Source: an uncultured Chloroflexia bacterium (GTDB taxonomy: Bacteria > Chloroflexota > Limnocylindria > QHBO01). Taken from it: 64,000 nucleotides of DNA. The stretch covers positions 831,756-895,755 of the forward strand of contig CAVOGE010000007.1 of the NCBI GenBank assembly GCA_963695195.1, given 5' to 3'. Both the position numbers and the translations under genes were made by a program. Shown here one piece after another: positions 1-64,000 of the stretch. The notes below the pieces were generated by a model. It searched no databases, was not told where the DNA came from, and saw nothing but the letters and a program-made list of their open reading frames with translations. Each line of letters opens with the position of its first letter. Positions within the stretch are counted from its first letter, which is position 1.

Positions 1-607
1 GGGCGCGATGCGCTGGTTCGCGGCCAGCCACGATTTCCAGGCGATCAGCCTGCGCTACTTCAACGTCGCCGGGTCGACCGACCGCAATGGTGAGGACCAC
101 GATCCGGAGACGCACCTGATGCCGCTCGTCCTGCGGGTGGCGGCCGGCGAGGCGACGCACGTCCAGATCTTCGGCCAGGACTACCCGACCCCCGACGGCA
201 CCTGCATCCGCGACTTCATCCACGTCCGCGACCTTGCCGCCGCGCACCTGCTGGCCCTTGAGGCGACCGGAGAGGGCGACCCGTCGTTCGAGGTCTACAA
301 CCTCGGCTCGGCCGCCGGCTTCAGCGTGCGCGAGGTTGTCGAGGCGGCCCGCAAGGTGACGGGGCGCGCCATCCCGGCACGTGTCGTCAAACGGCGCAGC
401 GGCGACCCGCCGGTCCTGGTCGCCTCGTCACGCCGGGCCCGTCGGGAACTCGGCTGGCAGCCGCAGCATTCCAAGCTCGAGCAGATGCTGGCCGACTCAT
501 GGGCGTGGAAACTGAGGCATCCGAACGGCTACGCGCGCCCGCAGCGGACCGATGGAGCCCCCGTCGATAGGCCGCCCTCTCGACCGGGGACGCCCGCTCC
601 CGTCTAG
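1..607 (+). CDS. galE: UDP-glucose 4-epimerase, C-terminal ~200 aa (5' end lies upstream of window)
   Basis: ORF 8..607 translation carries GalE C-terminal motifs (YFNVAGS, PETHLMP, DGTCIRDFIHVRDLAAAH). Reading frame is open to window start. Confidence 0.85.
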   Translation, partial: GAMRWFAASHDFQAISLRYFNVAGSTDRNGEDHDPETHLMPLVLRVAAGEATHVQIFGQDYPTPDGTCIRDFIHVRDLAAAHLLALEATGEGDPSFEVYNLGSAAGFSVREVVEAARKVTGRAIPARVVKRRSGDPPVLVASSRRARRELGWQPQHSKLEQMLADSWAWKLRHPNGYARPQRTDGAPVDRPPSRPGTPAPV

Positions 608-1032
608 CCGGCCGCCCGAACGCAGTCGGCGCAGCGACCGTAGAAGTCGAGGCGTGCGTCGTCGATCACGAAGCCGCGCTCGTCGGTCAGGCGCTGCACG
701 ATCGGCTGAACGAACGACTCGCCGATCTCCTCCACCTTCCCGCAGGTGCGACACGACAGGTGATGGTGGTGAGCCGGCTCGCAGGCGACGTAGGCCGAGA
801 CATGCCCGTCGAGCTCGAGTCGCCGGGCGACTCCGGCGCCGACGAGGGCATCCAGGCTTCGGAACACGGTCGCGCGTCCGATCCCCCGACGCCGTCCGGC
901 CGCAGTCCAGACTTCCTCGGCGGTGAGCTGGCGACCAGCCGCGATGAGCGCCTCGGCGATCCGCAGGCGCTGGGGTGTCGGGCGCTCCCCGGCGGCGCGC
1001 AGGCGCTCGGACACCCCGGCCGCGCCGCTCAC
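604..1032 (-). CDS. Fur-family metalloregulator, probable Zur
   Basis: C-terminal 136 aa of the long ORF 604..3027 has the Fur fold signature (HHHHLSCRTCGKVEEI ... GRCADC). GTG start at 1032 overlaps the upstream ZIP gene stop as GTGA. Adjacent to a zinc permease. Confidence 0.8.
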   Translation of the reverse strand: MSGAAGVSERLRAAGERPTPQRLRIAEALIAAGRQLTAEEVWTAAGRRRGIGRATVFRSLDALVGAGVARRLELDGHVSAYVACEPAHHHHLSCRTCGKVEEIGESFVQPIVQRLTDERGFVIDDARLDFYGRCADCVRAAG

Positions 1033-1781
1033 ACGCTCGCCCCAATAACGCCGGCAAAGACCGAGAAGCCGTAGATCGCCGCCACGCCCGCCAGGGTCGC
1101 GACCACGATCCAGCGCGACCGGTCGGAACGGTGCGCCTCCGGCAGGAGCTCGGCCGCCCCGATGTACAGGAAGAAGCCGGCAAAGACGCCCAGCATCCCC
1201 CCGAGCACCTGGCCGGGGATCGGCAGCGCCAGACCCAGCAGCACGCCGAACACCGGTGCGATGGCCACCACGCTGACCCAGCGGTAGGCGACCGATATCG
1301 GCGTCCGCGAGGCAAGCAGCAGGCTGACGATTCCGATCCCGTCGCTGAAGCGGTGCACGATCACCACCGCACCGATCACCAGGCCGATGCCACCTCCCAC
1401 GGCCAGCGCCGCAGCGACGGCGACGCCGTCCAGGAAGCTGTGCAGGCTCATCCCCGACGCCCCGATGATGCCGACATGGCGGTGCGCGGCGTCCTCGTGG
1501 TCGAGCTCGGCCGCCGTCTCGTGGCCGACGTGCAGCGTGGTCAGCTTCTCGATCGCGTAGAACAGGAGGAAGCCGACCGCCGTGAAGACCATCGCCAGGT
1601 CGAGCGAGCCGAGCTGCTCCACCGATTCGGGGATCAGGTCGAAGTAGGCTGCCCCGATCCGGATCCCGGCCCCGACCGCGATGATCACGCCGACCGAGGT
1701 CGTCGCGCGCAGCGCCAGGAGTCCACCCGCAAGGGCGGAGAGCAGCGCGCCGGCCGAGACGAGGATGGCGGTAAGGGCCAT
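1029..1781 (-). CDS. ZIP-family metal (zinc) permease, ZupT-like
   Basis: 250-aa polytopic membrane protein with His-rich loop (HVGHETAAELDHEDAAHRH) and ZIP-like TM helices. ATG at 1781 (MALTAILVSAG). Confidence 0.8.
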   Translation of the reverse strand: MALTAILVSAGALLSALAGGLLALRATTSVGVIIAVGAGIRIGAAYFDLIPESVEQLGSLDLAMVFTAVGFLLFYAIEKLTTLHVGHETAAELDHEDAAHRHVGIIGASGMSLHSFLDGVAVAAALAVGGGIGLVIGAVVIVHRFSDGIGIVSLLLASRTPISVAYRWVSVVAIAPVFGVLLGLALPIPGQVLGGMLGVFAGFFLYIGAAELLPEAHRSDRSRWIVVATLAGVAAIYGFSVFAGVIGASV

Positions 1782-1856
1782 GGTGAGACTGAGTATCACG
1801 TCGTCCCGGCGGGTCGTCAACCCTCCCCGTGGTAGCATCACCTTCGAGTTCACCCC

Positions 1857-3174
1857 GTTGGAGCCCCGTTTGCCAGAAGCTGAATCTCCGCCCGCGCGCC
1901 GCCGACACCGAGCGCCGCGCCGCACGACCCCGGTCCCCACCGAGTCCGTCGCCCCCGAGTCCGCCACCAGCAACGGCGACGCTCCAGCCACCGACATCGA
2001 CGCCGAGGCCTCCCCGCTGCTCGCCGCCGTGCTGGCCGCCCAGCGCAGCCACCGCTTCGGCGAGATCGAGCTGCCGGTCACCATCGCGCGGGCCATCGAG
2101 AAGATGGGGTTCGTCACGCCCACCGAGGTGCAGGCGCGGGCCATCGGTCCCCTGCGCGAGGGGAAGGACCTGATCGGCCAGGCCCAGACCGGTACCGGCA
2201 AGACCGCCGCCTTCGGCATCCCGATCATCGAGAAGATCGACCCGTCGGCCCGCTACGTGCAGGCCCTCGTCCTGACACCCACGCGCGAGTTGTGCGTGCA
2301 GGTGACCGAGGAGATCAATCGGCTCGGCGAGTTCCGCAACATCACCGCGGTGGCCATCTACGGCGGCTCGAGCATGGACCGCCAGATCACGGCCCTCCAC
2401 CGCGGAGCGCAGATCGTGGTCGGCACCCCGGGGCGCGTGCTCGACCTGATCCGCCGGGGCGAGCTCCATCTCGGCAGCGTGCAGACGGTGATCCTCGACG
2501 AGGCCGACCGGATGCTCGACATGGGCTTCATCGTCGATGTCGAGACGATCCTGGCGCGCTGCCCGCGGCAGCGGCAGACCGCGCTCTTCAGCGCCACCAT
2601 GCCGTACGCCATCCTGCGCATCTGCGATCGCTTCATGGACAAGGGCGCGGAGCACATCATCGTGCGCCCCGAGATGCGCACCGTCGAGACGGTCCGGCAG
2701 CTCGTCTACTTCGTCGCGGAGCAGGACAAGGTGGCGACGCTGATGGAGCTGACCGAGACGTTCGGCTTCGATCGGCTGCTCGTCTTCCGACACACCCAGA
2801 TCGGCGTGGACCGATTGACCGCAACCCTCTCTCGCAAGGGCCGGAACGTGGCCGCGCTGCACGGCGGACTCAGCCAGCGGGAGCGCGATCGGACGCTTGC
2901 CGATTTCAAATCGGGGAAGATCCAGTACCTGGTGGCGACCAACGTGGCCTCGCGCGGCCTGGACATCGCCGACCTGCCGTTCGTCCTCAACTACGACATC
3001 CCCGAGGACGCCGAGACGTATGTCCACCGGATCGGGCGCACGGCGCGCGCCGGGCGCACCGGGACCGCCATCAGCCTCATCGGCGAATGGGACATCGCCG
3101 CCTGGGAGCAGATCCGCACCCAGGTCGGTGCCGAGATCGAAGAGGGGCAGCTCCGTCTCTACGATCGGCGCTGA
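1857..3174 (+). CDS. DEAD-box ATP-dependent RNA helicase
   Basis: Q-motif (FGEIELP...TPTEVQ), Walker A AQTGTGKT, DEAD box (ILDEADRML), SAT, HRIGRTARAG. Start uncertain (TTG 1857 or GTG ~2031); the track ORF starts inside the antisense ZIP gene. Confidence 0.8.
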
Positions 3175-3209
3175 ACGTTTCGGCCGACCCCGCGCTAGGC
3201 TTCATCGGC

Positions 3210-3896
3210 ATGCCTGATCCCGACGCCATTCATCCGCAGCTGGCCACCTACGCCGCCGTCGTCATCACCAGCGTCGACTGGCTCTTCGAGCCGTACTGGG
3301 CCGGCGACCGCCTGGTCGCACGGCTGGCCGATGGCCGGGTCGATCTGACCGATGAGGCCGGCGAGCCGGCTCGCCCCGAATTCGCCGAAGCCGCCGAGCT
3401 GCTGGCCGCCGCGATCGACGCCGATGCTGCGGTGATCGACGGGGTGTGGACCGCTCAGCCGTTCGTCGGTGACGGGAGCAGCGCACGGCGACTGGCCGAG
3501 ACGCTCGCCGAGGAGGGGCTTGGCGAGGAGGTGCCGGATCCGGCCGAGCTTGAGACGCGTCGCGCGTTCGTGGCGTTCGACATCGTGGAGCTCGACGGGA
3601 AGTCCCTCACCGATGTCCCGTACCAGGAGCGCCGCCGCCTGCTCGCCTCGGTGGTCGCCGAGAACGTTCGGGTGCGCATCTCGCCGGCGGTCAAGCAGCC
3701 GCTCGGGCCCTGGCTGCACGCCTGGCGCGGCAATGGCTTCACCCACTACGTGGCCAAGCACATGAACTCGCGCTACCGGCCCGGCGAACGGGTCGATGAC
3801 TGGCTGATCGTCTCGGCTGCGGCGGAGCGCGGCCCCACGATGGTCGGGCGCATGTTCGGCCAGCGGCCGCGGAAGCTGCGCCGGATCGAGGATTGA
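3210..3896 (+). CDS. LigD-ligase-domain-like nucleotidyltransferase protein with degenerate active site (pseudo-ligase)
   Basis: 228 aa. Aligns to the LigD LIG nucleotidyltransferase core: HPQLAT (cf. EPMLAT), WLFEPYWAGDR (cf. W.FE.KWDGYR: Lys->Tyr, Asp->Ala), motif III AFVAFDIVELDG, motif IV GNGFTHYVAK, motif V WLIVS (both Lys lost). No OB domain. ATG at 3210. Confidence 0.7.
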   Translation: MPDPDAIHPQLATYAAVVITSVDWLFEPYWAGDRLVARLADGRVDLTDEAGEPARPEFAEAAELLAAAIDADAAVIDGVWTAQPFVGDGSSARRLAETLAEEGLGEEVPDPAELETRRAFVAFDIVELDGKSLTDVPYQERRRLLASVVAENVRVRISPAVKQPLGPWLHAWRGNGFTHYVAKHMNSRYRPGERVDDWLIVSAAAERGPTMVGRMFGQRPRKLRRIED

Positions 3897-4732
3897 CCCG
3901 GGCAGCGGCAGCCCCGCCCCGCCCAAGCCTGCGGAAGCTCGCCGCCGACCGGCGTGCCCGCCGGGTCCGTGTCGAGCAGGTGCTGGAGCAGCTGGGCGAG
4001 CGGTACCACCATCCACGCTGGGGCGGACCGCGCCTCGACGCGGCCGCCGAGCTGGTGCTCACGATCCTCTCGCAGAACACGGCCGATACGAACTCGTTCC
4101 GCGCCTTCACCGCGCTCCGCAAGCGCTACCCATCGTGGGACGCGGTGCTCGCCGCCCCGACCGACGAGCTGGTCGAGGTGATCCGCCCCGGTGGCCTGGC
4201 GCCGACCAAGGGGCCGCGTATCCAGGCGGTGCTAGCCGAGGTTCACGCGGAGACCGGCGGCACCTGGGACCTCTCCTTCCTTGGTGATTGGCCGCTCGAG
4301 CAGGCGCGCGACTGGCTCGTCTCCCTGCCGGGGATCGGGCGCAAGACAGCGGCGATCGTCCTGCTCTTCAACTTCGGCCGCCCGGCCCTGCCGGTGGATA
4401 CCCACGTCCACCGCGTCGCGCTGCGGCTCGGCCTGCTTCCCCCGAAGACCGACGTGCTCCGGGCGCACGACCTGCTGGAGGCCGCGCTGCAACCCGAGGA
4501 GATGTACCCGTTCCACGTCGAGCTGATCCGCCACGGCCGCGACACGTGTCGAGCCCCGCGACCGATCTGCGGCCTCTGCCCGCTGACCGGCCTGTGCCCC
4601 TACTACGCGCAGGTGCTCCGTGGAAAGGCGGCGATCAATGCGCCACCTCGAGGGCTGCCGGGTGACGGGTCAGAGCCGCGTTACCACGACGAGCTGATCC
4701 ATGGGTGGGCGCCGCCCGAGGCTCGCGGCTGA
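3893..4732 (+). CDS. Endonuclease III-like HhH-GPD DNA glycosylase with C-terminal 4Fe-4S cluster
   Basis: HhH-GPD core (ILSQNTADTNSFRAF, LPGIGRKTAAIVL) and Cys cluster CRAPRPICGLCPLTGLC. TTG start at 3893 overlaps the upstream stop (TTGA). Confidence 0.8.
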   Translation: MTRAAAAPPRPSLRKLAADRRARRVRVEQVLEQLGERYHHPRWGGPRLDAAAELVLTILSQNTADTNSFRAFTALRKRYPSWDAVLAAPTDELVEVIRPGGLAPTKGPRIQAVLAEVHAETGGTWDLSFLGDWPLEQARDWLVSLPGIGRKTAAIVLLFNFGRPALPVDTHVHRVALRLGLLPPKTDVLRAHDLLEAALQPEEMYPFHVELIRHGRDTCRAPRPICGLCPLTGLCPYYAQVLRGKAAINAPPRGLPGDGSEPRYHDELIHGWAPPEARG

Positions 4733-4752
4733 AGTCGGCGCATACTGCCGTC

Positions 4753-5103
4753 ATGAACATCGTGACAACGCCCTACCTCCCCGGCCACCGCGTGGTGGAG
4801 GCCAAGGGCCAGGTCTTCGGCCTGGTGGTGCGCAGCCGCGGACTGGGCGGCAATATCGCAGCTGGTCTTCGCTCGATCATCGGTGGCGAGATCCGGGAAT
4901 ACACCGAACTGCTCGAGGACACTCGACGCCAGGCGCTCGATCGAATGGTCCAGAACGCGACCCTGATGGGCGCCAACGCGGTGATCAGCATGCGGTTCGA
5001 CAGCAGCCAGCTGGGATCCACCATGAGCGAGATCGTGGCCTATGGCACGGCCGTCGTGGTCGAGCCCGACACCTCGGCTCCGCTGCCCCCGGTGCTCGAC
5101 TGA
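4753..5103 (+). CDS. YbjQ/UPF0145 family heavy-metal-binding-domain protein
   Basis: MNIVTTPYLPGHRVVEAKGQVFGLVVRSRG...; family-typical length and motifs. ATG 4753 chosen inside the longer track ORF. Confidence 0.75.
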   Translation: MNIVTTPYLPGHRVVEAKGQVFGLVVRSRGLGGNIAAGLRSIIGGEIREYTELLEDTRRQALDRMVQNATLMGANAVISMRFDSSQLGSTMSEIVAYGTAVVVEPDTSAPLPPVLD

Positions 5104-5119
5104 GAAGAGGCGCAGACCG

Positions 5120-5419
5120 ATGCCGTTGATCCGCACCGTGATGGGTGCCGTTGGCGTTGCACTGCTCCTCGGCGGGCTTGGCTGGGCGATGAGCGGGCAT
5201 CGTGACGACGGCCTGGTCCTGATGGCGATCGGCGCCGGCGCCGTCCTGATCGCGCTCTTCGAGCGGGCGCGCTACGGTCGCGAAGAGCGGCCCACGCCCG
5301 CGTCTGCCGCCTCCATGCGCCGCACCGACGAGGCCTTCACCGACCCCACGACCGGCGAGCTCACCCGCGTCTGGGTCGACCCAAAGACCGGCACTCGGGA
5401 GTATCGTCGCGACGAATAG
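5120..5419 (+). CDS. Small membrane protein (2 TM), unknown function
   Basis: ATG 5120 preceded by GAAGAGG Shine-Dalgarno. Hydrophobic N-terminus. Its C-terminal motif ELTRVWVD..REYRRDE recurs as a relic at 10626..10692. Confidence 0.6.
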   Translation: MPLIRTVMGAVGVALLLGGLGWAMSGHRDDGLVLMAIGAGAVLIALFERARYGREERPTPASAASMRRTDEAFTDPTTGELTRVWVDPKTGTREYRRDE

Positions 5420-5463
5420 TCACGCTCGGGACCTGGCCCGACGCTGACACCTCCGGGTCGCCG

Positions 5464-5570
5464 CTGGTAAGACTCGGGCCCCGTCCGCGCCAGTTGCCGA
5501 AGTAGCTCAGTGGTAGAGCAACGGTTTCGTAAACCGTCGGTCGAGGGTTCGAGTCCCACCTTCGGCTCCA
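5464..5570 (+). repeat. Direct repeat copy 1 (tRNA-Thr plus ~32 nt upstream flank)
   Basis: ~97% identical to 10780..10885. A second shorter block 5349..5414 matches 10626..10689. Confidence 0.85.
5496..5570 (+). tRNA. tRNA-Thr (anticodon CGT), CCA encoded
   Basis: Cloverleaf: GCCGAAG acceptor, D-loop AGCTCAGTGGTAGAGC, anticodon loop TTCGTAA, T-loop TTCGAGT, 3' CTTCGGC-T-CCA. One A-A mismatch in the T-stem relative to the copy at 10811. Confidence 0.9.
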
Positions 5571-5674
5571 TCCCCTCACGCTCATGTGGCAATCGGCGCA
5601 CCGAGACCCCCCTCGCCCCCTTAGGTGGTCGTTTCCTGCGAGACCTGGCGGACTACGATGGCGCCGTGCCTCCC

Positions 5675-7219
5675 ATGACCCGAATCGGATTGCGATCGCT
5701 GATCCGCGTTGCTGTGATCGTGCTCGCTGCGCTCGTCGCGTCGGTCGCGGGAGTGTTCGTGCTCGAGGAGAGTGCGGGCGTGCGCGATGGATCCCTCGTC
5801 TTCCTGCTGGCCGTGGCGCTGGTGGCGTACGTGCATGGAAGCTGGGCAGCGGTCGCCACCGCGCTGGGCGCCTTCCTCACCTACAACTTTATCTTTCTGC
5901 CCCCCGAGTTCACGTTCTTCGTGTCCGATCCTCAGCATCTTCTGACGCTTGGCTTGCTCCTGGTCGTTGGTGTCGCGATCGGGCGATTGACCGGCTTGCA
6001 GCGGGACCAGGCGCAGCGTTCGGAGCGCCGCGAGCGGGAGGCTCGCGCCCTCTACGGCGTCAGCCGGGCCATATCCTCGGGCAAGCACATGAGGGATGCC
6101 CTGCCGGCGCTGGTCAGCGGCCTGGCCGCCGATGTCCGGATGACCCGGGTCTGGGTAGGCCTCGGCTCGACCTGGGCGCAGGAGCAGGTGGTTGGGTCGA
6201 CGAACCCAACCGTCGATGCCCGTGCGCCGGGTCCGCATAGCCTCCTGCGCCGCGGTCCCGACCAGGGACAGGTAGCGTGGGTCCGACTGAGCCCGCCAGC
6301 TGCTTCCGCAGGACGGAGAGACAGGCTGGCGCTCTACCGCCTCGAGCTTGTCGATGGCGACGAGACGATCGGTTCCCTTTGGGCAACGCGCGATCCCAGT
6401 CTGGCGCTCCCAACCGGTGAGGAGACACGGCTGCTAGCCGCCGCAGCGGACCAGATCGGGCAGGGAATCGTGCGCGACCGTCTCGAGGAGCAGGCCACCG
6501 AGCTTGAGGTTGCCCGACGTAGCGAGGAGCTGAAGGCGGCCCTCCTGGACTCCGTGTCCCATGACCTGCGCACGCCGCTCTCCACCATCCGTGCCACGGC
6601 GGGAACTCTTGCCGACCCAACGGTCGCGCTCGCCCTCGAGGAAGCTCGCGCCATGGCTCGCGAGATCGACGCGGAGGCCGCGCGCCTTGCCAGCTTGGTG
6701 AGTGGCCTCCTGGACATGAGCCGGATTGCGGGAGGCGCTCTTCAGACGAGCCCTGAGCCGATGCCGGTATCGGAGGTCGTTGAGTCAGCCTTGCACCGCG
6801 CGCGCGGTAGGCTTGGCCACCGGCTGATCCAGGTGGCGATTCCGGACGACCTGCCGTTGGCTGCAGTCGATCCGGTGCTAGGCAACCAGGTCATCGATAA
6901 TCTGCTCGAAAACGTGAGCGTGCACACGTCACCCGATGCTCTCCTGCGCATATCTGCTGCGCGAGATGGCGAGGCCGTCAGAGTGCGGGTAGAGGATGCC
7001 GGGCCTGGAGTCCCGCCCGAGGCGATGGTCCACCTCTTTGAGAAGTTCTACCGCGTGCCTGCCCGGCCTCGAGCTGCGGGCCACGGGACGGGCCTGGGGC
7101 TTGCCATGGTGAAGGGCCTGGCTGAAGCGATGGGCGGATCGGTGGCCGCATCTCGCAGCGCGCTCGGTGGCCTCGCGATTGACGTGTGGCTGCCGCAGGC
7201 TGCCGTGCCACCGGAATGA
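5675..7219 (+). CDS. KdpD-like sensor histidine kinase lacking the N-terminal KdpD/Usp domains (DUF4118 TM region, GAF-like, HisKA, HATPase)
   Basis: TM region matches KdpD membrane core (LTYNFIFLPPEFTFFVSDPQHLLTLGLLLVV). HisKA H-box (SHDLRTPLSTI) and G-boxes (GTGLGLAMV). Start ATG 5675, downstream of the tRNA. Confidence 0.8.
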   Translation: MTRIGLRSLIRVAVIVLAALVASVAGVFVLEESAGVRDGSLVFLLAVALVAYVHGSWAAVATALGAFLTYNFIFLPPEFTFFVSDPQHLLTLGLLLVVGVAIGRLTGLQRDQAQRSERREREARALYGVSRAISSGKHMRDALPALVSGLAADVRMTRVWVGLGSTWAQEQVVGSTNPTVDARAPGPHSLLRRGPDQGQVAWVRLSPPAASAGRRDRLALYRLELVDGDETIGSLWATRDPSLALPTGEETRLLAAAADQIGQGIVRDRLEEQATELEVARRSEELKAALLDSVSHDLRTPLSTIRATAGTLADPTVALALEEARAMAREIDAEAARLASLVSGLLDMSRIAGGALQTSPEPMPVSEVVESALHRARGRLGHRLIQVAIPDDLPLAAVDPVLGNQVIDNLLENVSVHTSPDALLRISAARDGEAVRVRVEDAGPGVPPEAMVHLFEKFYRVPARPRAAGHGTGLGLAMVKGLAEAMGGSVAASRSALGGLAIDVWLPQAAVPPE

Positions 7220-7935
7220 GCGAGCGGCGGGCGAGCATTCTGCTGGTCGAGGACGACGAGCGGTCCAGGGGGGCGGTGTTGGCCAACCTGAAAGGGCATG
7301 GCTACCGCGTTCGCGGGGCTGCCGACGGCGAAGAGGCGTTGGTCTCGTGGGACTTGCGCCGCCCGGATCTCATCCTGCTCGACTTGGGGTTGCCCGGTAT
7401 CGACGGGTTGGGCGTGCTGCGACGCATCCGACGCGACGCCACGACGCCGGTGATCGTTCTCTCGGCGCGCGGCGAGGAACGCCACAAGGTCGAGGCGCTC
7501 GACGCCGGCGCTGACGACTATCTGGCCAAGCCGTTCGGGATGGCCGAGCTCCACGCTCGCATTCGTGCGGCTCTGCGACGCACCCTGGCGCGAGAGGTCG
7601 ACCCGAGCGGTGCCGCCGTGATCGGCCCGATGCGGCTGGACCCGGGCCGCCGAGTCGTGACGATTGGGACGGCAGAACTGCATCTCACCCCCCGCGAATA
7701 CGAGCTGCTCAAGGTGCTCGTCGCTCATGCCGGCCGGGTGGTAACGCGCGGCCGGCTCCTCCGCGCCGTATGGGGCACGGACTACGCTGAGGAGGGCCAC
7801 TACGTGCACGTCTATGTCGGCCAGATCAGGCGAAAGATTGCCGCACTGGACCCTGACGGCGCCCTCGCCGACCTGTTCGTGGCCGAACCCGGGGTCGGAT
7901 ATCGCGTGCGGAGCGCCGAATCGGAGGCTTCTTGA
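7216..7935 (+). CDS. OmpR/KdpE-family response regulator
   Basis: Receiver (ILLVEDDE, LILLDLGLPGIDG, KPF) plus winged-helix output (GYRV). ATGA overlap with kinase stop. Confidence 0.85.
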   Translation: MSERRASILLVEDDERSRGAVLANLKGHGYRVRGAADGEEALVSWDLRRPDLILLDLGLPGIDGLGVLRRIRRDATTPVIVLSARGEERHKVEALDAGADDYLAKPFGMAELHARIRAALRRTLAREVDPSGAAVIGPMRLDPGRRVVTIGTAELHLTPREYELLKVLVAHAGRVVTRGRLLRAVWGTDYAEEGHYVHVYVGQIRRKIAALDPDGALADLFVAEPGVGYRVRSAESEAS

Positions 7936-8003
7936 GCCTCTCTTGAGGACCGAGCCGTGCTCGACAGGCTGTTCCCTCTTGGGCTGCCCGTCACGCTGAA
8001 AGT

Positions 8004-8243
8004 ATGCAAGCGCCGATGTTCAGCAAAGACGCGGGGCCGGATGCCAAGTATCAGTTCGATCTGGTACGCAGTGCCATCGCGCTCCTCGCCGGTGGCGGGG
8101 CACGCCGCGTGACGCTCGTGAATATCAGACTCAGCAAGGCCATGCTGCGCGAGGCCGCCGGGCTGGCCCGCGCCGCCGGAATACTCCTTCGCATTGCTCC
8201 GCATGGCGCCGCCTCCGACATCACGGTCGAGGCCAGCGGGTGA
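8004..8243 (+). CDS. Hypothetical small protein (79 aa)
   Basis: ORF with high GC3 and a GAAAG SD-like upstream. No recognisable family. Confidence 0.35.
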   Translation: MQAPMFSKDAGPDAKYQFDLVRSAIALLAGGGARRVTLVNIRLSKAMLREAAGLARAAGILLRIAPHGAASDITVEASG

Positions 8244-8252
8244 CCGGTTCCC

Positions 8253-10286
8253 ATGGAGACTGAACCAGGGGGCCAGACCCAATCCGACGACCTGCGCGAG
8301 CTTCGTCCGGCCCGTGGCGGTCGGCCGGGTGATCGGTACGTGCGCGTGGTGGAGCCGTTCGCCTCCGACTTCCGCCGTCGCGCGCCCGGCCACCTGGTCG
8401 CATCCGAGCGCGTGCTGACGCCCGAGAGCGGCCTGGGACGCCTCGCCGACGTGCTGCGGAGGGTCTTGATCGGGAGACGGATCGCCAGCGAGAAGGAGGC
8501 GCAGGAGCGGATTGGGCCGGTCAAGGGCCTGGCCGTCTTCGCCTCCGACAACATCTCGTCATCGGCCTATGCCACCGAGGAGATCATGCGGGTGGCGGTG
8601 GTGGCTGGCGTCGCCGCCCTGGCTGCCACGCTGCCGCTCACCTTCGCCATCGTGGCGGTGCTGCTGATCGTGGTCACCAGCTACCAGCAGACGATCCGCG
8701 CCTATCCGAGCGGCGGGGGCTCGTACATCGTGGCCAGCGACAACCTGGGGGTCGGTCCGGGGCTGATGGCCGCCGGCGCCCTGCTGACCGACTACGTCCT
8801 GACGGTGGCCGTCTCGGTGGCCGCCGGGGTTGCCGCCCTGACATCGATCTTCCCGGGTCTGCACGACCAGCGCGTGCTGGTCGGCGTCGGCTTCATCGCG
8901 CTCCTCTGGATCGGCAACCTGCGCGGCCTGCAGGAGAGCTCGAACATCTTCGCGGTCCCCACCTACATCTACCTCGTCGCCATCTTCGGCCTGCTCGCCT
9001 ACGGCGGCTGGCTGGCGGTCTCAGGCTCGCTGCCCCCCTATAGCGCCCCTCTTGCATGGACGAATGCCGTGCCGCTGGAGGGACTGGGGCTGCTGCTGAT
9101 CCTGCGTGCCTTCGCGGCGGGATCGGTGGCGCTGACCGGCACGGAGGCGGTCTCTAACGGTGTCCAGGCGTTCAGGGCACCGGAGGCGCGCAACGCCGGC
9201 CTGGTGCTGATCCTGATGGGAACGCTGTTCGCGACCATCTTCCTGGGGATCAGCTTCCTCGCCTCCCAGCTCGGGATCATCCCGGACCCGTCGGAGCAGG
9301 AGACGGTGATCAGCCAGATCGCCCGCACGCTCTTCGGCGGCGGCACGCCGCTGCACTACCTGATCCAGCTGTCGACCGCGTTCCTGCTGATCCTCGCCGC
9401 CAACACCGCGTTCGCGGGCTTCCCGCGCCTCGCCAGCATCCTCGGCAAGGACCGATTCCTTCCGCGCCAGTTCCAGTACCGCGGCGACCGGCTGGCGTAC
9501 AGCTTTGGGATCATGGTGCTCGCCCTGCTGGCGGCAGGATTGGTGGCGGGGTTCGGCGGCAGCGTCACCAACCTGATCCCGCTCTACACGGTCGGCGTCT
9601 TCATCGCCTTCACCCTCAGCCAGTCCGGGATGGTCGTTCACTGGTGGAGGCTCCGCCACGAGGTGCGCGGCTGGCGCTGGCGGGCCGCCCTCAACGGCGC
9701 CGGTGCCACTGCCACCGGCGTGGTGGCCATCATCGTGGGGGTCGTCAAGTTCGCCCTCGGCGCCTGGATGGTGCTGCTGCTGATCCCGGTGCTGATCGGC
9801 CTGATGTGGGCCATCGGGCGCCACTACCGCAGCATCGAGTCAGCGTTGGCCGTCGACTGGACCGGCGCGGCCCTGCCTCGACGCGTCGCGCCCCGCGTCC
9901 TGGTGCCGGTGAGCCGGCTCGACCGCGCCACCCTGAACGCCCTCTCCTTCGCCAGCTCGATCTCGACCGACGTGACGGCGATCCACGTCGCGAGCGATCC
10001 GAGCGACGTGGCGCGCATGAAGGAGCACTGGGAGCGGTGGGGCGGTCCGGTCAACCTCGTCATCCTGGAGTCGCCGTACCGCGCGCTGATGGCGCCGCTG
10101 ATGGCCTACATCGACGCGACCGATAGCGGGGATCCGGCGCAACCGACCACCGTTCTGCTTCCCGAGTTCGTGCCGCGCCACTTCTGGGAGTACCCGCTTC
10201 ACAACCAGACCGCCTTTCGACTGAAACTTCGCCTCTTCTTCAGGCGTAACACGGTCGTGGTGGACGTGCCGTACCACATCGGGTAG
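8253..10286 (+). CDS. APC-superfamily permease with C-terminal cytoplasmic Usp-like domain
   Basis: N-terminal motif VFASDNISSSAYATEEI, 12 predicted TM helices. C-terminal ~150 aa resembles universal stress protein fold (VLVPVSRLDRATLNALSFA...). Confidence 0.75.
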   Translation: METEPGGQTQSDDLRELRPARGGRPGDRYVRVVEPFASDFRRRAPGHLVASERVLTPESGLGRLADVLRRVLIGRRIASEKEAQERIGPVKGLAVFASDNISSSAYATEEIMRVAVVAGVAALAATLPLTFAIVAVLLIVVTSYQQTIRAYPSGGGSYIVASDNLGVGPGLMAAGALLTDYVLTVAVSVAAGVAALTSIFPGLHDQRVLVGVGFIALLWIGNLRGLQESSNIFAVPTYIYLVAIFGLLAYGGWLAVSGSLPPYSAPLAWTNAVPLEGLGLLLILRAFAAGSVALTGTEAVSNGVQAFRAPEARNAGLVLILMGTLFATIFLGISFLASQLGIIPDPSEQETVISQIARTLFGGGTPLHYLIQLSTAFLLILAANTAFAGFPRLASILGKDRFLPRQFQYRGDRLAYSFGIMVLALLAAGLVAGFGGSVTNLIPLYTVGVFIAFTLSQSGMVVHWWRLRHEVRGWRWRAALNGAGATATGVVAIIVGVVKFALGAWMVLLLIPVLIGLMWAIGRHYRSIESALAVDWTGAALPRRVAPRVLVPVSRLDRATLNALSFASSISTDVTAIHVASDPSDVARMKEHWERWGGPVNLVILESPYRALMAPLMAYIDATDSGDPAQPTTVLLPEFVPRHFWEYPLHNQTAFRLKLRLFFRRNTVVVDVPYHIG

Positions 10287-10622
10287 CTGGCGCTGAGACC
10301 GTCAGATTCGATGCGCCCCGAGGGCAGGCTTCCAATCCGGCGTAACCCGATCAGCCTCTGGCGGGCAGGACGCGGATGCCTCGCCTCTCGCCTCGGCCCG
10401 CTTACTGACCGCCGTCTCTGTGCCTTCCCTGAAGAGGTGCGCGACGCGGCAAGCGCCAGCAAGGCCAAGTCGCACTCCGCCGACGACTGAGAATGCTCGC
10501 CTCGCCCACAATGTGATGGTGCGGCGCTCCCGCGGATCTCTCGCGCCACGCATCCTTGACCCCGTCCTGGGGCTGGTGGAGCGAGTCGACCGCAACTGCG
10601 GCGCATTCATCCCATCGACGAC

Positions 10623-10692
10623 GACTCGGTGCTTGGGCTTCGAGCTCACCCGCGTCTGGGTCGATCGGGAGTACCGTCACGACGACGAATAG
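10623..10692 (+). pseudogene. Relic 3' end of a duplicate of the small membrane protein gene (5120..5419)
   Basis: Encodes ...FELTRVWVDREYRHDDE*. 23 nt (GAGCTCACCCGCGTCTGGGTCGA) identical to 5349..5371. Upstream reading frame is non-coding-like. Confidence 0.5.
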
Positions 10693-10779
10693 TCGACAGG
10701 ACGACCGTATCCGACCGACCGCGCAGGCGTGGCTCGTGGAGTGATCCCCAGCCTGCCCCGTGGCATCGGTCCAGATCGG

Positions 10780-10885
10780 CTGGTAGACTCGGGCCCCGTC
10801 CGCGCCAGTTGCCGAAGTAGCTCAGTGGTAGAGCAACGGTTTCGTAAACCGTCGGTCGAGGGTTCGAGTCCCTCCTTCGGCTCCA
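10780..10885 (+). repeat. Direct repeat copy 2 (tRNA-Thr plus upstream flank)
   Basis: See copy 1. The pair brackets a 5.2-kb segment. Confidence 0.85.
10811..10885 (+). tRNA. tRNA-Thr (anticodon CGT), CCA encoded
   Basis: Differs by one nucleotide from the copy at 5496 (fully paired T-stem GAGGG/CCCTC). ~35 nt of upstream flank also conserved. Confidence 0.9.
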
Positions 10886-10910
10886 ACATTTTCGCGCAGG
10901 GAGAGGACGA

Positions 10911-11399
10911 ATGGACTGGCAGGACCCCTTCCCGTGGCTCCTGTTCCTGCACCTCATGGCCGCGATCGTGGCCATCGGACCGAACTTCGCCTACTCCACG
11001 ATTCGTGCCCTGGGGCGTCAGGAGCCGCAGCACGCCAACTTCGCCACGCGTGTCCCGCATGCGATCTCTGCGAGGCTCGTCTACCCGATCGGCCTGGTCA
11101 TCCCCGCCACGGGCGTCGCCATGATCCTGGTGCTGGGCATCGACCTGACAAGCCGGGACTTCTGGTGGCTCGACATCGCGATCGTGGCCTACGCCGCCGT
11201 GTACCTGTATTCGTTCCTTGTGCAGCGCCTCATCATCGAACGGATCATCGAGATCACCTCGTCGCCCCCGCCCCCGGGTGCCAGCGGGCCGCCGGCTGAA
11301 CTGGTGGCACTGGCCGCGCGCGCACAGCGCGGTGGCACAGCGATGCTCGTCGCGCTCTCGTTCGTCGTGTTTCTGATGGTGGTCAAGCCTCAGTTCTGA
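10911..11399 (+). CDS. DUF2269-like integral membrane protein
   Basis: 162 aa, 4 TM. Strong SD GGAGAGGA 4 nt before ATG 10911. Confidence 0.6.
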   Translation: MDWQDPFPWLLFLHLMAAIVAIGPNFAYSTIRALGRQEPQHANFATRVPHAISARLVYPIGLVIPATGVAMILVLGIDLTSRDFWWLDIAIVAYAAVYLYSFLVQRLIIERIIEITSSPPPPGASGPPAELVALAARAQRGGTAMLVALSFVVFLMVVKPQF

Positions 11400-11577
11400 C
11401 TAGAGGCAGTCACCGGTTGGTTGCGCGCCGGGACGTACCGATGGCATCGGCGGGTCGCAATCACATGGGACAGCGCCAATGTCCCATGAACCGCCGGTCG
11501 GCGACGGCAGTACCCTAGATTGACATCGAGCCCTGCGTGGCTCGGCATGCAGGCGACCCCGTTCGATTGGAGGCTCC

Positions 11578-12525
11578 GTGCTGGGCTACGTGATCCGCCG
11601 CGTCCTGTGGATCTTTCCGGTGCTCCTGATGGCCTCGATCATCACCTTCCTGATGATGCACGCCGCCCCGGGGAGCCCGTGGAGCCGCGAAGGGCGCCAG
11701 CTCGACCCGGTGGTCATCGAGCGGCTCAACGCGGAGCTCGGGCTCGATCAACCGCTGCCCATGCAGTACCTGGCATGGCTGGGTCGAATCGTCGTCGGCG
11801 ACTTCGGCCTCTCGGTGAGCGAGCACCCGCTCCAGGTCCGTGGCGTGATCGGGAACAGTGCACTGCCATCGCTGCAGCTGGGGCTGATGGCGTTCGGTCT
11901 GGCGCTCATCGTCGGGCTGCCGCTCGGGATCGTTGCGGCCCTGAGGCACCGGACGGTGATCGACTATGCGGCCACGGGGGTGGCCATTCTCGGCATGGCG
12001 GCGCCCGCCTTCGTGCTCGGCGCCCTCTTCCAGCTGGTCTTCACCGCGGGGGACTTCAAACCTCCGGGTCTGCTGCCGCGCCACGGTTGGGACTCGCCGC
12101 AGCACTGGATCCTGCCCACCATCGCGCTCGCCGGACTGCCGATGGCCCAGATCGCCCGGTTCACCAAGGCGAGCATGCTCGAGGTGATCCACGCCGATTA
12201 CATCCGCGTCGCGCACTCGAAGGGCCTCGAAGAGCGCTGGATCGTCACGCGCCACATGATCCGCAACGCGCTGGTGCCGCTGGTGACCATCGCCGGACCG
12301 ATCCTCGCCATCCTGGTGACCGGCTCGATCGCCGTTGAGCTGATCTTCGATATCCCCGGCCTCGGGCAGCTCTACTGGGGCTCGATTCGCTACCGTGACT
12401 ACGGAGCCGTGATGGGCATCACCGTCCTGTACGCCGGCTCGATCGCCATCCTCAACGCGGCGGTCGACATCGCGTACGGGTACATCGACCCGCGCATCCG
12501 CGACGGGTCGCGGGAGCCGGCATGA
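11578..12525 (+). CDS. ABC transporter permease, DppB/OppB-like (peptide/nickel family)
   Basis: Family-typical N-terminus (MLGYVIRRVLWIFPVLLMASIITFLMMHAAPGSP) and EAA-like loop. GTG start with GGAGG SD. Confidence 0.85.
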   Translation: MLGYVIRRVLWIFPVLLMASIITFLMMHAAPGSPWSREGRQLDPVVIERLNAELGLDQPLPMQYLAWLGRIVVGDFGLSVSEHPLQVRGVIGNSALPSLQLGLMAFGLALIVGLPLGIVAALRHRTVIDYAATGVAILGMAAPAFVLGALFQLVFTAGDFKPPGLLPRHGWDSPQHWILPTIALAGLPMAQIARFTKASMLEVIHADYIRVAHSKGLEERWIVTRHMIRNALVPLVTIAGPILAILVTGSIAVELIFDIPGLGQLYWGSIRYRDYGAVMGITVLYAGSIAILNAAVDIAYGYIDPRIRDGSREPA

Positions 12526-13466
12526 GCCAGGCGCGCACCCTGGAGGTCGCCACGGTGGATGCGCGAGGCCACGGCCGCGGGTACTGGACCGATGCCGTGC
12601 TTCGGCTGCGTCACTCTCCGTCGGGGATGGTGGGGTTGGTGATCGTGGTACTGCTCGCGCTGCTCGGCCTCTTCGGGCCGTTCCTGGCGCCCTGGGACTA
12701 CCGAGTTCAGGACCTGCCCGGCATCATGGCAAACGACGCGCAGCCTCTGCCTCCGCTGTCGCCGGGGCACCTGTTCGGCACTGACCGGCTCGGGCGGGAC
12801 CTGTTCAGCCGCACGCTCGACGGCGCGCAGGTCTCGATGACGGTCGCGCTCATCGCCCAGGTGGTGGTGCTCCTGATCGGTGTGCCGATCGGTGCCGTCG
12901 CAGGCTGGCGCGGCGGGCGCACGGAGACGGCGCTGATGCGCTTCACCGACGTGATCTACGCCTTCCCCGACCTCTTCTTCGTGATCCTCATCACCTCGGC
13001 CATCGTGTACACGCCGCTCTTCCGGCTGATGAACGGGCTGTTCATGGTCTTCCTGGCCATCGGCCTCGTCTCATGGGTCACCATGGCACGGCTGGTGAGG
13101 GCCCAGGTGCTGGCGATCAAGCATCGCGAATACGTGGAGGCAGCGCGAGCGCTGGGTGTGCCGGACCGACAGATCGTGCTGCGTCACGTCCTGCCAAACG
13201 CCATCGGCCCGATCATCGTGGCGGTGAGCGTCGGGATTCCGGCCGCGATCCTGGCCGAATCGACCCTCTCCTTCCTGGGGCTCGGTGTGCAGACGCCGCG
13301 CGCGTCGTGGGGGAGCCTGATCGAGGTCGGCATCCGCAACGCCGAGAGCGCGCCGTGGCTGATCATCCCGCCGATGGTCGCACTGGCGATCGCGCTGGCC
13401 GGCTTCACCCTGCTCGGCGACGGGCTGCGCGACGCGTTCGACCCGAAGACGAGCCGCCGCCGCTAG
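12522..13466 (+). CDS. ABC transporter permease, DppC/OppC-like
   Basis: GTDRLGRDLFSRTLDGAQVSM..., ATGA overlap with upstream permease. No cognate SBP/ATPase in window. Confidence 0.85.
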   Translation: MSQARTLEVATVDARGHGRGYWTDAVLRLRHSPSGMVGLVIVVLLALLGLFGPFLAPWDYRVQDLPGIMANDAQPLPPLSPGHLFGTDRLGRDLFSRTLDGAQVSMTVALIAQVVVLLIGVPIGAVAGWRGGRTETALMRFTDVIYAFPDLFFVILITSAIVYTPLFRLMNGLFMVFLAIGLVSWVTMARLVRAQVLAIKHREYVEAARALGVPDRQIVLRHVLPNAIGPIIVAVSVGIPAAILAESTLSFLGLGVQTPRASWGSLIEVGIRNAESAPWLIIPPMVALAIALAGFTLLGDGLRDAFDPKTSRRR

Positions 13467-13493
13467 CAGACCAGCGGCACATATCATCACGCA

Positions 13494-14240
13494 ATGGTCG
13501 ACCGGCCCCGGATTGTGGTCACCCTGCACGGCCCCGAGCAGGCCGCGCTCGAAGAGCCGACCTGGGCGACATTCGACAACTACCTGGTTGCGGTGCATCG
13601 CGCCGGTGGCGATCCGGTCCCGCTCGACCCGGGCACCAGCGCCGCTGAGCGTCTCGCCGCGTTTGCCGTGATGGATGGACTCCTCCTCCCCGGCGGGGCC
13701 GACCTGGACCCGGGCCTGTACGGCGAGGAGCCACATCCGGCCGCGCAGGTCGAGGCGGTTCGCGACGACCTCGAGCTCGAGGCGTGGCGGGCAGCACGCC
13801 GGCACGGCGTTCCAGTGCTTGGCGTCTGCCGGGGCTTCCAGGCGATCAACGTCTTTTCCGGTGGTTCGCTGGTGCAGCACCTCGAAGGGCACGACACCTC
13901 GGGCCTGCCGGCGGCCCATCCGCTGCACCTCGACCCCGCTTCGCGGCTCGCGGTCATTCTCGGCGACGCGGCCCCGATGATCAGCACCGAGGTCAACTCC
14001 TACCACCACCAGGCGGTGCGGCCGCGAGATCTTGCTCCCGGGCTCGTCGCCACGGGCCTGGCGCCGCACCACGACGGAGACCTGGTGGAGGCACTCGAGG
14101 CGGCCGATCCGACCGACTGGCTGCTCGGCGTCCAGTGCCACCCGGAGCGGCCCGAGTTCATGGCTCCAGAGTTCGACCGGCTGTGGCGCGCCTTCGTGGA
14201 CGCCGCTCGGGTCAGCTCAGGTCGACGTAGACGTTCTTGA
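13494..14240 (+). CDS. Gamma-glutamyl-gamma-aminobutyrate hydrolase family protein (class I glutamine amidotransferase-like, peptidase C26; PuuD-like)
   Basis: GVCRGFQAINVFSGGSL catalytic Cys motif, HH...E triad region. Confidence 0.8.
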   Translation: MVDRPRIVVTLHGPEQAALEEPTWATFDNYLVAVHRAGGDPVPLDPGTSAAERLAAFAVMDGLLLPGGADLDPGLYGEEPHPAAQVEAVRDDLELEAWRAARRHGVPVLGVCRGFQAINVFSGGSLVQHLEGHDTSGLPAAHPLHLDPASRLAVILGDAAPMISTEVNSYHHQAVRPRDLAPGLVATGLAPHHDGDLVEALEAADPTDWLLGVQCHPERPEFMAPEFDRLWRAFVDAARVSSGRRRRS

Positions 14241-15696
14241 CCTCGGTGTACAGCTCGACCGCGTGCATCCCCAGCTCGCGCCCGATGCCACTCATCTTGT
14301 AGCCACCGAAGGGCGCCTCGGTGTGTACGCTGCTGTTGCTGTTGACCGATAGCACACCGGCCTTCAGCCCCTTGACCACGCGCAACGCCCTGCCGATGTC
14401 GCGGCTCCAGACCGAGCCCGACAGCCCATACGGCGTGTCGTTGGCAAGGCGGAGCGCCTCCGCCTCGTCGTGGAACGGGATGATCGCCACCACCGGGCCA
14501 AAGATCTCCTCGCGCACGATGCGCATGTCGGTCCGGCAGGCGTCGAAGATGGTCGGCATCAGGTAGGCGCCATTGTCGAACTCGTCGCCGGTCGGGGCCT
14601 CGCCCCCGTAGACCAGTTCGGCTCCTTCTTCGCGGCCGATGGCGATGTAGTCGGCCACCCGCTCGCGCTGGCGCTGGCTGATCAGGCTCCCCATCTCGGT
14701 CTTGTCGTCGGACGGGTCGCCGACCACGACCTTGCGCGTCGCCTCGGTGAAGAGCTCGACTACGCGATCGTGGACCGTGTCCTGGACGAAGATCCGGCTC
14801 CGCGCGCAGCAGTCCTGTCCGGCGTTGTCGAAGACCGAGTACGGCGACTCGGCCGCGAACTTCTCGAGATCCGCGTCGTCGAAGACGATGTTCGGGCTCT
14901 TGCCGCCGAGCTCCAGCGAGATCTTCTTCACGTTGCCCGCAGCCAGCCGCATGATCTCCTGCCCGGTCGTCGTCTCCCCGGTGAACGCGATCTTGCCGAC
15001 ACCGGGATGCCCGGCCAGCGCCGCGCCGGCGGTGCCTCCCGGTCCGGTGATGACGTTGACCACGCCTGGCGGGAAACCGGCCTCCAGGGCCAGCTCGCCG
15101 AGGCGCAGGGCGCTGAGCGGCGTATAGCTCGCCGGCTTAAGGATGGTCGCGTTGCCGGCCGCCAGTGCCGGGCCGAGCTTCCAGCTGGCCATGTTCATCG
15201 GGAAGTTCCACGGCACGATCAGGCCGACCACGCCGATCGGCTCGCGCAGGGTGAAATCGAGCCCCGGCTTGGAGACCGGGATCGTCTCACCGAAGACCTT
15301 GTTCGCCGCGCCTGCGTAGTACTCGAACACGAGGCTGACGCCGAGTGCCTCGCCGCGGGCGCCGGAGATCGGCTTGCCGACGTTGCGGCTCTCGAGCTGG
15401 GCGAGCTCCTCGAGGTTCTGCTTCACCAGGTTCGAGAGCTTCTGCAGGGTGCGGCCGCGCTTGGCCGCTGACCAGGTCGACCAGCCGCGCGGGTCGTCGA
15501 GCGCCTTCTGCGCGGCGGTCACCGCGCGATCGACATCCTCCTTGCCCCCCAGCGGGGCTCGCGCAAGCAGCTCGCCACTCGCCGGGTTGGTGACATCAAA
15601 GGTCTGTCCGTCGGCGGCATCGACCTGCTCGCCGCCGATGATCATCTTCACGTTGCCGAGCGCCGGCGCAGCGGCCGCGCGGGATTCGGTGGTCAT
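14212..15696 (-). CDS. NAD(P)-dependent aldehyde dehydrogenase
   Basis: ALDH motifs (ELGGKSP, catalytic Cys in FDNAGQDCCARSR, GGYKMSGIGRE). ATG at 15696 (MTTESR...) chosen over the longer track ORF. Confidence 0.85.
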   Translation of the reverse strand: MTTESRAAAAPALGNVKMIIGGEQVDAADGQTFDVTNPASGELLARAPLGGKEDVDRAVTAAQKALDDPRGWSTWSAAKRGRTLQKLSNLVKQNLEELAQLESRNVGKPISGARGEALGVSLVFEYYAGAANKVFGETIPVSKPGLDFTLREPIGVVGLIVPWNFPMNMASWKLGPALAAGNATILKPASYTPLSALRLGELALEAGFPPGVVNVITGPGGTAGAALAGHPGVGKIAFTGETTTGQEIMRLAAGNVKKISLELGGKSPNIVFDDADLEKFAAESPYSVFDNAGQDCCARSRIFVQDTVHDRVVELFTEATRKVVVGDPSDDKTEMGSLISQRQRERVADYIAIGREEGAELVYGGEAPTGDEFDNGAYLMPTIFDACRTDMRIVREEIFGPVVAIIPFHDEAEALRLANDTPYGLSGSVWSRDIGRALRVVKGLKAGVLSVNSNSSVHTEAPFGGYKMSGIGRELGMHAVELYTEVKNVYVDLS

Positions 15697-15752
15697 GGGG
15701 AGCCTCACTTCATGGGCGGCGGATTGGGATGATTCTAGGCCGCAGACCGCCG

Positions 15753-16523
15753 CTAGAAGTAATTGACGCTGATCCCCCCGTCGATCACGAACTGCGCGCC
15801 GTTGGTCCACCGCGACTCATCCGAGGCGAGGTAGATGGCCGCGTTGACAACTTCCTCCGGCTTGCCGAAGCGACCAGTCGGGTTGCGGGCCAGGCGCAGC
15901 TGCTTGGCCGCCTCATCCTTGAGCAGCCACTCCATCAGCAGGGGCGTCTCGATCGGTCCGGGGCAGATCGCATTCGACCGGACGCCGCGGCCGCCGAATT
16001 GCACGGCCAGGGACCGGGTCAGCGACAGCACGGCGCCCTTGCTGGCGGTGTAGGCGTCCTGCGGGACGGAGCAGCCGAGCAGCGCCACGAAGCTGCTGAC
16101 ATTGATCACCGATCCGGAGCCCTGTTCCAGCATCCGCGGGATCGCGTACTTGCAGCCGAGGAAGACGCCACGCACGTTGACCGCCATCACCCGGTCCCAC
16201 GTCGCGACATCGGTGTCGATGACGCTGTGGTCGGGCTCCGGCATGATCCCGGCGTTGTTGTAGAGCGCGTCGACCCGGCCATAGGTCGCCGTCGCGTGCT
16301 CGACCATGCCGCGCGCGCTCTCCTCGTTCGACACGTCGGTCTTCACAAAGGTCGCCTGGCCGCCCGCGGCGGTGACCGCGGCGACCGTCTCGTTGCCTGC
16401 TCGCTCGTCGAACTCGGCCACCACCACCCGGGCGCCTTCTGCCGCGAACATCTGGGCGGCGGTTCGGCCCATGCCGCTGCCGGCCCCGGTGATGATCGCG
16501 ACCTTGTCGGTCAGTCGTTGCAT
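15753..16523 (-). CDS. SDR-family oxidoreductase
   Basis: TGAGSGMG Rossmann motif, NNAG, YTASKGAV catalytic Tyr-Lys. Confidence 0.85.
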   Translation of the reverse strand: MQRLTDKVAIITGAGSGMGRTAAQMFAAEGARVVVAEFDERAGNETVAAVTAAGGQATFVKTDVSNEESARGMVEHATATYGRVDALYNNAGIMPEPDHSVIDTDVATWDRVMAVNVRGVFLGCKYAIPRMLEQGSGSVINVSSFVALLGCSVPQDAYTASKGAVLSLTRSLAVQFGGRGVRSNAICPGPIETPLLMEWLLKDEAAKQLRLARNPTGRFGKPEEVVNAAIYLASDESRWTNGAQFVIDGGISVNYF

Positions 16524-16528
16524 ATCGG

Positions 16529-17914
16529 TCAGCCTCGCTCCAGGTATCGCTCGCGGTCCCAGGGATGGACGATCGCGTCGTAGGTCTCCTGCTCGACGCG
16601 TGCCGCGTTGAGGTAGTGCGCCACCACGTCGGCGCCGAAGATGTCGACGGCCGCCTGTGAATCCTCGAGCTCGCGGATTGCCTCGTGCAGCGCGCGCGGC
16701 ATCCGGTCGCAGCCGGTCGCGACGTAGCCGTTCCCCTTGTACTCTGCCGGCGGCTCGATCCCGCGCTCGATGCCGAGCAGCCCCGCCCCCACCACCGCGG
16801 CGTAGGTGAGGTACGAGTTCATGTCGCCGCCGGGGAAGCGGTTCTCGATGTGGAGGCCCGGCCCGTCACCGACCACCCGAAAGCCGGTCGTGCGGTTGTC
16901 GCGGCCCCAGACCACATTGACCGGCGCCCAGGAGGCGACCGCATAGCGCTTGTACGAGTTCACGTTCTGCGCAGCAAAGACGGAAAGCTCCCGGGCGTAG
17001 GCCATCATGCCGCCGAGGTAGTGGCGCATCGTCTCCGTCATTCCGTAGGGCTCGGCGCCCTCCTTCGCGAAGAGCGGCGTGCGCCCGTCGGGGCTCCACA
17101 GGCTCATGTGCAGGTGGCCCGATGACCCGGTCCAGGTGTGATCGGGCTTGCTCATGAAGGTCAGCCCGAAGCCGTTCAGCCAGGCGATCTCCTTTGCGCC
17201 GTGCTTGAACAGGACCGATTGGTCCGACATGGTCAGGACATCGGTGTAGTGGATGTTGACCTCGTGCTGGCCGGGGGCAGCCTCGCCCTTGCTGAACTCG
17301 ACGGGGATGCCCGCCTCGGTCATCAGGTTGCGCAGCCTGCCGTGGATCGGCTCGCCCTTGGTCGCCTGCAGGAGGTGGTAGTCCTCGTTGTACTTGCCGA
17401 ATCGCTCGAGGCCGACGAAGCCCTTCTCGTAGGCCTGCTCGTAGGTGTCGGTCAGCAGGTAGTACTCGAACTCGGAGCCGGCCATCACCGAGAAGCCCAT
17501 GGCTGCCGCCTTGGCGACGACCTTCTTGAGGATGGTGCGCGGCGAGACGGGTATCTCCTGGCCGTGGTGATCCACGGTGTCGGACAGCACGATGGCCGTC
17601 TTCTCCAACCACGGCACCACGCGCATGGTGTCCCACAGCGGGTCGGCGATCCAGTCGCCGTAGCCGGACTCCCAGTTCATAAGCGCATATCCGTCCGGCG
17701 TGTTCATCTCCATGTCGGTGCCCAGCAGGTAGGTGCAGAAGTGGGCGCCGTGGTCGATCGCGCCATTCAGGAAGGCCTGGCCCTGGACGCGCTTGCCCAT
17801 CAGCCGGCCCTGCATGTCGGTGAGGGCCACCACGAGCGTGTCGATTCGCCCGTCGCGCACCATCTGCTTCAACTCGGCGAGCTTCGGATGATCGCCCTGG
17901 TGGTCCTTGCTCAT
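16529..17914 (-). CDS. Glutamine synthetase-family protein (gamma-glutamyl-amine synthetase, PuuA/GlnA3-like)
   Basis: GS catalytic domain motifs (GSSGHLHMSLW, NRFPGGDMNSYL). Upstream of SDR and ALDH in the same operon. Confidence 0.85.
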   Translation of the reverse strand: MSKDHQGDHPKLAELKQMVRDGRIDTLVVALTDMQGRLMGKRVQGQAFLNGAIDHGAHFCTYLLGTDMEMNTPDGYALMNWESGYGDWIADPLWDTMRVVPWLEKTAIVLSDTVDHHGQEIPVSPRTILKKVVAKAAAMGFSVMAGSEFEYYLLTDTYEQAYEKGFVGLERFGKYNEDYHLLQATKGEPIHGRLRNLMTEAGIPVEFSKGEAAPGQHEVNIHYTDVLTMSDQSVLFKHGAKEIAWLNGFGLTFMSKPDHTWTGSSGHLHMSLWSPDGRTPLFAKEGAEPYGMTETMRHYLGGMMAYARELSVFAAQNVNSYKRYAVASWAPVNVVWGRDNRTTGFRVVGDGPGLHIENRFPGGDMNSYLTYAAVVGAGLLGIERGIEPPAEYKGNGYVATGCDRMPRALHEAIRELEDSQAAVDIFGADVVAHYLNAARVEQETYDAIVHPWDRERYLERG

Positions 17915-17996
17915 CGGTTCCCTTCGTCTCTCGTGTGCATGAAAGGTGGGCCGGCCGGATTGCCCGACCGGCCCACAACGGACGCCAGCGACCGAA

Positions 17997-19607
17997 CTAG
18001 TCGCCGAACTTGCCAGCCTCGGACTCGAACTCGCGCTCGATCTCGCTCAACTCCTGCTCGCTTCCCTGGCGGCGCGGACCGGCGAACCGGGTCCGTGCCC
18101 ACCCGAAGTAGTAGAGCAGCAGGAACACGATGAAGCCAAGGACCGTCCACAGGGCGGCCGGGTTCAAGGCGTACGGGAAGAGGAAGAGCGGAGTGATCAG
18201 GATGACCCAGATCACCGCGATCATGGCCATCGGTCGGCTGTAGCGCCCGAGGCTCCAGACACGCACGTTGCGCCACGATTGATCACCCCACAGGCCCAGA
18301 CCGATGCACACCGCGTATGCCCAGTAGAGCAGCACGGTGCTGATTCCGGTCACGCCGGCGATCAGGAAGAACGGATCGCCTCCCAGGGCGTTGGTCAGGA
18401 CATAGATCAGGGCGATCAACAGCCAGCTCAGGATGCTGATTGCGATGACCGAGTTGGCGGGTGTTCGGTAGCGAACGCTCACCTTCTTGAGCCACTTGCT
18501 CCCCGGCACCCCGTCGTCCCGACTGAAGGCGAACAGCATCCGCCCCGCCGATGCGATTGAGCTGAACCCGCAGAAGGTCATCGCGAAGGCGATGCCCACC
18601 GCGAGCAGGCCGCCGAGCTTGTCCAGGCCGGCACCCAGGTTGGTCTCCAGGATGTAGGCCACGCCGCCGCCACCGCCACTGTTCGCCAGAACGTCGGCGG
18701 GGTCGGTCATCTTGAGGGTGAGCGCGACGAGCACGATGTAGCCGACCACGGCAGACACCGCGACCGACAGGAAGACGCCCCAGCCGGATGCCATGCGGGC
18801 GTTGACGGTCTCCTCGGCGACATGCGCCGAGGCGTCGTAGCCGGTGTAGGTCCACTGGGCCTGCAGCAGGCTCAGGGCGAAGGCGCCCGCCACGCCGAAC
18901 GGCAGCAGCGTCGCAATCGGGTCGCCGTCGGCGCTCACGCCGGCGGGCGCGACCGTGAACAGGAACCCAACGTCATGGGTTGCATTCGTCCCGAGGGCGA
19001 ACAGCAGGATCGTGATGGCGGCCACGAAGAAGATGTGCCACCAGACCGACAGGTCGTTCATGAACGAGACAATGCGGGTGCCGGCGACGTTGAAGCCGAT
19101 CTCGATGAGGATCAGCGCACCGGTAATCCAGATCGCGTTGAGCACTCCCAGTGTCTCCAGGTTCGGGTCGATCCCGAACACCGGGTTGAGCAGTGTCGCG
19201 GTCAGGTAGTACGCCGCCGAGAAGTTGATGCCGGCGACGATCGAGATCTGGCCACCCAGGTTCAGCCAGGCGGTCCACCAGCCCCAGTTCTTGTTCTTCA
19301 GGCGGCTCGCCCAGTAGTACAGGCCACCGGCCGTCGGATAGGCAGATGCGATCTCGGCCATGGTGGCGGCGATCATCAGCGTGAAGACCGTCACGAGCGG
19401 CCACCCGAGGCCGACCGAAGCCGGTCCGCCCAGGGCAAGTCCGTAGTTGAACAGGATGACCGCGCCCGTCAGGATCGAGATGATGCTGAAGCTGATGGCG
19501 AAGTTGCTGAAGCCGCCCATGCTGCGCAGCAGCTCCTGGGCATAGCCGAGTCCGTGTAGGTCGCGGACGTCCTGCTGGATGACGTCCTCGCGGGATCGCT
19601 GCGTCAT
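17997..19607 (-). CDS. APC-family amino-acid/polyamine permease
   Basis: 12-TM APC permease. ATG 19607 (MTQRSRED...) with GGAGAGG SD, chosen over the longer track ORF. Confidence 0.8.
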   Translation of the reverse strand: MTQRSREDVIQQDVRDLHGLGYAQELLRSMGGFSNFAISFSIISILTGAVILFNYGLALGGPASVGLGWPLVTVFTLMIAATMAEIASAYPTAGGLYYWASRLKNKNWGWWTAWLNLGGQISIVAGINFSAAYYLTATLLNPVFGIDPNLETLGVLNAIWITGALILIEIGFNVAGTRIVSFMNDLSVWWHIFFVAAITILLFALGTNATHDVGFLFTVAPAGVSADGDPIATLLPFGVAGAFALSLLQAQWTYTGYDASAHVAEETVNARMASGWGVFLSVAVSAVVGYIVLVALTLKMTDPADVLANSGGGGGVAYILETNLGAGLDKLGGLLAVGIAFAMTFCGFSSIASAGRMLFAFSRDDGVPGSKWLKKVSVRYRTPANSVIAISILSWLLIALIYVLTNALGGDPFFLIAGVTGISTVLLYWAYAVCIGLGLWGDQSWRNVRVWSLGRYSRPMAMIAVIWVILITPLFLFPYALNPAALWTVLGFIVFLLLYYFGWARTRFAGPRRQGSEQELSEIEREFESEAGKFGD

Positions 19608-19870
19608 GTGGAACCTCTCCTCCAGTGTCGGAATCGGCGCTGCGGCGGCCGCCGCGCGCACGGCAAGGATCGGGTCACGCGTGGGCGATACGGCGGGCGA
19701 GTAGGCGAACCCTCCTTCCACATGCGGACGGCGCTGCGCCGGTGTGAGGCGCAGCCCGGAAGGGAGCGCCCCGCGGGCAGTTGCGGGTCGGCCCACGGGA
19801 CTATACGCACGTTACGGGGTCGCTGGGAAGGCCTGAAATGCGAGGGATCGCCAGCGGACGCCGGGCGGTC

Positions 19871-20554
19871 CTAGGAGCCGCTCTCCTCGCCCGATTCGGC
19901 AGCCGCGCTCGGCTCTTCGTCGGTCGCTTCGCCCTCTTCGCCCTCGGCCGCGGCTGCCTCCTCGCCCTCGACGGCGGCGACCACGATGGGCTCCTCCTCG
20001 ACGCGTGGCGGGCTCACCTTGGCGACCAGGTCTGCGGGGTCATTGAGGATGGTGACCCCAGCAGGAACCGGCAGATCGCGGACGTGGATGGTGGCCTCCA
20101 GATCGGTGAGCGGTGACAGGTCGACGGCGATCTCGTCCGGCAGGTCCGCCGGCAGCGCCCTGATCTTGACGTGATCGATGGCGGTGAACAGGATCGCGTC
20201 CTCGAGCTCGACGACGGGGGCAGTCCCGGTGAACACGAGCGGCACGTCGGCCTGCATCTCATGCCGCAGGTCGAGCGCGTGCAGATCCACGTGCAGGGCC
20301 CTGCCGGTCAGCGGATTGCGCTGGATCGACTTGATGATGGCGCTCGTTGGCGCGCCTCCGTCCACGGAGACCTTAACGATGTTCGTGCGGCCGGCGGCTC
20401 GATAGAGCACCTCGAGCGCCTTGGCTTCAAGCTGCACCGGCTCCGAGCCGTGCGCCTTGCCGAACAGGACGCCGGGGACCATCCCGGTGCCGCGCAGGCG
20501 GCTGGTCTGCTTGCCGAGCACGCTGCGTGAGCTGACGGTGATCTCCAGGTCCAT
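19871..20554 (-). CDS. rplY: 50S ribosomal protein L25 / general stress protein Ctc
   Basis: L25/Ctc fold motifs, acidic C-terminal tail. Confidence 0.85.
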   Translation of the reverse strand: MDLEITVSSRSVLGKQTSRLRGTGMVPGVLFGKAHGSEPVQLEAKALEVLYRAAGRTNIVKVSVDGGAPTSAIIKSIQRNPLTGRALHVDLHALDLRHEMQADVPLVFTGTAPVVELEDAILFTAIDHVKIRALPADLPDEIAVDLSPLTDLEATIHVRDLPVPAGVTILNDPADLVAKVSPPRVEEEPIVVAAVEGEEAAAAEGEEGEATDEEPSAAAESGEESGS

Positions 20555-20695
20555 CGGTCTGACTTGATCCTCGATTGCTGGCGTCCGGGCATGCCGGATG
20601 CAGGTGAAACGCTTCAGGCGCGGGAGCGCATGGTACCAACGGACCGAGAGAGCGGCAAGGAGGCGATCCGGAGGTCGGGCTAGAATCGGTGGTCA

Positions 20696-21391
20696 ATGGC
20701 TGGCACGATCATGATCGTTGAGGATGAACCTGCGGTCGCCCGTGGGGTCCAGGTGGCCCTTGAGCGCGAGGGATACGCGACCGTCATCGTGGGGACCGGC
20801 GAAGAGGCGGTCGCTCGATTCGCCGATATCGCGCCGGATCTGGTGCTGCTCGACGTCCGCCTGCCGGGGATCGACGGGTTCGAGGTCTGTCGCCAGTTGC
20901 GCCGCGAGACGCGCGCCCCGGTCCTGTTCCTGACCGCCCGCGCCGACGAGGTCGACAAGGTGGTCGGCCTGGAGATCGGCGCCGACGACTACCTGGTCAA
21001 GCCGTTCAGCGTTCGCGAGCTGGTGAGCCGAATCAAGGCGCTGCTGCGGCGCGCCTACGGCGAACTGGCCGACACGCAGACGGGCAGGACGCTGCGACGC
21101 GGCGACCTGGTGATCGACCTCGAGCGGCGCCGCGTCACCCGCGACGGCGAGCGGATCAGCCTGACCACGACCGAGTTCGACCTGCTGCGCCACATGGCCG
21201 CCAAGCCGGGGCGCGTCTACACCCGGACCCAGCTCCTCGAACTGGTGCGTGACTATGAAGCGCTCGAGGCCGACGAGCGCACGATCAACGTGCATGTCAG
21301 CCACATCCGCGAGAAGATCGAGCCCGATCCCGCCCAGCCTCGCTACATCAAGACGGTGAGAGGCGTGGGCTATGCGTTCAGCGAGGACTGA
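20696..21391 (+). CDS. OmpR-family response regulator (MprA/MtrA-like)
   Basis: Receiver plus winged-helix. TAGAAT -10-like box 13 nt upstream of ATG. Confidence 0.85.
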   Translation: MAGTIMIVEDEPAVARGVQVALEREGYATVIVGTGEEAVARFADIAPDLVLLDVRLPGIDGFEVCRQLRRETRAPVLFLTARADEVDKVVGLEIGADDYLVKPFSVRELVSRIKALLRRAYGELADTQTGRTLRRGDLVIDLERRRVTRDGERISLTTTEFDLLRHMAAKPGRVYTRTQLLELVRDYEALEADERTINVHVSHIREKIEPDPAQPRYIKTVRGVGYAFSED

Positions 21392-22880
21392 CTCCGGGTC
21401 CGTCCCGACGCTCGGGGGCGTCCGACGGCGTCTCGCCTGGTTCCAGCAGCTGAATGCGCGCCTGGTGCTCGCCCTCGCCAGCGTGGCGCTGGTTGCGCTC
21501 CTCGTATCGGGGCTGTCGCTGAACCAGGTGCTCCCCGGCTATTTCGTCGAGCAGGCGGCCAGTCGGGCCCGCACGGCGGCCCTTTCGACGGCCCTCCTCC
21601 TCCAGGAGCAGGCGACCAGCGTGGCGACCACGCGCCCGCAGCTGCTCACCGTCCGGGAGCTGCGCGAGGCCCAGCTGCTGCGGCCCGTGGCCGAGACGGC
21701 AGCGCGCGCCCTGGCGCAGGGGACCGTCTCGTTCTACAACGAGGACGGTACGCTCGCCGCGCGCGCCGAGCCCGACGCCGCGACCGTCGAGGCGCTGGTC
21801 GCCGATGGCCTGCACCCGGATCCCGAGGTCCCGGACCAGGCGGTCTCGCAGCAGATCGCCATGCCGGACCTCTCGCCGCCGCTGAAATTCACCATCACCG
21901 TCTCGAACCCGTACACGTCGCGCGCGCGGACGCTCGATCGCGTGCGCGGCACCCTCTACCTGACCGGCCTGCTGGCGTTGATCGCCTCCGTGGCGGTCGG
22001 CGTTCTCGTCGCCCGGCGCTTCACCATCCCCCTGGCGCGGCTGCGGCGGGCGAGCAGCCGCCTGGCGCAGGGTCAGCTCGATGAGCGGGCGCCGCGCTCC
22101 ACCATCGTCGAGGTCGACGACCTGGCCCACCAGTTCAACGTGATGGCCGACCGCCTCTCGGAGTCACTCCGCTTGCTCGAGGCCGACCGGGATCGGCTCC
22201 GGGAATTCGTGGCGGACGTGTCTCACGAGTTCCGCACGCCGATCGCCGCCCTGCGCGCCTTCACCGAGCTGCAGCGCGACGGCGACGTTGACGAGCCGAC
22301 CCGGCGCGAGTTCCTGGCACGCTCCGAGGAGCAGATCAGCCGGCTTGACTGGATGAGCACCAACCTGCTCGACCTGTCGCGCATCGACGCCGGGATCTTC
22401 CCGCTCGACATGCGATCCGGGGATCTGCGCGACCCGATCCGCTCGGTGGTCGAGGCGCACGCCGAGCTCGCCGAGCAGCGAGGCGTGTCGCTGGCGATCG
22501 AGGTGCCCGCGTCGCCGGTGATCATCCGCTTCGACCGCGAGCGGGTGGTGCAGCTGCTGACCAACCTGGTCGGCAACGGGCTGAAGTTCACCCCGCGCGG
22601 CGGCGAGGTGGTTGCGACCCTGACCGATGCTCCCGAGGGGGCCATCGTGCTGATCCGCGACACCGGCCCCGGAATCACCGAGGCCGAGCTGCCCCGCGTC
22701 TTCGAGCGCTTCTTCCGGGGCACGAACGTGGGTGAGGCGCGGGCGTCCGGGAGCGGGCTGGGGCTGGCCATCGCCCGCTCGATCGTGGAGATGCACGGTG
22801 GGACGATCGACGTTGCGAGCGCGCCTGGACAGGGCACCGCCTTCACCGTGCGGCTGCCACGCACCCCGGAAGGTCAATGA
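21372..22880 (+). CDS. Sensor histidine kinase (TM-periplasmic-TM, HAMP, HisKA, HATPase)
   Basis: H-box SHEFRTPIAAL, N/G boxes GNGLKFT, GSGLGLAIARS. Confidence 0.8.
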   Translation: MRSARTDSGSVPTLGGVRRRLAWFQQLNARLVLALASVALVALLVSGLSLNQVLPGYFVEQAASRARTAALSTALLLQEQATSVATTRPQLLTVRELREAQLLRPVAETAARALAQGTVSFYNEDGTLAARAEPDAATVEALVADGLHPDPEVPDQAVSQQIAMPDLSPPLKFTITVSNPYTSRARTLDRVRGTLYLTGLLALIASVAVGVLVARRFTIPLARLRRASSRLAQGQLDERAPRSTIVEVDDLAHQFNVMADRLSESLRLLEADRDRLREFVADVSHEFRTPIAALRAFTELQRDGDVDEPTRREFLARSEEQISRLDWMSTNLLDLSRIDAGIFPLDMRSGDLRDPIRSVVEAHAELAEQRGVSLAIEVPASPVIIRFDRERVVQLLTNLVGNGLKFTPRGGEVVATLTDAPEGAIVLIRDTGPGITEAELPRVFERFFRGTNVGEARASGSGLGLAIARSIVEMHGGTIDVASAPGQGTAFTVRLPRTPEGQ

Positions 22881-22956
22881 AACTTCACGCGGCCGGCTCG
22901 CTGAGCGCAACCCGCGACGGCCACCATCGAGGGCACATGCCAACCAGCGAGGACCG

Positions 22957-24237
22957 ATGAGCGACCAGGATCTCCCGACAACTCCCGATGCCGATGCATA
23001 CGCACCGGGGGTCGAGGTGAGCCGCTACGGCCCGCCGCCCAGCCAGCCGAACCGACCGACATGGAGCGCGGCTCCCACCTGGTCAGCACCTCCGGCCGCG
23101 CCGCCTCCGTCGCCTGGGCGCCGCGGCCTCGGTCCGCTGTCGGTGATCACCATTGCCCTCGTGACGGCGATCATCTCCGGCTCGCTGTCCGCGGCGGCCG
23201 TCGCGAACCTGCTCCGGACGCCGACCGGCAGCGCGGTGAACGGGCCGACCGGCACCGCGGTGAGCCAGCTGCACCTCGACGAATCGAGTGCGGTGATCAC
23301 CGCCGTCGCCAAGGTGATGCCCGCCGTGGTGACGATCACCGCGCGAACCAACGGTGGGGTGGTCGGCGGAACGAACGGTGTCGGCTCCGGATTCATCTTC
23401 GACCCCGACGGCTGGATCCTGACGAACAAGCATGTCGTGGACGGCGCTGACGAGATCTCGGTCCAGCTCACCGACTCGCGGGTCTTCGTGGGACGCGTGT
23501 ACGGCATCGACACGCTGACCGACCTGGCGATCGTGAAGATCGATGCAAGCGGGCTGCCGGCCGCGCCGATCGGCTCGAGCGACGACCTGGAGCTGGGCCA
23601 GTTGGCGATCGCCATCGGCAACCCGCTGGGAACCTTCGAGAACACGGTCACCACCGGCGTCGTCTCCGGCCTCGGCCGCCAGATCCGGGCCGGTGACGCG
23701 CTCGGCACCTCGAGCGAGCAGCTCAACAACCTGATCCAGACGGATGCGGCCATCAACCCCGGCAACTCCGGCGGGCCGTTGATCAACAGCGCCGGGCAGG
23801 TGATCGGCATCAACACCGCGGTCAACCGCGATGCGCAGGGGATCGGCTTCGCCATCCCGATCAATATCGCCCGCCCGATCATGGAGCTGGCGCTCGCCGG
23901 AGAGCCGATCGCGCGACCCTGGATCGGGGTCTACTACGTGCGGCTGAACGCGGCGCTTGCCGAGGAGCGCGGCCTGGGCATCGACCATGGTGTGCTGATT
24001 GACGCGGCCGACAACGGTGCACCCGGCGTCTTCCCCGGCAGCCCCGCCGAGGCTGCCGGGCTCCGCGATGGCGACGTGGTGGTGGCCGTCGACGGGGTGC
24101 AGGTCGATGATCGGCACGACCTGGCCGCGCTCGTCATGCCGCATGCACCCGGCGACGTGGTGGTGCTGTCGGTCGTGCGTGACGGGGAGACGATCCAGGT
24201 GAGCGTGACACTCGGCACGCTCCCAGCCCAACGCTAG
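22957..24237 (+). CDS. HtrA/DegP-family trypsin-like serine protease with PDZ domain (PepD-like)
   Basis: Catalytic triad context (TNKHVV, DLAIVK, GNSGGPL), C-terminal PDZ. ATG 22957 with GAGGA SD. PT-rich N-terminal tail and TM anchor. Confidence 0.85.
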   Translation: MSDQDLPTTPDADAYAPGVEVSRYGPPPSQPNRPTWSAAPTWSAPPAAPPPSPGRRGLGPLSVITIALVTAIISGSLSAAAVANLLRTPTGSAVNGPTGTAVSQLHLDESSAVITAVAKVMPAVVTITARTNGGVVGGTNGVGSGFIFDPDGWILTNKHVVDGADEISVQLTDSRVFVGRVYGIDTLTDLAIVKIDASGLPAAPIGSSDDLELGQLAIAIGNPLGTFENTVTTGVVSGLGRQIRAGDALGTSSEQLNNLIQTDAAINPGNSGGPLINSAGQVIGINTAVNRDAQGIGFAIPINIARPIMELALAGEPIARPWIGVYYVRLNAALAEERGLGIDHGVLIDAADNGAPGVFPGSPAEAAGLRDGDVVVAVDGVQVDDRHDLAALVMPHAPGDVVVLSVVRDGETIQVSVTLGTLPAQR

Positions 24238-24617
24238 GAGGCGCGTTCCCGACGGCGCCGGCGCAGGCGCACCTCGACCGTCTCGAACTCGCCGGGCAGT
24301 GGCGCCTGCGGTTTGCGGACCGCCACCTCGACCTCGTCGACATCGAGTGTGGCCAGGACCGCGTCGGCGATGGCCCCGGCCATCGCCTCGAGAAGCCGGA
24401 ACGAGCGGCCTTCCACAATGCCCCGCGCCAGGTCGAAGAGCGCGGCATAGTCGACCGTGTCGGCGAGGTCGTCGCTGGCCGCGGCAGGCGCGAGGTCCAG
24501 GGTCAACACGACGTCCACCTCGAACGGCTGGGCCGTCAGCTGCTCACCGGGGAGCGCGCCGTGGCGGCCGGCAAAGCGCATGCCACGCAGGGTGATCCGG
24601 TCCCCTGCCTCGGTCAT
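24234..24617 (-). CDS. folB: Dihydroneopterin aldolase
   Basis: FolB family motifs (GMRFAGRHGALPGEQ, FEVDVVL). Confidence 0.85.
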   Translation of the reverse strand: MTEAGDRITLRGMRFAGRHGALPGEQLTAQPFEVDVVLTLDLAPAAASDDLADTVDYAALFDLARGIVEGRSFRLLEAMAGAIADAVLATLDVDEVEVAVRKPQAPLPGEFETVEVRLRRRRRERAS

Positions 24618-25468
24618 GACGGCCTCCGCACGATGGCGTCGCTGATCCGAACGGTGCGCACCATGGCGGCAACGTCGTGCACCCGCACGATGTCGGCGCC
24701 GGCTGCGATGGCCAGCGCCACGCTCGCCCCGGTCCCCTCCAGCCGTTGCTCAGGCGGTGCGCCGTCGAGCAGCTCGCCGATGAAGCGCTTGCGGCTCGTT
24801 CCGACCAGGAGCGGCAGCCCGCCCAGCGCGGCCTTGAGATCGGCCAGGCGGTGGAGGAGCTCGAGCGAGTGGGACCGGGTCTTGCCGAAGCCGACCCCCG
24901 GATCCACGATCAGCCGTTCGCGGGCGACGCCGCCGGCCAGCGCCCGCTCGATCGCCTCGCGCAGCCACGTCACCACCTCGTCGAAGACGCCGCCCGGGTA
25001 TTCGGCCACGTCCCGGTTGTGCATCAGCACCAGGTACGCGTCGGCCTCGGCGGCCGCTTCGATGGTTGCCGGATCGCGTCGCCCGGCCCATACGTCGTTG
25101 ACGATCGTGGCGCCCGCCTCGAGGGCGGCGCGGGCGACCGTGCCCTTGGTGGTATCGATGCTCACCGCGGCGCGGCCGTCGAACGCGCGCGCCAGAGCCG
25201 CCACCACCGGGACGGCCGATGCGGCCTCCGCCTCCGCATCGACCGGAAGCCGCTCTCCGTAGAACTGCGCCGGCCGCGAGGATTCGGCTCCGACGTCAAG
25301 GATGTCGGCGCCCGCGTCGACGAAGTCACGCGCCTGCTCGAGTGCCGCGGCAACGATCTCCAGCTCGCTGCGCCCGGGCAGCGCGATGCCGTCGCCCGAG
25401 AACGAGTCGGACGTGACGTTGATGATCCCCATCACCAGCGTGCGCTCTCCCCACCGGAACTCGGTCAC
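24614..25468 (-). CDS. folP: Dihydropteroate synthase
   Basis: Pterin-binding TIM barrel motifs (GIINVTSDSFSGDG, DILDVGAESSRP, DPGVGFGKT). Confidence 0.9.
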   Translation of the reverse strand: MTEFRWGERTLVMGIINVTSDSFSGDGIALPGRSELEIVAAALEQARDFVDAGADILDVGAESSRPAQFYGERLPVDAEAEAASAVPVVAALARAFDGRAAVSIDTTKGTVARAALEAGATIVNDVWAGRRDPATIEAAAEADAYLVLMHNRDVAEYPGGVFDEVVTWLREAIERALAGGVARERLIVDPGVGFGKTRSHSLELLHRLADLKAALGGLPLLVGTSRKRFIGELLDGAPPEQRLEGTGASVALAIAAGADIVRVHDVAAMVRTVRISDAIVRRPS

Positions 25469-26839
25469 TCAGACCTCCTGCTCGCCGGTCAGCATCCCAC
25501 GAACCGCGCCGACCAGATACAGCGAGCCCGCGACCACCACCGGCTGTTCGACGGACCGGCGCAGCTCGGCGGCGCGCAGCAGGGCGCTCGCCGGGTCGGC
25601 TGCAGCCTCGCCCGCGTCCGCGATACGCCGCCAGATCCGCAGCAGCGATTCCGGGCGATGCGCACCCGGATCGGCCACAGCGGTGAAGACGGGGATCGGC
25701 TCAAGCGGGGCGAGCGCGCGCAGCACGGCGGTGACACGCTTGCCGCGCATCGCGCCGAACACGAGCGGGAATCGGTGCATCCTGAGCTCGCCCAGAGCGG
25801 CCGTCAGTGCCCGGGCGCCGGCCGGGTTGTGCGCCCCGTCGAGCAGGACGCGCCCGAAGGGGGCGCGGTCGAGCAGCTCCATGCGCCCCGGCCATCGTGC
25901 GGCGGCAAACCCCTGCCGAATGGCAGCCTCGTCGACGCCGAGCGCCACGCCCCGCCGGTCGGCGTCCTCGACGAGCGCGTCAAGCAGGGCCAGGGCGACG
26001 GCCGCGTTGGCCGCCTGGTGACCTCCCAGCAGCCCCACCTGCAGGGCGGGAAGCTCCCCGAATGGCGTCGTCGCATCCAGGATCACCCCGTCCCAGTCGG
26101 CCTGGCGCACGACGGCCCGGTATGGACGCCCCGATCCGGCCAGTCGCAGTGGGACGCCCAGCGCGACACATCGGTCCCGGATGGGGTTGAACCCACGTGA
26201 GCCGGCGCCGGTGGCGGCAAGGTTGCCCGGCTTGATGATCGCCGCCTTCTCGGTCCCGATCGCCGCGAGGGTCGACCCGAGGTGCCGCTCGTGGTCGTGC
26301 TGGACGTTCGTGATGACCGCGACACCCGGATCGAGTACGTTCGTGGCGTCGAGCCGGCCACCCAGTCCGACCTCCACCAGCACCAGGTCGAGGTCGCTTC
26401 GCGCGAGCTCGGCGAACGCCGCCGCGGTGAGCGCCTCGAACTCGGTGGGTGCACCCAGGCGGGAGGTAACGGCGTCGATCGCCGGCAGGACCGAAGCGAC
26501 TGCCGCCGCGAAGCGTTCCGCGCTGATCGGCCGACCATCGATCGCGATCCGCTCGCGATAGGCCACCAGGTGCGGTTTCGGCATGCTCCCGACGCGCAGC
26601 CCCGCGGCACGCAGGACGGCGAGCGCGAGCGCCACCACGCTGCCCTTCCCGTTGGTGCCGCCGACGAGCGCCCCCCGCAGGCCTCGCTCCGGGTGATCCA
26701 GTTCGTCGAGGAGCGCGGTTATCCGCTGAAGGCCAAGGCTGATCCCGAATCGCCCGCGCGAGCGGAGGGCCTCGACTGTGGCTTCGTATCCGATGCCTGC
26801 CGTGTCAGGCGCCCTCGTCCTCGAAGAAGACGCAGTCAT
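25469..26839 (-). CDS. folC: Bifunctional folylpolyglutamate synthase / dihydrofolate synthase
   Basis: Mur-ligase family P-loop GTNGKGS, FolC layout. Confidence 0.85.
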   Translation of the reverse strand: MTASSSRTRAPDTAGIGYEATVEALRSRGRFGISLGLQRITALLDELDHPERGLRGALVGGTNGKGSVVALALAVLRAAGLRVGSMPKPHLVAYRERIAIDGRPISAERFAAAVASVLPAIDAVTSRLGAPTEFEALTAAAFAELARSDLDLVLVEVGLGGRLDATNVLDPGVAVITNVQHDHERHLGSTLAAIGTEKAAIIKPGNLAATGAGSRGFNPIRDRCVALGVPLRLAGSGRPYRAVVRQADWDGVILDATTPFGELPALQVGLLGGHQAANAAVALALLDALVEDADRRGVALGVDEAAIRQGFAAARWPGRMELLDRAPFGRVLLDGAHNPAGARALTAALGELRMHRFPLVFGAMRGKRVTAVLRALAPLEPIPVFTAVADPGAHRPESLLRIWRRIADAGEAAADPASALLRAAELRRSVEQPVVVAGSLYLVGAVRGMLTGEQEV

Positions 26840-27362
26840 GGAACTGACCGGTCATGCACAGATCGGCGACGTATCCGTTGTCGAGGTGGACACCGCCACG
26901 CAGGTCGCAGCGGTTCACCATGCCGTCTTGCTTCATGAGCATCCGGAGCACTCCCGGTGAGTCGGTCCCGACGCGATCCCTCGCCCCGTTGGTCAGGTAG
27001 AAGTGCGGGCAACTGTGCCGGCGCTTGCCGGTGTAGCCGAGTGGCACGCCCCGGCGACCGACGTGAACGGTGAGCGGCTCGGGGGTCGCGGCGAACCGCT
27101 TCTCGGCGATGGCGCAACGCCCCGGTTCACAATCGATCTCGTTGTGGCAGCAGGCGCGCGCGGGACCGACCCCCTCCACCGCCCACAGCTCCCAGCAGGG
27201 GCGACGCAGGATGAATGCGGGGCAGCGGTAGCGGACGGCCAGGTCGCAGTTCTCGACCTCCCAGCACATGGTGCGCCGGTCGTCGGCGCGCCGGTCCGGG
27301 GCGAACGGATCTGCGGCAAGGCGCCGGTCGGCGCCGACACGGCGTTCGGTCTTGATGATCAC
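26805..27362 (-). CDS. Cysteine-rich hypothetical protein (11 Cys, two C-W motifs)
   Basis: Coding-like codon usage (high GC3). MCWEVENC, PCWELW, CCHNEIDCEPGRC, CPHFY, CDLRGG, CMTGQFHDC. No family recognised. Confidence 0.5.
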   Translation of the reverse strand: MIIKTERRVGADRRLAADPFAPDRRADDRRTMCWEVENCDLAVRYRCPAFILRRPCWELWAVEGVGPARACCHNEIDCEPGRCAIAEKRFAATPEPLTVHVGRRGVPLGYTGKRRHSCPHFYLTNGARDRVGTDSPGVLRMLMKQDGMVNRCDLRGGVHLDNGYVADLCMTGQFHDCVFFEDEGA

Positions 27363-27448
27363 GGCCGAGAGTGTAGTCGCTGGGCTGGGCCGGGAGTCAG
27401 AAGACCCCCGCCCGGGTGGGCGGCGGTCACATCGGCGCCGCGGAGCAC

Positions 27449-27775
27449 CTACGCCAGAAATTCGCGGAGTCGGTCCTCCATTGCCGCCTGCGGCATGTAA
27501 CCGACCAGGCGGGCGGCCTCGCGGCCGTCCTTGAAGACGATCAGCGTCGGGATCGAGAAGATGCTGTAGCGCATCGCCAGCTGCTGGTTCTCATCGGTGT
27601 TCACCTTGGCCGTGGCGACCTTGTCGCCATGGGCCTCGCCGAACGCCTCGACGACCGGCGAGACGAGCCGGCATGGCCCGCACCACGGTGCCCAGAAATC
27701 GACGAGCACCGGCTTTTCGGAGTTGAGGACCTCGGCCTCGAAGGTCGCATCGTCGACCATCATCGCGGCTGTCAT
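27449..27775 (-). CDS. trxA: Thioredoxin
   Basis: WCGPC active site, 108 aa. Confidence 0.9.
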   Translation of the reverse strand: MTAAMMVDDATFEAEVLNSEKPVLVDFWAPWCGPCRLVSPVVEAFGEAHGDKVATAKVNTDENQQLAMRYSIFSIPTLIVFKDGREAARLVGYMPQAAMEDRLREFLA

Positions 27776-27862
27776 GTGGGTGCCATTGACCTCCCGGTCG
27801 GACTGCGTATCTCGGACGTCGATCGTAGCACTCGATGGCGCGCCGGGGGATTTGGCGGACGA

Positions 27863-29578
27863 CTAGGCCGGGGTTGAGGGGACCGGAGTCTCCGGAACCG
27901 GCGTCGGCGTCGGGACCGGGGTCGGTGTTGGCGTCGGGACCGGGGTCGGCGAGGGGCTCGGCGAGGGGGTCGGGCCCATGGAGAGGACCAGGTCCACCTG
28001 GCTCCCCTTGCCGACCGTTACGCCCGCCCCTGGCACGGTGCTGATCACGGTGCCAGCCGGCCGGTCGTTTGGCTCCTCGCTCACCGCACCCAGCGCCAGG
28101 CCCGCCCTGTCCAGCGTGGCTGCTGCCTCCGCGCGGGTCTGACCGATCAGCACCGGAACGTTGACCTCCTCCGCGCCGTTGCTGACCACCACCGTGATGG
28201 TGTCGCCCTTGGCCACCGTTTCGTCGGCGGCGGGATCGGTGGAGATGACCCGGTCCACCTCGACCTCGTCGTTCGGTTCGCGCACCACCCTGAGCTTGAG
28301 GTCCAGGCGGCCCGCCTCCTCGCGGACGCCGGCGATCGGGTCGCCGACCCAGTCCGGGACGGTCACCGCGGACGCGGACGGGATCGGTGTCTGGCCCGGG
28401 CCGAGTGCACCCAGCACCTGGGCTCCCAGGAACCCGATGGTCCCGAGCAGGACCACCGCGAGGATTGCGAGCAGCCAGATCCACCACGGCTGGCCCTCCG
28501 GCGGCGCTGATGGGCGTCGGGGAGGGGGACCCGCGCGGCGGTTGTCCCGGAGCCCGTATCCCGCGCCGGGTGCCGGCGTGCTGCCCGCTCCCCCCACCGC
28601 GGCAAGGTCCGAGGGAAGCGTGACCCTCGGCGGCACGTACACCGTTGGCTCCCCGGAAGCCGGGAGTGGTGCGGCCTGGGGCGGCGGGGAGCCGATCGCC
28701 GATGCGACGCCCGCGACCCCGGCGCCTGCTGACCCGGTGTCCGGCTCGGCAGCGTGCGGATCCTGCCGCCAGACGCGCATCGCCTCGGCAAACGAGCCGG
28801 CGTCGGGGAACCGCTCGTCGGGGTCGCGCGCCAGGGCGCGCATCACGATCGCTGACAGACCCGCGGCAATGGGCCGGTGCGTTTCGGGCGGCAGCGGGTC
28901 CTCGTTAAGCCGCTTGAGCGCCACCCCGGCCGCCGAGTCGCCCTCGAACGGGCGGCGCCCGGTGAGCATCTCGTACAGGACGATGCCGAGCGAGTAGACG
29001 TCGCTGCGGCCGGTCACGTCCTGGCCTCGCGCCTGCTCCGGGCTGAAGTAGTGGACCGACCCCAGCGTCGTGCCGGTGACCGTCATGGAGGTCTCGCTGA
29101 CGGCCCGCGCGATGCCGAAGTCGGTCACCTTCACGTCATCGTCGATCAGGATGTTCCCCGGCTTGACGTCGCGGTGGATGATCCCGCGACGGTGCGCCGC
29201 CTCGAGGGCGGACGCGACGCCAATGGCGATGCGTACCGCGTCGTCGACCGAGAGCGGGCCGCGCTCGGCAAGGACGGTAGAAAGGTCCTGGCCGTCGATC
29301 AACTGCATGACGATGAACTGGCCACCGCTCTCGGCATCGGTCCCGTAGTCGTAGACCGGCACGATGTTGGGATGCGAGAGCGATCCGGCGGAGCGAGCCT
29401 CCTGCTTGAAGCGAGCCGCGAAGCCGGCGTCGTTGTCGAATTGGGGGCGCAGGAGCTTGACGGCAACTTCCCGGTCGAGCTGCTCATCGACGGCGCGCCA
29501 GATCGTGGCCATCCCGCCCTCGCCGAGCGGCGCAATGAGCCGGTAGCGCCCGCCGACCATTCGCCCGATCATCTCCAC
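27863..29578 (-). CDS. Ser/Thr protein kinase with extracellular PASTA domains and Pro/Thr-rich tail (PknB-like)
   Basis: Kinase subdomains (GEGGMATIW, HRDVKPGNIL, DFGIA), TM helix, two PASTA-like repeats, C-terminal (TP)n. Confidence 0.85.
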   Translation of the reverse strand: MEMIGRMVGGRYRLIAPLGEGGMATIWRAVDEQLDREVAVKLLRPQFDNDAGFAARFKQEARSAGSLSHPNIVPVYDYGTDAESGGQFIVMQLIDGQDLSTVLAERGPLSVDDAVRIAIGVASALEAAHRRGIIHRDVKPGNILIDDDVKVTDFGIARAVSETSMTVTGTTLGSVHYFSPEQARGQDVTGRSDVYSLGIVLYEMLTGRRPFEGDSAAGVALKRLNEDPLPPETHRPIAAGLSAIVMRALARDPDERFPDAGSFAEAMRVWRQDPHAAEPDTGSAGAGVAGVASAIGSPPPQAAPLPASGEPTVYVPPRVTLPSDLAAVGGAGSTPAPGAGYGLRDNRRAGPPPRRPSAPPEGQPWWIWLLAILAVVLLGTIGFLGAQVLGALGPGQTPIPSASAVTVPDWVGDPIAGVREEAGRLDLKLRVVREPNDEVEVDRVISTDPAADETVAKGDTITVVVSNGAEEVNVPVLIGQTRAEAAATLDRAGLALGAVSEEPNDRPAGTVISTVPGAGVTVGKGSQVDLVLSMGPTPSPSPSPTPVPTPTPTPVPTPTPVPETPVPSTPA

Positions 29579-29584
29579 CGCCGG

Positions 29585-30451
29585 TCAGTCTCGCAGGTCG
29601 AGGCTGCGGACGTAGGCGCGGAACTCATCGGCCTCGTCCGACTCAAGACTGAGCGCGACGTTGGCCTTCAGCCAGCCGAGGCGCGTGCCTGCGTCGTGGC
29701 GGACCCCCTCGAATCGGTAGCCGAAGACCGGCTGCTCCCGAGTGAGCGCGCGCAACGCGTCGGTCAGCTGGATCTCTCCTCCGGCGCCGCGCTGGGTCGT
29801 CTCGAGCTTGTCGAAGATCTTGGGCGACAGGATGTAGCGTCCCAGCACCGCAAGGTCGGACGGCGCCTCGTCGACCGGCGGCTTTTCGACAAGGTCCCCG
29901 ATCTCCACCAGCCGATGCTCCTCGCGCACCGGCGCGACGATGCCGTAGCGGCTCGTATCCTCCCGCGGCACCCGATGCAGTGCGATCACCGAGCCGCGAT
30001 GCGCGCGATGCTGCTCGATCAGCTGACCGGTCACCGGCGTGCCCCCCGGATTGAGCATCACGTCGTCGGGCAGGAGCACCGCGAACGGCTCGTCGCCGAC
30101 CAGCTCCTTGGCCATCAGCACTGCGTGTCCAAGGCCGAGCTGCTCCTTCTGGTGGACGAAGGCGATGGTCCCCACCTCGGTGATGCGGCGCACCGCGCGC
30201 AGCAGCTCGATCTGGCCGCGGTCCTCCAACCAGCGCTCGAGGGCGGGGTGCGAGTCGAAGTGCTCCTCGATGGCGCTGCGCCCTGACGCGATGACGATGA
30301 TGATCTGCTCGATCCCCGAGGCGACCGCCTCCTCGACCGCGTACTGGATGATCGGTCGGTCGACCAGCGGCAGCATCTCCTTGGGAACCGCCTTGGTCGC
30401 CGGCAGGAAGCGGGTGCCGAATCCGGCCGCCGGGATGACGGCCTTTCTCAC
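29585..30451 (-). CDS. galU: UTP--glucose-1-phosphate uridylyltransferase
   Basis: AVIPAAGFGTRFLPATKAVPKEMLP, VEKP motif. Confidence 0.85.
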   Translation of the reverse strand: MRKAVIPAAGFGTRFLPATKAVPKEMLPLVDRPIIQYAVEEAVASGIEQIIIVIASGRSAIEEHFDSHPALERWLEDRGQIELLRAVRRITEVGTIAFVHQKEQLGLGHAVLMAKELVGDEPFAVLLPDDVMLNPGGTPVTGQLIEQHRAHRGSVIALHRVPREDTSRYGIVAPVREEHRLVEIGDLVEKPPVDEAPSDLAVLGRYILSPKIFDKLETTQRGAGGEIQLTDALRALTREQPVFGYRFEGVRHDAGTRLGWLKANVALSLESDEADEFRAYVRSLDLRD

Positions 30452-30653
30452 GCGCGCAGTGATCGGATCTCTCCTTGAGCAGGTTCGCTACGGTGCCCGG
30501 TTCGTGGGGCCGTTGGGGTCGCGCTCGCCGACGGGGCGGGTCTCATGCGGCGCGGTTGCGTGGTTGCCTCACGGGGGAGTGAGTATACCAACGGCAGGCC
30601 GCGCGACCCTTTCGGCGGGTCACGACGCTCCGGGACGCTACAATCTCGGCCCG

Positions 30654-31121
30654 ATGATCAAGTCGCTGATCCGCACCTTCCGTGGCCCCAGCCGCGCCCC
30701 CGCGATGGCCTACATCAGCCGTCCGCTGCCCCGCCGGCTCCTCGACGAGCAGGTGGTTGCCGCGCTGGAGATGGCGTTCGCGGCAAGTCCGGATCCAGAG
30801 AGCCTGGTGGAGACCCTCCCGCCCGCGCTGCGGGCCGTCACCGGAAAGACCTACCAAGTGCTCGACCGATCGACCGGGGACGTGACCGGTGCGTACCGCA
30901 CGGTGCAGGTGATGATCCGCGACGGCGAGATCGGGCTGTGGCCCGGCTATGCGGCCCGCGCCTACCCGATGCTGGAGCCGACCAGGCGCTCCGAGGCGAC
31001 CCGCGCCGCCATCGCTGCGGCCGATGGGGCCCCGAGCGCCGACGCCCCGTCGCCCACCAACCCGGTCGGCAAGCCGGGCTGGAAGCCACCGGCCCCGCTC
31101 CCCGGCGACGAGGAGGCGTAG
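30654..31121 (+). CDS. Hypothetical protein (155 aa)
   Basis: High GC3 ORF. TACAAT -10-like box 10 nt upstream of ATG (possibly short-leader transcript). Confidence 0.5.
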   Translation: MIKSLIRTFRGPSRAPAMAYISRPLPRRLLDEQVVAALEMAFAASPDPESLVETLPPALRAVTGKTYQVLDRSTGDVTGAYRTVQVMIRDGEIGLWPGYAARAYPMLEPTRRSEATRAAIAAADGAPSADAPSPTNPVGKPGWKPPAPLPGDEEA

Positions 31122-31124
31122 GTC

Positions 31125-31304
31125 GTGGGCCGCCAGAACGTGCCGCGCGACCAGTGGCTGGACCTCGGTGCCGAGTGCCCGCATTGCGGCGAGCGGGTCA
31201 CCGAGGAGATGGTCTACTCGTGGCGTCCCGTGCCAGAGGACCCGAAGCTCCTCCTGCTGTGGTGCCCCGACTGCGGGGACCGGGTCGAGATCAACCACGT
31301 CTGA
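31125..31304 (+). CDS. Small zinc-ribbon protein (59 aa; CPHCG...CPDCG)
   Basis: Absent from the ORF track (below size cutoff). GTG start 8 nt after a GAGGAGG SD. Two CxxC pairs. Confidence 0.5.
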   Translation: MGRQNVPRDQWLDLGAECPHCGERVTEEMVYSWRPVPEDPKLLLLWCPDCGDRVEINHV

Positions 31305-31785
31305 CGCGCTTCACACCCGCGCTGGATCTCGAACATCTCGGGGTGCTCATAAAGAGCCTGACAAGGGAACAAGACGACCAGAAGAAGCGTCTTTGCCCTG
31401 CGTAGCCCCGCTTGGGGCCGATGATCGGAACTTGTCCCCGATGGAAGGATGGAACTCCGATGGAGCGGACGACCTTGCATGCCACCAGACCGAGCGCGAG
31501 GACAATCTTTGTCGCTCTTCTCGCCGGGCTCGTCGTCCTAGTGCTTCTGTTTCCCGGGAGCGGTAATAGCGCGCAGCCCCCGACGTGTTACTCGACGTTT
31601 GGCTGGGTCGTGCCGTGCGACGCATGGGTCTCATGGGTCGCCGCAGCGGTGGCGGCTGGGTTCGTCGGCTTGCGCCTGTCGATGAATGTCCGCCGCCGAC
31701 AGTGAGTCGGGCGGGGCTCAAGGCAACGGGAAGCGCGCAGGGACTCAGCCAGCCGCCGACCTGAGGAGCTCCAGCAGTCACAGGG

Positions 31786-31862
31786 TGGTGCCCCCAACCG
31801 GATTCGAACCGGTGATCTCCACCTTGAAAGGGTGGCGTCCTAGGCCTCTAGACGATGGGGGC
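31786..31862 (-). tRNA. tRNA-Glu (anticodon TTC)
   Basis: Reverse complement folds as GCCCCCA acceptor, D-loop TAGAGGCCTAG, anticodon loop CTTTCAA, T-loop TTCGAAT, CCA encoded. Confidence 0.85.
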
Positions 31863-31946
31863 GCGAGCAAACCGCACGGTCTGACCGCCGCATCCTAACA
31901 AGGTGTCGCCACCGCAGCCGTCGCGGTCTCGACCGCGACGCCGGGG

Positions 31947-32255
31947 CTACAGGTAGAAGAGGATGATCAGGATCGCCGCACCGGCCAGCGCGACGGCGGC
32001 GAGCAGGATCATCACCCCGCCGCCCACCGCGATCGCCAGCGCCATGCCGGGACCTCGGCTGCGGTAGGCCCGCTGCGACCAGATCCAGCCCTGCGCGAAG
32101 AGGAAGACGCCGACCCCGGCGGCGATCAGGGAGCTTCCCAACATCGCCAACACCGACAGCCCGGAGTCGTCGCCGGCGAATGCCAGCGCCGTCAGGGCGG
32201 CTGCGATCAGCAGCGCCACCACCCCGATCACCACGTTCCGAGCGAACGGATGCAT
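31947..32255 (-). CDS. Small membrane protein (3 TM), unknown function
   Basis: ATG directly abuts the TAG of the upstream Mo-oxidoreductase gene. Very hydrophobic. Confidence 0.45.
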   Translation of the reverse strand: MHPFARNVVIGVVALLIAAALTALAFAGDDSGLSVLAMLGSSLIAAGVGVFLFAQGWIWSQRAYRSRGPGMALAIAVGGGVMILLAAVALAGAAILIILFYL

Positions 32256-32858
32256 CTAGAAGTCCGAGTAGCGCTCTTCGCGCCACGGGTCGGCCGAGTT
32301 GGAGTAGCCGTTGCGCTCCCAGAAGCCGGGCCGATCCTCGCTGCTGAACTCGACGCCGCGCAGCCACTTGGCGCTCTTCCAGAAGTACCGGGCGGGGACG
32401 ATCGCTCGCAGCGGATAGCCGTGCTCCGCCTCGAGCGGCTTCCCGTCGAAGTCCCAGGCGAGCAGGGCGGCCGGATCAAGCGCGATCTCAATCGGCACAT
32501 TGCTGGTGTAGCCGTACTCGGCGTGGAAGATGACGAAGCGCGCGCTGGAACGGGGTTGCGCCACCTCGGCGATGTGCGTCATCGACACGCCCTTCCACGT
32601 GGTGCCGAGCTTCGACCAACGGGTGACGCAGTGGATATCGAGCGTCGTCTCGCTGACCGGCAGCTGCCGGAACTCGGTCCAGTTCAGGGTGAAGGGCGTC
32701 TCCACGTCGCCGAAGACGCGGAAGTCCCAGCGCGACAGGTCTGGGTATTCGGGGACCCGCCCGAAGTGCAGCACCGGGAACTTCTCGGTCAGGACCTGGC
32801 CCGGCGGGACGCGCTTGGCCATCTCCGGATCGATCACCGGCTTCTGCCACTTGAACAT
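32256..32858 (-). CDS. Sulfite-oxidase-like molybdopterin-dependent oxidoreductase (YuiH/MsrP-like catalytic domain, no signal peptide)
   Basis: Moco-binding fold motifs (HCVTRWSKLGTTWKGV, HGYPLRAIVP). ATG 32858 (MFKWQKP...). Confidence 0.75.
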   Translation of the reverse strand: MFKWQKPVIDPEMAKRVPPGQVLTEKFPVLHFGRVPEYPDLSRWDFRVFGDVETPFTLNWTEFRQLPVSETTLDIHCVTRWSKLGTTWKGVSMTHIAEVAQPRSSARFVIFHAEYGYTSNVPIEIALDPAALLAWDFDGKPLEAEHGYPLRAIVPARYFWKSAKWLRGVEFSSEDRPGFWERNGYSNSADPWREERYSDF

Positions 32859-32889
32859 GCCACAAGCGTGCATGGACCGATGGGGCCCG

Positions 32890-35247
32890 TCAAGGCGTGC
32901 CTCCAACCGCCGTCAGCACCTGGTCGAGGGTGTCGACGATCAGATCGGCCTCCTGGGCCGTGGCGCACAACGGCGGGCGAACCTTCAGCACGTTGCCCTG
33001 GCGACCCGTGGTGCCGATCAGGACGCCCTGCTCGCGCATCTGGTCGCGGACCTGCGCCGCGACGTCGCCGGCCGGCCCGCGTGTTGCGCGGTCGACGACC
33101 AGCTCCACGCCGGTCATCAGGCCGCGACCCCGGATGTCGCCGATGACAGGGTGGCGCGCCGCAAGATCACCAAGCGCGGCCCGCAGCCCCTCTCCGACCA
33201 CGCGCGAGCTCTCCAGCAGGTTCTCGTCGTCCAGGATGTCGAGCACGGCCAGCCCCGCGGCGCAGGCAACCGGGTTGCCGCCGAAGGTGCTGAAGAACTC
33301 GGTCTCGGCGGCGAATCGGTCGACGATGTCGGCGCGAGTGATGACCGCGGCGATCGGATGGCCGTTGCCCATCGGCTTTCCCAGGGTGACGATGTCGGGG
33401 GTGATGCCCCAGGCGGAGAAGCTCCACAGGCCATCGCCGCCACGCCCGTGGCCGGCCTGCACCTCGTCGGCCACCAGCATCGCCCCGGCGGCGCGGGCAC
33501 GCGCCAGCATCGGCGCCAGGTGCGCGGAACCCGGGGCGAAGATCCCGTCCGAGGTGAAGAGGGTGTCGAGGTAGAGCGCGGCCGGCCGGTGGCCTCGCTC
33601 CGAGAGCCGAGCGACGGCCAGGTCGATCTCGGTCGCGGCCCGCTCCCCCGGGTCGGCGAGCTCGCGGTAGATGCCCCGGTAGGCATCGGGCGGCGGGATC
33701 GTCTCCACGTGCGCCGGCTGCTCGCCGCGCGGCCACTCCGACGGCGAGAGATCGGCAATGGCGGCGCTCACGCCGTGGTACGCCCAGGCGTTGACGATGG
33801 CCCCGGTCGCGCCGCTCACGATCGTCGCCAGCCGCCAGGCGAGGTCGGTCGCCTCGCTTCCCGAGTTCACGAACATGACCGTGTCGAGCCCCTCGGGCAT
33901 GGTCGCCACCAGTCGCTCCGCGAGCTCAATCGCCGCCTCGTGCAGGTAGCGCGTGTTCGTGTTCAGCGTGGCCGCCTGGTGGGCGATCGCCTCGACCACA
34001 CGCGGGTGCGAGTGGCCCACCACCGGCACGTTGTTGTACGCGTCGAGGTAGGCGCGGCCACCGGTGTCGAACAGCCAGCTGCGCTCGCCGCGGACCAGGT
34101 GCAGCGGGCGGCGGTAGGTGAGCGGTGAGAGGGCGCTGCCCAGGACGCGGCCCCGGCGTGCGATCAGCTCCGCGGTGCCGGCGGCTCGCCATCCCGGTGC
34201 GGCCAGCGGAACCGGTCGTGCGGCGGTCGCCAGGCGGCGCCCCGCCTCGTCAACGCCGACCGCCTCGAGCTGTTCGAGCAGCCGCCAGGCCGGATCGGTC
34301 CAGCCGGTGATGTAGGCGTTGTCGGGGTACTGCCGCGTCCGCCACTCCGAGATCAGGATCGTCTGCACCATCCGCGCGGCGAGCAGGTCACCGAGCAGGT
34401 CCGCCTCCATCTGCTCGAGCGGCGTCACCGAGGTGTACCCGCGCAGGAAGGCCTCGGCGACCTCGAAGATGTCGTCCCGGCCGCGCAGCAGGGACTGGAG
34501 CGTGGCCGAGATGTCGGCCACCAGGGCGGTGTGGGCCATGTCGCCAAAGTCGATGATCCCGGTCACGCGTCCGGCTTCGTCGAGGAGCAGGTTGTCGAGC
34601 GTGGCGTCGTCGTGGATGACCTGTGCCCGCAACGTCGCGTACACCGGCAGGACCCGCTCGTCGTGGCGCTTCAGGGCTCGCGCCAGGAGTGCATGGCGCC
34701 CCGGCTCCTCGACCAGCGCGTGATGCTCCCGCATGGCGGGGATGTGCTTGAGGTCCCACCAGATCGCGCGCCCCGCGGACGGATGGAAGAAGCCGCGCAG
34801 CGCCCGACCCAGGCGCGCCACCGTGACGCCGATCCCCTCGATCGACTCTACGCCAAGCTCGGTCGCATCCACGTTGCGCCCCGGCAGGGCCGGCAGCAGG
34901 CGAACCAGGTGCGCGACGCCGTCGGCGCCCCTGACGAGGCCGACAGGTCCGCCCTCGAGCGTCTGAACTCCCACCGGGACGGGGAGCGACGGGTCGATGC
35001 GCGCCACGTGCTCGACCGCGGCGACCTCCATCTCGACCACCCCCGGCTCTTCGCCGGCGTTGGAGACCTTCAGCACCCAGCCCGGGTTGGCCGCACCGGT
35101 CGGATCGGTGATGCGGAAGTTCTGGTCGCGCTCGCTGACCAGCGGGCTGGCCCTGCCGGCGATGCCGAAGGTGGTCCGGACGATGTCCTCCGCCTCGGCG
35201 ACGGTCAGGCTCGGTGGATCGATCCCCAGGACGCCGGCGGTCTGCAT
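32890..35247 (-). CDS. Fusion protein: APH/homoserine-kinase-like phosphotransferase domain plus class-III (AGXT2L-like) PLP aminotransferase/phospho-lyase domain
   Basis: N-terminal kinase motifs (HDDATLDNLLLD, IDFGD). C-terminal class III PLP fold (PLP Lys in VTLGKPMGNGHP). ATG 35247. Confidence 0.8.
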   Translation of the reverse strand: MQTAGVLGIDPPSLTVAEAEDIVRTTFGIAGRASPLVSERDQNFRITDPTGAANPGWVLKVSNAGEEPGVVEMEVAAVEHVARIDPSLPVPVGVQTLEGGPVGLVRGADGVAHLVRLLPALPGRNVDATELGVESIEGIGVTVARLGRALRGFFHPSAGRAIWWDLKHIPAMREHHALVEEPGRHALLARALKRHDERVLPVYATLRAQVIHDDATLDNLLLDEAGRVTGIIDFGDMAHTALVADISATLQSLLRGRDDIFEVAEAFLRGYTSVTPLEQMEADLLGDLLAARMVQTILISEWRTRQYPDNAYITGWTDPAWRLLEQLEAVGVDEAGRRLATAARPVPLAAPGWRAAGTAELIARRGRVLGSALSPLTYRRPLHLVRGERSWLFDTGGRAYLDAYNNVPVVGHSHPRVVEAIAHQAATLNTNTRYLHEAAIELAERLVATMPEGLDTVMFVNSGSEATDLAWRLATIVSGATGAIVNAWAYHGVSAAIADLSPSEWPRGEQPAHVETIPPPDAYRGIYRELADPGERAATEIDLAVARLSERGHRPAALYLDTLFTSDGIFAPGSAHLAPMLARARAAGAMLVADEVQAGHGRGGDGLWSFSAWGITPDIVTLGKPMGNGHPIAAVITRADIVDRFAAETEFFSTFGGNPVACAAGLAVLDILDDENLLESSRVVGEGLRAALGDLAARHPVIGDIRGRGLMTGVELVVDRATRGPAGDVAAQVRDQMREQGVLIGTTGRQGNVLKVRPPLCATAQEADLIVDTLDQVLTAVGGTP

Positions 35248-35283
35248 GAGGCCGATCGTACACGCCGGTAGACTCGACGGAGG

Positions 35284-37008
35284 ATGGTCCGCTCCGCACC
35301 CTTCGCCGAGTTCGCCCGCGTCGCCGATGCGGTCGCCTCCACCACCTCCAAGCTGGCGAAACGCGACGCGCTGGCGGCGTACCTGCGGGCGCTGGCGCCC
35401 GACGACCTGCAGGCGGCGGTGACCTTCTTCGCCGGACGCCCGCTCCCGGGAGCCGCCGATCGGCTGGGCCTCGGCTGGGTTCAACAGTCGCAGTCACTCG
35501 CCGCCGCGGCCCAGGCCGACCCCGCGGCGCTCCACGCGGCCTACCTGCGCCACTCCGATTTCGGCGACGCGGCCGCCGAGCTGTTGGCGCATGCGGCCCC
35601 CACCGGCCATCCTCTGACGCTCGGAGCGGTCCGCGACGCGTTCCGGGCCATGAGCGAGACCTCTTCCACCGAGGCGCGCGTGGCGGAGATGACGCGCCTC
35701 TTCGAACGTGCGTCGCCGGAGGAGGCGCGCTACGCCGCACGGATCGCGGCGCGCGAGCTGCGCATCGGCCTGCGGGAGGGGCTGCTGGAGGAGGCGATCG
35801 CCGCTGCCTTCCAGCGGCCGCTCGGTGCGGTGCGCCAGGCGCACATGCTGCTCGGCGAGCCCGGGGAGGCGGCCGCGCTGGCCAGGGACGACCGGCTGGC
35901 CGAGGCCGCGCTCCATCTCGGCCGACCGATCCGCTTCATGCTCGCCACCCCGGTGGCCGATGCCGACGAGGTGATGCGCCGGGTCGGCGACGAGGCGTGG
36001 ATCGAGGACAAGTACGACGGCATCCGCGCCCAGCTGCATCTCGTCGCCGGCGAGGCCCCGCGCCTCTTCTCGCGCGACCTCAACGAGATCACCGCCTCGT
36101 TCCCCGAGGTCGCCCAGGCGGCCGCCGGCCTGGCGCAGAAGATGGTGATCGACGGGGAGCTGGTCCCGTATCGGTCCGGATCGGTGCTCGACTTCGCGAG
36201 TCTGCAGACGCGCCTTGGCCGGGTTGCGCCGAGCCCCGAGCTGATCGCCGAGGTGCCGGTCGTGCTGGTCGCATTCGACCTCCTGCATCTGGCAGGTCGC
36301 GACCTTCTGGAGGTGCCGCTGCGTGAGCGCCGTGCCGCGCTCGAGGCGCTCAGTCTGCCCCTGCTGACCGAAGGTCGGTTCCTCCTCTCGCACCTCGCGG
36401 CGGCGCGATCGGCCGACGAGGTGGAGCGTCACTTCGACGATGCCCGTGAGCGCCGCAACGAGGGCCTGATGGTCAAGGACCCCGATTCGGTCTACCAGCC
36501 CGGGCGGCGCGGGCTCGGCTGGCTGAAGCTGAAGAAGGCGCTCGCCACGCTCGACTGCGTGGTGGTGGGGGTCGAGTGGGGCCACGGCAAGCGGCGCGGC
36601 GTCCTCTCCGACTACACCTTCGCCGTGCGCTCGCCCGACGGCGAGTCGCTGCTCACCATTGGCAAGGCCTACACCGGCCTGACCGATGCGGAGATCGCAG
36701 CCATGACAGAACGATTCAAGGCCACGACGCTCCAGGACTTCGGTCGCTACCGGACCGTCGTCCCCGAGGTGGTGGTGGAGATCGCCTTCGACCGAATCAT
36801 GCGCTCGAAGCGGCACGACTCAGGTTTCGCGATGCGCTTCCCCCGCATCGTCCGCATCCGCGATGACAAGGCACGGGCCGAAATCGATGACCTCGCCACC
36901 GTGGAGAAGCTCTTCACCGCACAGGCGAGCGGCCGGATCCTGCTGGCACGTGGGCCGCGCGGGGAGATGGAGCGCATCACCGCCACCGGTGAGACGGATG
37001 GGGACTAG
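35284..37008 (+). CDS. ATP-dependent DNA ligase, LigB/Lig1-type (N-terminal DNA-binding domain, nucleotidyltransferase, OB)
   Basis: Intact motif I EDKYDGIRAQL, motif III/IV/V (FDLLHLAG, EGLMVKD, WLKLKK). Confidence 0.85.
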   Translation: MVRSAPFAEFARVADAVASTTSKLAKRDALAAYLRALAPDDLQAAVTFFAGRPLPGAADRLGLGWVQQSQSLAAAAQADPAALHAAYLRHSDFGDAAAELLAHAAPTGHPLTLGAVRDAFRAMSETSSTEARVAEMTRLFERASPEEARYAARIAARELRIGLREGLLEEAIAAAFQRPLGAVRQAHMLLGEPGEAAALARDDRLAEAALHLGRPIRFMLATPVADADEVMRRVGDEAWIEDKYDGIRAQLHLVAGEAPRLFSRDLNEITASFPEVAQAAAGLAQKMVIDGELVPYRSGSVLDFASLQTRLGRVAPSPELIAEVPVVLVAFDLLHLAGRDLLEVPLRERRAALEALSLPLLTEGRFLLSHLAAARSADEVERHFDDARERRNEGLMVKDPDSVYQPGRRGLGWLKLKKALATLDCVVVGVEWGHGKRRGVLSDYTFAVRSPDGESLLTIGKAYTGLTDAEIAAMTERFKATTLQDFGRYRTVVPEVVVEIAFDRIMRSKRHDSGFAMRFPRIVRIRDDKARAEIDDLATVEKLFTAQASGRILLARGPRGEMERITATGETDGD

Positions 37009-37046
37009 AGCCGCTGAACGCTGCGACGCGCTGGTAGCATCGGGTC

Positions 37047-37661
37047 ATGAACGCGTTCGCCGTCGATCCGTTCGCTGTCTCCGCGACCCGTTCGGTTGCG
37101 GTCGACGTCTACACCGCCGCGTACCGGGTCTCAGGCCAGACGGTGACCCGTTTCGGGCGCGTCGCCGACATCGTCAACCAGATCTCCTCGACGCACCTGG
37201 TGATCGACGAGGCCACCGTCAGCGAGTACACGGATCCGACCGCCACGATATCGGCCCAGCAGGTGCTGGTGACGGTTGACGAGATCCTCTTCCTGATGGC
37301 CGCCGAGACCGACGGCGCCGCTCGCCCGGAGATGCGCATCCAGAAGCGTGCGGTACGGGCGCAGCTGGGGCTGCCCCCGTTTCGCCTCACCGGAGCGGTG
37401 CACGTGCCGCAGGGGAGCCGTCCGGCCGACGGGCTGCTCAACGTTGGGGAACGCTTCCTGGCGATGACCGAGGTGACCATCGCCTCTGGGGTGTACCCGG
37501 AGCTGGCACGCACCGCACCGGCCGTGGCGATTCAACGCCAGCGGGCACACGTGCTGCTGGTGACCGACGACGAGCAGCCCGACCAGTTGCTGGCCGACGT
37601 GCTTGATGCGGCAACCGCTGAGCGCTGGCTGAAGCCCCGCGAGAACGACGAGGCGGGCTGA
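37047..37661 (+). CDS. Hypothetical protein (204 aa)
   Basis: Strong coding-like GC3. TAGCAT box just upstream of ATG. No family recognised. Confidence 0.5.
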   Translation: MNAFAVDPFAVSATRSVAVDVYTAAYRVSGQTVTRFGRVADIVNQISSTHLVIDEATVSEYTDPTATISAQQVLVTVDEILFLMAAETDGAARPEMRIQKRAVRAQLGLPPFRLTGAVHVPQGSRPADGLLNVGERFLAMTEVTIASGVYPELARTAPAVAIQRQRAHVLLVTDDEQPDQLLADVLDAATAERWLKPRENDEAG

Positions 37662-37665
37662 CCGG

Positions 37666-38427
37666 CTACGCGCTCTGGGTCGTGGGTGCCGCCGACGGGC
37701 TTCGCGATTCCGCCTCGCCGGCCTCCAGGACTGCCTCCACGAACCGTCCGACACGCTGCGGATCCATCCGCTGCACGCGCCCGATCAGTTGGGCAAACCA
37801 CGGGGCGTTGTCCGTGGTGACGACCTCGAGGTCGGGCTCCTCCAGGACGATCCGGGAGTGCGGCCGCGGGAAGGCGATCGCCCCGGCGACGGGGATCGGC
37901 ACCCCTGGGAGTACCGTGCCCGTCCAGCGCGTCACCGCCTGCACCACCGCCCGCGCGTCCAACGACGGGTTGGTGATGCATGGCACCCATCCGGCGCGGG
38001 TCCGCGTGTCCTGGTCCCAGCTGAGCCCGCGGACGCGGTAGCTCCCGTGCCATCGGCGCGCGATCACGGCGCGCACCCCCGGCGGGCCGACCAGCAGGGC
38101 GGTCAGGTCATCAGGGACGCCGGGCAGCCGCGGGGAGACGATCAGGACGTAGCTGTCGTCGAACGCCGGAGCCAGCAGCCGCACCAGGTCATCGCCGCGC
38201 TCCCGTGTCCTGCGTCGGCCCGCCGAGAAGGCACGCAGTGCGATGGCGCAGCCGACGCCAAGTCCGAGCGCAGCCGACAGTGCGAGGAGCGCGACCGGGG
38301 CCGGGCGTGACGTCGGAATGATCGACATCAGCGCCAGGGCGGTGCAGCCCACGATGAGCATCAGCAGCGCCAGGATCACCGTGCTGCGGGTGGCGCTCCG
38401 GGTCCCCACGGGTCGAATCAGACGCAT
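37666..38427 (-). CDS. NERD-like (nuclease-related domain) membrane protein
   Basis: Two N-terminal TM helices, then DDLTALLVGPPGVRAVIARRWHGSY resembling the NERD core. Confidence 0.45.
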   Translation of the reverse strand: MRLIRPVGTRSATRSTVILALLMLIVGCTALALMSIIPTSRPAPVALLALSAALGLGVGCAIALRAFSAGRRRTRERGDDLVRLLAPAFDDSYVLIVSPRLPGVPDDLTALLVGPPGVRAVIARRWHGSYRVRGLSWDQDTRTRAGWVPCITNPSLDARAVVQAVTRWTGTVLPGVPIPVAGAIAFPRPHSRIVLEEPDLEVVTTDNAPWFAQLIGRVQRMDPQRVGRFVEAVLEAGEAESRSPSAAPTTQSA

Positions 38428-38453
38428 CGAGCTCCTCCTGCTACATTCGACAC

Positions 38454-38945
38454 ATGCCAGAGACCAGTACCGTTCTCGCGACGTTCGGGGATCCGGCCGA
38501 GGGGACGCGGGTCGACGCCGCCACCGGCTCGGGATTCACGATCACGCTCGACTCGGCCGCCGGCGGCGCATCGCGGGGAGGGCCTGGCCCCACCGAATCG
38601 ATCCTGGCGGCGCTCGCCGGGTGCACTGCGATGGATGTGGCAAGCATCCTGCGCAAGAAGCGGCAGCATGCGACCAGCTACCAGATCGCCGTCTCCGGCG
38701 AACGGGCGGACGAGCATCCCCGGGTCTATACCCGAATCGTCGTCGAACATCGCGTGGCGGGCGACGTCGAGCCCGAAGCGCTGCGCCGATCGATCGAGCT
38801 GTCGGCGACAAGCTACTGCCCGGTCAATGCCATGCTCTCGCGCGGTGTGACGGTCGAACATCGGTATCGTCTTGTGCGCGAGGGACGCGACGAGGTGGTG
38901 GCCCTGGTGGTCACCACCGGCCCACAGGGTCCGCAGCTCCCCTGA
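38454..38945 (+). CDS. OsmC/Ohr-family peroxiredoxin
   Basis: Two conserved Cys (LAGCTAMD, SYCPVNAML). Confidence 0.85.
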   Translation: MPETSTVLATFGDPAEGTRVDAATGSGFTITLDSAAGGASRGGPGPTESILAALAGCTAMDVASILRKKRQHATSYQIAVSGERADEHPRVYTRIVVEHRVAGDVEPEALRRSIELSATSYCPVNAMLSRGVTVEHRYRLVREGRDEVVALVVTTGPQGPQLP

Positions 38946-39068
38946 CGCCATCACCCGGCGAGTGTCGCTGCGGCGGGCTTTCGGAGGCAATGGCGGGATG
39001 GTCCTGCGCGCCCCGCGTCCTTTCGTCGAGATCGGTCCCCTTGCGTCGTCGGTGTACCCTTCCCGGCC

Positions 39069-39929
39069 ATGGCACGCTCAATGTGGCGCGGGGCGATCCA
39101 GTTCGGGCTGGTGACGATCCCGGTCAAGCTCTACCTGGCAACCGAGAGCACCTCGATCGGCTTCAACATGCTGCACGCCGATTGCCTGAATCGGATCCAG
39201 ATGAAGATCTACTGCCCGCACCACGACGAGGTGGTTCCCCGCTCCGATACCGTGCGCGGGTACGAGTGGAGCAAGGGCCGCTACGTGGTGATGACCGACG
39301 CGGAGATGGACGCCGTCCCGCTCAAGACGGTGCGCGCCATCGAGATCGAGATGTTCGTGGACGCAAAGCGCGAGGCCCACGAGGCGCAGTTCGTCAAGCA
39401 GGCCTACTACCTGGAGCCCGATCCGATGGGTGCCAAGGCGTTCGAGCTGCTCCGCCAGGTGCTCGCCGAGCAGGGCAAGACGGCCATCTGCAAGATCGTG
39501 CTGAAGGACCGCGAGCAGCTCGCGGCGCTGAACCCGTTCGACACCACCATGCTGCTGACCACACTCCACTGGCCAGACGAGGTTCGCTCGCACACCGAGC
39601 TCAACCTGCCGACCGAGCCGATCGCCGTGAAGCCCGCCGAGCGGGCCATGGCCGAGCAGCTGATCGCCTCGATGACCGGTGAATTCTCGCCGGCCGACTA
39701 CCGTGACGACTATCGGGCGGCCCTCATGTCGGTGATCGAAGCCAAGGTTGGCGGCGAGGAGCCGGTGCCCGCCCAGCGTGTCGAGCCGACCAAGATCGGC
39801 GACCTCATGGCGGCACTCGAGGCCAGCGTGGCTGCCGCCCGCGAGGCGCGACGGAGTGCTGCCGTTGAGCCGCCCTCGGAGACCGCCGACGCCGACCAGC
39901 GGCCGGCGCGCCGCCGCCGGTCCGCCTAG
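39069..39929 (+). CDS. ku: Ku protein (non-homologous end joining)
   Basis: MWRGAIQFGLVTIPVKLY N-terminus, Ku core, basic C-terminal tail. Confidence 0.9.
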   Translation: MARSMWRGAIQFGLVTIPVKLYLATESTSIGFNMLHADCLNRIQMKIYCPHHDEVVPRSDTVRGYEWSKGRYVVMTDAEMDAVPLKTVRAIEIEMFVDAKREAHEAQFVKQAYYLEPDPMGAKAFELLRQVLAEQGKTAICKIVLKDREQLAALNPFDTTMLLTTLHWPDEVRSHTELNLPTEPIAVKPAERAMAEQLIASMTGEFSPADYRDDYRAALMSVIEAKVGGEEPVPAQRVEPTKIGDLMAALEASVAAAREARRSAAVEPPSETADADQRPARRRRSA

Positions 39930-39938
39930 CACCGCGTC

Positions 39939-40640
39939 GTGGCCGCCGAGCAGCTGCCGCTGCCGGTTGCGCCGCGTGCTCCGACTGGCGATGGCCAGGC
40001 GCGGCGTCTCCCGGCCCGCATCTCGCCGATGCTGCCATCGGCGGTGGCGTCTCCGTTTGACGACCCCGACTACCTCTTCGAGGCGTGGTGGCCCGGCGCT
40101 CGGGCGATCGCGTCGTGCGAGCGCGGCCTCCTGCGGCTGCAGGTAGCCGGCATGGCCGACGCCGAGGCGGCGTTCCCGGAGCTGGCCACGCTTCCCGCCC
40201 AGCTGGCCGAGGACGGCACGATGCTCGACGGCACGCTCCTGATCCTCGACGCCGACGGGCGTCCCGACGCCGATCTGCTGCGGCAGCGACTTGCCGGACT
40301 CGGTCGTCCCGGGCGTCCGGCCTATGTCGCCAGCGATCTGCTGTGGGCCGGCGGGCAGTCGGTGCGGCTCAACGCCTTCCGTGTGCGGCGCGCATGGCTC
40401 GAAGCGATCCTGGTGCCCGGCGACCGCGCCACGGTCGGGCGCGCCTACCGTGGCGACGGCACCCTGCTGGCGGAAGCGCTGGCCTCGATGGGCGTTGACG
40501 GCATCTCCGCGCGGCATCTCGGAGCCCGGTACCGGTCCGGCTTCGCCGGCGACGCGTGGTTGCGCGCCCCCATCGCGCCGGCCCAGCCGCGCCCGCGTCC
40601 AACGCTGGCGCTCATCCTCCGCCTGCCGCTCGGCGAGTAG
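39939..40640 (+). CDS. Second LigD-ligase-domain-like protein with degenerate active site (paralog of 3210..3896)
   Basis: ISPMLPS (cf. EPMLAT), YLFEAWWPGARAIA (cf. W.FE.KWDGYR: Lys->Trp, Asp->Pro), SDLLWAGG (motif III), DGISAR (motif IV Lys->Arg), AWLRA (motif V Lys lost). 233 aa, no OB domain. Starts 10 nt after Ku stop. Confidence 0.7.
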   Translation: MAAEQLPLPVAPRAPTGDGQARRLPARISPMLPSAVASPFDDPDYLFEAWWPGARAIASCERGLLRLQVAGMADAEAAFPELATLPAQLAEDGTMLDGTLLILDADGRPDADLLRQRLAGLGRPGRPAYVASDLLWAGGQSVRLNAFRVRRAWLEAILVPGDRATVGRAYRGDGTLLAEALASMGVDGISARHLGARYRSGFAGDAWLRAPIAPAQPRPRPTLALILRLPLGE

Positions 40641-40649
40641 CCCAGCGGC

Positions 40650-41279
40650 TCAGCGGCCCGTGTCGCGCTCACCGAGCAGCCTGAGGGCATGCTCGAGCTT
40701 GGTGAGTGGGTCCCGCTGCAGCCCGACGACATCGAGGAGCGCGGCATCGAGCTGCGCAACCAGCGCATCGTCGGGCGCCTCGCCGGCCCGGCACTCCACC
40801 TCCACCACCATCAGCCGGCCGCGCGCCTCGCCGTTGCGCATCACCGTGACCTCGTCGAGCGACAGGAGCCCGATCCGTCGAGCGCCCGCCAGGACGACCC
40901 GCTCCCGGCGGTGCTGGAGCAGGCTGAATCGCTCGACGAGGCCGAGCCGGGAGGCCGCCGCCTCGCCACCCAGCGCCACGAGCAGGTCACGAGCGGGGGA
41001 AGGGGGCCATCTGCCGAGGCTCGTCTCGGCCCCGGCCGGACCCTCGACCTCCGGACGGAGGTGGAGCGCATCCCCCGGCTCGTGGCGCGCTGGTCCCTTG
41101 AGCGACAGCGTCGTCAGCTCGCCGCGGGTCCGCAGCCGGCATGCCCAGCCCGCCGCGGCCAGGCGCAGGTCCGGGGTATCGAGGTAGCGGTCGAGCTCAT
41201 CTACCGAAGTGCGTCGGCCCGAGCGCGACGGGTCCGAGCGAATCGACGCCGACGAGCGCGCGCAGCGGTGCAACATCAT
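40650..41279 (-). CDS. CYTH-like domain protein (triphosphate tunnel metalloenzyme fold), start uncertain
   Basis: ELDRYL, CRLRTRGELTTLSLKGP, RLMVVEVE motifs resemble CYTH. Possible GTG start near 41204. Confidence 0.45.
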   Translation of the reverse strand: MMLHRCARSSASIRSDPSRSGRRTSVDELDRYLDTPDLRLAAAGWACRLRTRGELTTLSLKGPARHEPGDALHLRPEVEGPAGAETSLGRWPPSPARDLLVALGGEAAASRLGLVERFSLLQHRRERVVLAGARRIGLLSLDEVTVMRNGEARGRLMVVEVECRAGEAPDDALVAQLDAALLDVVGLQRDPLTKLEHALRLLGERDTGR

Positions 41280-41324
41280 GGGCGCGGTACTTGAGCTCGA
41301 CCTCGATCGGGTAGTCGGTCCGCG

Positions 41325-42362
41325 TCACTCGGCGTAGCGGGCCGCGGCACCGCGGGTCGCGACAGCGACGGCCTCGCGCAACGCGGGCGGCTCGAGCACC
41401 TCGACCGCGTCGCCCCACGACAGCACCCATGGCCGGATCTCGACGATGCCAGCGACCGTCACGGTCAGCTCGAGCCGACCGTCGGGGAGATCGGCGATCC
41501 GCTGCGATCGGTGCCAGATCGACTCGCGCACGCGCTGCGCCACCGAGGCCTCGAAGCGCAGCGTGACGGTCTCTGGGGCCGTGGTGTCCGACGACCAGAT
41601 CCCCCACGAGTGCGCCAGCCATCGGTCGGGGTCGAAATCGGCGGGCACCTCGTATCGGTCAGCGGTCAGGGTCGAACTGAGGATCCGCTCCACCTTGTAG
41701 GTCCGCATCGCCTCAACGACTTCGTCAAAGCCGATCAGGTAGACCGATCGGCCGGCCGCATCGGGCTCCAGGAAGTAGGGTCGGACTCGCGCCCGCCTGC
41801 GCTCCCCACCGCTCGCCTCGTACGCGAACTCGACGACGCGACCGTCCGCCCACGCCTGCGCGACGTGCGCGAAGTTGCGGGCGAACGGCTCATTTGGACC
41901 GGCGCGACCGACCGCCAGCATCGTCGCGGCAACGTGCCGCGCGATCGGCTGGGGAAGCAGGTCGGCGAGCTTGGTGAAGGCGCTGACCACCGCCTGGTCG
42001 TACTCGTCGCTCCAGCGGGCGATCAGCCGCGAAGCGAGGAAGAGGACGACCGCCTCGGGAAGGGAGAGGCGCAGCGGCGGCAGGAAGTACTTCTTTTCGA
42101 TCCCGTAGCGACCCTTGCCGGCCTGGAAGATCGGCATCCCAAGCTCATCTTCGAGGGCGCGGATGTCCCGATACACGGTGCGGGTGGTCATGCCCGTCAG
42201 GTCTGCGATCTCCGAGACGGGAACCCCCGCGTCGTTGTGCCCGCGGCTGTACAGGATCGATGCCACGGCCAGCAGGCGCGCCAGGCGGTCGCGCTTGCGG
42301 AAGCTGCCCTCGTCCCCGTCGGCGTCGCCCCAGCGCGCCCAGTCGTCGCGCTCGTCGCTCAC
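41325..42362 (-). CDS. HTH-WYL-WCX transcriptional regulator (PafBC/YafY family)
   Basis: N-terminal HTH (VSEIADLTGMTTRTVYRDIRAL), central WYL domain, C-terminal extension. ATGA overlap with rhodanese gene. Confidence 0.8.
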   Translation of the reverse strand: MSDERDDWARWGDADGDEGSFRKRDRLARLLAVASILYSRGHNDAGVPVSEIADLTGMTTRTVYRDIRALEDELGMPIFQAGKGRYGIEKKYFLPPLRLSLPEAVVLFLASRLIARWSDEYDQAVVSAFTKLADLLPQPIARHVAATMLAVGRAGPNEPFARNFAHVAQAWADGRVVEFAYEASGGERRRARVRPYFLEPDAAGRSVYLIGFDEVVEAMRTYKVERILSSTLTADRYEVPADFDPDRWLAHSWGIWSSDTTAPETVTLRFEASVAQRVRESIWHRSQRIADLPDGRLELTVTVAGIVEIRPWVLSWGDAVEVLEPPALREAVAVATRGAAARYAE

Positions 42363-43228
42363 GCCGCTCCACCCGGGTCAGGCCCGATGGCGGCCGGGCG
42401 GCTCGGGTCGGACGACCAGTCGCCCCAGCTCCCCTCGTACAGCTGCGCCCTGATACCCGCCAGCCGCATCGCCAGGATCGTCTGCGTCGCATTCACGCCC
42501 GATCCGCAGGCAGCGATCACGCGCCGGCCGTCCGCTGCGCCAAGCGCGCGGAAGCGGTCGACCAGGGCTGCCGGCGACAGGAGGCGGCCGTCCGGCTGGA
42601 GGTTCCCCGCCGCCGGGGCGCTCACCGCGCCGGGGATGTGTCCTGGTCGTGGATCGATCGGCTCGACCTCGCCGCGATACCGTTCGGGGGCGCGCACATC
42701 GAGCAGCAGCGTGCCGGGTTCGAGCCGGCGCGCATCAACGATCTCGGCGTCCACGACATCATCGGTCCGTGGCGCGCCGGCCGTCCAGGTGGCCTTGGGA
42801 TGCGCCGGATGCGCCGTCACGAGGGTCCCGCCGGCATCGGTCCAGGCCGAGATGCCGCCGTCCAGGATCGCCGCCATACCGGGGTGACCGAAGTGTTCGA
42901 AGAGCCACCACAGGCGCGACGCCACCGTGCCTCCGGCATCGTCGTAGGCGACGACCGTGTGCTCGTCGCCGATCCCGCGCTCCGACAGCGCCCGCGCCAG
43001 TTGGGCCGGGGCTGGGATCGGATGCCGGCCAGGGCCAGATCCTCGCGAGGCGCTGATGTCGTGATCGAGATCCAGGAAGACGGCCCGGGGAATGTGGCCC
43101 GCCGCGTACCGCTCGCGCCCCGGTGGACCGGCGAGCGACCAGCGCAGGTCCACGATCCGCAGGTCGGGGTGCGTCGCGAGCTCGAGTAGCCACGCGGCGG
43201 AGACGATCGGCCCAGGCAGGGTCAGCAC
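42359..43228 (-). CDS. Tandem-rhodanese sulfurtransferase (thiosulfate/3-mercaptopyruvate sulfurtransferase-like)
   Basis: Two rhodanese modules, catalytic Cys in ACGSGVNAT. Confidence 0.8.
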   Translation of the reverse strand: MLTLPGPIVSAAWLLELATHPDLRIVDLRWSLAGPPGRERYAAGHIPRAVFLDLDHDISASRGSGPGRHPIPAPAQLARALSERGIGDEHTVVAYDDAGGTVASRLWWLFEHFGHPGMAAILDGGISAWTDAGGTLVTAHPAHPKATWTAGAPRTDDVVDAEIVDARRLEPGTLLLDVRAPERYRGEVEPIDPRPGHIPGAVSAPAAGNLQPDGRLLSPAALVDRFRALGAADGRRVIAACGSGVNATQTILAMRLAGIRAQLYEGSWGDWSSDPSRPAAIGPDPGGAA

Positions 43229-43261
43229 GACACCGATGATAGATCGGCCGGCGGGAGGACC

Positions 43262-43993
43262 TCAGCCGGGCGAGGGAGATCCCGAGGCTGGCTCGCTGAC
43301 GCCAGGCGAGCCCGATGGCGCCGGCGTCGGCGTGGGCGGTGCCTCCCCGGGGAGACCCGCCAGCATCGCCAGGTTCTGCGCCGCATCGGTGCCGATCAGC
43401 AGGAACACGAACCCGTCTGCTGCCCAGGTGTAGATGAAGGTTCCGGCGGCGGTCGCGTCATCCTCCGGTCGGACCCAGACCAGGTGGTCGCCGATCGCCT
43501 CGAGCGTCCACGGCTCGCGCACCAGGCCGGCAATTCCCACATAGCGGCCCGCCTCGGCCAGGTGCGGCTCCAGGTCCGCGCTGGCGGGGAACGGCGGATC
43601 GACGCGCATGGCGTACAGGGAGAGGCGCGGCCGCTGCACGAACGCCACCTGGACCGATCGGAACCGATCCCCGATCGGTCCGTATACCGCACCGATGTCG
43701 CCCGGGGTGATCGAGAACTCGGTGATCGGCGGGATCTCGACCGGCTGTCCGGCAACCTCGGTCGGAATGAGCGCCACGAGCGCGGCGTCGGGCGAGTTGC
43801 TGAAGAGCGGTGTCGGAGCGGGCGTCGGCACCGGCGACGGCGTCGGGCTCGGCGTGGGGAGCTCGGTGGGGCTGGGCAACGGCGTCGGGCTCGGCGTCGG
43901 GGTCGCGGAGCAGGCCGCAACCACCATGGCCACCGCCATCGCACCGACAATCCCGACCTTGGGGCGGGCAGCGTCGGGACGGGTCATCGGCAT
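43262..43993 (-). CDS. Pro/Thr-rich lipoprotein, unknown function
   Basis: Lipobox MVVAAC, long (TPSP)n linker. Start ATG 43993 or 43987. Confidence 0.55.
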   Translation of the reverse strand: MPMTRPDAARPKVGIVGAMAVAMVVAACSATPTPSPTPLPSPTELPTPSPTPSPVPTPAPTPLFSNSPDAALVALIPTEVAGQPVEIPPITEFSITPGDIGAVYGPIGDRFRSVQVAFVQRPRLSLYAMRVDPPFPASADLEPHLAEAGRYVGIAGLVREPWTLEAIGDHLVWVRPEDDATAAGTFIYTWAADGFVFLLIGTDAAQNLAMLAGLPGEAPPTPTPAPSGSPGVSEPASGSPSPG

Positions 43994-44039
43994 GGGAGCG
44001 GCGATGATAGCACCGGCCCCCGCGGCCCTCGCAGTCGGC

Positions 44040-47024
44040 TCAGGCTCCTCCGCTGGCCCGCGGAGCGCGCGTGCGATCCCGCACCGACGCGGTCCGCTTG
44101 CCGGCGGGCCGCTTGACGGCAGTCCGCTTTCCCGGACCGCCCTTGCTGCGAGCATGCCCGGCGCCGACCGCCGCCACCACCGCCCCCGCCATGTCGGACC
44201 GTTCCGCAGAGCCTGGACCAGGTGCATGCAGCGCGGCTCGGGCGAGCTGGTCCAGCGTTCCGCGCAGGTCTCGCATCTCGCTGGGAACATCGGCTGCCGA
44301 GATGACGCGGTCGCCCCCGGACTGCTTGCCGAGGTAGAGCGCGGTGTCTGCGGCAGCGATCAGCCCGTTCTTGTCGGAGGCGTCGCCGGGAATGGTCGCC
44401 ACGCCGATCGAGATGGTGATCGGTGATGCGTCCTGCGCGGTCAGCTTCGCAACCGCCACCCGGACCCGCTCCGCAATGGTTGCCGCGGTTACGGCGTCGA
44501 CATCCGGCAGGACGAGTGCGAACTCATCGCCCCCGTAGCGGAAGACGAGGTCATCCGCGCGAGCGGCACCGTGAATCGCCACGCCGACCGCGTGGAGCAG
44601 TGCGTCTCCAGCCGGGTGGCCGAGGCGGTCGTTGTAGCCCTTGAACAGATCGAGGTCGAGCATCAGCAGCGAGACGGTTCGACGGTCGGTGGCGCGGCGC
44701 CTTCCTCTGCCGGCGGACGCGTCGCACAGGGCACCAAGGATGCGCTGGAACGCACCGTGATTCCCCAGCTCGGTCAGCGCATCGGTATCGGCCCGTTCGT
44801 TCACGGCGTGGTGTGCCTCTGCGTTGCGAAGCGCGATCGACGCCTGGCCGGCGAACAGCTTCACCAGTTCGAAGTCGTTCTCCGAGAAGTAGTTTTCGTC
44901 CGCGCCCACGCGCGAGATGTTCATGCAACCGATCACCTCTCCCGCGCTCACAAGCGGCACGACCGCCAGCGCCTCGGGATCGGCCGGCGTGCCGGGAATC
45001 TGCATGGCGCGAGGGTCGTGCAGCGCATCGTTGGCCAGGATCGGTTCGGCGTGATCGGTCGCCCAGCCCATCAGGCCACTGCCGAAGGGGACGACGTACC
45101 GCCTCACCTGCTCTGCGTGGCGCTCCCGGGTGAGGACCGGCGTCAGCACCCGGTTCACTGGGTCAGTGCGGTAGATCGACAGGTTGTCGTAGCGCACCAC
45201 CGATCGGAGTCCGTCGGCGATCGCCTCGAGGACGAGCTGGCGGTCGAGGGTCGAGTTGAGCCGCTCCGTGATCTCGAGCAGTCTGCCCTGCGAGTTGAGC
45301 TGACGGGTGAGCTCGGTCGACTGGAGCTCGAGGCGGGCATATGCCGATGCGTTGGCGATGGCCTGGGCCGCATATCCGGCAAAGATCATCATGGTCTGAA
45401 GGTCGTCGGCGCTGAACTGGTCGATCCCCAGCTTCGAGAGCGCGACAACACCGAGCGCGCGGCCCTCGAAGACCATGGGCACGACGAGCATCGACTCCTC
45501 GATCTCGTCGGTCCCTTCGATGGTGTGCCCGCGGGGGTCGTGGAGCGCGTCATTGGCGAGGATCGGCTCGCCGTGCTCCGCCACCCATCCGGTGAAGGAA
45601 CCGTCGCCGATGTCGACCTGCAGCGCCTCGCGGAAGTCGCCCTCCCCGAGGAGCCGATCAGTAAACGCGATCGGTTCGCAGATCCCACGCTCCCAGTTGG
45701 CCGAATAGACGCGGATGTCGTGGTACGCAGCCAGGGTGCTCGCCTCCGCGACGATGGCATCGGCGATGGCCTGGACATCGGTCAGCCGGTTGAGGCGCGC
45801 GGACAGGTCCTGGATCGAGCGCATGCGAGCGGCCTGGTCGGCGACCGACCGATAGAGGCGCGCATTGCTGATCGCGACCGCGGCCTGGTTGGCGAAGGCT
45901 TGCGCCAGGGCAATCTCGTCCTCGGGCCAGTCGCGGTCCCGGGTGTGGTACAGGCCGATGACCCCGACCGCGCGATCGTGGCTGACCAGCGGGACGAGGC
46001 AGGCGGTCTGGATTCCTTCATGCCGATAGACCGCCTGCAGCGCTCCGACACCCGGCCGCGCCCCGGCCTCGCGGATGACGCATGTGCGTCGCTCACGGAC
46101 TGCCTGGACCCCCAGCGACGGAGTCTCCAGGGTGAGGCCCCGGACGGTGGCGAGAAACTCCTCGCCGATGCCACGCGAGGCGGCCACGTGGAACGGGTGG
46201 TCGCCCTCCTGGATCAGCCAGAGTCCGACCTTTTCAGCGTCGAAGAGTGATCGCGTGCGGTCGACAATATCGTCGAGTACCACGCTCAGCTCGAGCTGGC
46301 TGGTCAGTTCCTGGGTCACATGTCGAAGGGCCCGCGCCCGAGTCGCTTCGCGGCGGGCGCGGGCCATGGCTCGTGCCTGGCGCACATCTGCGGCGATCGC
46401 GGCGGCGACCGTCTGAACGAATGGGCGCCGCAGCGCGTCTGCGCCGGCCGTCTGCTCGATCAGGAGCGCCCCGAGCGTGTCGCCAGCGATCGTGAGCGGC
46501 GTCACGAGCACCAGGGGAGCGTCCCCCGAGCGTGGGAGGGTCATCAGCCCCTCGTCGCCGGCCTCGCCGGCGACGCTCAGCTTCTCCGGTGGTGCAACGT
46601 CATATCCGGCGTGCGTCTCGAGCCGAAGGTCGCCCTCGTCGCCCTCGCGGGCAAGGTAGATGGCCACTCGTTCGACGGGCAGGTGCGTGCGAATTGCCTC
46701 GATCGCTCCACGGCAGACCGCGGACACGTTTGCCGGCATGCCGCCCACGGCAACGAGGCGTGTCAGCACGGCCAACTCAGCGTCGCGCGTACTCGCTGAC
46801 GTGGCTTCGCGCTCATCGGTGGCCGATCCCTCTGCCAGCAGCCGCTCGACGTCGCCGCGGCGGAACCGACGATCCCCGCGTGCATTGATCCGGAACGCGG
46901 GGAGGCGGCCAGCCTCGGCCCAGGCGCGGATCGTGTTCGGGTGGACGGCGAGCATCGCGGCAGCCTGCGCCACGCTGACGAGCACCCCCCGGTCCTCCCT
47001 GCGGTCGCTGTGCGGCTGTCCCAT
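44040..47024 (-). CDS. Multidomain regulator: MerR/excisionase-type HTH, multiple GAF domains, GGDEF diguanylate cyclase
   Basis: HTH (MLAVHPNTIRAWAEAGRLPAF), 3-4 GAF repeats, GGDEF (RYGGDEFALVL). Confidence 0.8.
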   Translation of the reverse strand: MGQPHSDRREDRGVLVSVAQAAAMLAVHPNTIRAWAEAGRLPAFRINARGDRRFRRGDVERLLAEGSATDEREATSASTRDAELAVLTRLVAVGGMPANVSAVCRGAIEAIRTHLPVERVAIYLAREGDEGDLRLETHAGYDVAPPEKLSVAGEAGDEGLMTLPRSGDAPLVLVTPLTIAGDTLGALLIEQTAGADALRRPFVQTVAAAIAADVRQARAMARARREATRARALRHVTQELTSQLELSVVLDDIVDRTRSLFDAEKVGLWLIQEGDHPFHVAASRGIGEEFLATVRGLTLETPSLGVQAVRERRTCVIREAGARPGVGALQAVYRHEGIQTACLVPLVSHDRAVGVIGLYHTRDRDWPEDEIALAQAFANQAAVAISNARLYRSVADQAARMRSIQDLSARLNRLTDVQAIADAIVAEASTLAAYHDIRVYSANWERGICEPIAFTDRLLGEGDFREALQVDIGDGSFTGWVAEHGEPILANDALHDPRGHTIEGTDEIEESMLVVPMVFEGRALGVVALSKLGIDQFSADDLQTMMIFAGYAAQAIANASAYARLELQSTELTRQLNSQGRLLEITERLNSTLDRQLVLEAIADGLRSVVRYDNLSIYRTDPVNRVLTPVLTRERHAEQVRRYVVPFGSGLMGWATDHAEPILANDALHDPRAMQIPGTPADPEALAVVPLVSAGEVIGCMNISRVGADENYFSENDFELVKLFAGQASIALRNAEAHHAVNERADTDALTELGNHGAFQRILGALCDASAGRGRRRATDRRTVSLLMLDLDLFKGYNDRLGHPAGDALLHAVGVAIHGAARADDLVFRYGGDEFALVLPDVDAVTAATIAERVRVAVAKLTAQDASPITISIGVATIPGDASDKNGLIAAADTALYLGKQSGGDRVISAADVPSEMRDLRGTLDQLARAALHAPGPGSAERSDMAGAVVAAVGAGHARSKGGPGKRTAVKRPAGKRTASVRDRTRAPRASGGA

Positions 47025-47163
47025 GGACTGCTCCGTGCTCGATCAGCACCCGTCCCAGCCCGACGCTGGAGCTTCTGGTAGGTGCCGTGCAGCGGATGGT
47101 AGAAGTGGTAGGGCGTCGCGGCGATGCCCCGTTGGTACCGTTCGGACACGGTACGACCAGGGC

Positions 47164-47928
47164 TCAGCGGCCCGCCACCAGGCTAATCCCCGCGACCATC
47201 GTTGCCAGCGCCACGGCCAGGAGTCCGAGCGCGAGCGAGGCCATCCCGGCCAACAGAAGGCGCGGTCTCCGCCCGCCGAGCACGCGCATCGCCTCATCGA
47301 GCTCAAGAGAAGTGATCACGTAGCCTCCCGGCGGCGGCGCCAGCGCGGTGCCGGCCTCCGCCGTTCGACGCACCTCCGCGAGCACCATGAGTCGCTCGAC
47401 GACGCTGAGCCTGTGGGTGATGGCGCGGGCGGCGGTCGGTCGGCCCAGCTCCGCGGTGATTCGGGCGACCGCAGCGGCATAGACCTCGCCCAATGCTTCA
47501 GGAGGCCCCTCCCAGACGTGCGGAAGCACGACCAGGGGTTCGTGCGCGTCCGCCGGGTCGACGGTCAATGAGCCGTCGTGATCCCACAGCTCGAAGGACC
47601 GCGACTCGCGAAGGCGTTCGATCAGGCGCCAGCGGCCGCCCGGGAGTTGGACCTCGATGTCGCGATGGAAGGCCACGAGACGGTCGTCCTCGGCGGTGAC
47701 GATCGGGTCGCCGCAGCGGATCCGACCGACCACGCGCACGGGGCGGCGCGGCAGCCCGGCGTCAGGTCCGACATCGAGCAGCCGCCCGACCTTGATCTCC
47801 CTCGCGCCGGCCAATCGTCGCGCCATGCCCGGTCGCGCCCCCGAGGCGCGCACCATGACCCACCCGGTCGCCACCAGCGCGGCGCCGGCGATCACAGCGG
47901 AGAGCTGGGCGGGGATGTCGAACAGCAT
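47164..47928 (-). CDS. Hypothetical membrane-anchored protein (N- and C-terminal TM helices)
   Basis: ORF upstream of and co-directional with the GGDEF gene. No family recognised. Confidence 0.4.
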   Translation of the reverse strand: MLFDIPAQLSAVIAGAALVATGWVMVRASGARPGMARRLAGAREIKVGRLLDVGPDAGLPRRPVRVVGRIRCGDPIVTAEDDRLVAFHRDIEVQLPGGRWRLIERLRESRSFELWDHDGSLTVDPADAHEPLVVLPHVWEGPPEALGEVYAAAVARITAELGRPTAARAITHRLSVVERLMVLAEVRRTAEAGTALAPPPGGYVITSLELDEAMRVLGGRRPRLLLAGMASLALGLLAVALATMVAGISLVAGR

Positions 47929-48109
47929 GGCTCCCGATTATCGCCGCCGCGACGGTGGGCGGATAAGGGGCCGGTAAGCGAGCGCGCGGTAGCCTCGTCC
48001 GGGCTGCCGCCGGGGCAGCGATCCGACGCCAGCAGGGAGGGACTCGCAGCCACCGGAACATCCGTCGCTCCAAATGCCACGACACAGGGCCATGCCACGG
48101 AGGTTCCCC

Positions 48110-49126
48110 ATGTCCACGTCGCGACGCGCTGCGGCGCGCCATCTCCCCGGCGCCGCGCGGCGCCTGCTCGTCCTGCTCTCCCTCGCGCCATTCGCGACCA
48201 GCCTCGTTATCGGTGTCGCGTCGGCTGGGCCCCCGCCGGCCGTCGTCCACCTGGATCCGGCCGGTGCCCGCGGATCGGGGGTGTCTGTCTCGTTGCGTCG
48301 CGATGAGCGGCGCGGCGTGGCACTCGTCGAGATCGGACTCCCTGCCTCCGCCCCGGGCGCGCGGGTCCTGGCAGTCGCTCCGGACGGGAGCTCAGCTGCG
48401 CTCGCGATGGCGGCAACCTCGCCTGGCGGGGAGCTGGCGATCGCGACGACCGATGGTGACCAGCTGCGCGTTCGTCTGCCCGGGGTGACCGCCGCCGGGT
48501 TTGCCCCCGCCGGCGACCGACTGGCCGTCATCGACGGGAACGGATCCCTGTGGCTGGTGGACGTCGACTCCGGCGCGTCACGTCGGGTCGGGGACGGGCC
48601 ATTCGTCGGCTCGCCGACCTTCGAGTCGGACGGCTCGCTGCTGCTCCTTGCCGCCAGCTCGGTCGAGGCGCCATATCGGTCGCAACCGGTCGTCGTTGCC
48701 GTGGGCAATGGCTCGTCGACGCCCATCTCGGAAGACGAGCTGGTCTACGCCGTCTTTCCGCTCACCGATGGCGCGCGCGCGATCGTCGTCCACGAGCCCG
48801 GCGGGACGGTCGTAAAGCGGCTCCGTGGCACCGATGCGTCCATCCTCGCCGAGCTTGGGCCCGATGCCACGGGCGTGACCGTCACGGGCGACGGGTCCCG
48901 CATCGCGTTTCAGCGTGGCGACGCCGGCATCTTCCTTGTCGACCGACCGGGTATGCCTCCCCGCCGGATCAGCGACGGATCGGCTCCGACCCTCTCGCCC
49001 GATGGCGAGCTGCTCCTGGTTCGCCACGGTGCGGGGACCGAACTGCTGGCGGTGGACGGCACGCTGGTGGCCACGTACGACGGCGCCGCCGCCTTCATCG
49101 GCTGCACCGAGGAGTGCCAGCCATGA
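48110..49126 (+). CDS. Secreted beta-propeller (TolB/WD40-like) repeat protein
   Basis: Signal peptide, repeated DG-S/LAV-DG motifs. GGAGG SD 6 nt before ATG 48110. Confidence 0.6.
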   Translation: MSTSRRAAARHLPGAARRLLVLLSLAPFATSLVIGVASAGPPPAVVHLDPAGARGSGVSVSLRRDERRGVALVEIGLPASAPGARVLAVAPDGSSAALAMAATSPGGELAIATTDGDQLRVRLPGVTAAGFAPAGDRLAVIDGNGSLWLVDVDSGASRRVGDGPFVGSPTFESDGSLLLLAASSVEAPYRSQPVVVAVGNGSSTPISEDELVYAVFPLTDGARAIVVHEPGGTVVKRLRGTDASILAELGPDATGVTVTGDGSRIAFQRGDAGIFLVDRPGMPPRRISDGSAPTLSPDGELLLVRHGAGTELLAVDGTLVATYDGAAAFIGCTEECQP

Positions 49127-50127
49127 CCCGCGTGCTGCGCGACATGACCGGATCGGTCCTCCTCCTGCCCCTGCTTGCCCTTGTCGGGGCGGGCGGCGCG
49201 GCCGCAACCGATGACTACACGCTTCCCTTCTACGACCCGGCGGTGACGCTCAGCTATGGCGTCGACCGTGATCCGCTGCTCAACCACCAGCTCGACTGGA
49301 CGGGGCAGGTCTGGAACGACGGCGTGCCCCACTACGGACGCGTGTACGACCAGCACTCCGGGATCGACTACCCGATGCCCCTGCTGAGCGACCTGGCCGC
49401 CGCCCGGGACGGTGTGGTGATCGATCGTGAGGGAGGCTTCGGGACACAGCAGTTCGGCTCATTCGGCAATTTCATGCTTGTCGAGCATGCGGATGGCAAG
49501 CGAACCCTGTACTACCACCTCGCCAGCAGCTCCGACGGCGGCCAGGCCGCGAATATCGGGCAGTCGGTGGTTGCCGGGCAGCGCATCGGCCGTTCCGGCT
49601 GCAGCGGGATCTGCTATGGCGCCCACCTGCACTTCGAGCTGCTGGCCTGGAATGCCACCGCCCGCACCTGGGTCTCCACCGATCCGATGGCGGAGCGCCG
49701 CTGGACCACCTGGCCCGGGCGCGTCCCCTTTCTGGCGACCTACCTTCGCGAGAACAACGCTGGCACCGAGGTCGTCGGGCGGGGCAGGACGATCACCCAC
49801 TGGGTCGAGTTCCGCAACGCCGGCGGCCGCACCTGGCGCAGCACCGGCATCCCGGGGAGAGCGGCGCTCGCCACCTGGAATCCGGCGTACCACAGCTCGC
49901 CATTCCGGGCTGGCGATTGGTCCGCCGCCTGGCTGGCGACGATGGTCGACACCGCCACGGTGGCGCCGGACGGGACCGGTCGATTCACGTTCGGGATTCG
50001 CGGCGGCCCTGCCCCTGGCAGCTACGTCGAGACGTTCAACCTGCTCTCGCAGGACGTGCGCTGGTTCGACCATGCCCGGCTCGGCTCGTTCTACGTGCCG
50101 ATCGTGGTGAGCAACGTGACCCAGTGA
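49123..50127 (+). CDS. M23-family metallopeptidase (LytM-like) with C-terminal extension
   Basis: HSGIDYP, GNFMLVEHADG, HLHFEL zinc-ligand motifs. ATGA overlap with upstream gene. Confidence 0.8.
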   Translation: MTRVLRDMTGSVLLLPLLALVGAGGAAATDDYTLPFYDPAVTLSYGVDRDPLLNHQLDWTGQVWNDGVPHYGRVYDQHSGIDYPMPLLSDLAAARDGVVIDREGGFGTQQFGSFGNFMLVEHADGKRTLYYHLASSSDGGQAANIGQSVVAGQRIGRSGCSGICYGAHLHFELLAWNATARTWVSTDPMAERRWTTWPGRVPFLATYLRENNAGTEVVGRGRTITHWVEFRNAGGRTWRSTGIPGRAALATWNPAYHSSPFRAGDWSAAWLATMVDTATVAPDGTGRFTFGIRGGPAPGSYVETFNLLSQDVRWFDHARLGSFYVPIVVSNVTQ

Positions 50128-50193
50128 GGGTAGACCGGCGGGGGACGGCGCCCGCCGCCCCGCGCCATAATCACGAGAAGGGGAGGACGTCGA

Positions 50194-50646
50194 ATGCACC
50201 GATTTCGACCGATCACGGAATTGCTGCTCGTCACCGCGCTGGTCGCATGCACACCTGGCTCATCGCCATCGACGACGCGGTCAGCTCGTCCCTCGAACCC
50301 GTCGTCCCCGGCCGGTTCGTCGGCTGCCACGGCAAGCGCGTCCGCGGTCGTGCGTCGCGAGTTGCCGTCCGGCTTTCCGATCATCGCTGGCGCGGTCGCG
50401 CTTTCGCTGCCCACTGACGACCTGGGGCTTATCGCTCATTGGACAAGCGACGTCGTCGGCACTCCGGTGTACGACTTCTACGTCGAGCGCCTCCCGGCGG
50501 CCGGCTACCCGATCGAGGGGCTCTACCCTGGCGACGCGTTCGCGGTGATCCGCTTCACCGGGCCCGGAAACGAGATCTGGCAGCTGATCATGCAGACCAC
50601 CGACCTGGCAACCACCGAGATCGAGGTGCGGCTCGACCGTCCCTAG
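50194..50646 (+). CDS. Lipoprotein, unknown function
   Basis: Lipobox LVAC, Ser/Pro-rich linker. Confidence 0.5.
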   Translation: MHRFRPITELLLVTALVACTPGSSPSTTRSARPSNPSSPAGSSAATASASAVVRRELPSGFPIIAGAVALSLPTDDLGLIAHWTSDVVGTPVYDFYVERLPAAGYPIEGLYPGDAFAVIRFTGPGNEIWQLIMQTTDLATTEIEVRLDRP

Positions 50647-51146
50647 CCGGCGGCGTCCGCGGCCAGGCTGGCCGGCTGAGCCGCGGCGACCCGAGTCAGC
50701 TCAGCGGGTTCAATCGAAAAGACCGCGTCGGGTAGCCCGGCGGCCGCCCATACGAGGTCGTGCTCGAGCAGGTGCGCATCGACGAGGACGGGCAGGGGCC
50801 GCGCATGCCCGAACGGCGGCACGCCACCGATCGCGAAGCCGGTCGCGGCCCGCACCTCGTCGCCATCCGCACGACGGACCACCTCTGCCCCGAGTGCTGC
50901 CGCGAGGCGCATCGGATCGAGCCGGTCGTTGCCGGCAACGAGGGCGACCACGGGACTCCCATCGACGAGGAAGACGAGTGACTTGACGATCTGCGACACC
51001 GCGCACCCGACCGCCCGGGCCGCGTCCTCGGCGGTGCGTGTTCCCTCCGGGAACCGGCTCACCGTGATCGTCAGGCCGGCCGCCATCGCGGCCGCTTCGA
51101 CCCGCGCCACGTTCGGGTGGGTAGGCGGCGCGGAGGCATCGGTCAT
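50643..51146 (-). CDS. YbaK/ProX-family aminoacyl-tRNA deacylase domain protein
   Basis: Family motifs (IVKSLVF, GFAIGGVPPFGH). Confidence 0.8.
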   Translation of the reverse strand: MTDASAPPTHPNVARVEAAAMAAGLTITVSRFPEGTRTAEDAARAVGCAVSQIVKSLVFLVDGSPVVALVAGNDRLDPMRLAAALGAEVVRRADGDEVRAATGFAIGGVPPFGHARPLPVLVDAHLLEHDLVWAAAGLPDAVFSIEPAELTRVAAAQPASLAADAAG

Positions 51147-51194
51147 GGCCGGATCATGCCACGCGTGCTACGCTCGGCGCGACAACTCCATAGC

Positions 51195-51276
51195 GACAGG
51201 GGAGCGCGCGAGCGCTGAGAGTGCGGCAGGCCGCAGACCCTCGAACCTGATCTGGGTCATACCAGCGAAGGGAGTC
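51195..51276 (+). ncRNA. TPP (THI-box) riboswitch
   Basis: GGGGAGC...GCUGAGA...ACCC...AACCUGAUCUGGGUCAUACCAGCGAAGGGA matches the THI element core. Sits 5' of the thiamine pyrophosphokinase / ECF transporter operon. Confidence 0.85.
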
Positions 51277-51392
51277 GGTTTGAACCGTGCGACGGCGCGC
51301 CCCAACCAGGTGCGCCGTTCCTGATTCCGAACGGACCGATGCGTGGTCCGGCGCGCCCCGTCGCCCGTTGCCCAAGACAGGAGGAGCGTGCG

Positions 51393-52043
51393 GTGAAAGC
51401 GGTGGTGGTGGCCGGCGGTGACGCCCACCGCGGCGATGCAGCGCACCTGGTCGACGCCGACCTGGTGATTGCCGCCGACGGCGGGGTGCAATGGCTGGAT
51501 GAGATCGGGGTGCCGCCACACGTGGTCGTGGGCGACCTCGACTCGGCCGACCCGCGGCTGATCGAGCGGCTCGAGATGGAGGGGGTACCGATCGAGCGCC
51601 ACCCGGTCGACAAGGACGCCTCTGACGCCGAGCTGGCCGTTGGCCGGGCCGTGACGGCCGGTGCCGGCGAGGTGCTGATCCTGGGCGCCCTCGGCGGCGA
51701 TCGCATCGACCACGAGCTGGCAAACCTGCTTCTCCTCACCGCCCCGCGGTGGCGCGGGCACAGGCTTCGGATCGTCCGGGGCTCGACCTCGGTCCAGGCG
51801 CTGGCCGCGGGAGAGCGGCTCGCGCTCGCCGGCGCGCCCGGCGACCTCGTCACGCTGCTGCCGATCTCCGGAGACGCCGCCGGCGTGTGGACCGAAGGGC
51901 TTCGCTACGCGCTCGCCGGCGAGACGCTCGTGGCTGGGTCGACCCGCGGCCTATCGAACGAGGTGGTGCTCGCACCGGCATCGGTTCGGACCGATGCGGG
52001 CAGTCTGCTGGTCATCGAAACGCCAAGGGAGGTCGGTCCGTGA
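51393..52043 (+). CDS. Thiamine pyrophosphokinase
   Basis: TPK catalytic and thiamine-binding domains (VVVAGGD, ADGG, GDLDS). GTG 51393 with AGGAGG SD. Confidence 0.75.
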   Translation: MKAVVVAGGDAHRGDAAHLVDADLVIAADGGVQWLDEIGVPPHVVVGDLDSADPRLIERLEMEGVPIERHPVDKDASDAELAVGRAVTAGAGEVLILGALGGDRIDHELANLLLLTAPRWRGHRLRIVRGSTSVQALAAGERLALAGAPGDLVTLLPISGDAAGVWTEGLRYALAGETLVAGSTRGLSNEVVLAPASVRTDAGSLLVIETPREVGP

Positions 52044-52633
52044 CGCAAGCCGAATCGCCCGCCGAGGGCTGGCGCCTCGTCGACGTGGTGGTAGCCGCCG
52101 TGCTGGGCGTGGCCTTCGGCGCCGTCTTTCAGGGTTGGAACCTGCTGTGGGCCGCGACCGCGCCGGCCTTCGCCGCCCTGCCACCGCTGCAGGGGCTGAT
52201 CTACGGCGTCTGGCTGCTGCCGGCAGTACTCGTGCCGCTGGTCGTACGTCGGCCGGGCGCCGCGCTCTTCGGTGAGCTGGTGGCCGCGTCCGCGTCGGCG
52301 CTCTTCGGCGCGCCCTGGGGGCTGCTGACGATCGTCTACGGCCTGATGCAGGGGGGCGCCGCGGAGATTGTCTTCGCCGCCGGTCTCTATCGCCGCTGGG
52401 GGTTGGCGGTTGTCGTACTGGCGGGTGCGGCGGCCGGGGGAGCGGCCGTGCTCCTCGACCTCGCGCTCTACTACCCCGCCTGGGAGGCCGCCTGGCAGAT
52501 CGCCTACGCGGCGCTCGTCATCCCGAGCGCGGCGGTCATTGCCGGTGTCGGTGCCTGGCTGCTCGTCCGCTCGCTGGCGCGCACCGGCGTTCTCGCCGGC
52601 TTCCCGGTCGGGCGCGAGCAGCCGCGGATCTGA
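52040..52633 (+). CDS. ECF-transporter substrate-specific (S) component, YkoE-like (thiamine-related)
   Basis: 197-aa 6-TM protein. GTGA overlap with TPK stop, AAGGGAGG SD. Confidence 0.65.
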   Translation: MTQAESPAEGWRLVDVVVAAVLGVAFGAVFQGWNLLWAATAPAFAALPPLQGLIYGVWLLPAVLVPLVVRRPGAALFGELVAASASALFGAPWGLLTIVYGLMQGGAAEIVFAAGLYRRWGLAVVVLAGAAAGGAAVLLDLALYYPAWEAAWQIAYAALVIPSAAVIAGVGAWLLVRSLARTGVLAGFPVGREQPRI

Positions 52634-52640
52634 CCGGCTG

Positions 52641-54080
52641 ATGACGGGGATCGCCGTCGAGGCCCGCGGCTGGGGTTGGCGGCACCCCGGCCGGCGCGAC
52701 TGGGCTCTTCGCGGCGTTGACCTGCGCATTGCGCCTGGGGAGCGGGTGCTCCTCCTCGGACCGTCCGGCTCGGGCAAGTCGACGCTGCTTGCCGCGATGG
52801 CCGGGCTGCTGGCGGGCGGGGATTCGGAGGGGGAGCTCGTCGTGGATGGTCTCCCGCCGCGCGAGACCCGCGACCGCGTCGGGATCCTCTTCCAGGACCC
52901 GGAGTCGCAGATCGTGATGGCGCGCGCCGGCGACGAGGTCGCCTTCGGACTCGAGAACCGATGCGTCCCGCAACCCGAGATCTGGCCACGAGTCGACGGA
53001 GCGCTCGCCGAAGTCGGCTTCCCCTACGGCCGCGACCGCGCGACCGACGCCCTGTCCGGTGGGGAGCAGCAGCGGCTCGCCCTGGCCGCCACCATCGCCC
53101 TGCGCCCCGACCTCCTGCTCCTCGACGAGCCGACCGCCAACCTCGACCCCGACGGCGCCGCGCTCCTGACGGCGGCGTTGCGGCGCGTTGCGGCCGATGC
53201 GCCGTCGAGGACCCTGGTGATGGTCGAACACCGTGTGGCGGCGGCCCTCCCGCTGGTGGATCGCGCGGTCGTGCTGCAGGCGGGCGGCGGAGTGATCGCC
53301 GATGGCCCTCCACGCGAGGTCTTTGCCCGGCTGGGCGACGAGCTGGCGGCCGCGGGGGTCTGGGTGCCCGGCCATCCGCTGCCGCGCTCGCGACGCCGAT
53401 CAGACATGGCGCAGGAGCCGCTGCTTATCGCCGAGGAGGCCGGCTACCGATACCCGGGCGAGCGCACGGCGGCACTTGGCGGCGTGAGCCTGGAGCTGCG
53501 CTCGGGTGAGGCGCTGGCGGTGACCGGCGCGAACGGCTCCGGGAAGACGACGCTGGCGCTCCTGCTCGGCGGCCTGCTGCGACCGACCACCGGGAGTGTG
53601 CTCGCCACGCCGCTCCTGGCCGGGGCCCTCGGGAGTGACCCCGGGCGGTGGTCCGCTCGTCGCCTGGCGGCCCGCGTCGGGTCGGTCTTCCAGGATCCGG
53701 AGCACCAGTTCCTGACCGGTCGCGTGGTGGATGAGCTGACGATCGGTCCCCTGCGGGCCGGAACGGAGAGCGCCACCGCCCGGGGTCGCGCGGACGAGCT
53801 GCTGGCACGCCTCCACCTCGCCCACCTGGCCGAAGCGAACCCGTTCACGCTGTCCGGCGGCGAGAAGCGGCGTCTCTCGGTGGCGACCGCGCTGGCAGCC
53901 GGGCCAGCGATCCTGATCCTGGACGAGCCGACCTTCGGGCAGGACCGGCGAACCGCGGTCGGGCTGCTGGATCTGCTGGCCGCGCAGCGCGATGCCGGGA
54001 CCGCGATCTGCTTCGTCACGCACGACGCGGCCTTCGCCGAGGCGCTCGCCGATCGCACGCTGCGGCTGTCGTCGCCATGA
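52641..54080 (+). CDS. ECF-transporter fused tandem ATPase (two ABC domains), YkoD-like
   Basis: Two Walker A (GPSGSGKST, GANGSGKTT), two LSGGE signatures, two Walker B. Confidence 0.85.
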   Translation: MTGIAVEARGWGWRHPGRRDWALRGVDLRIAPGERVLLLGPSGSGKSTLLAAMAGLLAGGDSEGELVVDGLPPRETRDRVGILFQDPESQIVMARAGDEVAFGLENRCVPQPEIWPRVDGALAEVGFPYGRDRATDALSGGEQQRLALAATIALRPDLLLLDEPTANLDPDGAALLTAALRRVAADAPSRTLVMVEHRVAAALPLVDRAVVLQAGGGVIADGPPREVFARLGDELAAAGVWVPGHPLPRSRRRSDMAQEPLLIAEEAGYRYPGERTAALGGVSLELRSGEALAVTGANGSGKTTLALLLGGLLRPTTGSVLATPLLAGALGSDPGRWSARRLAARVGSVFQDPEHQFLTGRVVDELTIGPLRAGTESATARGRADELLARLHLAHLAEANPFTLSGGEKRRLSVATALAAGPAILILDEPTFGQDRRTAVGLLDLLAAQRDAGTAICFVTHDAAFAEALADRTLRLSSP

Positions 54081-54844
54081 TCCGCTTCGCGCCCATTCGA
54101 CCCGACGCGGCGGCCCCCCTGCCACGCGCGAACCCGATCGCCAAGCTGATCGCCGCGGTGGTCCTGATGGCCGTGCTCTTCGTCTCGGCCGACCCGCTCA
54201 GCGCCGCGCTGGTGCTCACCGGCCTGGCGGTCTGCGTCCCGCTCACCGGCGTGCGGCCGCGCGACCTGTTGGCGCGAACCTGGCCGCTCCTGCTGGCGGC
54301 GGTATCGGTTGGCGTGTTGAACGTGGTCCTCGGCTCGAGTGGTCCGGGTGCCGATGGCTGGTCTGCCGGCATCGGGCTCGGGCTGCGGCTGCTGGCGATT
54401 GCGCTCTCGGGAGTGCTGGCGCTGGTGACCACTGACCCCACCGACCTGGCCGATGCGCTGCAGCAGCAGGCGCGTCTCTCGCCACGCGTGGCCATTGGCG
54501 CGCTGGCTGCCGCCAGGCTCCTGCCGATCCTCGCCGCCGAGTGGCAGATCCTGCGACTGGCTCGCCGCGCCCGGGGCGTGGAGGCTGGGCGCTCGCCGAT
54601 TGCCGCGGGCCGAATGGCGCTCGGGATGCTGCTCGCCCTCTTGGTTGGGGCGGTCCGTCGTGCCACCCGGCTGGCCACCGCCATGGAGTCCCGTGGCTTC
54701 GGCGCCGAGCCCTGCCGGACCATTGCACGACCGACCCGGATGCTTGCCGCGGATTGGGGCTGGATCTCGGCCGCAATGCTCCTTGGCTTCGGGGCTGTCG
54801 CGTTGAGCCTCGCCGCAGGCAGCTGGCGCTTCGTCTTCGGCTAG
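54077..54844 (+). CDS. ECF-transporter transmembrane (T) component, CbiQ/YkoC-like
   Basis: CbiQ-family topology, ATGA overlap. Confidence 0.8.
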   Translation: MIRFAPIRPDAAAPLPRANPIAKLIAAVVLMAVLFVSADPLSAALVLTGLAVCVPLTGVRPRDLLARTWPLLLAAVSVGVLNVVLGSSGPGADGWSAGIGLGLRLLAIALSGVLALVTTDPTDLADALQQQARLSPRVAIGALAAARLLPILAAEWQILRLARRARGVEAGRSPIAAGRMALGMLLALLVGAVRRATRLATAMESRGFGAEPCRTIARPTRMLAADWGWISAAMLLGFGAVALSLAAGSWRFVFG

Positions 54845-55028
54845 GGCACGAATGCAGCGCTGCGCTCTGCATCGGAGCACTCCGACGGGGATTCGACGAT
54901 CCGGGCCCGATTTCGTGGCCTTCCTGCACAGTACGGAGAATCCGGCCGGGATACGGACTCATATCGGTCCGTGTGCTCGGATACCGAGCGGCCAACCGTG
55001 TCAGGCGCAGGACTGACGAAGGGGCCGG

Positions 55029-56327
55029 TCAGATCGCCGCTTGCGCCGCGGTGAAGGGTCCCAGCCAGGTCGGCTCGTACTGCGTGCCGACGTAGCGGGC
55101 CGGCTCGAACGGAGCCAGGGAGAGGGTACGTGCTTCGCCCTCGGCGATCAGCTCGGCGAGGAGCAGCCCCATGATCGGCGCGTAGGGGAGGCCGTGGCCG
55201 GTCAGGCCACAGGCAAGGTAGCCGCCGGGGACCGGCGTTCCGTCCTCGGCCGGGAGTCGTCCCATCATCGGGATCTCGAGCGATGCGAAGTCGAGCAGCC
55301 CCGCCCAGCAGCGCACGATCCGGGCATCGGCTGCCCCTGGGTGGAGGCGCCCGAGGAGCCCGGCCAGCAGCGGGGGCACCGCCGGCGTCACGTCCAACGC
55401 GTAGGTGCCGATCCCCATCTCACGGTCCGCCACCGCGAAGCCGCCGATCAGCACCTCGCCGCTGCGCAACTGCCGCCAGTACTCGTTGCATTGGTTCATC
55501 TGATACCCCGGGCCAAGGATCGGCGGGATCGGCTCGGTCACGCAGACGTGCTCGCGGATGGGGGTCAGGTTGGCGCGGATGTGTGGCACCAGGGCCGGGG
55601 TCCAGGCGTTGGTGGCGAGCAGCACCGCGCCTGCGCTCACCTCCCCGTGCGAGGTGGCCACACCGGCCACGCGGCCCGATCGCACGAGTACGTTCTCGAC
55701 GCGCACCCCGGTCACGACCGATGCGCCGCGCGCCCGAGCGGCCGCGAGCAGCGCGTAGACCAGGTGGATGGGATGCACCTGACCATCGCGCGGCGTCCAT
55801 TTCGCGCTGCGCACCTGGCTCAGGTCCATTCCGGGAGCGAGTTCACCCATCCGATCGGGCCCGATGACCTCCACCTCCATCCCCTCCGCCGCCTGGATCG
55901 AGGCGATGTGGCGTCCATCGGCCTCCTCGGACTCGGTGGTGAAGAGGTCGAGTGAGCCGGTGCGATCCCAGTCCACGCCACCGGGGAGGACTCCGTCGAG
56001 CTCCTCGAGCAGGTCGAGTGAACGCATCGTGTAGTCGAGGATGGAGCGTCCCCCGGCCCGCTGGACAAGCTTCGTCACCCGCGCGAAGTGCCCTCCCAGG
56101 CCGGCGAGGGCCAGCCCTGCCAGGCGTCCGCTTGCGCCGCTGGCGGGAGCATTGGCGTCGATCACCAGCGGTCGCATCCCGGCCAGCGCCAGTCGGTAGG
56201 CCGCTGAGGCTCCGACCATTCCCGCTCCCACTACGACCACCTCGGCCGTGGCCGGCAGCTCGGCGTGCGGGTCGGGGGCGAAGGCGATCGACTCGGGGGG
56301 CGGTGCGAACCGCGGGACGGCGCTCAT
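55029..56327 (-). CDS. FAD-dependent oxidoreductase (DAO family; amino-acid/sarcosine oxidase-like)
   Basis: VVVVGAGMVGASAAYRLA dinucleotide motif. Start ATG 56327 or 56354. Confidence 0.8.
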   Translation of the reverse strand: MSAVPRFAPPPESIAFAPDPHAELPATAEVVVVGAGMVGASAAYRLALAGMRPLVIDANAPASGASGRLAGLALAGLGGHFARVTKLVQRAGGRSILDYTMRSLDLLEELDGVLPGGVDWDRTGSLDLFTTESEEADGRHIASIQAAEGMEVEVIGPDRMGELAPGMDLSQVRSAKWTPRDGQVHPIHLVYALLAAARARGASVVTGVRVENVLVRSGRVAGVATSHGEVSAGAVLLATNAWTPALVPHIRANLTPIREHVCVTEPIPPILGPGYQMNQCNEYWRQLRSGEVLIGGFAVADREMGIGTYALDVTPAVPPLLAGLLGRLHPGAADARIVRCWAGLLDFASLEIPMMGRLPAEDGTPVPGGYLACGLTGHGLPYAPIMGLLLAELIAEGEARTLSLAPFEPARYVGTQYEPTWLGPFTAAQAAI

Positions 56328-56352
56328 CGGGAGCCGAGTGTACCCTCGTGGC

Positions 56353-57333
56353 ATGCCCCGCTCCGAGGAGCTGCGCGTCCGAGCCGGTGAGGTCCATCTT
56401 GCCGGGGTGCTCACGCTGCCCGACGCACCACCACCGCCCGACCGGCGCGGTCGCTACCCGAATGCGCTCCTGCTGCCGTCCTGGCTGCCGCGCGATCGAG
56501 GGGGGCACTACGACCGGACCGGGCACCCGACCTGGTTCGGTCCCGCTCCGGTCGCTCCCGGCCTGCTGGAGCGCCTCGGCGACGCGTTGGCGGAGCGCGG
56601 CGTGGCGACGCTGCGCTGTGACGCGCGCGGCTGCGGTGTCTCCGAAGGGGTCTGGGAGGCGGCCGATCTGTTCACCCGGATCGACGACGCGCGCGACCAG
56701 CTGGCGGCCATGCGCGGCCACGGAGCGCTCGACCTGCGCCGAACCGGGATCGTCGGGCATGGGGAGGGGGCGACCCTGGCGATCGCGGTGGCCATCGCCG
56801 ATCCGGTCATCTCGGCGCTGACCCTGGTGGGAGCCTCGGCTCGTTCGTGGCGCGACACGCTGCGACGCGCGGCTGCAACCCGCGGCCGCACCGGCACCGA
56901 CAGAGAGCATCCACTGATCGCCGCCCTCGACCTGTGGAGCGAGGATCTGCTGGAGCGCGCCGAGCGACGCGAGGCCTCGTTCGAGCTGCGCCTGCGCGGT
57001 GGCGAGCGGGTCACCCTGAACCTGTCCGCCATCGAGCAGGCGATCCACACACCGTCGCTCGCGCTCATCACCATGCTGCATCGGTCGGTGACGCTGGTGC
57101 ACGGCACGGCGGACGTTTGGACCGATCCGGCCGAGTCGGCTCTCCTCGCCGACGGGCTCCGCGCCGCCGCGCCTGACGAACCACGGCCGCGACTGATCAG
57201 CATCCCCGGCGGCGGGCACGACCTGGCCGAGGCGAGTGACACCGTCATCGGCGATCTGGCCGATGACCTGGCTGCCCGGTTGATGCCGGGGGAGCTGCCC
57301 CCGGTGCTGGTCGCGATCGAGGAGATGGGGTGA
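56353..57333 (+). CDS. Alpha/beta-hydrolase (dienelactone hydrolase-like)
   Basis: GHGEGA nucleophile elbow, C-terminal HD. Start ATG 56353 inside a GCATGC palindrome shared with the divergent gene. Confidence 0.7.
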   Translation: MPRSEELRVRAGEVHLAGVLTLPDAPPPPDRRGRYPNALLLPSWLPRDRGGHYDRTGHPTWFGPAPVAPGLLERLGDALAERGVATLRCDARGCGVSEGVWEAADLFTRIDDARDQLAAMRGHGALDLRRTGIVGHGEGATLAIAVAIADPVISALTLVGASARSWRDTLRRAAATRGRTGTDREHPLIAALDLWSEDLLERAERREASFELRLRGGERVTLNLSAIEQAIHTPSLALITMLHRSVTLVHGTADVWTDPAESALLADGLRAAAPDEPRPRLISIPGGGHDLAEASDTVIGDLADDLAARLMPGELPPVLVAIEEMG

Positions 57334-57812
57334 GGTACGATCCGCCCGTGAGTCTGCCGAACCCGGGCGACGCGGCCCCCGCATTCCGCATGACCGCCGA
57401 CGACGGTCAGTTGGTTTCGACCGAGAGCCTCGCCGGACGGCGCTTCGTCCTCTACTTCTACCCGAAGGACGACACGCCCGGCTGCACCCGTCAGGCGTGC
57501 TCATTGCGCGACAACTGGGAACGGATGCAGGCCACCGGCGCCGAGATCTTCGGCGTCTCGGTCGACTCGGTGGCGAGCCACGTGAAGTTCCGCGCCAAGT
57601 ACGACCTGCCGTACCGCCTCCTCTCCGACGTGGGTCACGCAGTCGCCGAGGCGTTTGGCGTCTGGGTCGAGAAGACATTCCTGGGAAAGAGCTACATGGG
57701 GACCGAGCGAACAAGTTTCGTCATCGGTCCCGACGGGCGGATCGAGCACGTGCTGCCGCGCGTCAAGCCAGACGAGCACGTGGACCGGCTCCTGGAGTTG
57801 CTCGCCGCATGA
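57330..57812 (+). CDS. bcp: Peroxiredoxin Bcp (thiol peroxidase)
   Basis: PKDDTPGCTRQAC peroxidatic Cys motif. Confidence 0.85.
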   Translation: MRYDPPVSLPNPGDAAPAFRMTADDGQLVSTESLAGRRFVLYFYPKDDTPGCTRQACSLRDNWERMQATGAEIFGVSVDSVASHVKFRAKYDLPYRLLSDVGHAVAEAFGVWVEKTFLGKSYMGTERTSFVIGPDGRIEHVLPRVKPDEHVDRLLELLAA

Positions 57813-57955
57813 TGTGGATCGCCATCGCCGTCGTCCTCGTCGCCTGGTTCGCCGGGCTCCTGCTCCAACTGGGTCCGCTGGTCAACCTGCTGCTCGTGCT
57901 GGCGGCGGTCCTCCTGGTGGTGCAGGTCATCAACGAGCGGGAGGAACAGGCGTAG
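57809..57955 (+). CDS. Small membrane protein (48 aa), lmo0937-like
   Basis: MMWIAIAVVLVAWFAGLLL...; ATGA overlap with bcp stop. Confidence 0.5.
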   Translation: MMWIAIAVVLVAWFAGLLLQLGPLVNLLLVLAAVLLVVQVINEREEQA

Positions 57956-58119
57956 TGGGGTGGGCCGGCCTCGCCTGGCGGGCGGCCCCGGTCGTCCTGG
58001 TGCTCGCCTGGCTGGTGGCCCTGATCGGCGGGTTCAGCGCCGGCGGCCTCGTCCACCTGCTGGTTCTGGGTGCGCTTGCCTCGCTTGCGTGGGACCCGAC
58101 CAGGGGTCAAGCCGGCTAG
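57955..58119 (+). CDS. Small hydrophobic protein (54 aa)
   Basis: GTG overlapping previous stop. 2 TM helices. Confidence 0.35.
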   Translation: MGWAGLAWRAAPVVLVLAWLVALIGGFSAGGLVHLLVLGALASLAWDPTRGQAG

Positions 58120-58176
58120 TCCTCCGCCCGTCCGCGACGGCCGAGGTGTCGCGCCCATCGGCTACGCTTGCGGTCC

Positions 58177-59268
58177 GTGAAACTCCTGCATTTCGCCGAC
58201 CTCCATCTCGACGCGCCCTTCGCCTGGGCTACCCCCGCGGTGGCACGAACGCGGCGCCAGAACCGACGCGAAACGCTGACGCGGGTGCTCGAACTGGCCG
58301 AGGCTGAGGCGGTCGACGCGATCCTGTGCGCCGGCGACCTGTTCGAGCACGACCGGTTCACGCCCGACACGATCGAGTTCCTGCGCGCGAGCTTCGCGCG
58401 GACCGATCGGCCCATCTATCTCGCGCCTGGCAACCACGACTGGTATTCGCCCCGAAGCCCGTACGCGCTGGCGGCATGGTCGTCCAACGTGCACCTCTTC
58501 ACGGAGGACCGCCTCACCCCGGTCACGCTCGCGGACGGGCTGACGCTGTGGGGTGCCGCGCACCGTGCTCCCGCCAACACCGATGGCTTCTTCGCCGGCT
58601 TCTCGACCGATCGCAGCGGCATCCACCTGGCGCTGGCGCACGCATCGGAGCGCGGCGCGCTCGCTTTCCAGGAGTCGGGCAAGCAGCCGCATGCACCGTT
58701 CGACGCCGCCGAGCTGGAGGGGGCCGGGATCGCGCACGCGTTCCTCGGCCACTACCACGTCGCCCGTGATCGAGACCGCCACACGTATCCCGGCAACCCG
58801 GATCCGCTCGAATTCGGCGAATCGGCCGATCGGGGGGTGGTGATCGCCGTCGTCGCCGACGACGGAGGCATCACGCGGGTGCGCCATTCGGTCGCGGTGA
58901 GCGCCGTCCACGACGTCGACGTTTCGCTCGACGGCTGCCAGCATGCCGACGATGTCCGCGACCGCGTCGGGGCGGCGATCGCCGGTCTCGCGGGCTCGGT
59001 CCGCGTGACCCTCGCCGGCGAGGTGCCGGCCGCGTTGCCGATCAGCCCGCGTGAGCTGCAGTCACTCGGCGATCACCTCGACGGCCTGCTCGTTCGAAGC
59101 GGCTCCGTTCACCCCATGTACGACCTCGAGGCGATCCGCCACGAGGCGACCGTGCGCGGCCAGTTCGCGCGCGACACCGACGAGATCGAAGACGACGAGC
59201 GCCGCCGCCGCGTGCTGATCACCGGCTTGCGAGCCCTCGAGGGCCGCGCCGACCTCGAGGTCGCCTGA
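58177..59268 (+). CDS. SbcD/Mre11-like metallophosphoesterase (YhaO/SbcF-like)
   Basis: VKLLHFADLHLD, GDLFEH, GNHD, GHYH phosphoesterase motifs. Confidence 0.8.
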   Translation: MKLLHFADLHLDAPFAWATPAVARTRRQNRRETLTRVLELAEAEAVDAILCAGDLFEHDRFTPDTIEFLRASFARTDRPIYLAPGNHDWYSPRSPYALAAWSSNVHLFTEDRLTPVTLADGLTLWGAAHRAPANTDGFFAGFSTDRSGIHLALAHASERGALAFQESGKQPHAPFDAAELEGAGIAHAFLGHYHVARDRDRHTYPGNPDPLEFGESADRGVVIAVVADDGGITRVRHSVAVSAVHDVDVSLDGCQHADDVRDRVGAAIAGLAGSVRVTLAGEVPAALPISPRELQSLGDHLDGLLVRSGSVHPMYDLEAIRHEATVRGQFARDTDEIEDDERRRRVLITGLRALEGRADLEVA

Positions 59269-59271
59269 CCG

Positions 59272-61788
59272 ATGTGGATCGAGCGGGTGATCGCCCATGC
59301 CTTCGGGCCGTTTCAGGACGCGACGCTTGAGTTGGGCGAGGGGATGACCGTGGTTGCCGGTCCCAACGAGGCCGGCAAGACCACGTGGCACGCTGCCACC
59401 CGCCTTGCGCTCACCGGCCTGCGCCGCGGGCCGGGCATGACCAAGGAGGCACACGAGTTGATCCGCCGCCACCGCCCGTGGGACGCGCCGGAGCGATGGG
59501 AGGTCGAGGCGCGCCTGCATCTGGCGGACGGGCGCGCGATCGACATCATCCAGGACCTGGCCGGCAAGGTGGCATGCCGCGCCCGCGACGTGGTGCTGGG
59601 GGGCGACGTGTCCGCGGAGATCATCAACGACGGCACGCCCGACGCCAGCCGCTGGCTCGGGCTGGATCGCGATGCCTTCGCATCGGTCGCTGCGGTCAGC
59701 CAGGCGCAGATCATGGCCGTCGCCGACAACGCTGGCGCGCTCCAGGATGACCTCCAGCGAGCCGCCGCCACCCGCGGGACGGATGCCACCGCCGCGGAGG
59801 CGATCGACCAGCTGAAGGCCTTCCGCCGCGAGTCTGTCGGTGCCGATACCCGGGCCGCCGTTGGGCCGCTGCGCCGGGCGATCCGTGACCAGGAGTCGGC
59901 AGAGTCGGCGGTGGCGGAGGCGCGACGGCTGCACGCGGAGTACCTGGAGCGCCGAGCGAGCCTCGAGGAGGCCCAGGCGGGCCATCTTGCCGCGAGCCGC
60001 GTGCAGGCCGGCGTCGAGGTGGCGCGCGCGCGTCGCGAGGCGGAGGTACTTGTCCGGCGCACCGCACGCGCCCAGGAGCTCGCCGCCAGGTACCCGATCG
60101 CGCCGGCCGGCCTGGATACGCAGGACGCGCTGGCCCGCGAGGTCGCTGCCGCGCTGGACGGGTGGCGGCATCGTCCTCCGCTGCCAATGCTCGACGGTCC
60201 CGGCAGCGGGGCGCTGGCGACCCAGATTGCCGCGCTGCCCGCGCTGCCCGACGGCGATCGCCGGCCGCACCCCGAGGTGGTGGAGGCGTCTCGGTCGCTC
60301 GATCTGGCGGAGGAGGCGCTTCGGCTCCATCACGATAGTCCTGCGACGTCGGCCGAGGCAACGGCCCAGGCGCCGATCACATCAACCGCGAGATCGGGAA
60401 CCCCCGGCTGGGCCATACCCGTGGCGGCCGGAGGGGCGGCAGCGGTTGCCGGTGTCGCCCTGCTCGCGGTGCAGCAGACACCTGCTGGCGTCGCCCTCGC
60501 CATGTTCGGGGTGCTGCTGGCGGCCTGGGGATGGTCACGGCGCGGTCCTGCTGGCGCGGGGGCGAACCCCGCTGCGGAGCGGCTTATCAACGAGCAGCAG
60601 GCGGAGGCGCGGCGGTCGACGAAAGTGGTGCTCGACGCTACCCTCCGCGACGCCGAGCAACGGCTGCGCCGAGCGCTCGTTGGCCGCGGGGCCGAGGTCA
60701 ATGGGACGCTCCGTGCTGCCCTGACCGCATATGAGACCGCCTGCGCGGACCGCGCGGATCAGGCCGAGGCGGCCGCCGGCGGCGAAGGGCTGCGCCAGGC
60801 GCTGGCGTCCAGGAGCGCTCTCGAGGCGAGCGCCGACCAGGCACGGCAGACCGCCGCCGCCGCCGAGGTCGCGCTCCGCGCCGCCGCCACACGGGTCGGT
60901 GAACCGTCCGAAGGTACGGTCGAAGAGATCGACGCGGCCCTTGGGGCCTGGCAGGCGCGCTGGACGGAGGCGGTGCGCGGTGTCGAGGTCGCGATCCGCG
61001 AGTGGCAGGAGCTGGAAGGGCTGCTGGACGGTCGAAGCCTGGAGGAGCTCCGGGATGAGGCTGCTCGCCGCCGGGCCGCCTCGGACCGACTGGTCGAGGC
61101 GCTGGACGGTGAGCCGCCGTCCCTGGCAGCCGAGGTGGACCTCGAGGCAGTCGAATCGAGCGCGCGCGCCGCAACCGCGATGGCGAAAGCGACGGCCGAC
61201 GCCCTCACCGGGGAACTGCGACTGACCGGCGCCGCGCTGCCCGACGTCGCCGAGGCCGAGGAGCGCCTCGCAGCCTCGCGCGCCGAACTGGCTCGCGTCA
61301 CAGAACTTGCCGAGGTGCTCGACCAGACGCTCGACCTCCTTCAGGCGGCCGAGCGCAGGGTGCACCGCGACATTGCGCCCGTGTTGAAGGCGTCGGTCGA
61401 GCGCCACCTGCCGACGGTCACCGGTGGAGCGTACGACGAGGTTGGGGTGAACCCGCGGGATCTCTCGGTCGATGTGAAGGAGGCCCGCACCGGCCAGTGG
61501 CGTGACGCCAGGCTCCTGTCGGAGGGTACCCGGGAGCAGGTCTACCTCCTGCTCCGTGTCGCGATGGCGGAACACCTGGTGACCACCGCGGAGACCGCCC
61601 CGCTCCTGCTCGACGAAGTGACTGCGCAGGCGGACCCCGACCGCAAGCGCCAGGTGCTCGAGGTGCTCCGCGCGGTCAGCGCGGACCGGCAGGTCGTGCT
61701 CTTCAGTCACGACGCCGACGTGCTGGCCTGGGCCGATATCTCTCTGTCCGAGCCACGTGACAGGGTCGTCCGACTGGGTGGCTGGTAG
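59272..61788 (+). CDS. SbcC/Rad50-like SMC ATPase with central hydrophobic segment (YhaN/SbcE-like)
   Basis: Walker A GPNEAGKTT, long Ala/Arg-rich coiled coil, signature LSEGTREQVYLL, Walker B LLLDE. Hydrophobic stretch ~res 380-420. Confidence 0.8.
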   Translation: MWIERVIAHAFGPFQDATLELGEGMTVVAGPNEAGKTTWHAATRLALTGLRRGPGMTKEAHELIRRHRPWDAPERWEVEARLHLADGRAIDIIQDLAGKVACRARDVVLGGDVSAEIINDGTPDASRWLGLDRDAFASVAAVSQAQIMAVADNAGALQDDLQRAAATRGTDATAAEAIDQLKAFRRESVGADTRAAVGPLRRAIRDQESAESAVAEARRLHAEYLERRASLEEAQAGHLAASRVQAGVEVARARREAEVLVRRTARAQELAARYPIAPAGLDTQDALAREVAAALDGWRHRPPLPMLDGPGSGALATQIAALPALPDGDRRPHPEVVEASRSLDLAEEALRLHHDSPATSAEATAQAPITSTARSGTPGWAIPVAAGGAAAVAGVALLAVQQTPAGVALAMFGVLLAAWGWSRRGPAGAGANPAAERLINEQQAEARRSTKVVLDATLRDAEQRLRRALVGRGAEVNGTLRAALTAYETACADRADQAEAAAGGEGLRQALASRSALEASADQARQTAAAAEVALRAAATRVGEPSEGTVEEIDAALGAWQARWTEAVRGVEVAIREWQELEGLLDGRSLEELRDEAARRRAASDRLVEALDGEPPSLAAEVDLEAVESSARAATAMAKATADALTGELRLTGAALPDVAEAEERLAASRAELARVTELAEVLDQTLDLLQAAERRVHRDIAPVLKASVERHLPTVTGGAYDEVGVNPRDLSVDVKEARTGQWRDARLLSEGTREQVYLLLRVAMAEHLVTTAETAPLLLDEVTAQADPDRKRQVLEVLRAVSADRQVVLFSHDADVLAWADISLSEPRDRVVRLGGW

Positions 61789-61827
61789 GATTCGCCCGAT
61801 CCCACGGCCATCCTGCCAGGCGAACCG

Positions 61828-62547
61828 ATGCCCACCGACCGACTCCCCACACCTGAACGCGTCCTGGTCGTCGCCGCGCATCCGGACGACATCGAGTTCG
61901 GCGCGGCGGGGACGGTGGCGCGCTGGATCTCGGAGGGCGCCGAGGCCCACTACCTCCTGCTGACCAGCGGTGACAAGGGCAGCGATGACCCCGCCGCCGA
62001 CCCGGCGGCCCTGGTCGCGACCCGCGAGCAGGAGCAGCGCGCTGCTGCGGCGGAGATCGGTGTGGCGAGCGTCGACTTTCTCGGTGAACCCGATGGCCAG
62101 GTCGAGTCGAGCCTGCGGCTGCGCGAGCGGATCACCCGCGCTATCAGGGCCCTCCGTCCCGAAGTGGTGATGACCCACGACCCGACCGTGCTGTTCGTGA
62201 ACAACGAGTGGGTCAACCACCCGGACCACCGCGCCGCCGGGCTGGTGGTGGTCGACGCCGTCTTCCCGACCGCCCGGGACCCGCTGAACTTCCCCGAGCA
62301 CCTCGCGGCCGGGCTCGGGGCCTGGAAGGTTGCGGAGCTCTTCCTGTGGAGCACCAACGAGGCCAACCAGTTGGTCGACATCGGCGCGACGCTCGACCGC
62401 AAGATCGCGGCGCTTGCCCACCATGCCAGCCAGTTCCGCGACTTCGCCGAGACGGACCGCTGGCTGCGGCGCGGCGCGGAGGAACTGGGCGAGCGAGCGG
62501 GATACGCTGCCGCCGAGGGATTCCGGCGGGTGATGCTGGCCAGATGA
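61828..62547 (+). CDS. PIG-L/LmbE-family N-acetylglucosaminyl deacetylase
   Basis: AHPDDIEFG, HPDH zinc motifs. Confidence 0.8.
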   Translation: MPTDRLPTPERVLVVAAHPDDIEFGAAGTVARWISEGAEAHYLLLTSGDKGSDDPAADPAALVATREQEQRAAAAEIGVASVDFLGEPDGQVESSLRLRERITRAIRALRPEVVMTHDPTVLFVNNEWVNHPDHRAAGLVVVDAVFPTARDPLNFPEHLAAGLGAWKVAELFLWSTNEANQLVDIGATLDRKIAALAHHASQFRDFAETDRWLRRGAEELGERAGYAAAEGFRRVMLAR

Positions 62548-64000
62548 CTCAATCAGGGGGGCGGGTGCGCTGGCTCGCCGTTTCTGTCGGTGCTGCCGCC
62601 CTGCTCGCGGCCTGCACCGCGACGATCCTGCCGTCGCCATCGGTGCCACCCCGCGTCACCGTTGACCGCGCCGCCGAGCACGAGGCCGCGCGCCGTGTCG
62701 CCGTCAAGTTCCTGGTCGCCTGGCGCGGCGAACGCTTCGAGCGGATGGTCGAGCTGCTGGCTCCGGCAGACCGCGACCGCTTCTCGGCCGATGCGATCAC
62801 CGGCCTCCTGCGGGACTTCGCCGAGATGGCGGGCGTCACCCGTCTGGCGGCCGAAGCAGGGCCGGTCCTGGAGACGAGCCTGTCGCCGGAAGGCGCGATC
62901 GAGGGGCCGCGCCGGGCACTCACGATCCCGATTCGCCTGGCCTTCGAGACCGATCGATTCGGCCGCGTGGCGTTCCAGCGGATGTTGACGCTCACCGCGG
63001 GGGCAGAGGGCTGGGAGGTTCGTTGGCGCGCGGCGCTGCTCTTCCCCGCGCTCGGCGACGACGGAACGCTCGAGCTGGCCCGCACGCTCGGCACCCGCGG
63101 CCGGATCCTCGCAACCGACGGGACGGTCTTTGCGCAGGTCCGCGACGACGGCACTCGTGTCTACCCGCAGGAGTGGCTGGCCGGCCAGACGATCGGCTGG
63201 GTCACGCCGGCCGTCGAAACCGAGCTGCCGGCGCTCGGGGCCGACTACCGAACCGGCGACCTGGTCGGTCGCAGCGGCCTGGAGCGAGGTGCAGAGGCGC
63301 TGCTCCGCGGATCGCCGGGGTACGTCCTGTCGGCCGTTGCCGGTCCGGGCGTCGGCCAGGAGACCGAGCCGAAGCCACTCCTCGAGCGCGCACCGGTACC
63401 CGGCGCCGACCTGACCATCGCCATCCGCCCGGACCTCCAGCGCATCGCCGAGGACGCCATCGGCACATACCACGAAGCGGCGACCGCGATCCTCGATCCG
63501 CAGAGCGGCGACGTCTGGGCGCTCGCGTCGGCTCCACTCTTCAACCCCAACGCGATGGTGCTCGGCACCACCCTGGCCGGCGATCCGCTCCCCGTACCGA
63601 GCGCCTCGGCACGGCGCAACCACGCCGTGGATTCGGGCTATCCGGCAGGGTCGTCCTTCAAGCCATTCACCCTGCTGGCTGCACTGCGGACCGGCGTCGC
63701 CGATCGGGCGACCCGGATGTCCTGCAACGGCACCTGGGTCTTCGACGGCTTCACGTTCCGCAACTACGAGATGCACTCGCTGGGCAACAGCGTGTCGCTG
63801 ACGACCGCCATGGCCTTCAGCTGCAACACCACCTACATGCCGCTCTCGATTCGCGTGTGGGACGCGGATCGGGAGGCACTGACCGACCTGATCGCCGAAT
63901 TCGGCTTTGGGAAGCCCACCGCGATCGCCCACCTTGCCGAAACGCCGGGCATCCTGCCCGATGCCGCCTACTACGAGGGGAGGCCGCGCTGGGACGGCGG
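62544..64000 (+). CDS. Penicillin-binding protein (lipoprotein; N-terminal NTF2-like region plus transpeptidase domain), 3' end beyond window
   Basis: Frame open from ATG 62544 to window end. Lipobox LLAAC, SxxK (SSFKPF) and SxN (FSCNT) motifs. Not in ORF track because no stop in window. Confidence 0.7.
   Translation, partial: MTQSGGRVRWLAVSVGAAALLAACTATILPSPSVPPRVTVDRAAEHEAARRVAVKFLVAWRGERFERMVELLAPADRDRFSADAITGLLRDFAEMAGVTRLAAEAGPVLETSLSPEGAIEGPRRALTIPIRLAFETDRFGRVAFQRMLTLTAGAEGWEVRWRAALLFPALGDDGTLELARTLGTRGRILATDGTVFAQVRDDGTRVYPQEWLAGQTIGWVTPAVETELPALGADYRTGDLVGRSGLERGAEALLRGSPGYVLSAVAGPGVGQETEPKPLLERAPVPGADLTIAIRPDLQRIAEDAIGTYHEAATAILDPQSGDVWALASAPLFNPNAMVLGTTLAGDPLPVPSASARRNHAVDSGYPAGSSFKPFTLLAALRTGVADRATRMSCNGTWVFDGFTFRNYEMHSLGNSVSLTTAMAFSCNTTYMPLSIRVWDADREALTDLIAEFGFGKPTAIAHLAETPGILPDAAYYEGRPRWDG

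What the first reader, a model, noticed from the sequence alone, without database searches (positions are those of the whole stretch)
1857..4732. Paralogous degenerate ligase-domain protein embedded between a DEAD-box helicase and an Nth-like glycosylase
A second LIG-core homolog (3210..3896) shares the architecture of the Ku-linked copy but differs in which residues are lost. Motif I is WLFEPYWAGDR (Lys->Tyr, Asp->Ala). Motif III (FDIVELDG) and the motif IV lysine (YVAK) are retained. Motif V is WLIVS. It is co-directional in one block: helicase, 35-nt gap, ligase-like, TTGA overlap, glycosylase. So the genome holds two independently degenerated LigD-LIG paralogs, each wired to a different DNA-repair module (base excision repair here, NHEJ at 39.9 kb). 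That argues for a retained non-enzymatic function.
Basis: partly seen in the sequence, partly recalled or inferred. Interest (0 to 1): 0.75.

Follow-up and report, generated by a model that had tools for sequence, protein, structure and literature searches.

The report
Catalytically dead LigD-type ligase domain protein
This gene encodes a conserved DNA-ligase-like protein that has lost every residue needed to join DNA. It belongs to a large undescribed family in one class of soil Chloroflexota, and its position next to a DNA-repair glycosylase results from a recent gene deletion, not from a functional link.

Summary
Window 3210-3896 encodes a 228-aa protein (LL1) with the nucleotidyltransferase fold of the LigD ligase domain. 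It has no OB domain and no catalytic lysine. One correction: FDIVELDG is motif IIIa. The true motif III glutamate is also lost (IDGV), as are the motif IV glutamate and both motif V lysines.

LL1 is not a decaying relic. dN/dS is 0.11-0.17, 45 positions are invariant, and lysine is never found at motif I in the 120 closest homologues. With a more divergent branch (LL3-type) it forms one positional orthologue group, apparently confined to Candidatus Limnocylindria.

In 68 of 71 evaluable loci a three-gene metabolic cassette separates LL1 from the glycosylase. Only the window's own sub-clade has deleted it, so the link to base excision repair is incidental. The upstream helicase is a DEAD-box (RNA) helicase. 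It sits next to LL1 in 67 of 70 loci but is absent in LL3-type lineages, which also lack LL1's conserved basic C-terminal tail.

The Ku-adjacent paralogue (LL2) is real. Each paralogue is closer to active LigD than to the other, which fits separate degeneration.

Most likely LL1 is a non-catalytic binding module. Its partner is unproven.

The parts
1870..3174 (+). DEAD-box (RNA) helicase with a basic Arg/Pro-rich N-terminal extension. The start is probably TTG 1870 (alternative TTG 1858; the mechanical ORF starts at 1681).
   Evidence: PF00270 167 bits and PF00271 101 bits. Best NCBIfam matches are CshA 431, DbpA 384 and RhlE 320 bits, all below their cut-offs. Orthologues begin 'LP[ED]...'. 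It lies immediately upstream of LL1 in 67 of 70 evaluable loci.
3175..3209 (+). 35-nt spacer between helicase and LL1
   Evidence: No terminator-like or promoter-like site on this strand.
3210..3896 (+). LL1: 228-aa LigD-type nucleotidyltransferase (adenylation) domain only, catalytically dead, no OB domain
   Evidence: The Met1 start is conserved in orthologues. dN/dS 0.11-0.17.
3285..3311 (+). Motif I remnant FEPYWAGDR. E27 and R34 are kept (100% in the family). The nucleophile Lys is replaced by Tyr and Asp by Ala.
3432..3452 (+). Motif III remnant VIDGVWT. Asp is kept; the ribose-binding Glu is replaced by Val.
   Evidence: Role of the motif III Glu: PMC7470946.
3453..3560 (+). Family-specific acidic insertion (36 aa, pI 4.1, low pLDDT) between motifs III and IIIa, with conserved P84, F85, G87, E115 and R117
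3564..3599 (+). The adenine-stacking Phe is present here but is Ile/Leu/Val in 85% of the family.
3741..3761 (+). Motif IV remnant THYVAKH. The metal-binding Glu is replaced by Thr. The Lys (K183) is invariant.
3798..3815 (+). Motif V remnant DWLIVS. Both lysines are lost.
3816..3893 (+). Conserved basic C-terminal tail (AAAERGPTMVGRMFGQRPRKLRRIED). It is present only in the LL1-type branch, the branch that has the helicase upstream.
3893..4732 (+). HhH-GPD / endonuclease III-like glycosylase (GIGRKT, VDTH, 4Fe-4S Cys motif). Its TTG start overlaps the LL1 stop.
   Evidence: The N-terminal peptide and the TTGA junction are conserved in L012-L014.
39069..39929 (+). Ku (for comparison)
   Evidence: TIGR02772 272 bits, above the cut-off of 150
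39939..40640 (+). LL2: the second lysine-less LigD-NTase-only paralogue, 9 nt after Ku
35284..37008 (+). Intact three-domain ATP-dependent DNA ligase (LigB type), the only ligase homologue in the window with all three ligase domains (N, M, C)
   Evidence: Pfam N+M+C domains. Same position in L007 and L008.

Best explanation
What LL1 is (shown). LL1 is a pseudoenzyme. It has the adenylation (nucleotidyltransferase) domain of a LigD-type ATP-dependent DNA ligase. It has lost the OB domain and every residue that handles the nucleophile, the phosphates and the metal: K481, D483, R501, E530, E613, K635 and K637 in M. tuberculosis LigD numbering. It cannot self-adenylylate or seal nicks by the canonical mechanism. 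It is nevertheless kept under purifying selection as a single-locus orthologue group across Candidatus Limnocylindria.

What it probably does (inferred). It works as a non-catalytic binding or adaptor module. In the LL1-type branch the most likely partner is the DEAD-box RNA helicase encoded 35 nt upstream. That branch alone carries both the adjacent helicase and a conserved 26-aa basic C-terminal tail. The acidic core (net charge about -14) and basic tail would act as an accessory, targeting or regulatory subunit of the helicase, not as a DNA end-joining factor.

The glycosylase (shown). The abutting Nth-like glycosylase is a neighbour by accident. A three-gene cassette was deleted in this lineage.
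For: Fold and homology.

Loss of catalytic residues:
- Residues mapped through the 1VS0 alignment and the residue roles given in PMC8656161.
- All eleven tabulated positions are 96-100% conserved in 45 active LigD representatives.
- In 120 LL1 homologues K481 is Tyr/Ala/Cys/Ser (0% Lys), E530 is Ile/Val, E613 is Thr/Ser and K635 is Ile/Glu/Gln.
- There is no OB domain: the protein ends 30 aa after motif V.

Selection: dN/dS 0.11-0.17 against close relatives. 45 positions are invariant in a 49-sequence alignment spanning 60-90% identity.

Family size and range: about 57 lysine-less clusters among the top 150 representatives at 50% identity. At least 2301 clusters at 90% identity for the LL3-type. 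Named sources are Limnocylindria or Chloroflexota.

Positional orthology of LL1 and LL3 types.

Helicase link: adjacent in 67 of 70 evaluable loci, with one gene inserted in the other 3. No terminator between the genes. The tail is 30 aa after the motif V Trp in the LL1-type against 8 aa in the LL3-type, which lacks the helicase.

Glycosylase adjacency is derived.
Against: - The helicase link rests on synteny within one class in which long-range gene order is conserved anyway.
- The co-occurrence of tail and helicase is effectively one evolutionary event.
- LL3-type orthologues do without the helicase, so the ancestral function cannot depend on it.
- No interaction was modelled or measured.
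- E27, R34 and K183 (the adenine and ribose contacts of real ligases) are invariant, so nucleoside or nucleotide binding is not excluded.
- The acidic charge is not diagnostic: the intact ligase's NTase domain in the same window is also acidic (pI 5.5).
Confidence: 0.45

Rival explanations
1. LL1 is a non-enzymatic LigD paralogue dedicated to base excision repair. It works with the co-translated Nth-like glycosylase, for example by holding or handing over the nicked or abasic product.
For: The TTGA overlap and a conserved glycosylase N-terminus occur in the window and L012-L014. LL and the glycosylase are co-directional within the same block in 42 of 46 loci that extend far enough. LigD ligase domains have a documented role in base excision repair in vitro (PMC4770248).
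Against: Three unrelated metabolic genes separate them in 68 of 71 loci and in all LL3-type loci. The glycosylase is translationally coupled to glycerate kinase in relatives. The whole region, including HNH, the CCA-adding enzyme and an epimerase, is syntenic, so distance-4 synteny carries little information.
Confidence: 0.1
2. LL1 keeps a cryptic activity that does not need the ligation residues. One candidate is the 5'-dRP/AP lyase activity reported for LigD ligase domains. Another is adenine nucleoside or nucleotide binding, making it a sensor.
For: In B. subtilis LigD, the K24A, K189A, K206A, K208A and E184A mutants lose ligation but keep dRP lyase activity (PMC4770248). The adenine and ribose contacts E27, R34 and K183 are invariant, and F123 is present in the window protein.
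Against: - Only one lysine (K183) is conserved in the family, and the LL2 family averages 0.2 lysines per protein.
- The adenine-stacking aromatic is replaced by aliphatic residues in 85% of LL1 homologues and all LL3 homologues.
- The substituted pocket positions vary freely, as expected for an unused pocket.
- The OB domain that helps LigD hold DNA is absent.
Confidence: 0.12
3. LL1 is an accessory of the local end-joining machinery. It acts with LL2, Ku and the LigB-type ligase 32-36 kb away, for example as an LL1-LL2 heterodimer or as a regulator or recruiter of the ligase.
For: The two paralogues co-occur about 40 kb apart here and on another genome's contig (L008 and L079). An intact three-domain ligase but no LigD POL or PE domain lies near Ku. 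A natural fusion of a LigD phosphoesterase domain to a lysine-less NTase domain (P0379) shows that the dead domain can serve as a module beside a repair enzyme.
Against: LL1 is never adjacent to Ku in the 80 loci. LL1 and LL2 are only 26-29% identical, with differently remodelled pockets. The P0379 fusion is not next to Ku.
Confidence: 0.13
4. LL1 is a decaying pseudogene or a mis-called ORF with no function.
For: All catalytic residues are gone, and the ORF sits in a 70% GC genome where long spurious ORFs are common.
Against: dN/dS 0.11-0.17, 45 invariant residues, a conserved start and length, thousands of homologues and a confident fold.
Confidence: 0.02

Closest known systems
Ligase (LIG) domain of M. 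tuberculosis LigD (Rv0938; PDB 1VS0, 6NHX, 6NHZ), nucleotidyltransferase subdomain
   Same: It is the best sequence match (E 1e-13) and a top structural match. The strand order and motif scaffold are shared (FE-x-W-x-G-x-R, DG, FD-L-LDG, AK, SRY-PG, W). E479, R486, D528, D560 and K618 are retained.
   Different: LL1 has no OB domain or motif VI. K481, D483, R501, E530, E613, K635 and K637 are all replaced. LL1 has a 36-aa acidic insertion and a new basic tail. It is free-standing and not fused to POL or PE domains.
Stand-alone two-domain bacterial ATP-dependent ligases (LigC / LigD-like; NCBIfam PRK07636, PRK08224, TIGR02779)
   Same: Small free-standing proteins with a homologous adenylation domain.
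   Different: Those keep the NTase and OB domains and all six motifs. LL1 scores 51-71 bits against cut-offs of 228-337 bits.
Ligase-associated DEXH helicase (Lhr-type) damage-response operon (TIGR04121 helicase + TIGR04120 ligase)
   Same: Superficially alike: a helicase gene followed by a ligase-family gene on one strand.
   Different: The helicase here is a DEAD-box RNA-helicase type (431 bits to CshA against 52 bits to TIGR04121, whose cut-off is 850). LL1 scores 21.6 bits to TIGR04120 (cut-off 400) and is inactive.
Canonical bacterial Ku-LigD end-joining operon
   Same: LL2 sits directly after Ku, as LigD often does.
   Different: The Ku neighbour is a lysine-less NTase-only protein. No POL or PE domain is present in the window. 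An intact LigB-type ligase lies about 2 kb upstream of Ku. LL1 itself is not Ku-linked.
Pseudoenzymes in general (reviewed in PMC10211241)
   Same: A conserved fold with missing catalytic motifs, kept under selection.
   Different: I found no description of a DNA-ligase-derived pseudoenzyme. The searches returned only ubiquitin E3 'pseudoligases'.

Membership tests
ATP-dependent DNA ligase, LigD LIG type (PF01068 / TIGR02779) | Adenylation (nucleotidyltransferase) domain fold and sequence homology | tested here: met
   PF01068 45.8 bits against a cut-off of 26.2. 1VS0 at E 1e-13. Foldseek E 5e-15 to ligase NTase domains.
ATP-dependent DNA ligase, LigD LIG type (PF01068 / TIGR02779) | Motif I KxDGxR with the lysine nucleophile | tested here: not met
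   YWAGDR in the window. 0% Lys in 120 homologues against 100% in 45 active LigDs.
ATP-dependent DNA ligase, LigD LIG type (PF01068 / TIGR02779) | Motif III Glu, motif IV Glu and motif V Lys-x-Lys | tested here: not met
   E530 to Val, E613 to Thr, K635 to Ile, K637 to Ser.
ATP-dependent DNA ligase, LigD LIG type (PF01068 / TIGR02779) | C-terminal OB-fold domain with motif VI | tested here: not met
   The protein ends 30 aa after motif V. No PF04679 hit.
ATP-dependent DNA ligase, LigD LIG type (PF01068 / TIGR02779) | Curated NCBIfam score cut-off | tested here: not met
   TIGR02779 71.2 bits against 227.75. PRK09632 89 bits against 989.
ATP-dependent DNA ligase, LigD LIG type (PF01068 / TIGR02779) | Self-adenylylation and nick sealing | not testable with these tools
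   Needs purified protein and labelled ATP.
Ligase-associated DEXH helicase operon (TIGR04121 / TIGR04120) | Lhr-type DEXH helicase plus an active LigB-type ligase | tested here: not met
   Helicase 52 bits against a cut-off of 850. LL1 21.6 bits against 400.
DEAD-box RNA helicase (upstream gene) | DEAD and Helicase_C domains | tested here: met
   PF00270 167 bits and PF00271 101 bits. No NCBIfam equivalog cut-off is reached.
Endonuclease III / HhH-GPD glycosylase (downstream gene) | HhH-GPD domain, catalytic Lys and Asp, 4Fe-4S cysteine motif | tested here: met
   PF00730 47.3 bits against 26.2. GIGRKT, VDTH and C-x6-C-x2-C-x5-C read directly from the sequence. TIGR01083 109 bits is below its cut-off of 211.7.
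Bacterial Ku-LigD end-joining pair (for LL2) | Ku adjacent to a catalytically competent LigD | tested here: not met
   Ku is met (272 bits against 150). Its neighbour LL2 has Trp at the motif I lysine position in 100% of 120 homologues.

The most novel reading that the evidence does not exclude
A DNA-repair ligase fold has been exapted twice in one bacterial class into non-catalytic subunits. LL2 would be a Ku partner in a LigD-less end-joining system that uses a LigB-type ligase. LL1 would be an accessory or targeting subunit of a DEAD-box RNA helicase, acting through its lineage-specific basic tail. That would move a DNA-ligase domain into RNA metabolism.
Probability: 0.2. Interest if true: 0.7.

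Novelty: new variant of a known kind. Interest (0 to 1): 0.5.

Why it matters
Annotation pipelines name these proteins 'bifunctional NHEJ protein LigD' or 'ATP-dependent DNA ligase'. Genome surveys would therefore score Limnocylindria, a very abundant soil lineage, as having LigD when the proteins cannot ligate.

Recognising two conserved dead-ligase families changes how end joining in this class should be read: Ku plus a dead LIG domain plus a LigB-type ligase, with no POL or PE domain nearby.

It also gives a clean natural case for asking what a ligase adenylation domain does besides catalysis.

Finally, it is a caution about operon inference. The striking overlap with the glycosylase gene comes from a deletion.

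Tried and rejected
- Neighbour-joining trees with bootstrap, meant to decide between one and two losses of the lysine, gave no support either way. One run had saturated distances that produced invalid values. I relied instead on profile-profile scores and on loop lengths.
- Exact look-up of the window's own LL1 and LL2 proteins found no record, so the source genome could not be read beyond the window.
- The AlphaFold-database fold library was unavailable.
- Net charge as an argument against DNA binding was dropped as non-decisive. The intact ligase's NTase domain in the same window is also acidic.
- PADLOC gave no hit for LL1 or LL2, and PHROGs gave only a weak generic ligase hit. A defence-system reading has no support.
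- The context of the phosphoesterase + dead-NTase fusion (P0379) was checked for Ku. None was nearby.
- Literature searches for a lysine-less or pseudo DNA ligase found nothing relevant.
- An N-terminal proline nucleophile of the Fpg/Nei type was considered for 'MPDPD'. It was rejected because positions 2-8 are not conserved.
- Tyr29 as a site for AMP attachment was rejected because the position is Ala, Cys, Ser or Leu in relatives.
Full report
**The sequence**

The window is about 70% GC throughout. Three co-directional genes occupy 1870-4732:
- A DEAD-box helicase. The mechanical ORF runs 1681-3174. Orthologues begin 'LP[ED]', which places the start at TTG 1870.
- A 35-nt spacer, then the 228-aa ORF 3210-3896, here called LL1.
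- An HhH-GPD glycosylase at 3893-4732, whose TTG start overlaps the LL1 stop as TTGA.

LL1 matches Pfam PF01068 above its cut-off (45.8 bits, E 7.5e-12). Its best solved relative is the ligase domain of M. tuberculosis LigD (1VS0/6NHX, E 1e-13). An AlphaFold model built on 49 homologues (pLDDT 85.7, pTM 0.80) matches ligase adenylation domains at Foldseek E 5e-15 to 1e-12.

**What is lost and what is kept**

I used the HMMER alignment to 1VS0, the residue roles summarised in PMC8656161 and PMC7470946, and a common-profile alignment of four groups. The groups were 45 active LigD representatives, 120 LL1 homologues, 117 LL3-type homologues and 120 LL2 homologues.

| M. tuberculosis LigD residue | Role | LL1 (window) | LL1 family |
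|---|---|---|---|
| E479 | contacts adenine N6 | E27 | 100% Glu |
| K481 | nucleophile | Y29 | Tyr/Ala/Cys/Ser, 0% Lys |
| D483 | motif I | A31 | variable |
| R486 | binds ribose | R34 | 100% Arg |
| R501 | binds gamma-phosphate | E49 | variable |
| D528 | motif III | D77 | 100% Asp |
| E530 | motif III, binds ribose | V79 | Ile/Val |
| F559 | motif IIIa, stacks on adenine | F123 | Phe in only 11% |
| E613 | motif IV, binds metal | T178 | mostly Thr/Ser |
| K618 | motif IV, contacts adenine N1 | K183 | 100% Lys |
| R629 | binds ATP phosphates (active-site basic residue) | R194 | variable |
| K635 / K637 | motif V | I200 / S202 | K635 position Ile/Glu/Gln; K637 not tabulated |

In active LigDs all the tabulated positions are 96-100% conserved.

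The true motif III glutamate is gone.

There is no OB domain. The chain ends 30 residues after the motif V tryptophan.

No alternative lysine is available near motif I. The protein has four lysines and only K183 is conserved. I had no model coordinates to measure distances.

**It is a functional gene and part of a large family**

The closest 120 homologues (60-100% identity, 225-245 aa) never carry lysine at motif I. A 49-sequence alignment has 45 invariant positions, including the start methionine region and a C-terminal tail. dN/dS against close relatives is 0.11-0.17.

An exhaustive profile search of 1.84 billion representatives found about 57 lysine-less, OB-less clusters of roughly 200-260 aa among the top 150 hits. 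These have the pattern [VIF]EPxWxGxR, DG[YVI], xxxxxK, DWAxx. A profile of this more divergent 'LL3-type' set retrieved at least 2301 clusters at 90% identity.

Every informative source name is Candidatus Limnocylindria, Limnocylindrales or Chloroflexota. A few MAG titles name other phyla, but those contigs show the same synteny and 60-74% identity, so they look like binning errors.

**Genomic context**

I fetched 80 species-level loci and located neighbours by tblastn.
- The DEAD-box helicase lies directly upstream of LL1 in 67 of 70 evaluable loci. One gene is inserted in the other three.
- Directly downstream, 68 of 71 loci carry a 407-490-aa gene with weak GT2 similarity, then Usp+GT2, then glycerate kinase. 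The HhH-GPD glycosylase follows only at +4.4 to +6.7 kb.
- Only the window and its 88-90% identical relatives L012-L014 have LL1 abutting the glycosylase. The TTGA overlap is therefore the scar of a lineage-specific deletion of a three-gene metabolic cassette.
- In relatives the glycosylase gene overlaps the glycerate kinase stop instead. Its coupling to the upstream gene carries no functional message.

LL3-type genes occupy the same chromosomal position: HNH, CCA-adding enzyme, epimerase, then LL, the GT2-like gene, Usp+GT2, glycerate kinase and HhH-GPD. They have no helicase. LL1 and LL3 types are therefore positional orthologues, and the helicase joined in one sub-lineage.

That same sub-lineage, and only it, has the conserved basic tail ERxPSxxGRLFGQRPKKxRRIED. 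The tail is 30 aa after the motif V Trp, against 8 aa in LL3-type proteins.

No promoter-like or terminator-like site on the coding (+) strand separates the three window genes.

**The Ku-linked paralogue**

LL2 (39939-40640) follows Ku by 9 nt. It is 29% identical to LL1. It forms its own conserved family with Trp at the lysine position in all 120 homologues. Ku-LL2 adjacency recurs in L007 and L008, with an intact three-domain ligase a few kb upstream. In the window that ligase is at 35284-37008. No LigD polymerase or phosphoesterase domain is detectable anywhere in the window.

Profile-profile (hhalign) scores:

| Pair | Score |
|---|---|
| LL1 - LL3 | 286 |
| LL1 - active LigD | 249 |
| LL3 - active LigD | 229 |
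| LL2 - active LigD | 226 |
| LL1 - LL2 | 101 |
| LL2 - LL3 | 102 |

LL2 also keeps a LigD-like spacing (29 aa against 26 aa) between motifs III and IIIa, where LL1 has 40 aa (read from the sequences). Distance trees could not settle the question.

The substituted pocket residues are fixed in LL2 (Trp, Pro, Thr, Ser, Asp, Arg, Ala, Arg) but vary freely in LL1 and LL3. This suggests a remodelled, constrained pocket in LL2 and an unused one in LL1.

**Mechanism**

Shown:
- LL1 cannot perform canonical ligase chemistry.
- LL1 is under selection.
- Its glycosylase neighbour is incidental.

Inferred:
- LL1 acts by binding, not catalysis.
- The best available candidate partner in this lineage is the DEAD-box helicase: adjacency in 96% of loci and co-appearance of the basic tail. 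The helicase has a short C-terminus and a basic N-terminal extension.

The inference is weak for three reasons. Gene order is conserved over long distances in this class. The tail-helicase coincidence is a single evolutionary event. LL3-type orthologues function without the helicase.

Alternatives kept open:
- An end-joining accessory acting with LL2, Ku and the LigB-type ligase.
- A residual lysine-independent dRP lyase activity. In B. subtilis LigD, mutants of all ligation lysines keep that activity (PMC4770248).
- Adenine-nucleoside binding, since E27, R34 and K183 are invariant.

A natural fusion of a LigD phosphoesterase domain to a lysine-less NTase domain (P0379) shows that the dead domain can serve as a module next to a working repair enzyme.

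**Comparison with known systems and novelty**

LL1 is a homologue of the LigD ligase domain, but it fails four of the five defining features of an active member that could be tested here (see the membership table). It is not the Lhr-type ligase-associated helicase system and not a defence-system component. I found no published description of a lysine-less DNA ligase paralogue family.

I rate it a new variant of a known kind: a pseudoenzyme derived from LigD. It is of moderate interest. Its main practical consequence is that 'LigD' annotations in this abundant soil class are misleading.

Noticed in passing
window 35284-37008 (+), with 39069-40640: An intact three-domain (N+M+C) ATP-dependent ligase of LigB type lies about 2 kb upstream of Ku-LL2. 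No LigD POL or PE domain is found in the window. The same layout occurs in L007 and L008. This suggests a LigD-less Ku system.
   Followed up: partly
window 40650-41279 (-) and 41325-42362 (-): A CYTH-domain gene and a WYL/WCX (PafBC-like) HTH regulator converge on the 3' end of LL2. The WYL regulator is also present next to LL2 in L007 and L008.
   Followed up: no
between LL1 and HhH-GPD in L001, L002, L005, L015-L091 (absent at window 3896/3893): A three-gene cassette (a 407-490-aa gene with weak GT2 similarity, Usp+GT2, glycerate kinase) resembles a glycosyl-glycerate solute pathway. It is conserved in 68 of 71 loci and deleted in the window's sub-clade.
   Followed up: partly
protein P0379 (loci L095, L096 6001-7020): A metagenomic protein fuses a LigD 3'-phosphoesterase domain to a lysine-less, OB-less ligase NTase domain. 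It is not next to Ku; an ABC transporter lies downstream.
   Followed up: partly
protein P0290 cluster (LL3-type, 233 aa, 10 members): It has lysine at the motif I position (YEPKWSGVR) but still lacks D483, E530 and the motif V lysines. This is an apparent reversion or a chance lysine within the dead family.
   Followed up: no
protein P0371 (277 aa, 981-nt contig): CarD N- and C-terminal domains are fused to the C-terminal half of an LL3-type protein. It is possibly an assembly chimera.
   Followed up: no
window 5496-5567 (+): A tRNA gene (Rfam 68.7 bits) overlaps the start of a long mechanical ORF (5510-7219, histidine-kinase-like by eye, not tested). That ORF's true start must lie further downstream.
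   Followed up: no
window 604-1781 (-) and 1792-1820 (-): FUR and ZIP zinc-transporter genes run divergently from the helicase, and the only promoter-like site in the region points into ZIP. This FUR-ZIP pair is present in some LL1 loci and absent in others.
   Followed up: no
L008 and L079 (same contig_25578, 182 kb): The LL1 and LL2 loci lie about 40 kb apart on one contig in another genome, as in the window (36 kb). Long-range synteny is therefore conserved in this class.
   Followed up: no

Follow-up and report, generated by a model that had tools for sequence, protein, structure and literature searches.

The locus described here raises the question of what is gained by joining, on a single polypeptide, an aminoglycoside-phosphotransferase-like (APH) kinase to a pyridoxal phosphate (PLP) enzyme of class III, whether the two halves serve one pathway, and on which substrate they would act. 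The DNA analysed (the window) is a stretch of 64,000 nucleotides from an uncultured Chloroflexia bacterium of the Limnocylindria lineage. The reading that we favor, and consider likely, is that of a bifunctional catabolic enzyme by which a vicinal (1,2-) amino alcohol would be deaminated in two steps, with the help of neither an amino acceptor nor vitamin B12. The features that enter the argument are collected in Table 1.

Table 1. Position in the window of the fusion gene, of its domains and motifs, and of the genes that follow it.
Feature	Residues	Position in window	Strand	Remarks
Whole gene		32890..35247	-	785 codons plus TGA stop; two-domain kinase / phospho-lyase protein
Kinase half	1-345	34213..35247	-	APH fold, hydroxylysine-kinase-like; from Pfam, AlphaFold, Foldseek and HYKK homology
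Lys60 codon (VLKVSN)	60	35068..35070	-	Putative nucleotide-binding beta-3 lysine
HDDATLDN	212-219	34591..34614	-	Brenner catalytic-loop motif HxDxxxxN: His212, predicted catalytic Asp214, Asn219
IDFGD	232-236	34540..34554	-	DFG-like motif, predicted to bind Mg2+ (Asp233)
Inter-domain linker	about 346-358	34174..34212	-	Short, flexible, Pro/Ala-rich; from model confidence and the start of A1RDF1 homology
Phospho-lyase-like half	359-785	32893..34173	-	Class-III, fold-type-I PLP domain
SGSEA	462-466	33850..33864	-	Class-III motif, conserved; presumably contacts the PLP phosphate
DEVQ	594-597	33457..33468	-	Asp594, presumably to the PLP pyridine nitrogen; Gln597
Lys624 codon (TLGKPMGNGHP)	624	33376..33378	-	Presumed Schiff-base lysine
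Molybdopterin oxidoreductase domain protein, sulfite-oxidase fold		32256..32858	-	200 aa; Pfam Oxidored_molyb, 3.8e-39
Predicted membrane protein		31947..32255	-	102 aa; ORF with hydrophobic sequence; closes the putative transcription unit
tRNA-Glu		31786-31862		Beyond the 102-aa membrane protein gene

The reality of the gene was considered before its function. In the list of open reading frames the frame spans 32890..35484 of the minus strand, with its TGA stop at 32890-32892, and translation from the ATG at 35247 gives 785 residues. This start agrees with a database protein (P0001) of 785 residues and 100% identity, and the N-terminus that it produces is common to 44 homologues; the part of the frame upstream of 35247 runs antisense to a divergent DNA-ligase gene and is unused by the homologues. 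The GC1/2/3 values of the gene (0.76/0.51/0.90) are typical for the genuine genes of the window. An uninterrupted two-domain frame was found in 66 independent loci, and the two-domain protein recurs in at least 120 protein clusters with 63-90% identity, so that an assembly or frameshift artefact is excluded and the fusion of kinase and phospho-lyase in a single gene is confirmed as genuine. The catalytic motifs of the kinase and of the PLP enzyme are both kept in 120 of 120 close homologues, which argues that both halves have been selected as enzymes.

HMM searches with Pfam, which the initial annotation had named as the way to delimit the domains, found APH (PF01636; 77.4 bits, cutoff 23.2, E = 1.9e-21) over residues 40-272 and Aminotran_3 (PF00202; 237.7 bits, cutoff 30.5, E = 2.4e-70) over residues 382-778, both far beyond chance. 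The division into about 330 and 450 residues that had been drawn from the sequence is therefore roughly right, with the refinement that the kinase fold stops near residue 343 and that homology to the phospho-lyase A1RDF1 begins at residue 359. In the full-length AlphaFold model (pTM 0.54) pLDDT falls below 50 over residues 346-383, a range that extends past the linker to the arm with which the PLP domain begins. Since the inter-domain geometry is not confident, the model is silent on channelling, and neither a fixed arrangement of the domains nor an inter-domain channel is predicted from it.

For the kinase half, the AlphaFold model (pLDDT 90.8) has bilobal kinase secondary structure, and the N-terminal half is thus predicted to have the bilobal kinase fold. 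The best Foldseek matches are small-molecule kinases (2PPQ, AmiN, 6EF6); the probability is 1.00 for these as well as for NahK and APH(9)/(2''), and the query-normalised TM of the ten best matches is 0.65-0.72. At the level of sequence no solved kinase exceeds 24 bits (phmmer), while vertebrate hydroxylysine kinase (HYKK) is recognized from end to end: BLASTP against the Papio sequence aligns residues 8-331 with 11-352 (124 bits, E = 7e-37), and family against family hhalign gives a probability of 100% over 331 columns (E = 6.4e-55). The HYKK sequences were protein database entries so named by their source, and the bait was a human sequence, which was validated by an entry with 100% identity and by primate entries named hydroxylysine kinase with 94-95% identity. 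By these comparisons the N-terminal half is a full-length homologue of vertebrate HYKK, nearer to it than to other characterised kinases of the APH family; the identity is 24-25%, a level at which the substrate cannot be carried over from HYKK by homology.

The kinase motifs that the initial annotation had noticed in this half are indeed present and well conserved. Lys60, taken as the beta-3 lysine by analogy with the APH/protein-kinase fold, is present without exception in 45 close homologues and at least 90% conserved among 50 diverse members of the family. The catalytic-loop motif, which runs on as LLLD up to residue 223, occurs in all of 120 homologues, with D214 and N219 invariant in the diverse alignment of 50 members, and it aligns with HGDLNDHN of vertebrate HYKK. 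IDFGD is likewise found in 120/120 homologues (with no change of D233, F234 or D236 among the 50 diverse members), facing LDFDD in Papio HYKK and the consensus LDFxD in the vertebrate HYKKs.

The C-terminal half displays all the marks of a class-III PLP enzyme, namely the profile, the Schiff-base lysine, the aspartate for the pyridine nitrogen and SGSEA. Two phospho-lyases, 5G4I (A1RDF1) and 6TOR (human ETNPPL), head the list of PDB sequences with 345 and 342 bits and 40.7% and 42.2% identity, respectively, while all other PDB sequences remain at or below 201 bits (dialkylglycine decarboxylase 201, GABA transaminase about 170); the lyases compared were A1RDF1 and ETNPPL. Foldseek also ranks the phospho-lyases first, with TM values of 0.89 and 0.92 and identities of 40-42% versus 24-35% for the other structures listed. 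SGSEA is the same in A1RDF1 and ETNPPL and in 120/120 homologues, and we take it to bind the PLP phosphate as in other class-III enzymes. DEVQ is the same in both solved phospho-lyases, and the region of Lys624 aligns with their GKPMGNGHP; both are invariant among the homologues, with Asp594 presumably pairing with the pyridine nitrogen and Lys624 presumably forming the Schiff base, as in the class-III family. The PLP half of the window protein, A1RDF1 and ETNPPL all carry the same residue at 111 of 414 positions; R757 is aligned to Arg in A1RDF1 and to Lys in ETNPPL. On score and structural ranking, the PLP half thus appears to group with the amino-alcohol-phosphate phospho-lyases (EC 4.2.3.2 and 4.2.3.134), as the initial annotation had proposed, and not with transaminases, racemases or decarboxylases. 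Grouping with true transaminases such as GABA-AT was the outcome that the initial annotation had named as refuting its proposal, and the comparisons went the other way.

It could nevertheless be argued that the PLP half is a true aminotransferase (or a racemase or decarboxylase), which would act on the phosphorylated amine made by the kinase in an acceptor-dependent reaction with no elimination of phosphate. The generic Aminotran_3 model is matched, many NCBIfam transaminase models score at about 170-250 bits, NCBI and IMG attach to the homologues the labels 'aminotransferase class III-fold' and '4-aminobutyrate aminotransferase-like', and the class-III fold hosts several types of reaction, racemases, a decarboxylase and PbfA-type lyases among them. 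We consider this improbable, as both characterised phospho-lyases score more than 140 bits above every transaminase and come first structurally, and as the obligatory pairing with a kinase, which would place a good leaving group beside the amine, suits elimination. A1RDF1 itself is reportedly devoid of transaminase activity. Still, with identities of 41-42% to the lyases and 24-25% to HYKK, the substrate and even the reaction specificity could differ from those of the characterised enzymes.

Whether the two halves belong to one pathway was judged from a scan of 86 loci from many phyla, carried out with an alignment of 10 sequences. The modules are fused in 66 of these loci; in 3 others an M23-like insert stands between the fused modules, and in 15 the modules are directly adjacent, which makes 84/86 with fusion or adjacency; the lyase is absent from the other 2, one of which is truncated. 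In Rhizobium and Bosea the genes are separate, in the order kinase then lyase, with a gap of 7 nt or an overlap of 4 nt. The carriers include cultured bacteria, namely Kribbella, Nocardioides, Variovorax and Rhizobium vallis (L060, L082, L081 and L073, respectively). The characterised lyase A1RDF1 sits on plasmid pTC2 in a cluster of permease, APH kinase, lyase, aldehyde dehydrogenase (ALDH) and short-chain dehydrogenase (SDR) genes. The domain identities, the conservation of the catalytic residues and this genomic coupling of the modules are direct observations of the present work, and the coupling is strong evidence that the two halves act in one pathway; together with the A1RDF1 cluster it lends support to the kinase-then-lyase route inferred in the initial annotation. 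The same coupling bears on the possibility of a chance fusion between two proteins of unrelated function, in which the APH half would be an antibiotic-resistance protein or a regulatory protein kinase ('RdoA-like Ser/Thr kinase'). IMG does name the N-terminal part 'Ser/Thr protein kinase RdoA (MazF antagonist)', and YihE/RdoA (1ZYL) and aminoglycoside kinases are among its structural neighbours, but these kinases are only 10-17% identical to it, by far the nearest characterised relative is HYKK, a small-molecule kinase, and coupling to a lyase-type PLP enzyme in 84/86 loci of several phyla would be unexpected for unrelated functions. We regard a chance fusion as extremely improbable.

The preferred reading, that of a bifunctional enzyme, can be developed into a mechanism, in which both activities, their order and the class of substrate are those suggested by homology. 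In the first step the hydroxylysine-kinase-like APH domain would move the gamma-phosphate of ATP or GTP onto the hydroxyl of the amino alcohol, with the participation of Lys60, the catalytic Asp214, Asn219 and the Mg-binding Asp233. In the second step the PLP domain, acting as a dimer and using Schiff-base Lys624 and Asp594 by homology to A1RDF1 and ETNPPL, would form an external aldimine with the amine, remove the alpha-proton and eliminate phosphate; the final products, after hydrolysis of the resulting enamine/imine, would be NH4+, Pi and an aldehyde (or ketone). The fusion would hold the two activities close together and in 1:1 stoichiometry. Candidate pairs of substrate and product are ethanolamine and acetaldehyde, 1-aminopropan-2-ol and propionaldehyde, and 5-hydroxylysine and 2-aminoadipate semialdehyde.

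What these data set is the class of chemistry; the identity to HYKK is low, and the gene neighbourhoods vary widely from phylum to phylum. In other phyla these neighbourhoods contain permeases, ABC transporters, GntR and AsnC regulators, SDRs and ALDHs, a set typical of small-amine catabolism. An SDR gene adjoins the fused homologues in 14 loci; it was set aside as a substrate clue, since its best matches are generic SDRs, with 6CI8/6CI9 ranking only about 20th, and it is not specifically aminopropanol-dehydrogenase-like. In the clade of about 64% identity the fusion gene stands alone, and the glutamate dehydrogenase gene divergent from it there was read as clade synteny and not as functional evidence.

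A more specific proposal is that the fused enzyme degrades 5-hydroxylysine to 2-aminoadipate semialdehyde, as the bacterial counterpart of the human pair HYKK and PHYKPL. The kinase half, as a full-length homologue of HYKK, is much nearer to it than to the aminopropanol-kinase lineage, its relatives are automatically named 'hydroxylysine kinase' (IMG and UniRef apply this name to stand-alone bacterial ones), and the AsnC/Lrp regulators, oligopeptide-type ABC transporters and M20 peptidases found near proteobacterial homologues suggest an amino-acid-like substrate. Against this, the distance from HYKK is large, the lyase half resembles to about the same degree the two phosphoethanolamine lyases with which it was compared, and no genes of lysine or aminoadipate pathways are adjacent to the fusion in the window. 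Moreover, hydroxylysine is a constituent of animal collagen and would be an unlikely main substrate for oligotrophic Chloroflexota of soil and freshwater. On balance we find this proposal rather unlikely. A further idea, speculative and in our opinion also doubtful, is that in Limnocylindria and related soil bacteria the fused enzyme acts on an amino alcohol other than the three known substrates and defines a new catabolic route; conceivable substrates are serinol, a further hydroxy-amino acid, and a headgroup of the sphingoid or aminodiol type, and the phosphorylated intermediate might possibly pass directly from one fused domain to the other.

The surroundings of the gene in the window were also inspected. 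Only 17-32 nt, with no terminator, separate the stop of the fusion from the downstream oxidoreductase gene, and from this spacing the two are probably co-transcribed; a scan for promoters and terminators between the fusion and the downstream genes gave nothing useful. A role of the molybdopterin oxidoreductase in the pathway, for instance in oxidising the aldehyde, was weighed and dismissed: the gene is retained in only 5 of the 86 loci, together with the unrelated ligase gene, and since it is confined in this way to the closest Limnocylindria clade its position reflects synteny and not functional linkage. Enzymes with the sulfite-oxidase fold are not known to oxidise aldehydes. The membrane protein gene that follows is syntenic in three of the related loci (L001, L010 and L014), and its product has no match in Pfam or NCBIfam. 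No permease, aldehyde dehydrogenase or regulator linked to the fusion gene was found in this genome, and consequently there is no local pointer to the substrate.

The initial annotation had suggested that the product feeds an aldehyde dehydrogenase / gamma-glutamyl cluster about 17 kb away. This cluster (14212-19661) contains ALDH, SDR, glutamine-synthetase-like (GS-like) and permease genes, and between it and the fusion lie genes for ribosomal protein L25, a two-component system, an HtrA protease, a PASTA kinase and others. A GS-like ligase or permease of the type found in the cluster is beside the fusion in 0 of the 86 related loci, and the genes of the cluster have no equivalog-level annotation. 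With housekeeping genes in between, no co-occurrence and no such annotation, the link was abandoned.

These results can be viewed in the light of the known systems. The pairing of kinase and phospho-lyase is widespread in bacteria but already recognised, and it represents no new kind of biology: bacterial homologues of AGXT2L1/2 reportedly share a polypeptide with an APH-family kinase, in bi- or tri-functional proteins, and in 2012 these fusions reportedly served as the comparative-genomics clue to the function of the human enzymes. A full-text literature search found no paper characterising any bacterial fused enzyme, and the public labels of the homologues at NCBI and IMG, which include 'RdoA kinase' besides the aminotransferase names given above, could with the present survey be replaced by the better name of bifunctional amino-alcohol kinase / phospho-lyase. 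If the favored reading is correct, Limnocylindria, which are abundant in soil and freshwater and mostly uncultured, would have a self-contained, ATP-driven and B12-independent route by which amino alcohols, ethanolamine for example, could supply nitrogen and carbon.

Among the closest described proteins are those of NCBIfam PRK06148 and PRK06149, of about 1000 residues and with the order APH, Peptidase_M23 and Aminotran_3, which share the kinase and lyase lineages of the window protein. They are its top NCBIfam matches, with both halves covered, at scores below the curated cutoffs (743 vs 1128 and 615 vs 973 bits, respectively). Unlike them, the window protein is without the M23-like middle domain of about 240-260 residues: Pfam gives no Peptidase_M23 match, and a linker of about 13-38 residues leaves no room for one. 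It is thus a shorter two-domain variant and not a member of either family; three-domain examples with the M23 insert occur in Pseudaminobacter (L078) and in a deltaproteobacterial MAG (L051).

In vertebrates, HYKK (AGPHD1) and the 5-phosphohydroxy-L-lysine phospho-lyase PHYKPL (AGXT2L2) likewise combine an APH-family kinase with a subsequent class-III PLP phospho-lyase, whereas the window protein carries both on one polypeptide. The O-phosphoethanolamine phospho-lyases ETNPPL/AGXT2L1 (6TOR) and Paenarthrobacter aurescens A1RDF1 (5G4I, 5G4J) are nearest to the C-terminal half and have the same PLP motifs, but they are stand-alone proteins. The kinase beside A1RDF1 is of a different APH lineage, similar to the aminopropanol kinase 6EF6 (E = 1e-30) and only 28% identical to the kinase half of the window protein; kinases of two distinct APH lineages have thus been recruited to phospho-lyases.

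The RMM microcompartment of Mycobacterium/Rhodococcus, in which aminoacetone / 1-amino-2-propanol is processed by an SDR dehydrogenase, the aminopropanol kinase 6EF6 and a class-III enzyme, also directs an APH kinase and a class-III PLP enzyme at an amino alcohol. In structure, the kinase half has one of its best matches in 6EF6 (TM 0.72/0.76, 19% identity); phmmer of the kinase half, however, gave no match to it at E up to 1, the RMM genes are separate whereas the window halves are fused, and no shell-protein (BMC-domain) genes were found among the neighbours of the fusion. An RMM-type system was rejected on these grounds. Finally, should the substrate be ethanolamine, the net outcome (acetaldehyde plus ammonia) would be the same as that of EutBC, the B12-dependent ethanolamine ammonia-lyase, which employs radical adenosylcobalamin chemistry at no ATP cost and is unrelated to the window enzyme in both proteins and mechanism.

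The initial annotation had read this gene as a kinase fused to a class-III PLP enzyme on a single polypeptide, and the open reading frame together with a Pfam search, in which APH and Aminotran_3 domains fall on the same chain, confirms this reading as no chance match; the kinase motifs it had named are likewise found. In this window (G+C ~70%) the frame extends beyond the coding sequence, and we take ATG 35247 as the start because a 100% identical database protein (P0001) is exactly 785 aa long, because the N-terminus is common to 44 homologues, and because the upstream part of the frame reaches, in antisense, into the divergent DNA-ligase gene.

Features of the fusion gene, its product and the surrounding window (residue numbers refer to the fusion protein)
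Feature	Position	Strand	Remarks
Open reading frame of the fusion gene	32890-35484	-	
Fusion gene from ATG 35247	32890-35247	-	785 aa; TGA at 32890-32892
APH (PF01636)	residues 40-272		Pfam, E 1.9e-21
Aminotran_3 (PF00202)	residues 382-778		Pfam, E 2.4e-70
Motif HDDATLDNLLLD	residues 212-223		kinase half
IDFGD	residues 232-236		kinase half
Kinase-half catalytic residues	Lys60, His212/Asp214/Asn219, Asp233		intact
PLP-half catalytic residues	Ser462-Ala466, Asp594/Gln597, Schiff-base Lys624		intact
Amino-acid permease, GS-like ligase, SDR and aldehyde dehydrogenase cluster	14212-19661	-	
tRNA-Glu	31786-31862	-	downstream of fusion gene
Membrane protein	31947-32255	-	102 aa; downstream of fusion gene
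Sulfite-oxidase-fold molybdopterin protein	32256-32858	-	200 aa; downstream of fusion gene
Fusion/ligase intergenic region	35248-35283		divergent start codons 36 bp apart
TACGAT hexamer	35255-35260		7 nt upstream of ATG 35247
ATP-dependent DNA ligase	35284-37008	+	divergent, upstream of fusion gene, 36 bp away
Ku protein	39069-39929	+	beyond ligase gene
Direct repeat, 101 nt	5470-5570 and 10785-10885	+	99% identity; copies 5315 nt apart
TPP riboswitch	51188-51290	+	67 bits (gathering score 54.3)

In the AlphaFold model the kinase half (residues 1-345, pLDDT 90.8) adopts a bilobal small-molecule-kinase fold that ends near residue 343, and in the full-length model both domains are well folded, with no room for a third. 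The low confidence of residues 346-383 (pLDDT <50) and an overall pTM of 0.54 indicate a flexible linker, with no fixed arrangement of the domains predicted. All catalytic motifs of both halves are kept in 120 out of 120 homologues (63-90% identity), and the core kinase residues are invariant across 50 diverse family members.

The C-terminal half had been assigned to the AGXT2L-like phospho-lyases, the alternative being a true transaminase, and both sequence and structure comparison place phospho-lyases first, so that the grouping with true transaminases named as refuting by the initial annotation is not what is observed. Among all PDB sequences the best match (5G4I, 345 bits) is A1RDF1, a phospho-lyase from Paenarthrobacter aurescens, followed by ETNPPL, the O-phosphoethanolamine phospho-lyase of humans (6TOR, 342 bits), whereas dialkylglycine decarboxylase, in third place, scores 201 bits and GABA transaminases ~170. 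The identity is 40.7% to A1RDF1 and 42.2% to ETNPPL, with identical PLP-binding motifs. The same two proteins lead the Foldseek ranking (TM 0.89 and 0.92 on target, respectively), with racemases, the decarboxylase and transaminases all behind them. The protein is not a PbfA lyase, as its 211 bits with the PbfA model fall short of the cutoff (525).

The kinase half barely matches any solved structure by sequence (best 2PPQ, 24 bits); its fold is like that of homoserine kinase II, amicoumacin kinase and 6EF6, an aminopropanol kinase of a microcompartment, with identities of 16-19%. Its stand-alone bacterial relatives are named 'hydroxylysine kinase' in IMG and UniRef. To check this name against hydroxylysine kinase (HYKK) itself, we baited a protein-database search with a human sequence, counting only the database entries as evidence; the bait returned one 100% identical entry and primate 'hydroxylysine kinase' entries at 94-95% identity. 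Papio HYKK aligns to the kinase half end to end (124 bits, E 7e-37, 24% identity), and a vertebrate HYKK profile matches the 50-member bacterial family profile with probability 100% (E 6.4e-55, 331 columns). As judged from sequence, this alignment and the profile match place the kinase half in the HYKK lineage, at an identity at which substrate is not transferable by homology.

The coupling of the two halves recurs across genomes. With only the kinase half as query, an exhaustive search returned 873 representative proteins at E ≤1e-30, the best 150 of which include, by size, 91 stand-alone proteins, 24 two-domain proteins and 3 of ~870-1000 aa. Scanning species-representative genomes brought up at least 569 relatives, from which 80 loci were kept and joined to 6 fetched earlier. 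Within these 86 loci, tblastn located a phospho-lyase-like domain fused in the same frame in 66, fused around an insert in 3 and immediately adjacent in 15; it is absent from 2, one of them truncated. Fusions predominate in Chloroflexota and Actinomycetota (Gaiellales, Kribbella, Nocardioides and others); Rhizobium and Bosea carry separate genes, kinase then lyase, that lie 7 nt apart or overlap by 4 nt, and adjacent genes occur also in Variovorax, Caballeronia and Massilia. In long-read MAGs, a few pairs of adjacent genes have the appearance of frameshifts. Fusion and adjacency of this kind are classic gene-fusion and neighbourhood evidence for a single pathway served by both activities.

The insert in two of the three loci is ~240-260 aa long and carries a Peptidase_M23 domain, and in the third (L047) the apparent gap is shorter. 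These two three-domain relatives, from Pseudaminobacter salicylatoxidans (L078:5746-9027) and a deltaproteobacterial MAG (L051:5494-8967), combine APH, an M23-like middle domain (Peptidase_M23) and Aminotran_3 and, as called here, are roughly 1000-1150 aa long. Fused genes (kinase half 43-47% identity) were also seen on contigs titled Candidatus Micrarchaeia archaeon (L019) and Patescibacteria group bacterium (L061), lineages whose metabolism is very reduced; mis-binning of both contigs is probable.

The gene neighbourhoods have a catabolic flavour and carry no uniform substrate signal. Features on the same strand follow the fusion stop at 17-32 nt, and no terminator was found between it and the downstream genes. 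This arrangement, with the ligase gene, is confined to the closest Limnocylindria clade (L001, L010, L013, L016), while in a clade at ~64% identity the fusion gene stands alone between divergent Glu/Leu/Phe/Val dehydrogenase and convergent thiolase genes; we treat both as synteny, not functional linkage. In five loci of the latter clade (L002-L006) the dehydrogenase gene (422 aa) is always ~150-260 bp upstream, and may have an ammonia-handling link to the fusion gene. Clustering of neighbours over all 86 loci left an SDR just upstream in 14, generic by PDB comparison, as the only family recurring beyond clade synteny; other neighbours include permeases, ABC transporters, GntR and AsnC regulators, ALDH, deacylases and M20 peptidases. 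The initial annotation had also proposed that the product could feed the ALDH/gamma-glutamyl cluster. That cluster looks like a gamma-glutamyl-amine catabolic set (polyamine or ethanolamine type), with none of its proteins reaching an NCBIfam equivalog cutoff. The proposed link is unsupported: ribosomal protein L25, a two-component system, an HtrA-type protease, a PASTA Ser/Thr kinase and a nucleotidyl transferase intervene, and neither a GS-like ligase nor a similar permease lies beside the fusion gene in any of the 86 loci.

On the other side, the closeness of the ligase and Ku genes points to a non-homologous end-joining locus; in L001, too, the fusion gene has ligase-domain and Ku genes nearby. 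The position of TACGAT and the lack of a Shine-Dalgarno sequence upstream of the fusion ATG suggest that its mRNA is leaderless; the ligase ATG, on the opposite strand, is immediately preceded by GGAGG. Elsewhere in the window, each copy of the direct repeat holds a tRNA-Thr(CGT) gene and 26 nt upstream of it; the interval, slightly lower in G+C, encodes a KdpD-like sensor kinase (DUF4118 + HisKA + HATPase), a response regulator and a 677-aa permease-like protein, and no integrase was seen there. The TPP riboswitch precedes ORFs starting at 51393.

The analysis establishes which domains are present, that their catalytic residues are intact and that the two halves are coupled in genomes; both activities, their order and the class of substrate are inferred. 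The best-supported explanation, which we consider quite probable, is a two-step route: the kinase half would phosphorylate a vicinal amino alcohol at its hydroxyl, and the PLP half would form the external aldimine and eliminate phosphate, the product then being hydrolysed to aldehyde, NH4+ and Pi. Ethanolamine, 1-aminopropan-2-ol and 5-hydroxylysine, known substrates of the enzyme pair, are the candidates, and the kinase lineage points towards the HYKK type. The gene was read correctly and is ordinary; its remaining interest is the physiological substrate.

These results can be set against known systems. The architecture is widespread and partly modelled already, as NCBIfam PRK06148 and PRK06149 describe the three-domain form; the window protein lacks the M23 insert and scores below both cutoffs. 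Bacterial bi- and tri-functional fusions were reportedly the clue to human HYKK, PHYKPL and ETNPPL (a 2012 JBC abstract), and we found no report in the literature of a characterised fused kinase/phospho-lyase. Phosphoethanolamine is the substrate of both solved relatives of the PLP half. One of them, the characterised bacterial phospho-lyase A1RDF1, offers an independent parallel: it is AAur_pTC20101 of plasmid pTC2 in P. aurescens TC1, and its cluster (L087, CP000476.1, 2422-9876) holds an SDR, an amino-acid permease, an APH-family 'putative homoserine kinase', a TetR regulator and an aldehyde dehydrogenase. That kinase, 28% identical to the window kinase half, groups with 6EF6 (E 1e-30) and matches HYKK weakly (34 bits); because it is 6EF6-like whereas the window kinase is HYKK-like, two separate APH lineages have been recruited to class-III phospho-lyases.

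What the first reader, a model, noticed from the sequence alone, without database searches (positions are those of the whole stretch)
35284..42362. Atypical end-joining neighbourhood: LigB-type ligase, Ku, pseudo-LIG, CYTH and WYL regulator, with no LigD POL or PE domains
Within 7 kb lie an intact Lig1/LigB-type ligase (motif I KYDGIR), a hypothetical 204-aa protein, a NERD-like membrane protein, OsmC, Ku, the pseudo-LIG, and a convergent CYTH-like gene that follows a WYL-domain regulator (PafBC-like regulators control DNA-damage regulons). No primase-polymerase or phosphoesterase domain is present in the window. The composition suggests a non-canonical, WYL-regulated end-processing or repair system whose accessory factors are the uncharacterised 204-aa, CYTH and pseudo-LIG proteins.
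Basis: inference. Interest (0 to 1): 0.65.

Follow-up and report, generated by a model that had tools for sequence, protein, structure and literature searches.

The report
Ku paired with dead ligase relic

Summary
The gene inventory is correct: an intact three-domain ATP-dependent ligase, a DUF6812 protein, a membrane protein, OsmC, Ku, a 233-aa LigD-like protein ("pLIG"), CYTH and a WYL regulator. No LigD polymerase (POL) or phosphoesterase (PE) domain lies in the 64-kb window.

The real unit is the two-gene ku–pLIG operon.
- pLIG keeps the ligase nucleotidyltransferase fold (AF2 pLDDT 90; 2.2 Å to the Mtb LigD ligase domain).
- It lacks the OB domain and every catalytic residue; motif I KxDG is an invariant WWPG.
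- It is under selection as strong as Ku's (dN/dS 0.10 vs 0.08) and occurs in 249 species-level genomes.
- It always lies directly after ku, even where all other neighbours differ.
- It carries an N-terminal QLxLP[V/L] peptide resembling a β-clamp-binding motif, absent from 71 active LigD-type ligases.

A related Chloroflexota MAG has a complete LigD in the same slot, after a 64%-identical Ku.

The ku promoter motif is unique to ku. The ligase and the WYL gene have different promoters. DUF6812, the membrane protein, OsmC and CYTH are variably lost, and CYTH is frameshifted here.

The "one WYL-regulated system" reading is therefore only partly supported. Whether these genomes carry LigD elsewhere is untested.

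The parts
39039..39061 (+). Promoter of the ku-pLIG operon: CCTTGCGTCGTCGGTGTACCCTT. The -10 hexamer TACCCT lies 8 nt before the ATG, so the mRNA is leaderless. A conserved TTGC element lies 11 nt upstream of the -10 (about -26 to -23), and there is no -35 at normal spacing.
   Evidence: Footprint across 83 distinct ku upstream regions. The PWM scores 19.9 bits here and the next best hit in the window scores 12.3. GGTGTANNNT occurs once in 64 kb. At >=15 bits, 76 of 78 hits in 1.49 Mb of related loci lie upstream of ku.
38990..39006 (+). Second conserved element upstream of ku, ATGGCGGGATGGTCCTG. Its role is unknown.
   Evidence: Exact match found once in the window. GATGGTCCT occurs 38 times in 1.56 Mb, and 32 of those lie within 130 bp upstream of ku.
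39069..39929 (+). ku, 286 aa, the bacterial NHEJ end-binding protein. Its C-terminal arm motif DLMAALEASV is retained.
   Evidence: PF02735 at 148.7 bits; TIGR02772 at 272 bits, above its cut-off. It is 64% identical to the Ku that precedes a full LigD in L094. dN/dS 0.08.
39939..40640 (+). pLIG, 233 aa: a catalytically dead, OB-less derivative of the LigD ligase nucleotidyltransferase (NTase) domain. It starts 9 nt after the ku stop codon.
   Evidence: Best NCBIfam hits are LigD-type models, all far below their cut-offs. The closest solved structure is the Mtb LigD ligase domain. AF2 model pLDDT 90.2, and Foldseek gives 2.2 Å over 185 aa to 1vs0/6nhx. dN/dS 0.10. Found in 249 species genomes.
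39951..39968 (+). QLPLPV (residues 5-10): a candidate β-clamp-binding hexapeptide in the disordered N-terminal tail.
   Evidence: Present in 70 of 76 long-form family members, and in 0 of 71 catalytically intact LigD-type ligase domains. pLDDT is 57-59 for residues 1-20. The published consensus is QφxLxL.
40080..40097 (+). EAWWPG (residues 48-53), the relic of motif I. W50 replaces the adenylated lysine and P52 replaces the aspartate.
   Evidence: W50, W51, P52 and G53 are invariant in both the 15- and the 14-sequence alignments, down to 40% identity. The family has no invariant lysine anywhere. Alignment to Mtb LigD FEGKWDGYR.
40596..40637 (+). C-terminal tail RPTLALILRLPLGE. It is conserved across the family, replaces the OB domain and is modelled with low confidence.
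   Evidence: R220, P221, T222, L223, A224, L225, L227, R228, L229, P230 and L231 are invariant in the main clade. The pattern RPxLxLLxRLPL holds across about 45 50%-identity clusters. pLDDT 63-78.
35284..37008 (+). Intact three-domain ATP-dependent DNA ligase (Lig1/LigB type), 574 aa. It is a possible sealing enzyme, but its link to ku-pLIG is weak.
   Evidence: Three Pfam ligase domains; TIGR00574 at 261.6 bits, above its 217.8 cut-off. It lies 3-7 kb upstream of ku in the main clade only. It has its own leaderless promoter with -10 TAGACT.
41325..42362 (-). HTH-WYL-WCX transcription regulator, 345 aa. It neighbours ku-pLIG in the main clade; regulation of ku is possible but not shown.
   Evidence: Pfam WCX 71 bits, WYL 48 bits, HTH_11. 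It lies 0.7-3.8 kb downstream of pLIG in main-clade loci and is absent near ku-pLIG in L007-L009 and near ku-ligD in L094.
40650..41327 (-). CYTH gene, co-transcribed with the WYL gene (the start GTG overlaps the WYL stop codon). It is frameshifted in this window near 41205-41240. It is not part of the Ku module.
   Evidence: Orthologous CYTH proteins hit the window in two frames. Removing one T restores a 224-aa ORF. dN/dS 0.39, and the gene is absent from many loci.

Best explanation
The functional unit is a two-gene operon, ku-pLIG, driven by its own conserved promoter.

pLIG descends from the ligase domain of a Chloroflexota LigD that once occupied the same position downstream of ku. It has lost the phosphoesterase, OB and polymerase domains and every residue needed for ligase chemistry. 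It has kept the nucleotidyltransferase fold under strong purifying selection, and it has gained two short terminal peptides.

The most likely mechanism (inferred) is that pLIG is a non-catalytic partner of Ku. In this reading its folded core keeps the surface that LigD's ligase domain offers to the Ku C-terminal arm and to DNA. Its disordered N-terminal QLxLP[V/L] peptide would tether the complex to the β sliding clamp or to another partner.

The phosphodiester bond must then be sealed by a separate enzyme. Candidates are the intact Lig1/LigB-type ligase 3 kb upstream, NAD-dependent LigA, or a LigD encoded elsewhere.

The DUF6812 protein, the membrane protein and OsmC are lineage-specific neighbours. 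WYL-CYTH is a separate operon. Neither is a demonstrated component.

Shown: gene content, fold, loss of catalytic residues, selection, strict ku adjacency, the promoter, and the ligD-slot relationship. Inferred: Ku binding, clamp binding, and which ligase seals.
For: **Catalytic death**
- Motif I K->W and D->P, motif III E->T, motif IV K->R, motif V K..K->R..P.
- No invariant Lys in the family.
- No OB domain: the protein ends 25 residues after motif V.

**Fold kept**
- pLDDT 90.2, pTM 0.82. Foldseek top hits are all ligase NTase domains; Mtb LigD gives rmsd 2.2 Å and 27% identity.

**Functional, not decaying**
- dN/dS median 0.10, against Ku 0.08 and the ligase 0.12.
- 709 homologues in the 90%-identity protein database, about 45 50%-identity clusters and 249 species genomes.

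**Ku linkage**
- ku lies immediately upstream in every locus that has upstream sequence, with gaps from -4 to +32 nt.
- This includes L007-L009, where all other neighbours differ.

**The ligD slot**
- In L094-L097 a 943-aa PE-LIG-OB-POL LigD follows a Ku that is 64% identical to the window's Ku. The pLIG-linked Ku of L007 is 65% identical.
- Ku proteins next to LigD in other phyla are only 30-41% identical.
- A neighbour-joining (NJ) tree groups the L097 Ku with the L007 and L008 Ku.
- The same TTGCG-N9-TAnnnT promoter layout lies upstream of the L094 ku.

**Ku-binding surface is plausible**
- The Mtb Ku C-terminal arm contacts LigD NTase residues D522, R567/T572, K579 and L580 (bioRxiv 10.64898/2025.12.12.693941).
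- D522 aligns with pLIG E91, which is invariant in the main clade.
- The Ku C-terminal DLMAALEASV motif is conserved in both LigD-linked and pLIG-linked Ku.

**Clamp motif**
- Q-L-x-L-[PS]-[VLI] occurs in 70 of 76 long forms, inside a variable, low-confidence tail, and in 0 of 71 active LigD-type ligase domains.
- It matches the published QφxLxL consensus, as in Hda QLSLPL and ImuB QLPLWG.
Against: - No direct evidence that pLIG binds Ku, DNA or the clamp. No complex could be modelled here.
- Many gene callers start pLIG at Met31, which would remove the N-terminal peptide. The long start is inferred from amino-acid conservation upstream.
- The sixth motif position is usually Val rather than Leu/Phe, and hexapeptide clamp motifs bind weakly in some species.
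- Related inactive variants (RWGG/WWGG/CWGG) with the same tail and a similar N-terminal motif occur without Ku (L010, L092, L093). The family's core function may therefore not depend on Ku.
- The Ku tree is a single NJ tree without support values.
- Canonical LigD exists in MAGs labelled Limnocylindria. pLIG genomes might also have LigD, which would make pLIG an accessory rather than a replacement.
Confidence: 0.6

Rival explanations
1. The whole 35.3-42.4 kb stretch is one non-canonical, WYL-regulated end-joining system. The LigB-type ligase seals. The 204-aa DUF6812 protein, CYTH and pLIG are accessory factors.
For: - In about 80 main-clade species the ligase lies 3-7 kb upstream of ku-pLIG and the WYL gene 0.7-3.8 kb downstream.
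- The ku promoter has a -10 plus a conserved element at about -26 and no -35. This is the layout of PafBC (WYL) 'sigma adaptation' promoters.
- WYL regulators often sense ssDNA and control damage responses (abstracts).
- In some genomes DUF6812 sits directly upstream of ku (L006).
Against: - Unrelated flanking genes are just as syntenic.
- L007-L009 keep only ku-pLIG.
- L094 has the same ku promoter layout with no WYL gene within 10 kb.
- The ku motif is absent upstream of the ligase, DUF6812, CYTH and WYL genes. The ligase and the WYL gene have different promoters.
- DUF6812, the membrane protein, OsmC and CYTH are each lost in many loci. CYTH is relaxed (dN/dS 0.39) and frameshifted here.
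Confidence: 0.15
2. pLIG is an accessory or regulatory subunit of an otherwise canonical NHEJ system. In this view the same genomes also encode a full LigD (POL, PE, LIG), possibly with a second Ku, elsewhere. pLIG modulates or competes with it at Ku-bound ends, for example as a dominant-negative occupant of the Ku C-terminal arm.
For: - Full-length LigD proteins are annotated in Candidatus Limnocylindria MAGs (P0521, P0527) and other Chloroflexota.
- pLIG keeps the NTase surface that contacts Ku in Mtb.
Against: - pLIG sits exactly where ligD sits after a closely related Ku. This suggests alternative states rather than coexistence.
- No POL or PE domain was found in 1.49 Mb around 93 pLIG-family loci.
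- No genome was shown to hold both.
Confidence: 0.25
3. pLIG is a decaying pseudogene-like remnant of ligD with no function of its own.
For: - All catalytic residues and three of the four LigD domains are gone.
- It is only 31% identical to the Chloroflexota LigD ligase domain, while the Ku proteins are 64% identical.
Against: - dN/dS is 0.10, as low as for the active ligase.
- The ORF is intact in 249 species.
- The replacement residues themselves (WWPG) are invariant down to 40% identity.
- New conserved terminal motifs have been gained.
- The fold is predicted with confidence.
Confidence: 0.02

Closest known systems
Canonical bacterial NHEJ operon ku-ligD (M. tuberculosis Rv0937c/Rv0938; Chloroflexota example L094, GCA_005883615.1)
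   Same: - Same gene order: ku, then a LigD-type nucleotidyltransferase (NTase) gene immediately downstream.
- The Ku is orthologue-like (64% identity to the L094 Ku).
- The pLIG core superposes on the Mtb LigD ligase domain at 2.2 Å.
- The ku promoter layout is similar in L094.
   Different: - pLIG has no PE, OB or POL domain and no catalytic lysine or other ligase motif residues.
- It carries a new N-terminal QLxLP peptide and a C-terminal RLPL tail.
- It cannot be the sealing enzyme.
ImuB of the mycobacterial ImuA'-ImuB-DnaE2 mutasome (a catalytically dead Y-family polymerase that acts as a hub through a β-clamp-binding motif, QLPLWG)
   Same: - A repair enzyme fold that has lost catalysis but is conserved.
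- It carries a QLxLxx peptide.
- It is proposed to organise other factors on DNA.
   Different: - A different fold (ligase NTase rather than Y-family polymerase) and a different pathway.
- Clamp binding by pLIG is only a sequence-pattern inference.
Stand-alone LigC / LIG-only ATP-dependent ligases that back up LigD in NHEJ
   Same: A small protein homologous to the LigD ligase domain, encoded apart from POL and PE.
   Different: LigC has the NTase and OB domains with all motifs and is active. pLIG has the NTase domain only and is inactive.
PafBC-dependent 'sigma adaptation' promoters of actinobacteria
   Same: The ku promoter has a normal -10, a conserved element at about -26 to -23, and no -35 at canonical spacing. 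A WYL regulator is encoded nearby in the main clade.
   Different: - The element's sequence differs: TTGC(G) here, against the GTC-containing RecA-NDp motif.
- The local regulator is a single HTH-WYL-WCX gene, not a PafB/PafC pair.
- No binding has been shown.
- The same promoter layout occurs in L094 without a neighbouring WYL gene.
Lig1/LigB-type three-domain ATP-dependent ligases (mycobacterial LigB, archaeal ligases)
   Same: The 574-aa protein has the DBD, NTase and OB domains with motifs I-VI intact.
   Different: It scores below every NCBIfam equivalog cut-off (best 366 bits against 543). No role with Ku is documented for this class, and its linkage to ku here is confined to one syntenic clade.

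Membership tests
DNA ligase D (LigD) ligase domain | Motif I lysine (KxDG) that forms the enzyme-AMP adduct | tested here: not met
   FEAWWPG replaces FExKWDG. W50 is invariant in the family, and there is no invariant Lys anywhere.
DNA ligase D (LigD) ligase domain | Motifs III, IIIa, IV and V (E, aromatic residue, K, KxK) that bind the nucleotide | tested here: not met
   LDGTL, VASDLL, DGISAR and WLRAP.
DNA ligase D (LigD) ligase domain | OB-fold domain with motif VI following the nucleotidyltransferase (NTase) domain | tested here: not met
   The protein ends 25 residues after motif V. There is no PF04679 hit. PDB alignments stop at the end of the NTase domain. tblastn with a LigD OB-domain query found nothing significant (E>=0.59) in the window and the six related loci held at that point.
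DNA ligase D (LigD) ligase domain | Nucleotidyltransferase (adenylation-domain) fold | tested here: met
   AF2 pLDDT 90.2. Foldseek to 1vs0/6nhx gives E about 1e-13 and rmsd 2.2 Å over 185 aa.
Multidomain LigD / conventional NHEJ | POL (PF21686) and PE (PF13298) domains in the protein or the locus | tested here: not met
   None in the window and none in 93 related loci. The positive control detects both domains in 15 LigD loci. The rest of the genome was not testable.
Bacterial Ku (TIGR02772) | Ku β-barrel core plus the conserved minimal C-terminus, scoring above the curated cut-off | tested here: met
   272.2 bits against a cut-off of 150; PF02735 at 148.7 bits. The C-terminal DLMAALEASV motif is conserved.
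Lig1/LigB-type ATP-dependent DNA ligase (574-aa protein) | DBD, NTase and OB domains with motifs I-VI | tested here: met
   PF04675, PF01068 and PF04679 all score above their cut-offs. TIGR00574 scores 261.6, above its 217.8 cut-off. The motifs were read from the sequence. No equivalog model reaches its cut-off.
PafBC-type WYL activator | Paired PafB/PafC HTH-WYL-WCX subunits and recognition of the RecA-NDp -26 element | tested here: inconclusive
   A single 345-aa HTH-WYL-WCX gene. HTH_PafC scores 23.5 bits, below its 32-bit cut-off. The ku promoter has an element at about -26, but with a different sequence. Binding is not testable here.
CYTH (triphosphate tunnel metalloenzyme) | N-terminal ExExK motif in frame with the tunnel domain | tested here: not met
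   The domain hit scores 32.9 bits, above its 23.2 cut-off. However, EVELK is encoded in a different frame, so the window copy is frameshifted, either as a pseudogene or through an assembly error.
NERD domain (claimed for the 253-aa membrane protein) | Match to the NERD profile | tested here: not met
   No Pfam family matches at E<=10, and there is no NCBIfam or PADLOC hit.
β-clamp-binding proteins | QφxLxL or QLxLF peptide in a disordered region that binds the DnaN cleft | tested here: inconclusive
   The pattern QLPLPV is present, conserved in 70 of 76 members and lies in a low-pLDDT tail. Binding itself is not testable with these tools.

The most novel reading that the evidence does not exclude
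Limnocylindria may run a LigD-less end-joining pathway built around a pseudoenzyme.

In this reading pLIG, a dead LigD ligase domain, acts as a scaffold. It docks on the Ku C-terminal arm at a break. Through its N-terminal QLxLP peptide it recruits the β sliding clamp, and with it a clamp- or pLIG-associated Lig1-type ligase.

This would be a bacterial counterpart of the non-catalytic ligase partners of eukaryotic NHEJ and of PCNA-Lig1 coupling. It would also mean that domain-based surveys mis-score a whole class as 'Ku + LigD' NHEJ-positive.
Probability: 0.2. Interest if true: 0.8.

Novelty: new variant of a known kind. Interest (0 to 1): 0.6.

Why it matters
Bacterial NHEJ is usually described as Ku plus the multifunctional enzyme LigD. 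Here an abundant soil and freshwater class keeps ku but pairs it with a strongly conserved, catalytically dead fragment of LigD.

- **A new kind of Ku partner.** If pLIG is a Ku cofactor, it is the first pseudoenzyme component proposed for prokaryotic end joining. It would offer a simple handle on how Ku's C-terminal arm recruits partners, and on how Ku-dependent joining can proceed with a non-LigD ligase. That question was recently raised by LigD-independent NHEJ in Pseudomonas (PMC13273297, abstract).
- **An annotation problem.** JGI labels these proteins 'bifunctional NHEJ protein LigD'. Domain-count surveys would score them as 'LIG present' (scheme in PMC7719229). Such surveys would therefore wrongly count these proteins as a functional LigD ligase domain.

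Tried and rejected
- **First AF2 run.** The 15-sequence alignment failed (pLDDT 38). It succeeded only after active LigD domains were added to the alignment.
- **Rfam scan of 34-45 kb.** Nothing relevant.
- **PADLOC.** Only generic WYL/Cas3c-type hits to the regulator, so there is no sign of a defence system.
- **Shared operator.** I looked for a motif linking ku, the ligase and the WYL gene. The ku PWM is ku-specific. An ATCGGTCY word is enriched upstream of the ligase (opposite strand, -50) and the WYL gene (-20), but not upstream of ku. It may simply reflect inherited promoter sequence, so I left it unresolved.
- **DUF6812 homologue search.** It returned only Limnocylindria hypothetical proteins and no functional clue. 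No paper mentions DUF6812.
- **Literature.** Searches for a Ku-associated inactive ligase found nothing.
- **Metagenome scan with a Limnocylindria-labelled LigD (P0527).** The aim was to see whether ligD ever sits in the window's syntenic block. It returned only distant LigD loci, which were useful only as positive controls.
- **The ku PWM.** It was trained on sites containing TGTA, so it under-scores the variants in L094 and L009. Those were compared by eye instead.
- **Co-occurrence of pLIG and LigD in one genome.** This could not be tested because whole genomes cannot be retrieved.

Full report
**1. Observation**

The window is about 70% GC. Its closest protein relatives come from MAGs of Candidatus Limnocylindria, phylum Chloroflexota.

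- a 574-aa three-domain ATP-dependent ligase with motifs I-VI intact (sequence);
- a 204-aa DUF6812 protein;
- a 253-aa membrane protein;
- OsmC;
- Ku (TIGR02772, 272 bits);
- a 233-aa LigD-like protein, called pLIG here;
- CYTH;
- an HTH-WYL-WCX regulator.

Two details need correcting.
- The membrane protein has no NERD match, nor any other Pfam match, even at E<=10.
- The CYTH gene is frameshifted. Orthologous CYTH proteins hit the window in frame -2 (41319-41209, which holds the EVELK catalytic motif) and in frame -3 (41240-40671). Deleting one T restores a 224-aa ORF whose GTG start overlaps the WYL stop codon.

No LigD polymerase (POL) or phosphoesterase (PE) domain is in the window. The same tblastn queries find both domains in 15 control LigD loci at E 1e-25 to 1e-67.

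**2. What pLIG is**

A family profile matches the M. tuberculosis LigD ligase domain (1VS0; E 1e-19), but only over its nucleotidyltransferase (NTase) half. Every catalytic position is replaced:

| Position | Active LigD | pLIG |
|---|---|---|
| Motif I | FEGKWDGYR | FE(P/A)WWPGAR |
| Motif III | E | T |
| Motif IV | K | R |
| Motif V | KxK | RxP |

Across members down to 40% identity, WWPG is invariant and no lysine is conserved anywhere. The protein ends about 25 residues after motif V, so it has no OB domain.

With a deep alignment, AlphaFold gives a confident model (pLDDT 90.2). Residues 25-212 superpose on ligase adenylation domains; the Mtb LigD ligase domain gives 2.2 Å over 185 residues. 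Residues 1-20 and 213-233 are modelled with low confidence.

pLIG is not decaying.
- Across 12 closely related pairs of loci its dN/dS is 0.10. That compares with 0.08 for Ku and 0.12 for the active ligase.
- It has 709 homologues at 90% clustering and about 45 clusters at 50%.
- The peptide [LF]FEPWWPG is encoded in 249 species-representative genomes. The best 80 are almost all Limnocylindria or Chloroflexota MAGs.

**3. What travels with what**

I tabulated homologues of the window's genes in 91 loci, 1.49 Mb in total.

In the main clade (pLIG >=55% identical):
- The order is ligase ... (DUF6812) (membrane protein) (OsmC) ku-pLIG ... (CYTH) WYL ... GAF/GGDEF protein.
- Unrelated flanking genes are equally syntenic, so shared ancestry can explain the co-location.
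- The bracketed genes are each missing from many loci.
- A 2.2-kb Wzy_C gene is often inserted after pLIG.
- In one subclade an aminotransferase and a methyltransferase separate the ligase from the rest.

In three divergent lineages every neighbour differs, yet ku and pLIG remain adjacent or overlapping. No ligase or WYL gene lies within 10 kb. The three are L007 (on a 1.88-Mb contig), L008 and L009.

ku-pLIG is therefore the conserved module.

**4. Origin**

The active ligases that score best against the pLIG profile are Chloroflexota LigDs such as P0137. Their relatives include full PE-LIG-OB-POL proteins annotated in Candidatus Limnocylindria MAGs (P0521, P0527).

One of these, P0526 (943 aa), sits directly downstream of a ku in GCA_005883615.1 (L094-L097).
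- That Ku is 64% identical to the window's Ku, the same level as the pLIG-linked Ku of L007 (65%).
- Ku proteins beside LigD in other phyla are only 30-41% identical.
- A neighbour-joining tree places the LigD-linked Ku with the L007 and L008 Ku. The tree has no support values.
- The L094 ku also has the TTGCG-N9-TAnnnT promoter layout.

pLIG thus occupies the ligD slot after an orthologue-like ku. It has diverged to 31% identity with that LigD's ligase domain. This fits reduction and re-purposing of LigD in place.

**5. New features of pLIG**

The tail upstream of the fold carries [E/D]-Q-L-x-L-[P/S]-[V/I/L], separated from the core by a variable linker.
- 70 of 76 long-form family members have it.
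- The Ku-less variants have QLTFRL or QLAFDI.
- None of 71 catalytically intact LigD-type domains has such a peptide within 70 residues of motif I.

The pattern fits the hexapeptide β-clamp-binding consensus QφxLxL, as in Hda QLSLPL and Pol IV QLVLGL, and ImuB QLPLWG. ImuB is itself a dead polymerase that serves as a hub. Clamp binding is my inference and was not tested.

The C-terminal RPxLxLLxRLPL tail is conserved across the family. Its role is unknown.

**6. Regulation**

The ku upstream regions share a motif, TTGC-N7-CGGTGTAnnnT. TTG lies 11 nt before the -10, at about -26 to -24, and there is no -35 at normal spacing.
- In the window the motif lies 8 nt before the ATG, so the mRNA is leaderless. 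In other genomes it lies 40-80 nt upstream.
- It is essentially unique to ku. It is the only strong hit in the window.
- It accounts for 76 of 78 hits in 1.49 Mb of related loci.
- It never occurs upstream of the ligase, DUF6812, CYTH or WYL genes.

The ligase has its own leaderless promoter (-10 TAGACT). In the related loci where it has its own upstream intergenic region, the WYL gene is preceded by CATCGGTCTATCATCGG; in this window it instead overlaps the upstream rhodanese gene.

The ku layout resembles PafBC 'sigma adaptation' promoters, which have a -10 and a -26 element and no -35 (PMC8635444). That keeps control by a WYL regulator possible. However, the element's sequence differs, no binding is shown, and L094 has the same layout without a nearby WYL gene.

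**7. Mechanism**

Published work shows that the Mtb Ku C-terminal arm contacts LigD's NTase subdomain at D522, R567/T572, K579 and L580.
- D522 aligns with pLIG E91, which is invariant in the main clade.
- The Ku C-terminal DLMAALEASV motif is conserved in pLIG-linked Ku.

I therefore favour pLIG as a non-catalytic Ku partner, a scaffold or adaptor possibly tethered to the clamp. Sealing would fall to another ligase.

The neighbouring Lig1-type enzyme is a candidate for that role. Its association rests only on synteny within one clade.

**8. Caveats**

- Whole genomes could not be retrieved, so LigD, POL or PE may exist elsewhere in pLIG-bearing genomes.
- Inactive relatives of pLIG also occur without Ku, next to polyphosphate genes.
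- The long translation start is inferred.

**9. Verdict**

What is new is a class-wide ku-pseudoligase operon. I found no description of it in the literature searched.

Noticed in passing
window 41205-41240 (- strand), CYTH gene 40650-41327: The CYTH gene is split by a +1 frameshift. Its ExExK (EVELK) motif lies in a different frame from the rest of the gene, and removing one T restores a 224-aa ORF that overlaps the WYL stop codon (GTGA). This is either a real pseudogene or an assembly error.
   Followed up: yes
window 58120-59268 and 59269-61788 (+): A calcineurin-like phosphoesterase followed by an 839-aa AAA_23/SMC_N protein. The pair looks like the SbcD-SbcC (Mre11-Rad50-like) end-processing nuclease, about 18 kb from ku. 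No ku-type promoter motif lies upstream of it.
   Followed up: partly
window 38990-39006; related loci within 130 bp upstream of ku: ATGGCGKGATGGTCCT is a second element specific to the ku upstream region: 32 of the 38 GATGGTCCT occurrences in 1.56 Mb lie there. Its distance from the promoter varies and its role is unknown.
   Followed up: partly
L010 10001-10744; L092 3383-4174; L093 10001-10768: Other catalytically dead LigD-like NTase proteins (motif I RWGG, WWGG or CWGG) carry the same RLPL tail and a QLxFxL-type N-terminus. They occur without Ku in a block conserved across these three contigs, with GBBH-like_N and YbjQ genes and PPK1. CYTH-CHAD is seen in L010 and L092. PPK2 lies next to the gene only in L010 and L011.
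   Followed up: partly
L007 11261-12394: A β-CASP/RMMBL (metallo-β-lactamase nuclease family) gene lies 550 bp downstream of ku-pLIG on the same strand, in the divergent lineage on a 1.88-Mb contig.
   Followed up: no
window 44040-47024 (-): The conserved neighbour upstream of the WYL operon is a ~1000-aa protein with an HTH_17/MerR domain and multiple GAF domains, ending in a GGDEF signature (RYGGDEFALVL). Together with CYTH, this means the WYL gene is flanked by nucleotide-signalling genes, so the WYL protein might sense a nucleotide rather than ssDNA.
   Followed up: no
related loci, 20-30 nt upstream of the WYL start (e.g. L077, L019, L005): In genomes where the WYL gene has its own intergenic region, it is preceded by CATCGGTCTATCATCGG: two CATCGG direct repeats bracketing the -10 TATCAT. 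This could be an autoregulatory site. A related word, ATCGGTCY, is enriched about 50 nt upstream of the ligase on the opposite strand.
   Followed up: partly
window 35248-35284: The ligase and the divergent aminoglycoside-phosphotransferase/aminotransferase fusion gene are separated by only about 35 bp. The ligase -10 (TAGACT, 35270-35275) lies 8 nt before its ATG, so this mRNA is also leaderless.
   Followed up: partly
L017, L028, L040, L042, L052, L085: Contigs carrying the Limnocylindria-type ku-pLIG block (65-72% identity, same synteny) are filed under Methylomirabilota, Pleomorphomonadaceae, Zixiibacteriota, Steroidobacteraceae, Dormiibacterota and Binatia MAGs. This most likely reflects binning contamination.
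   Followed up: no
P0145 (327 aa, Dehalococcoidia MAG): Another LigD-like protein has motif I FEPLYDGQR, with Lys replaced by Leu. This hints at an independent pseudo-ligase in a different Chloroflexota class.
   Followed up: no
window 1648-3174 and 3800-4732 (+): A DEAD-box helicase and an HhH-GPD base-excision glycosylase lie at the start of the window. Nothing links them to the Ku locus.
   Followed up: no
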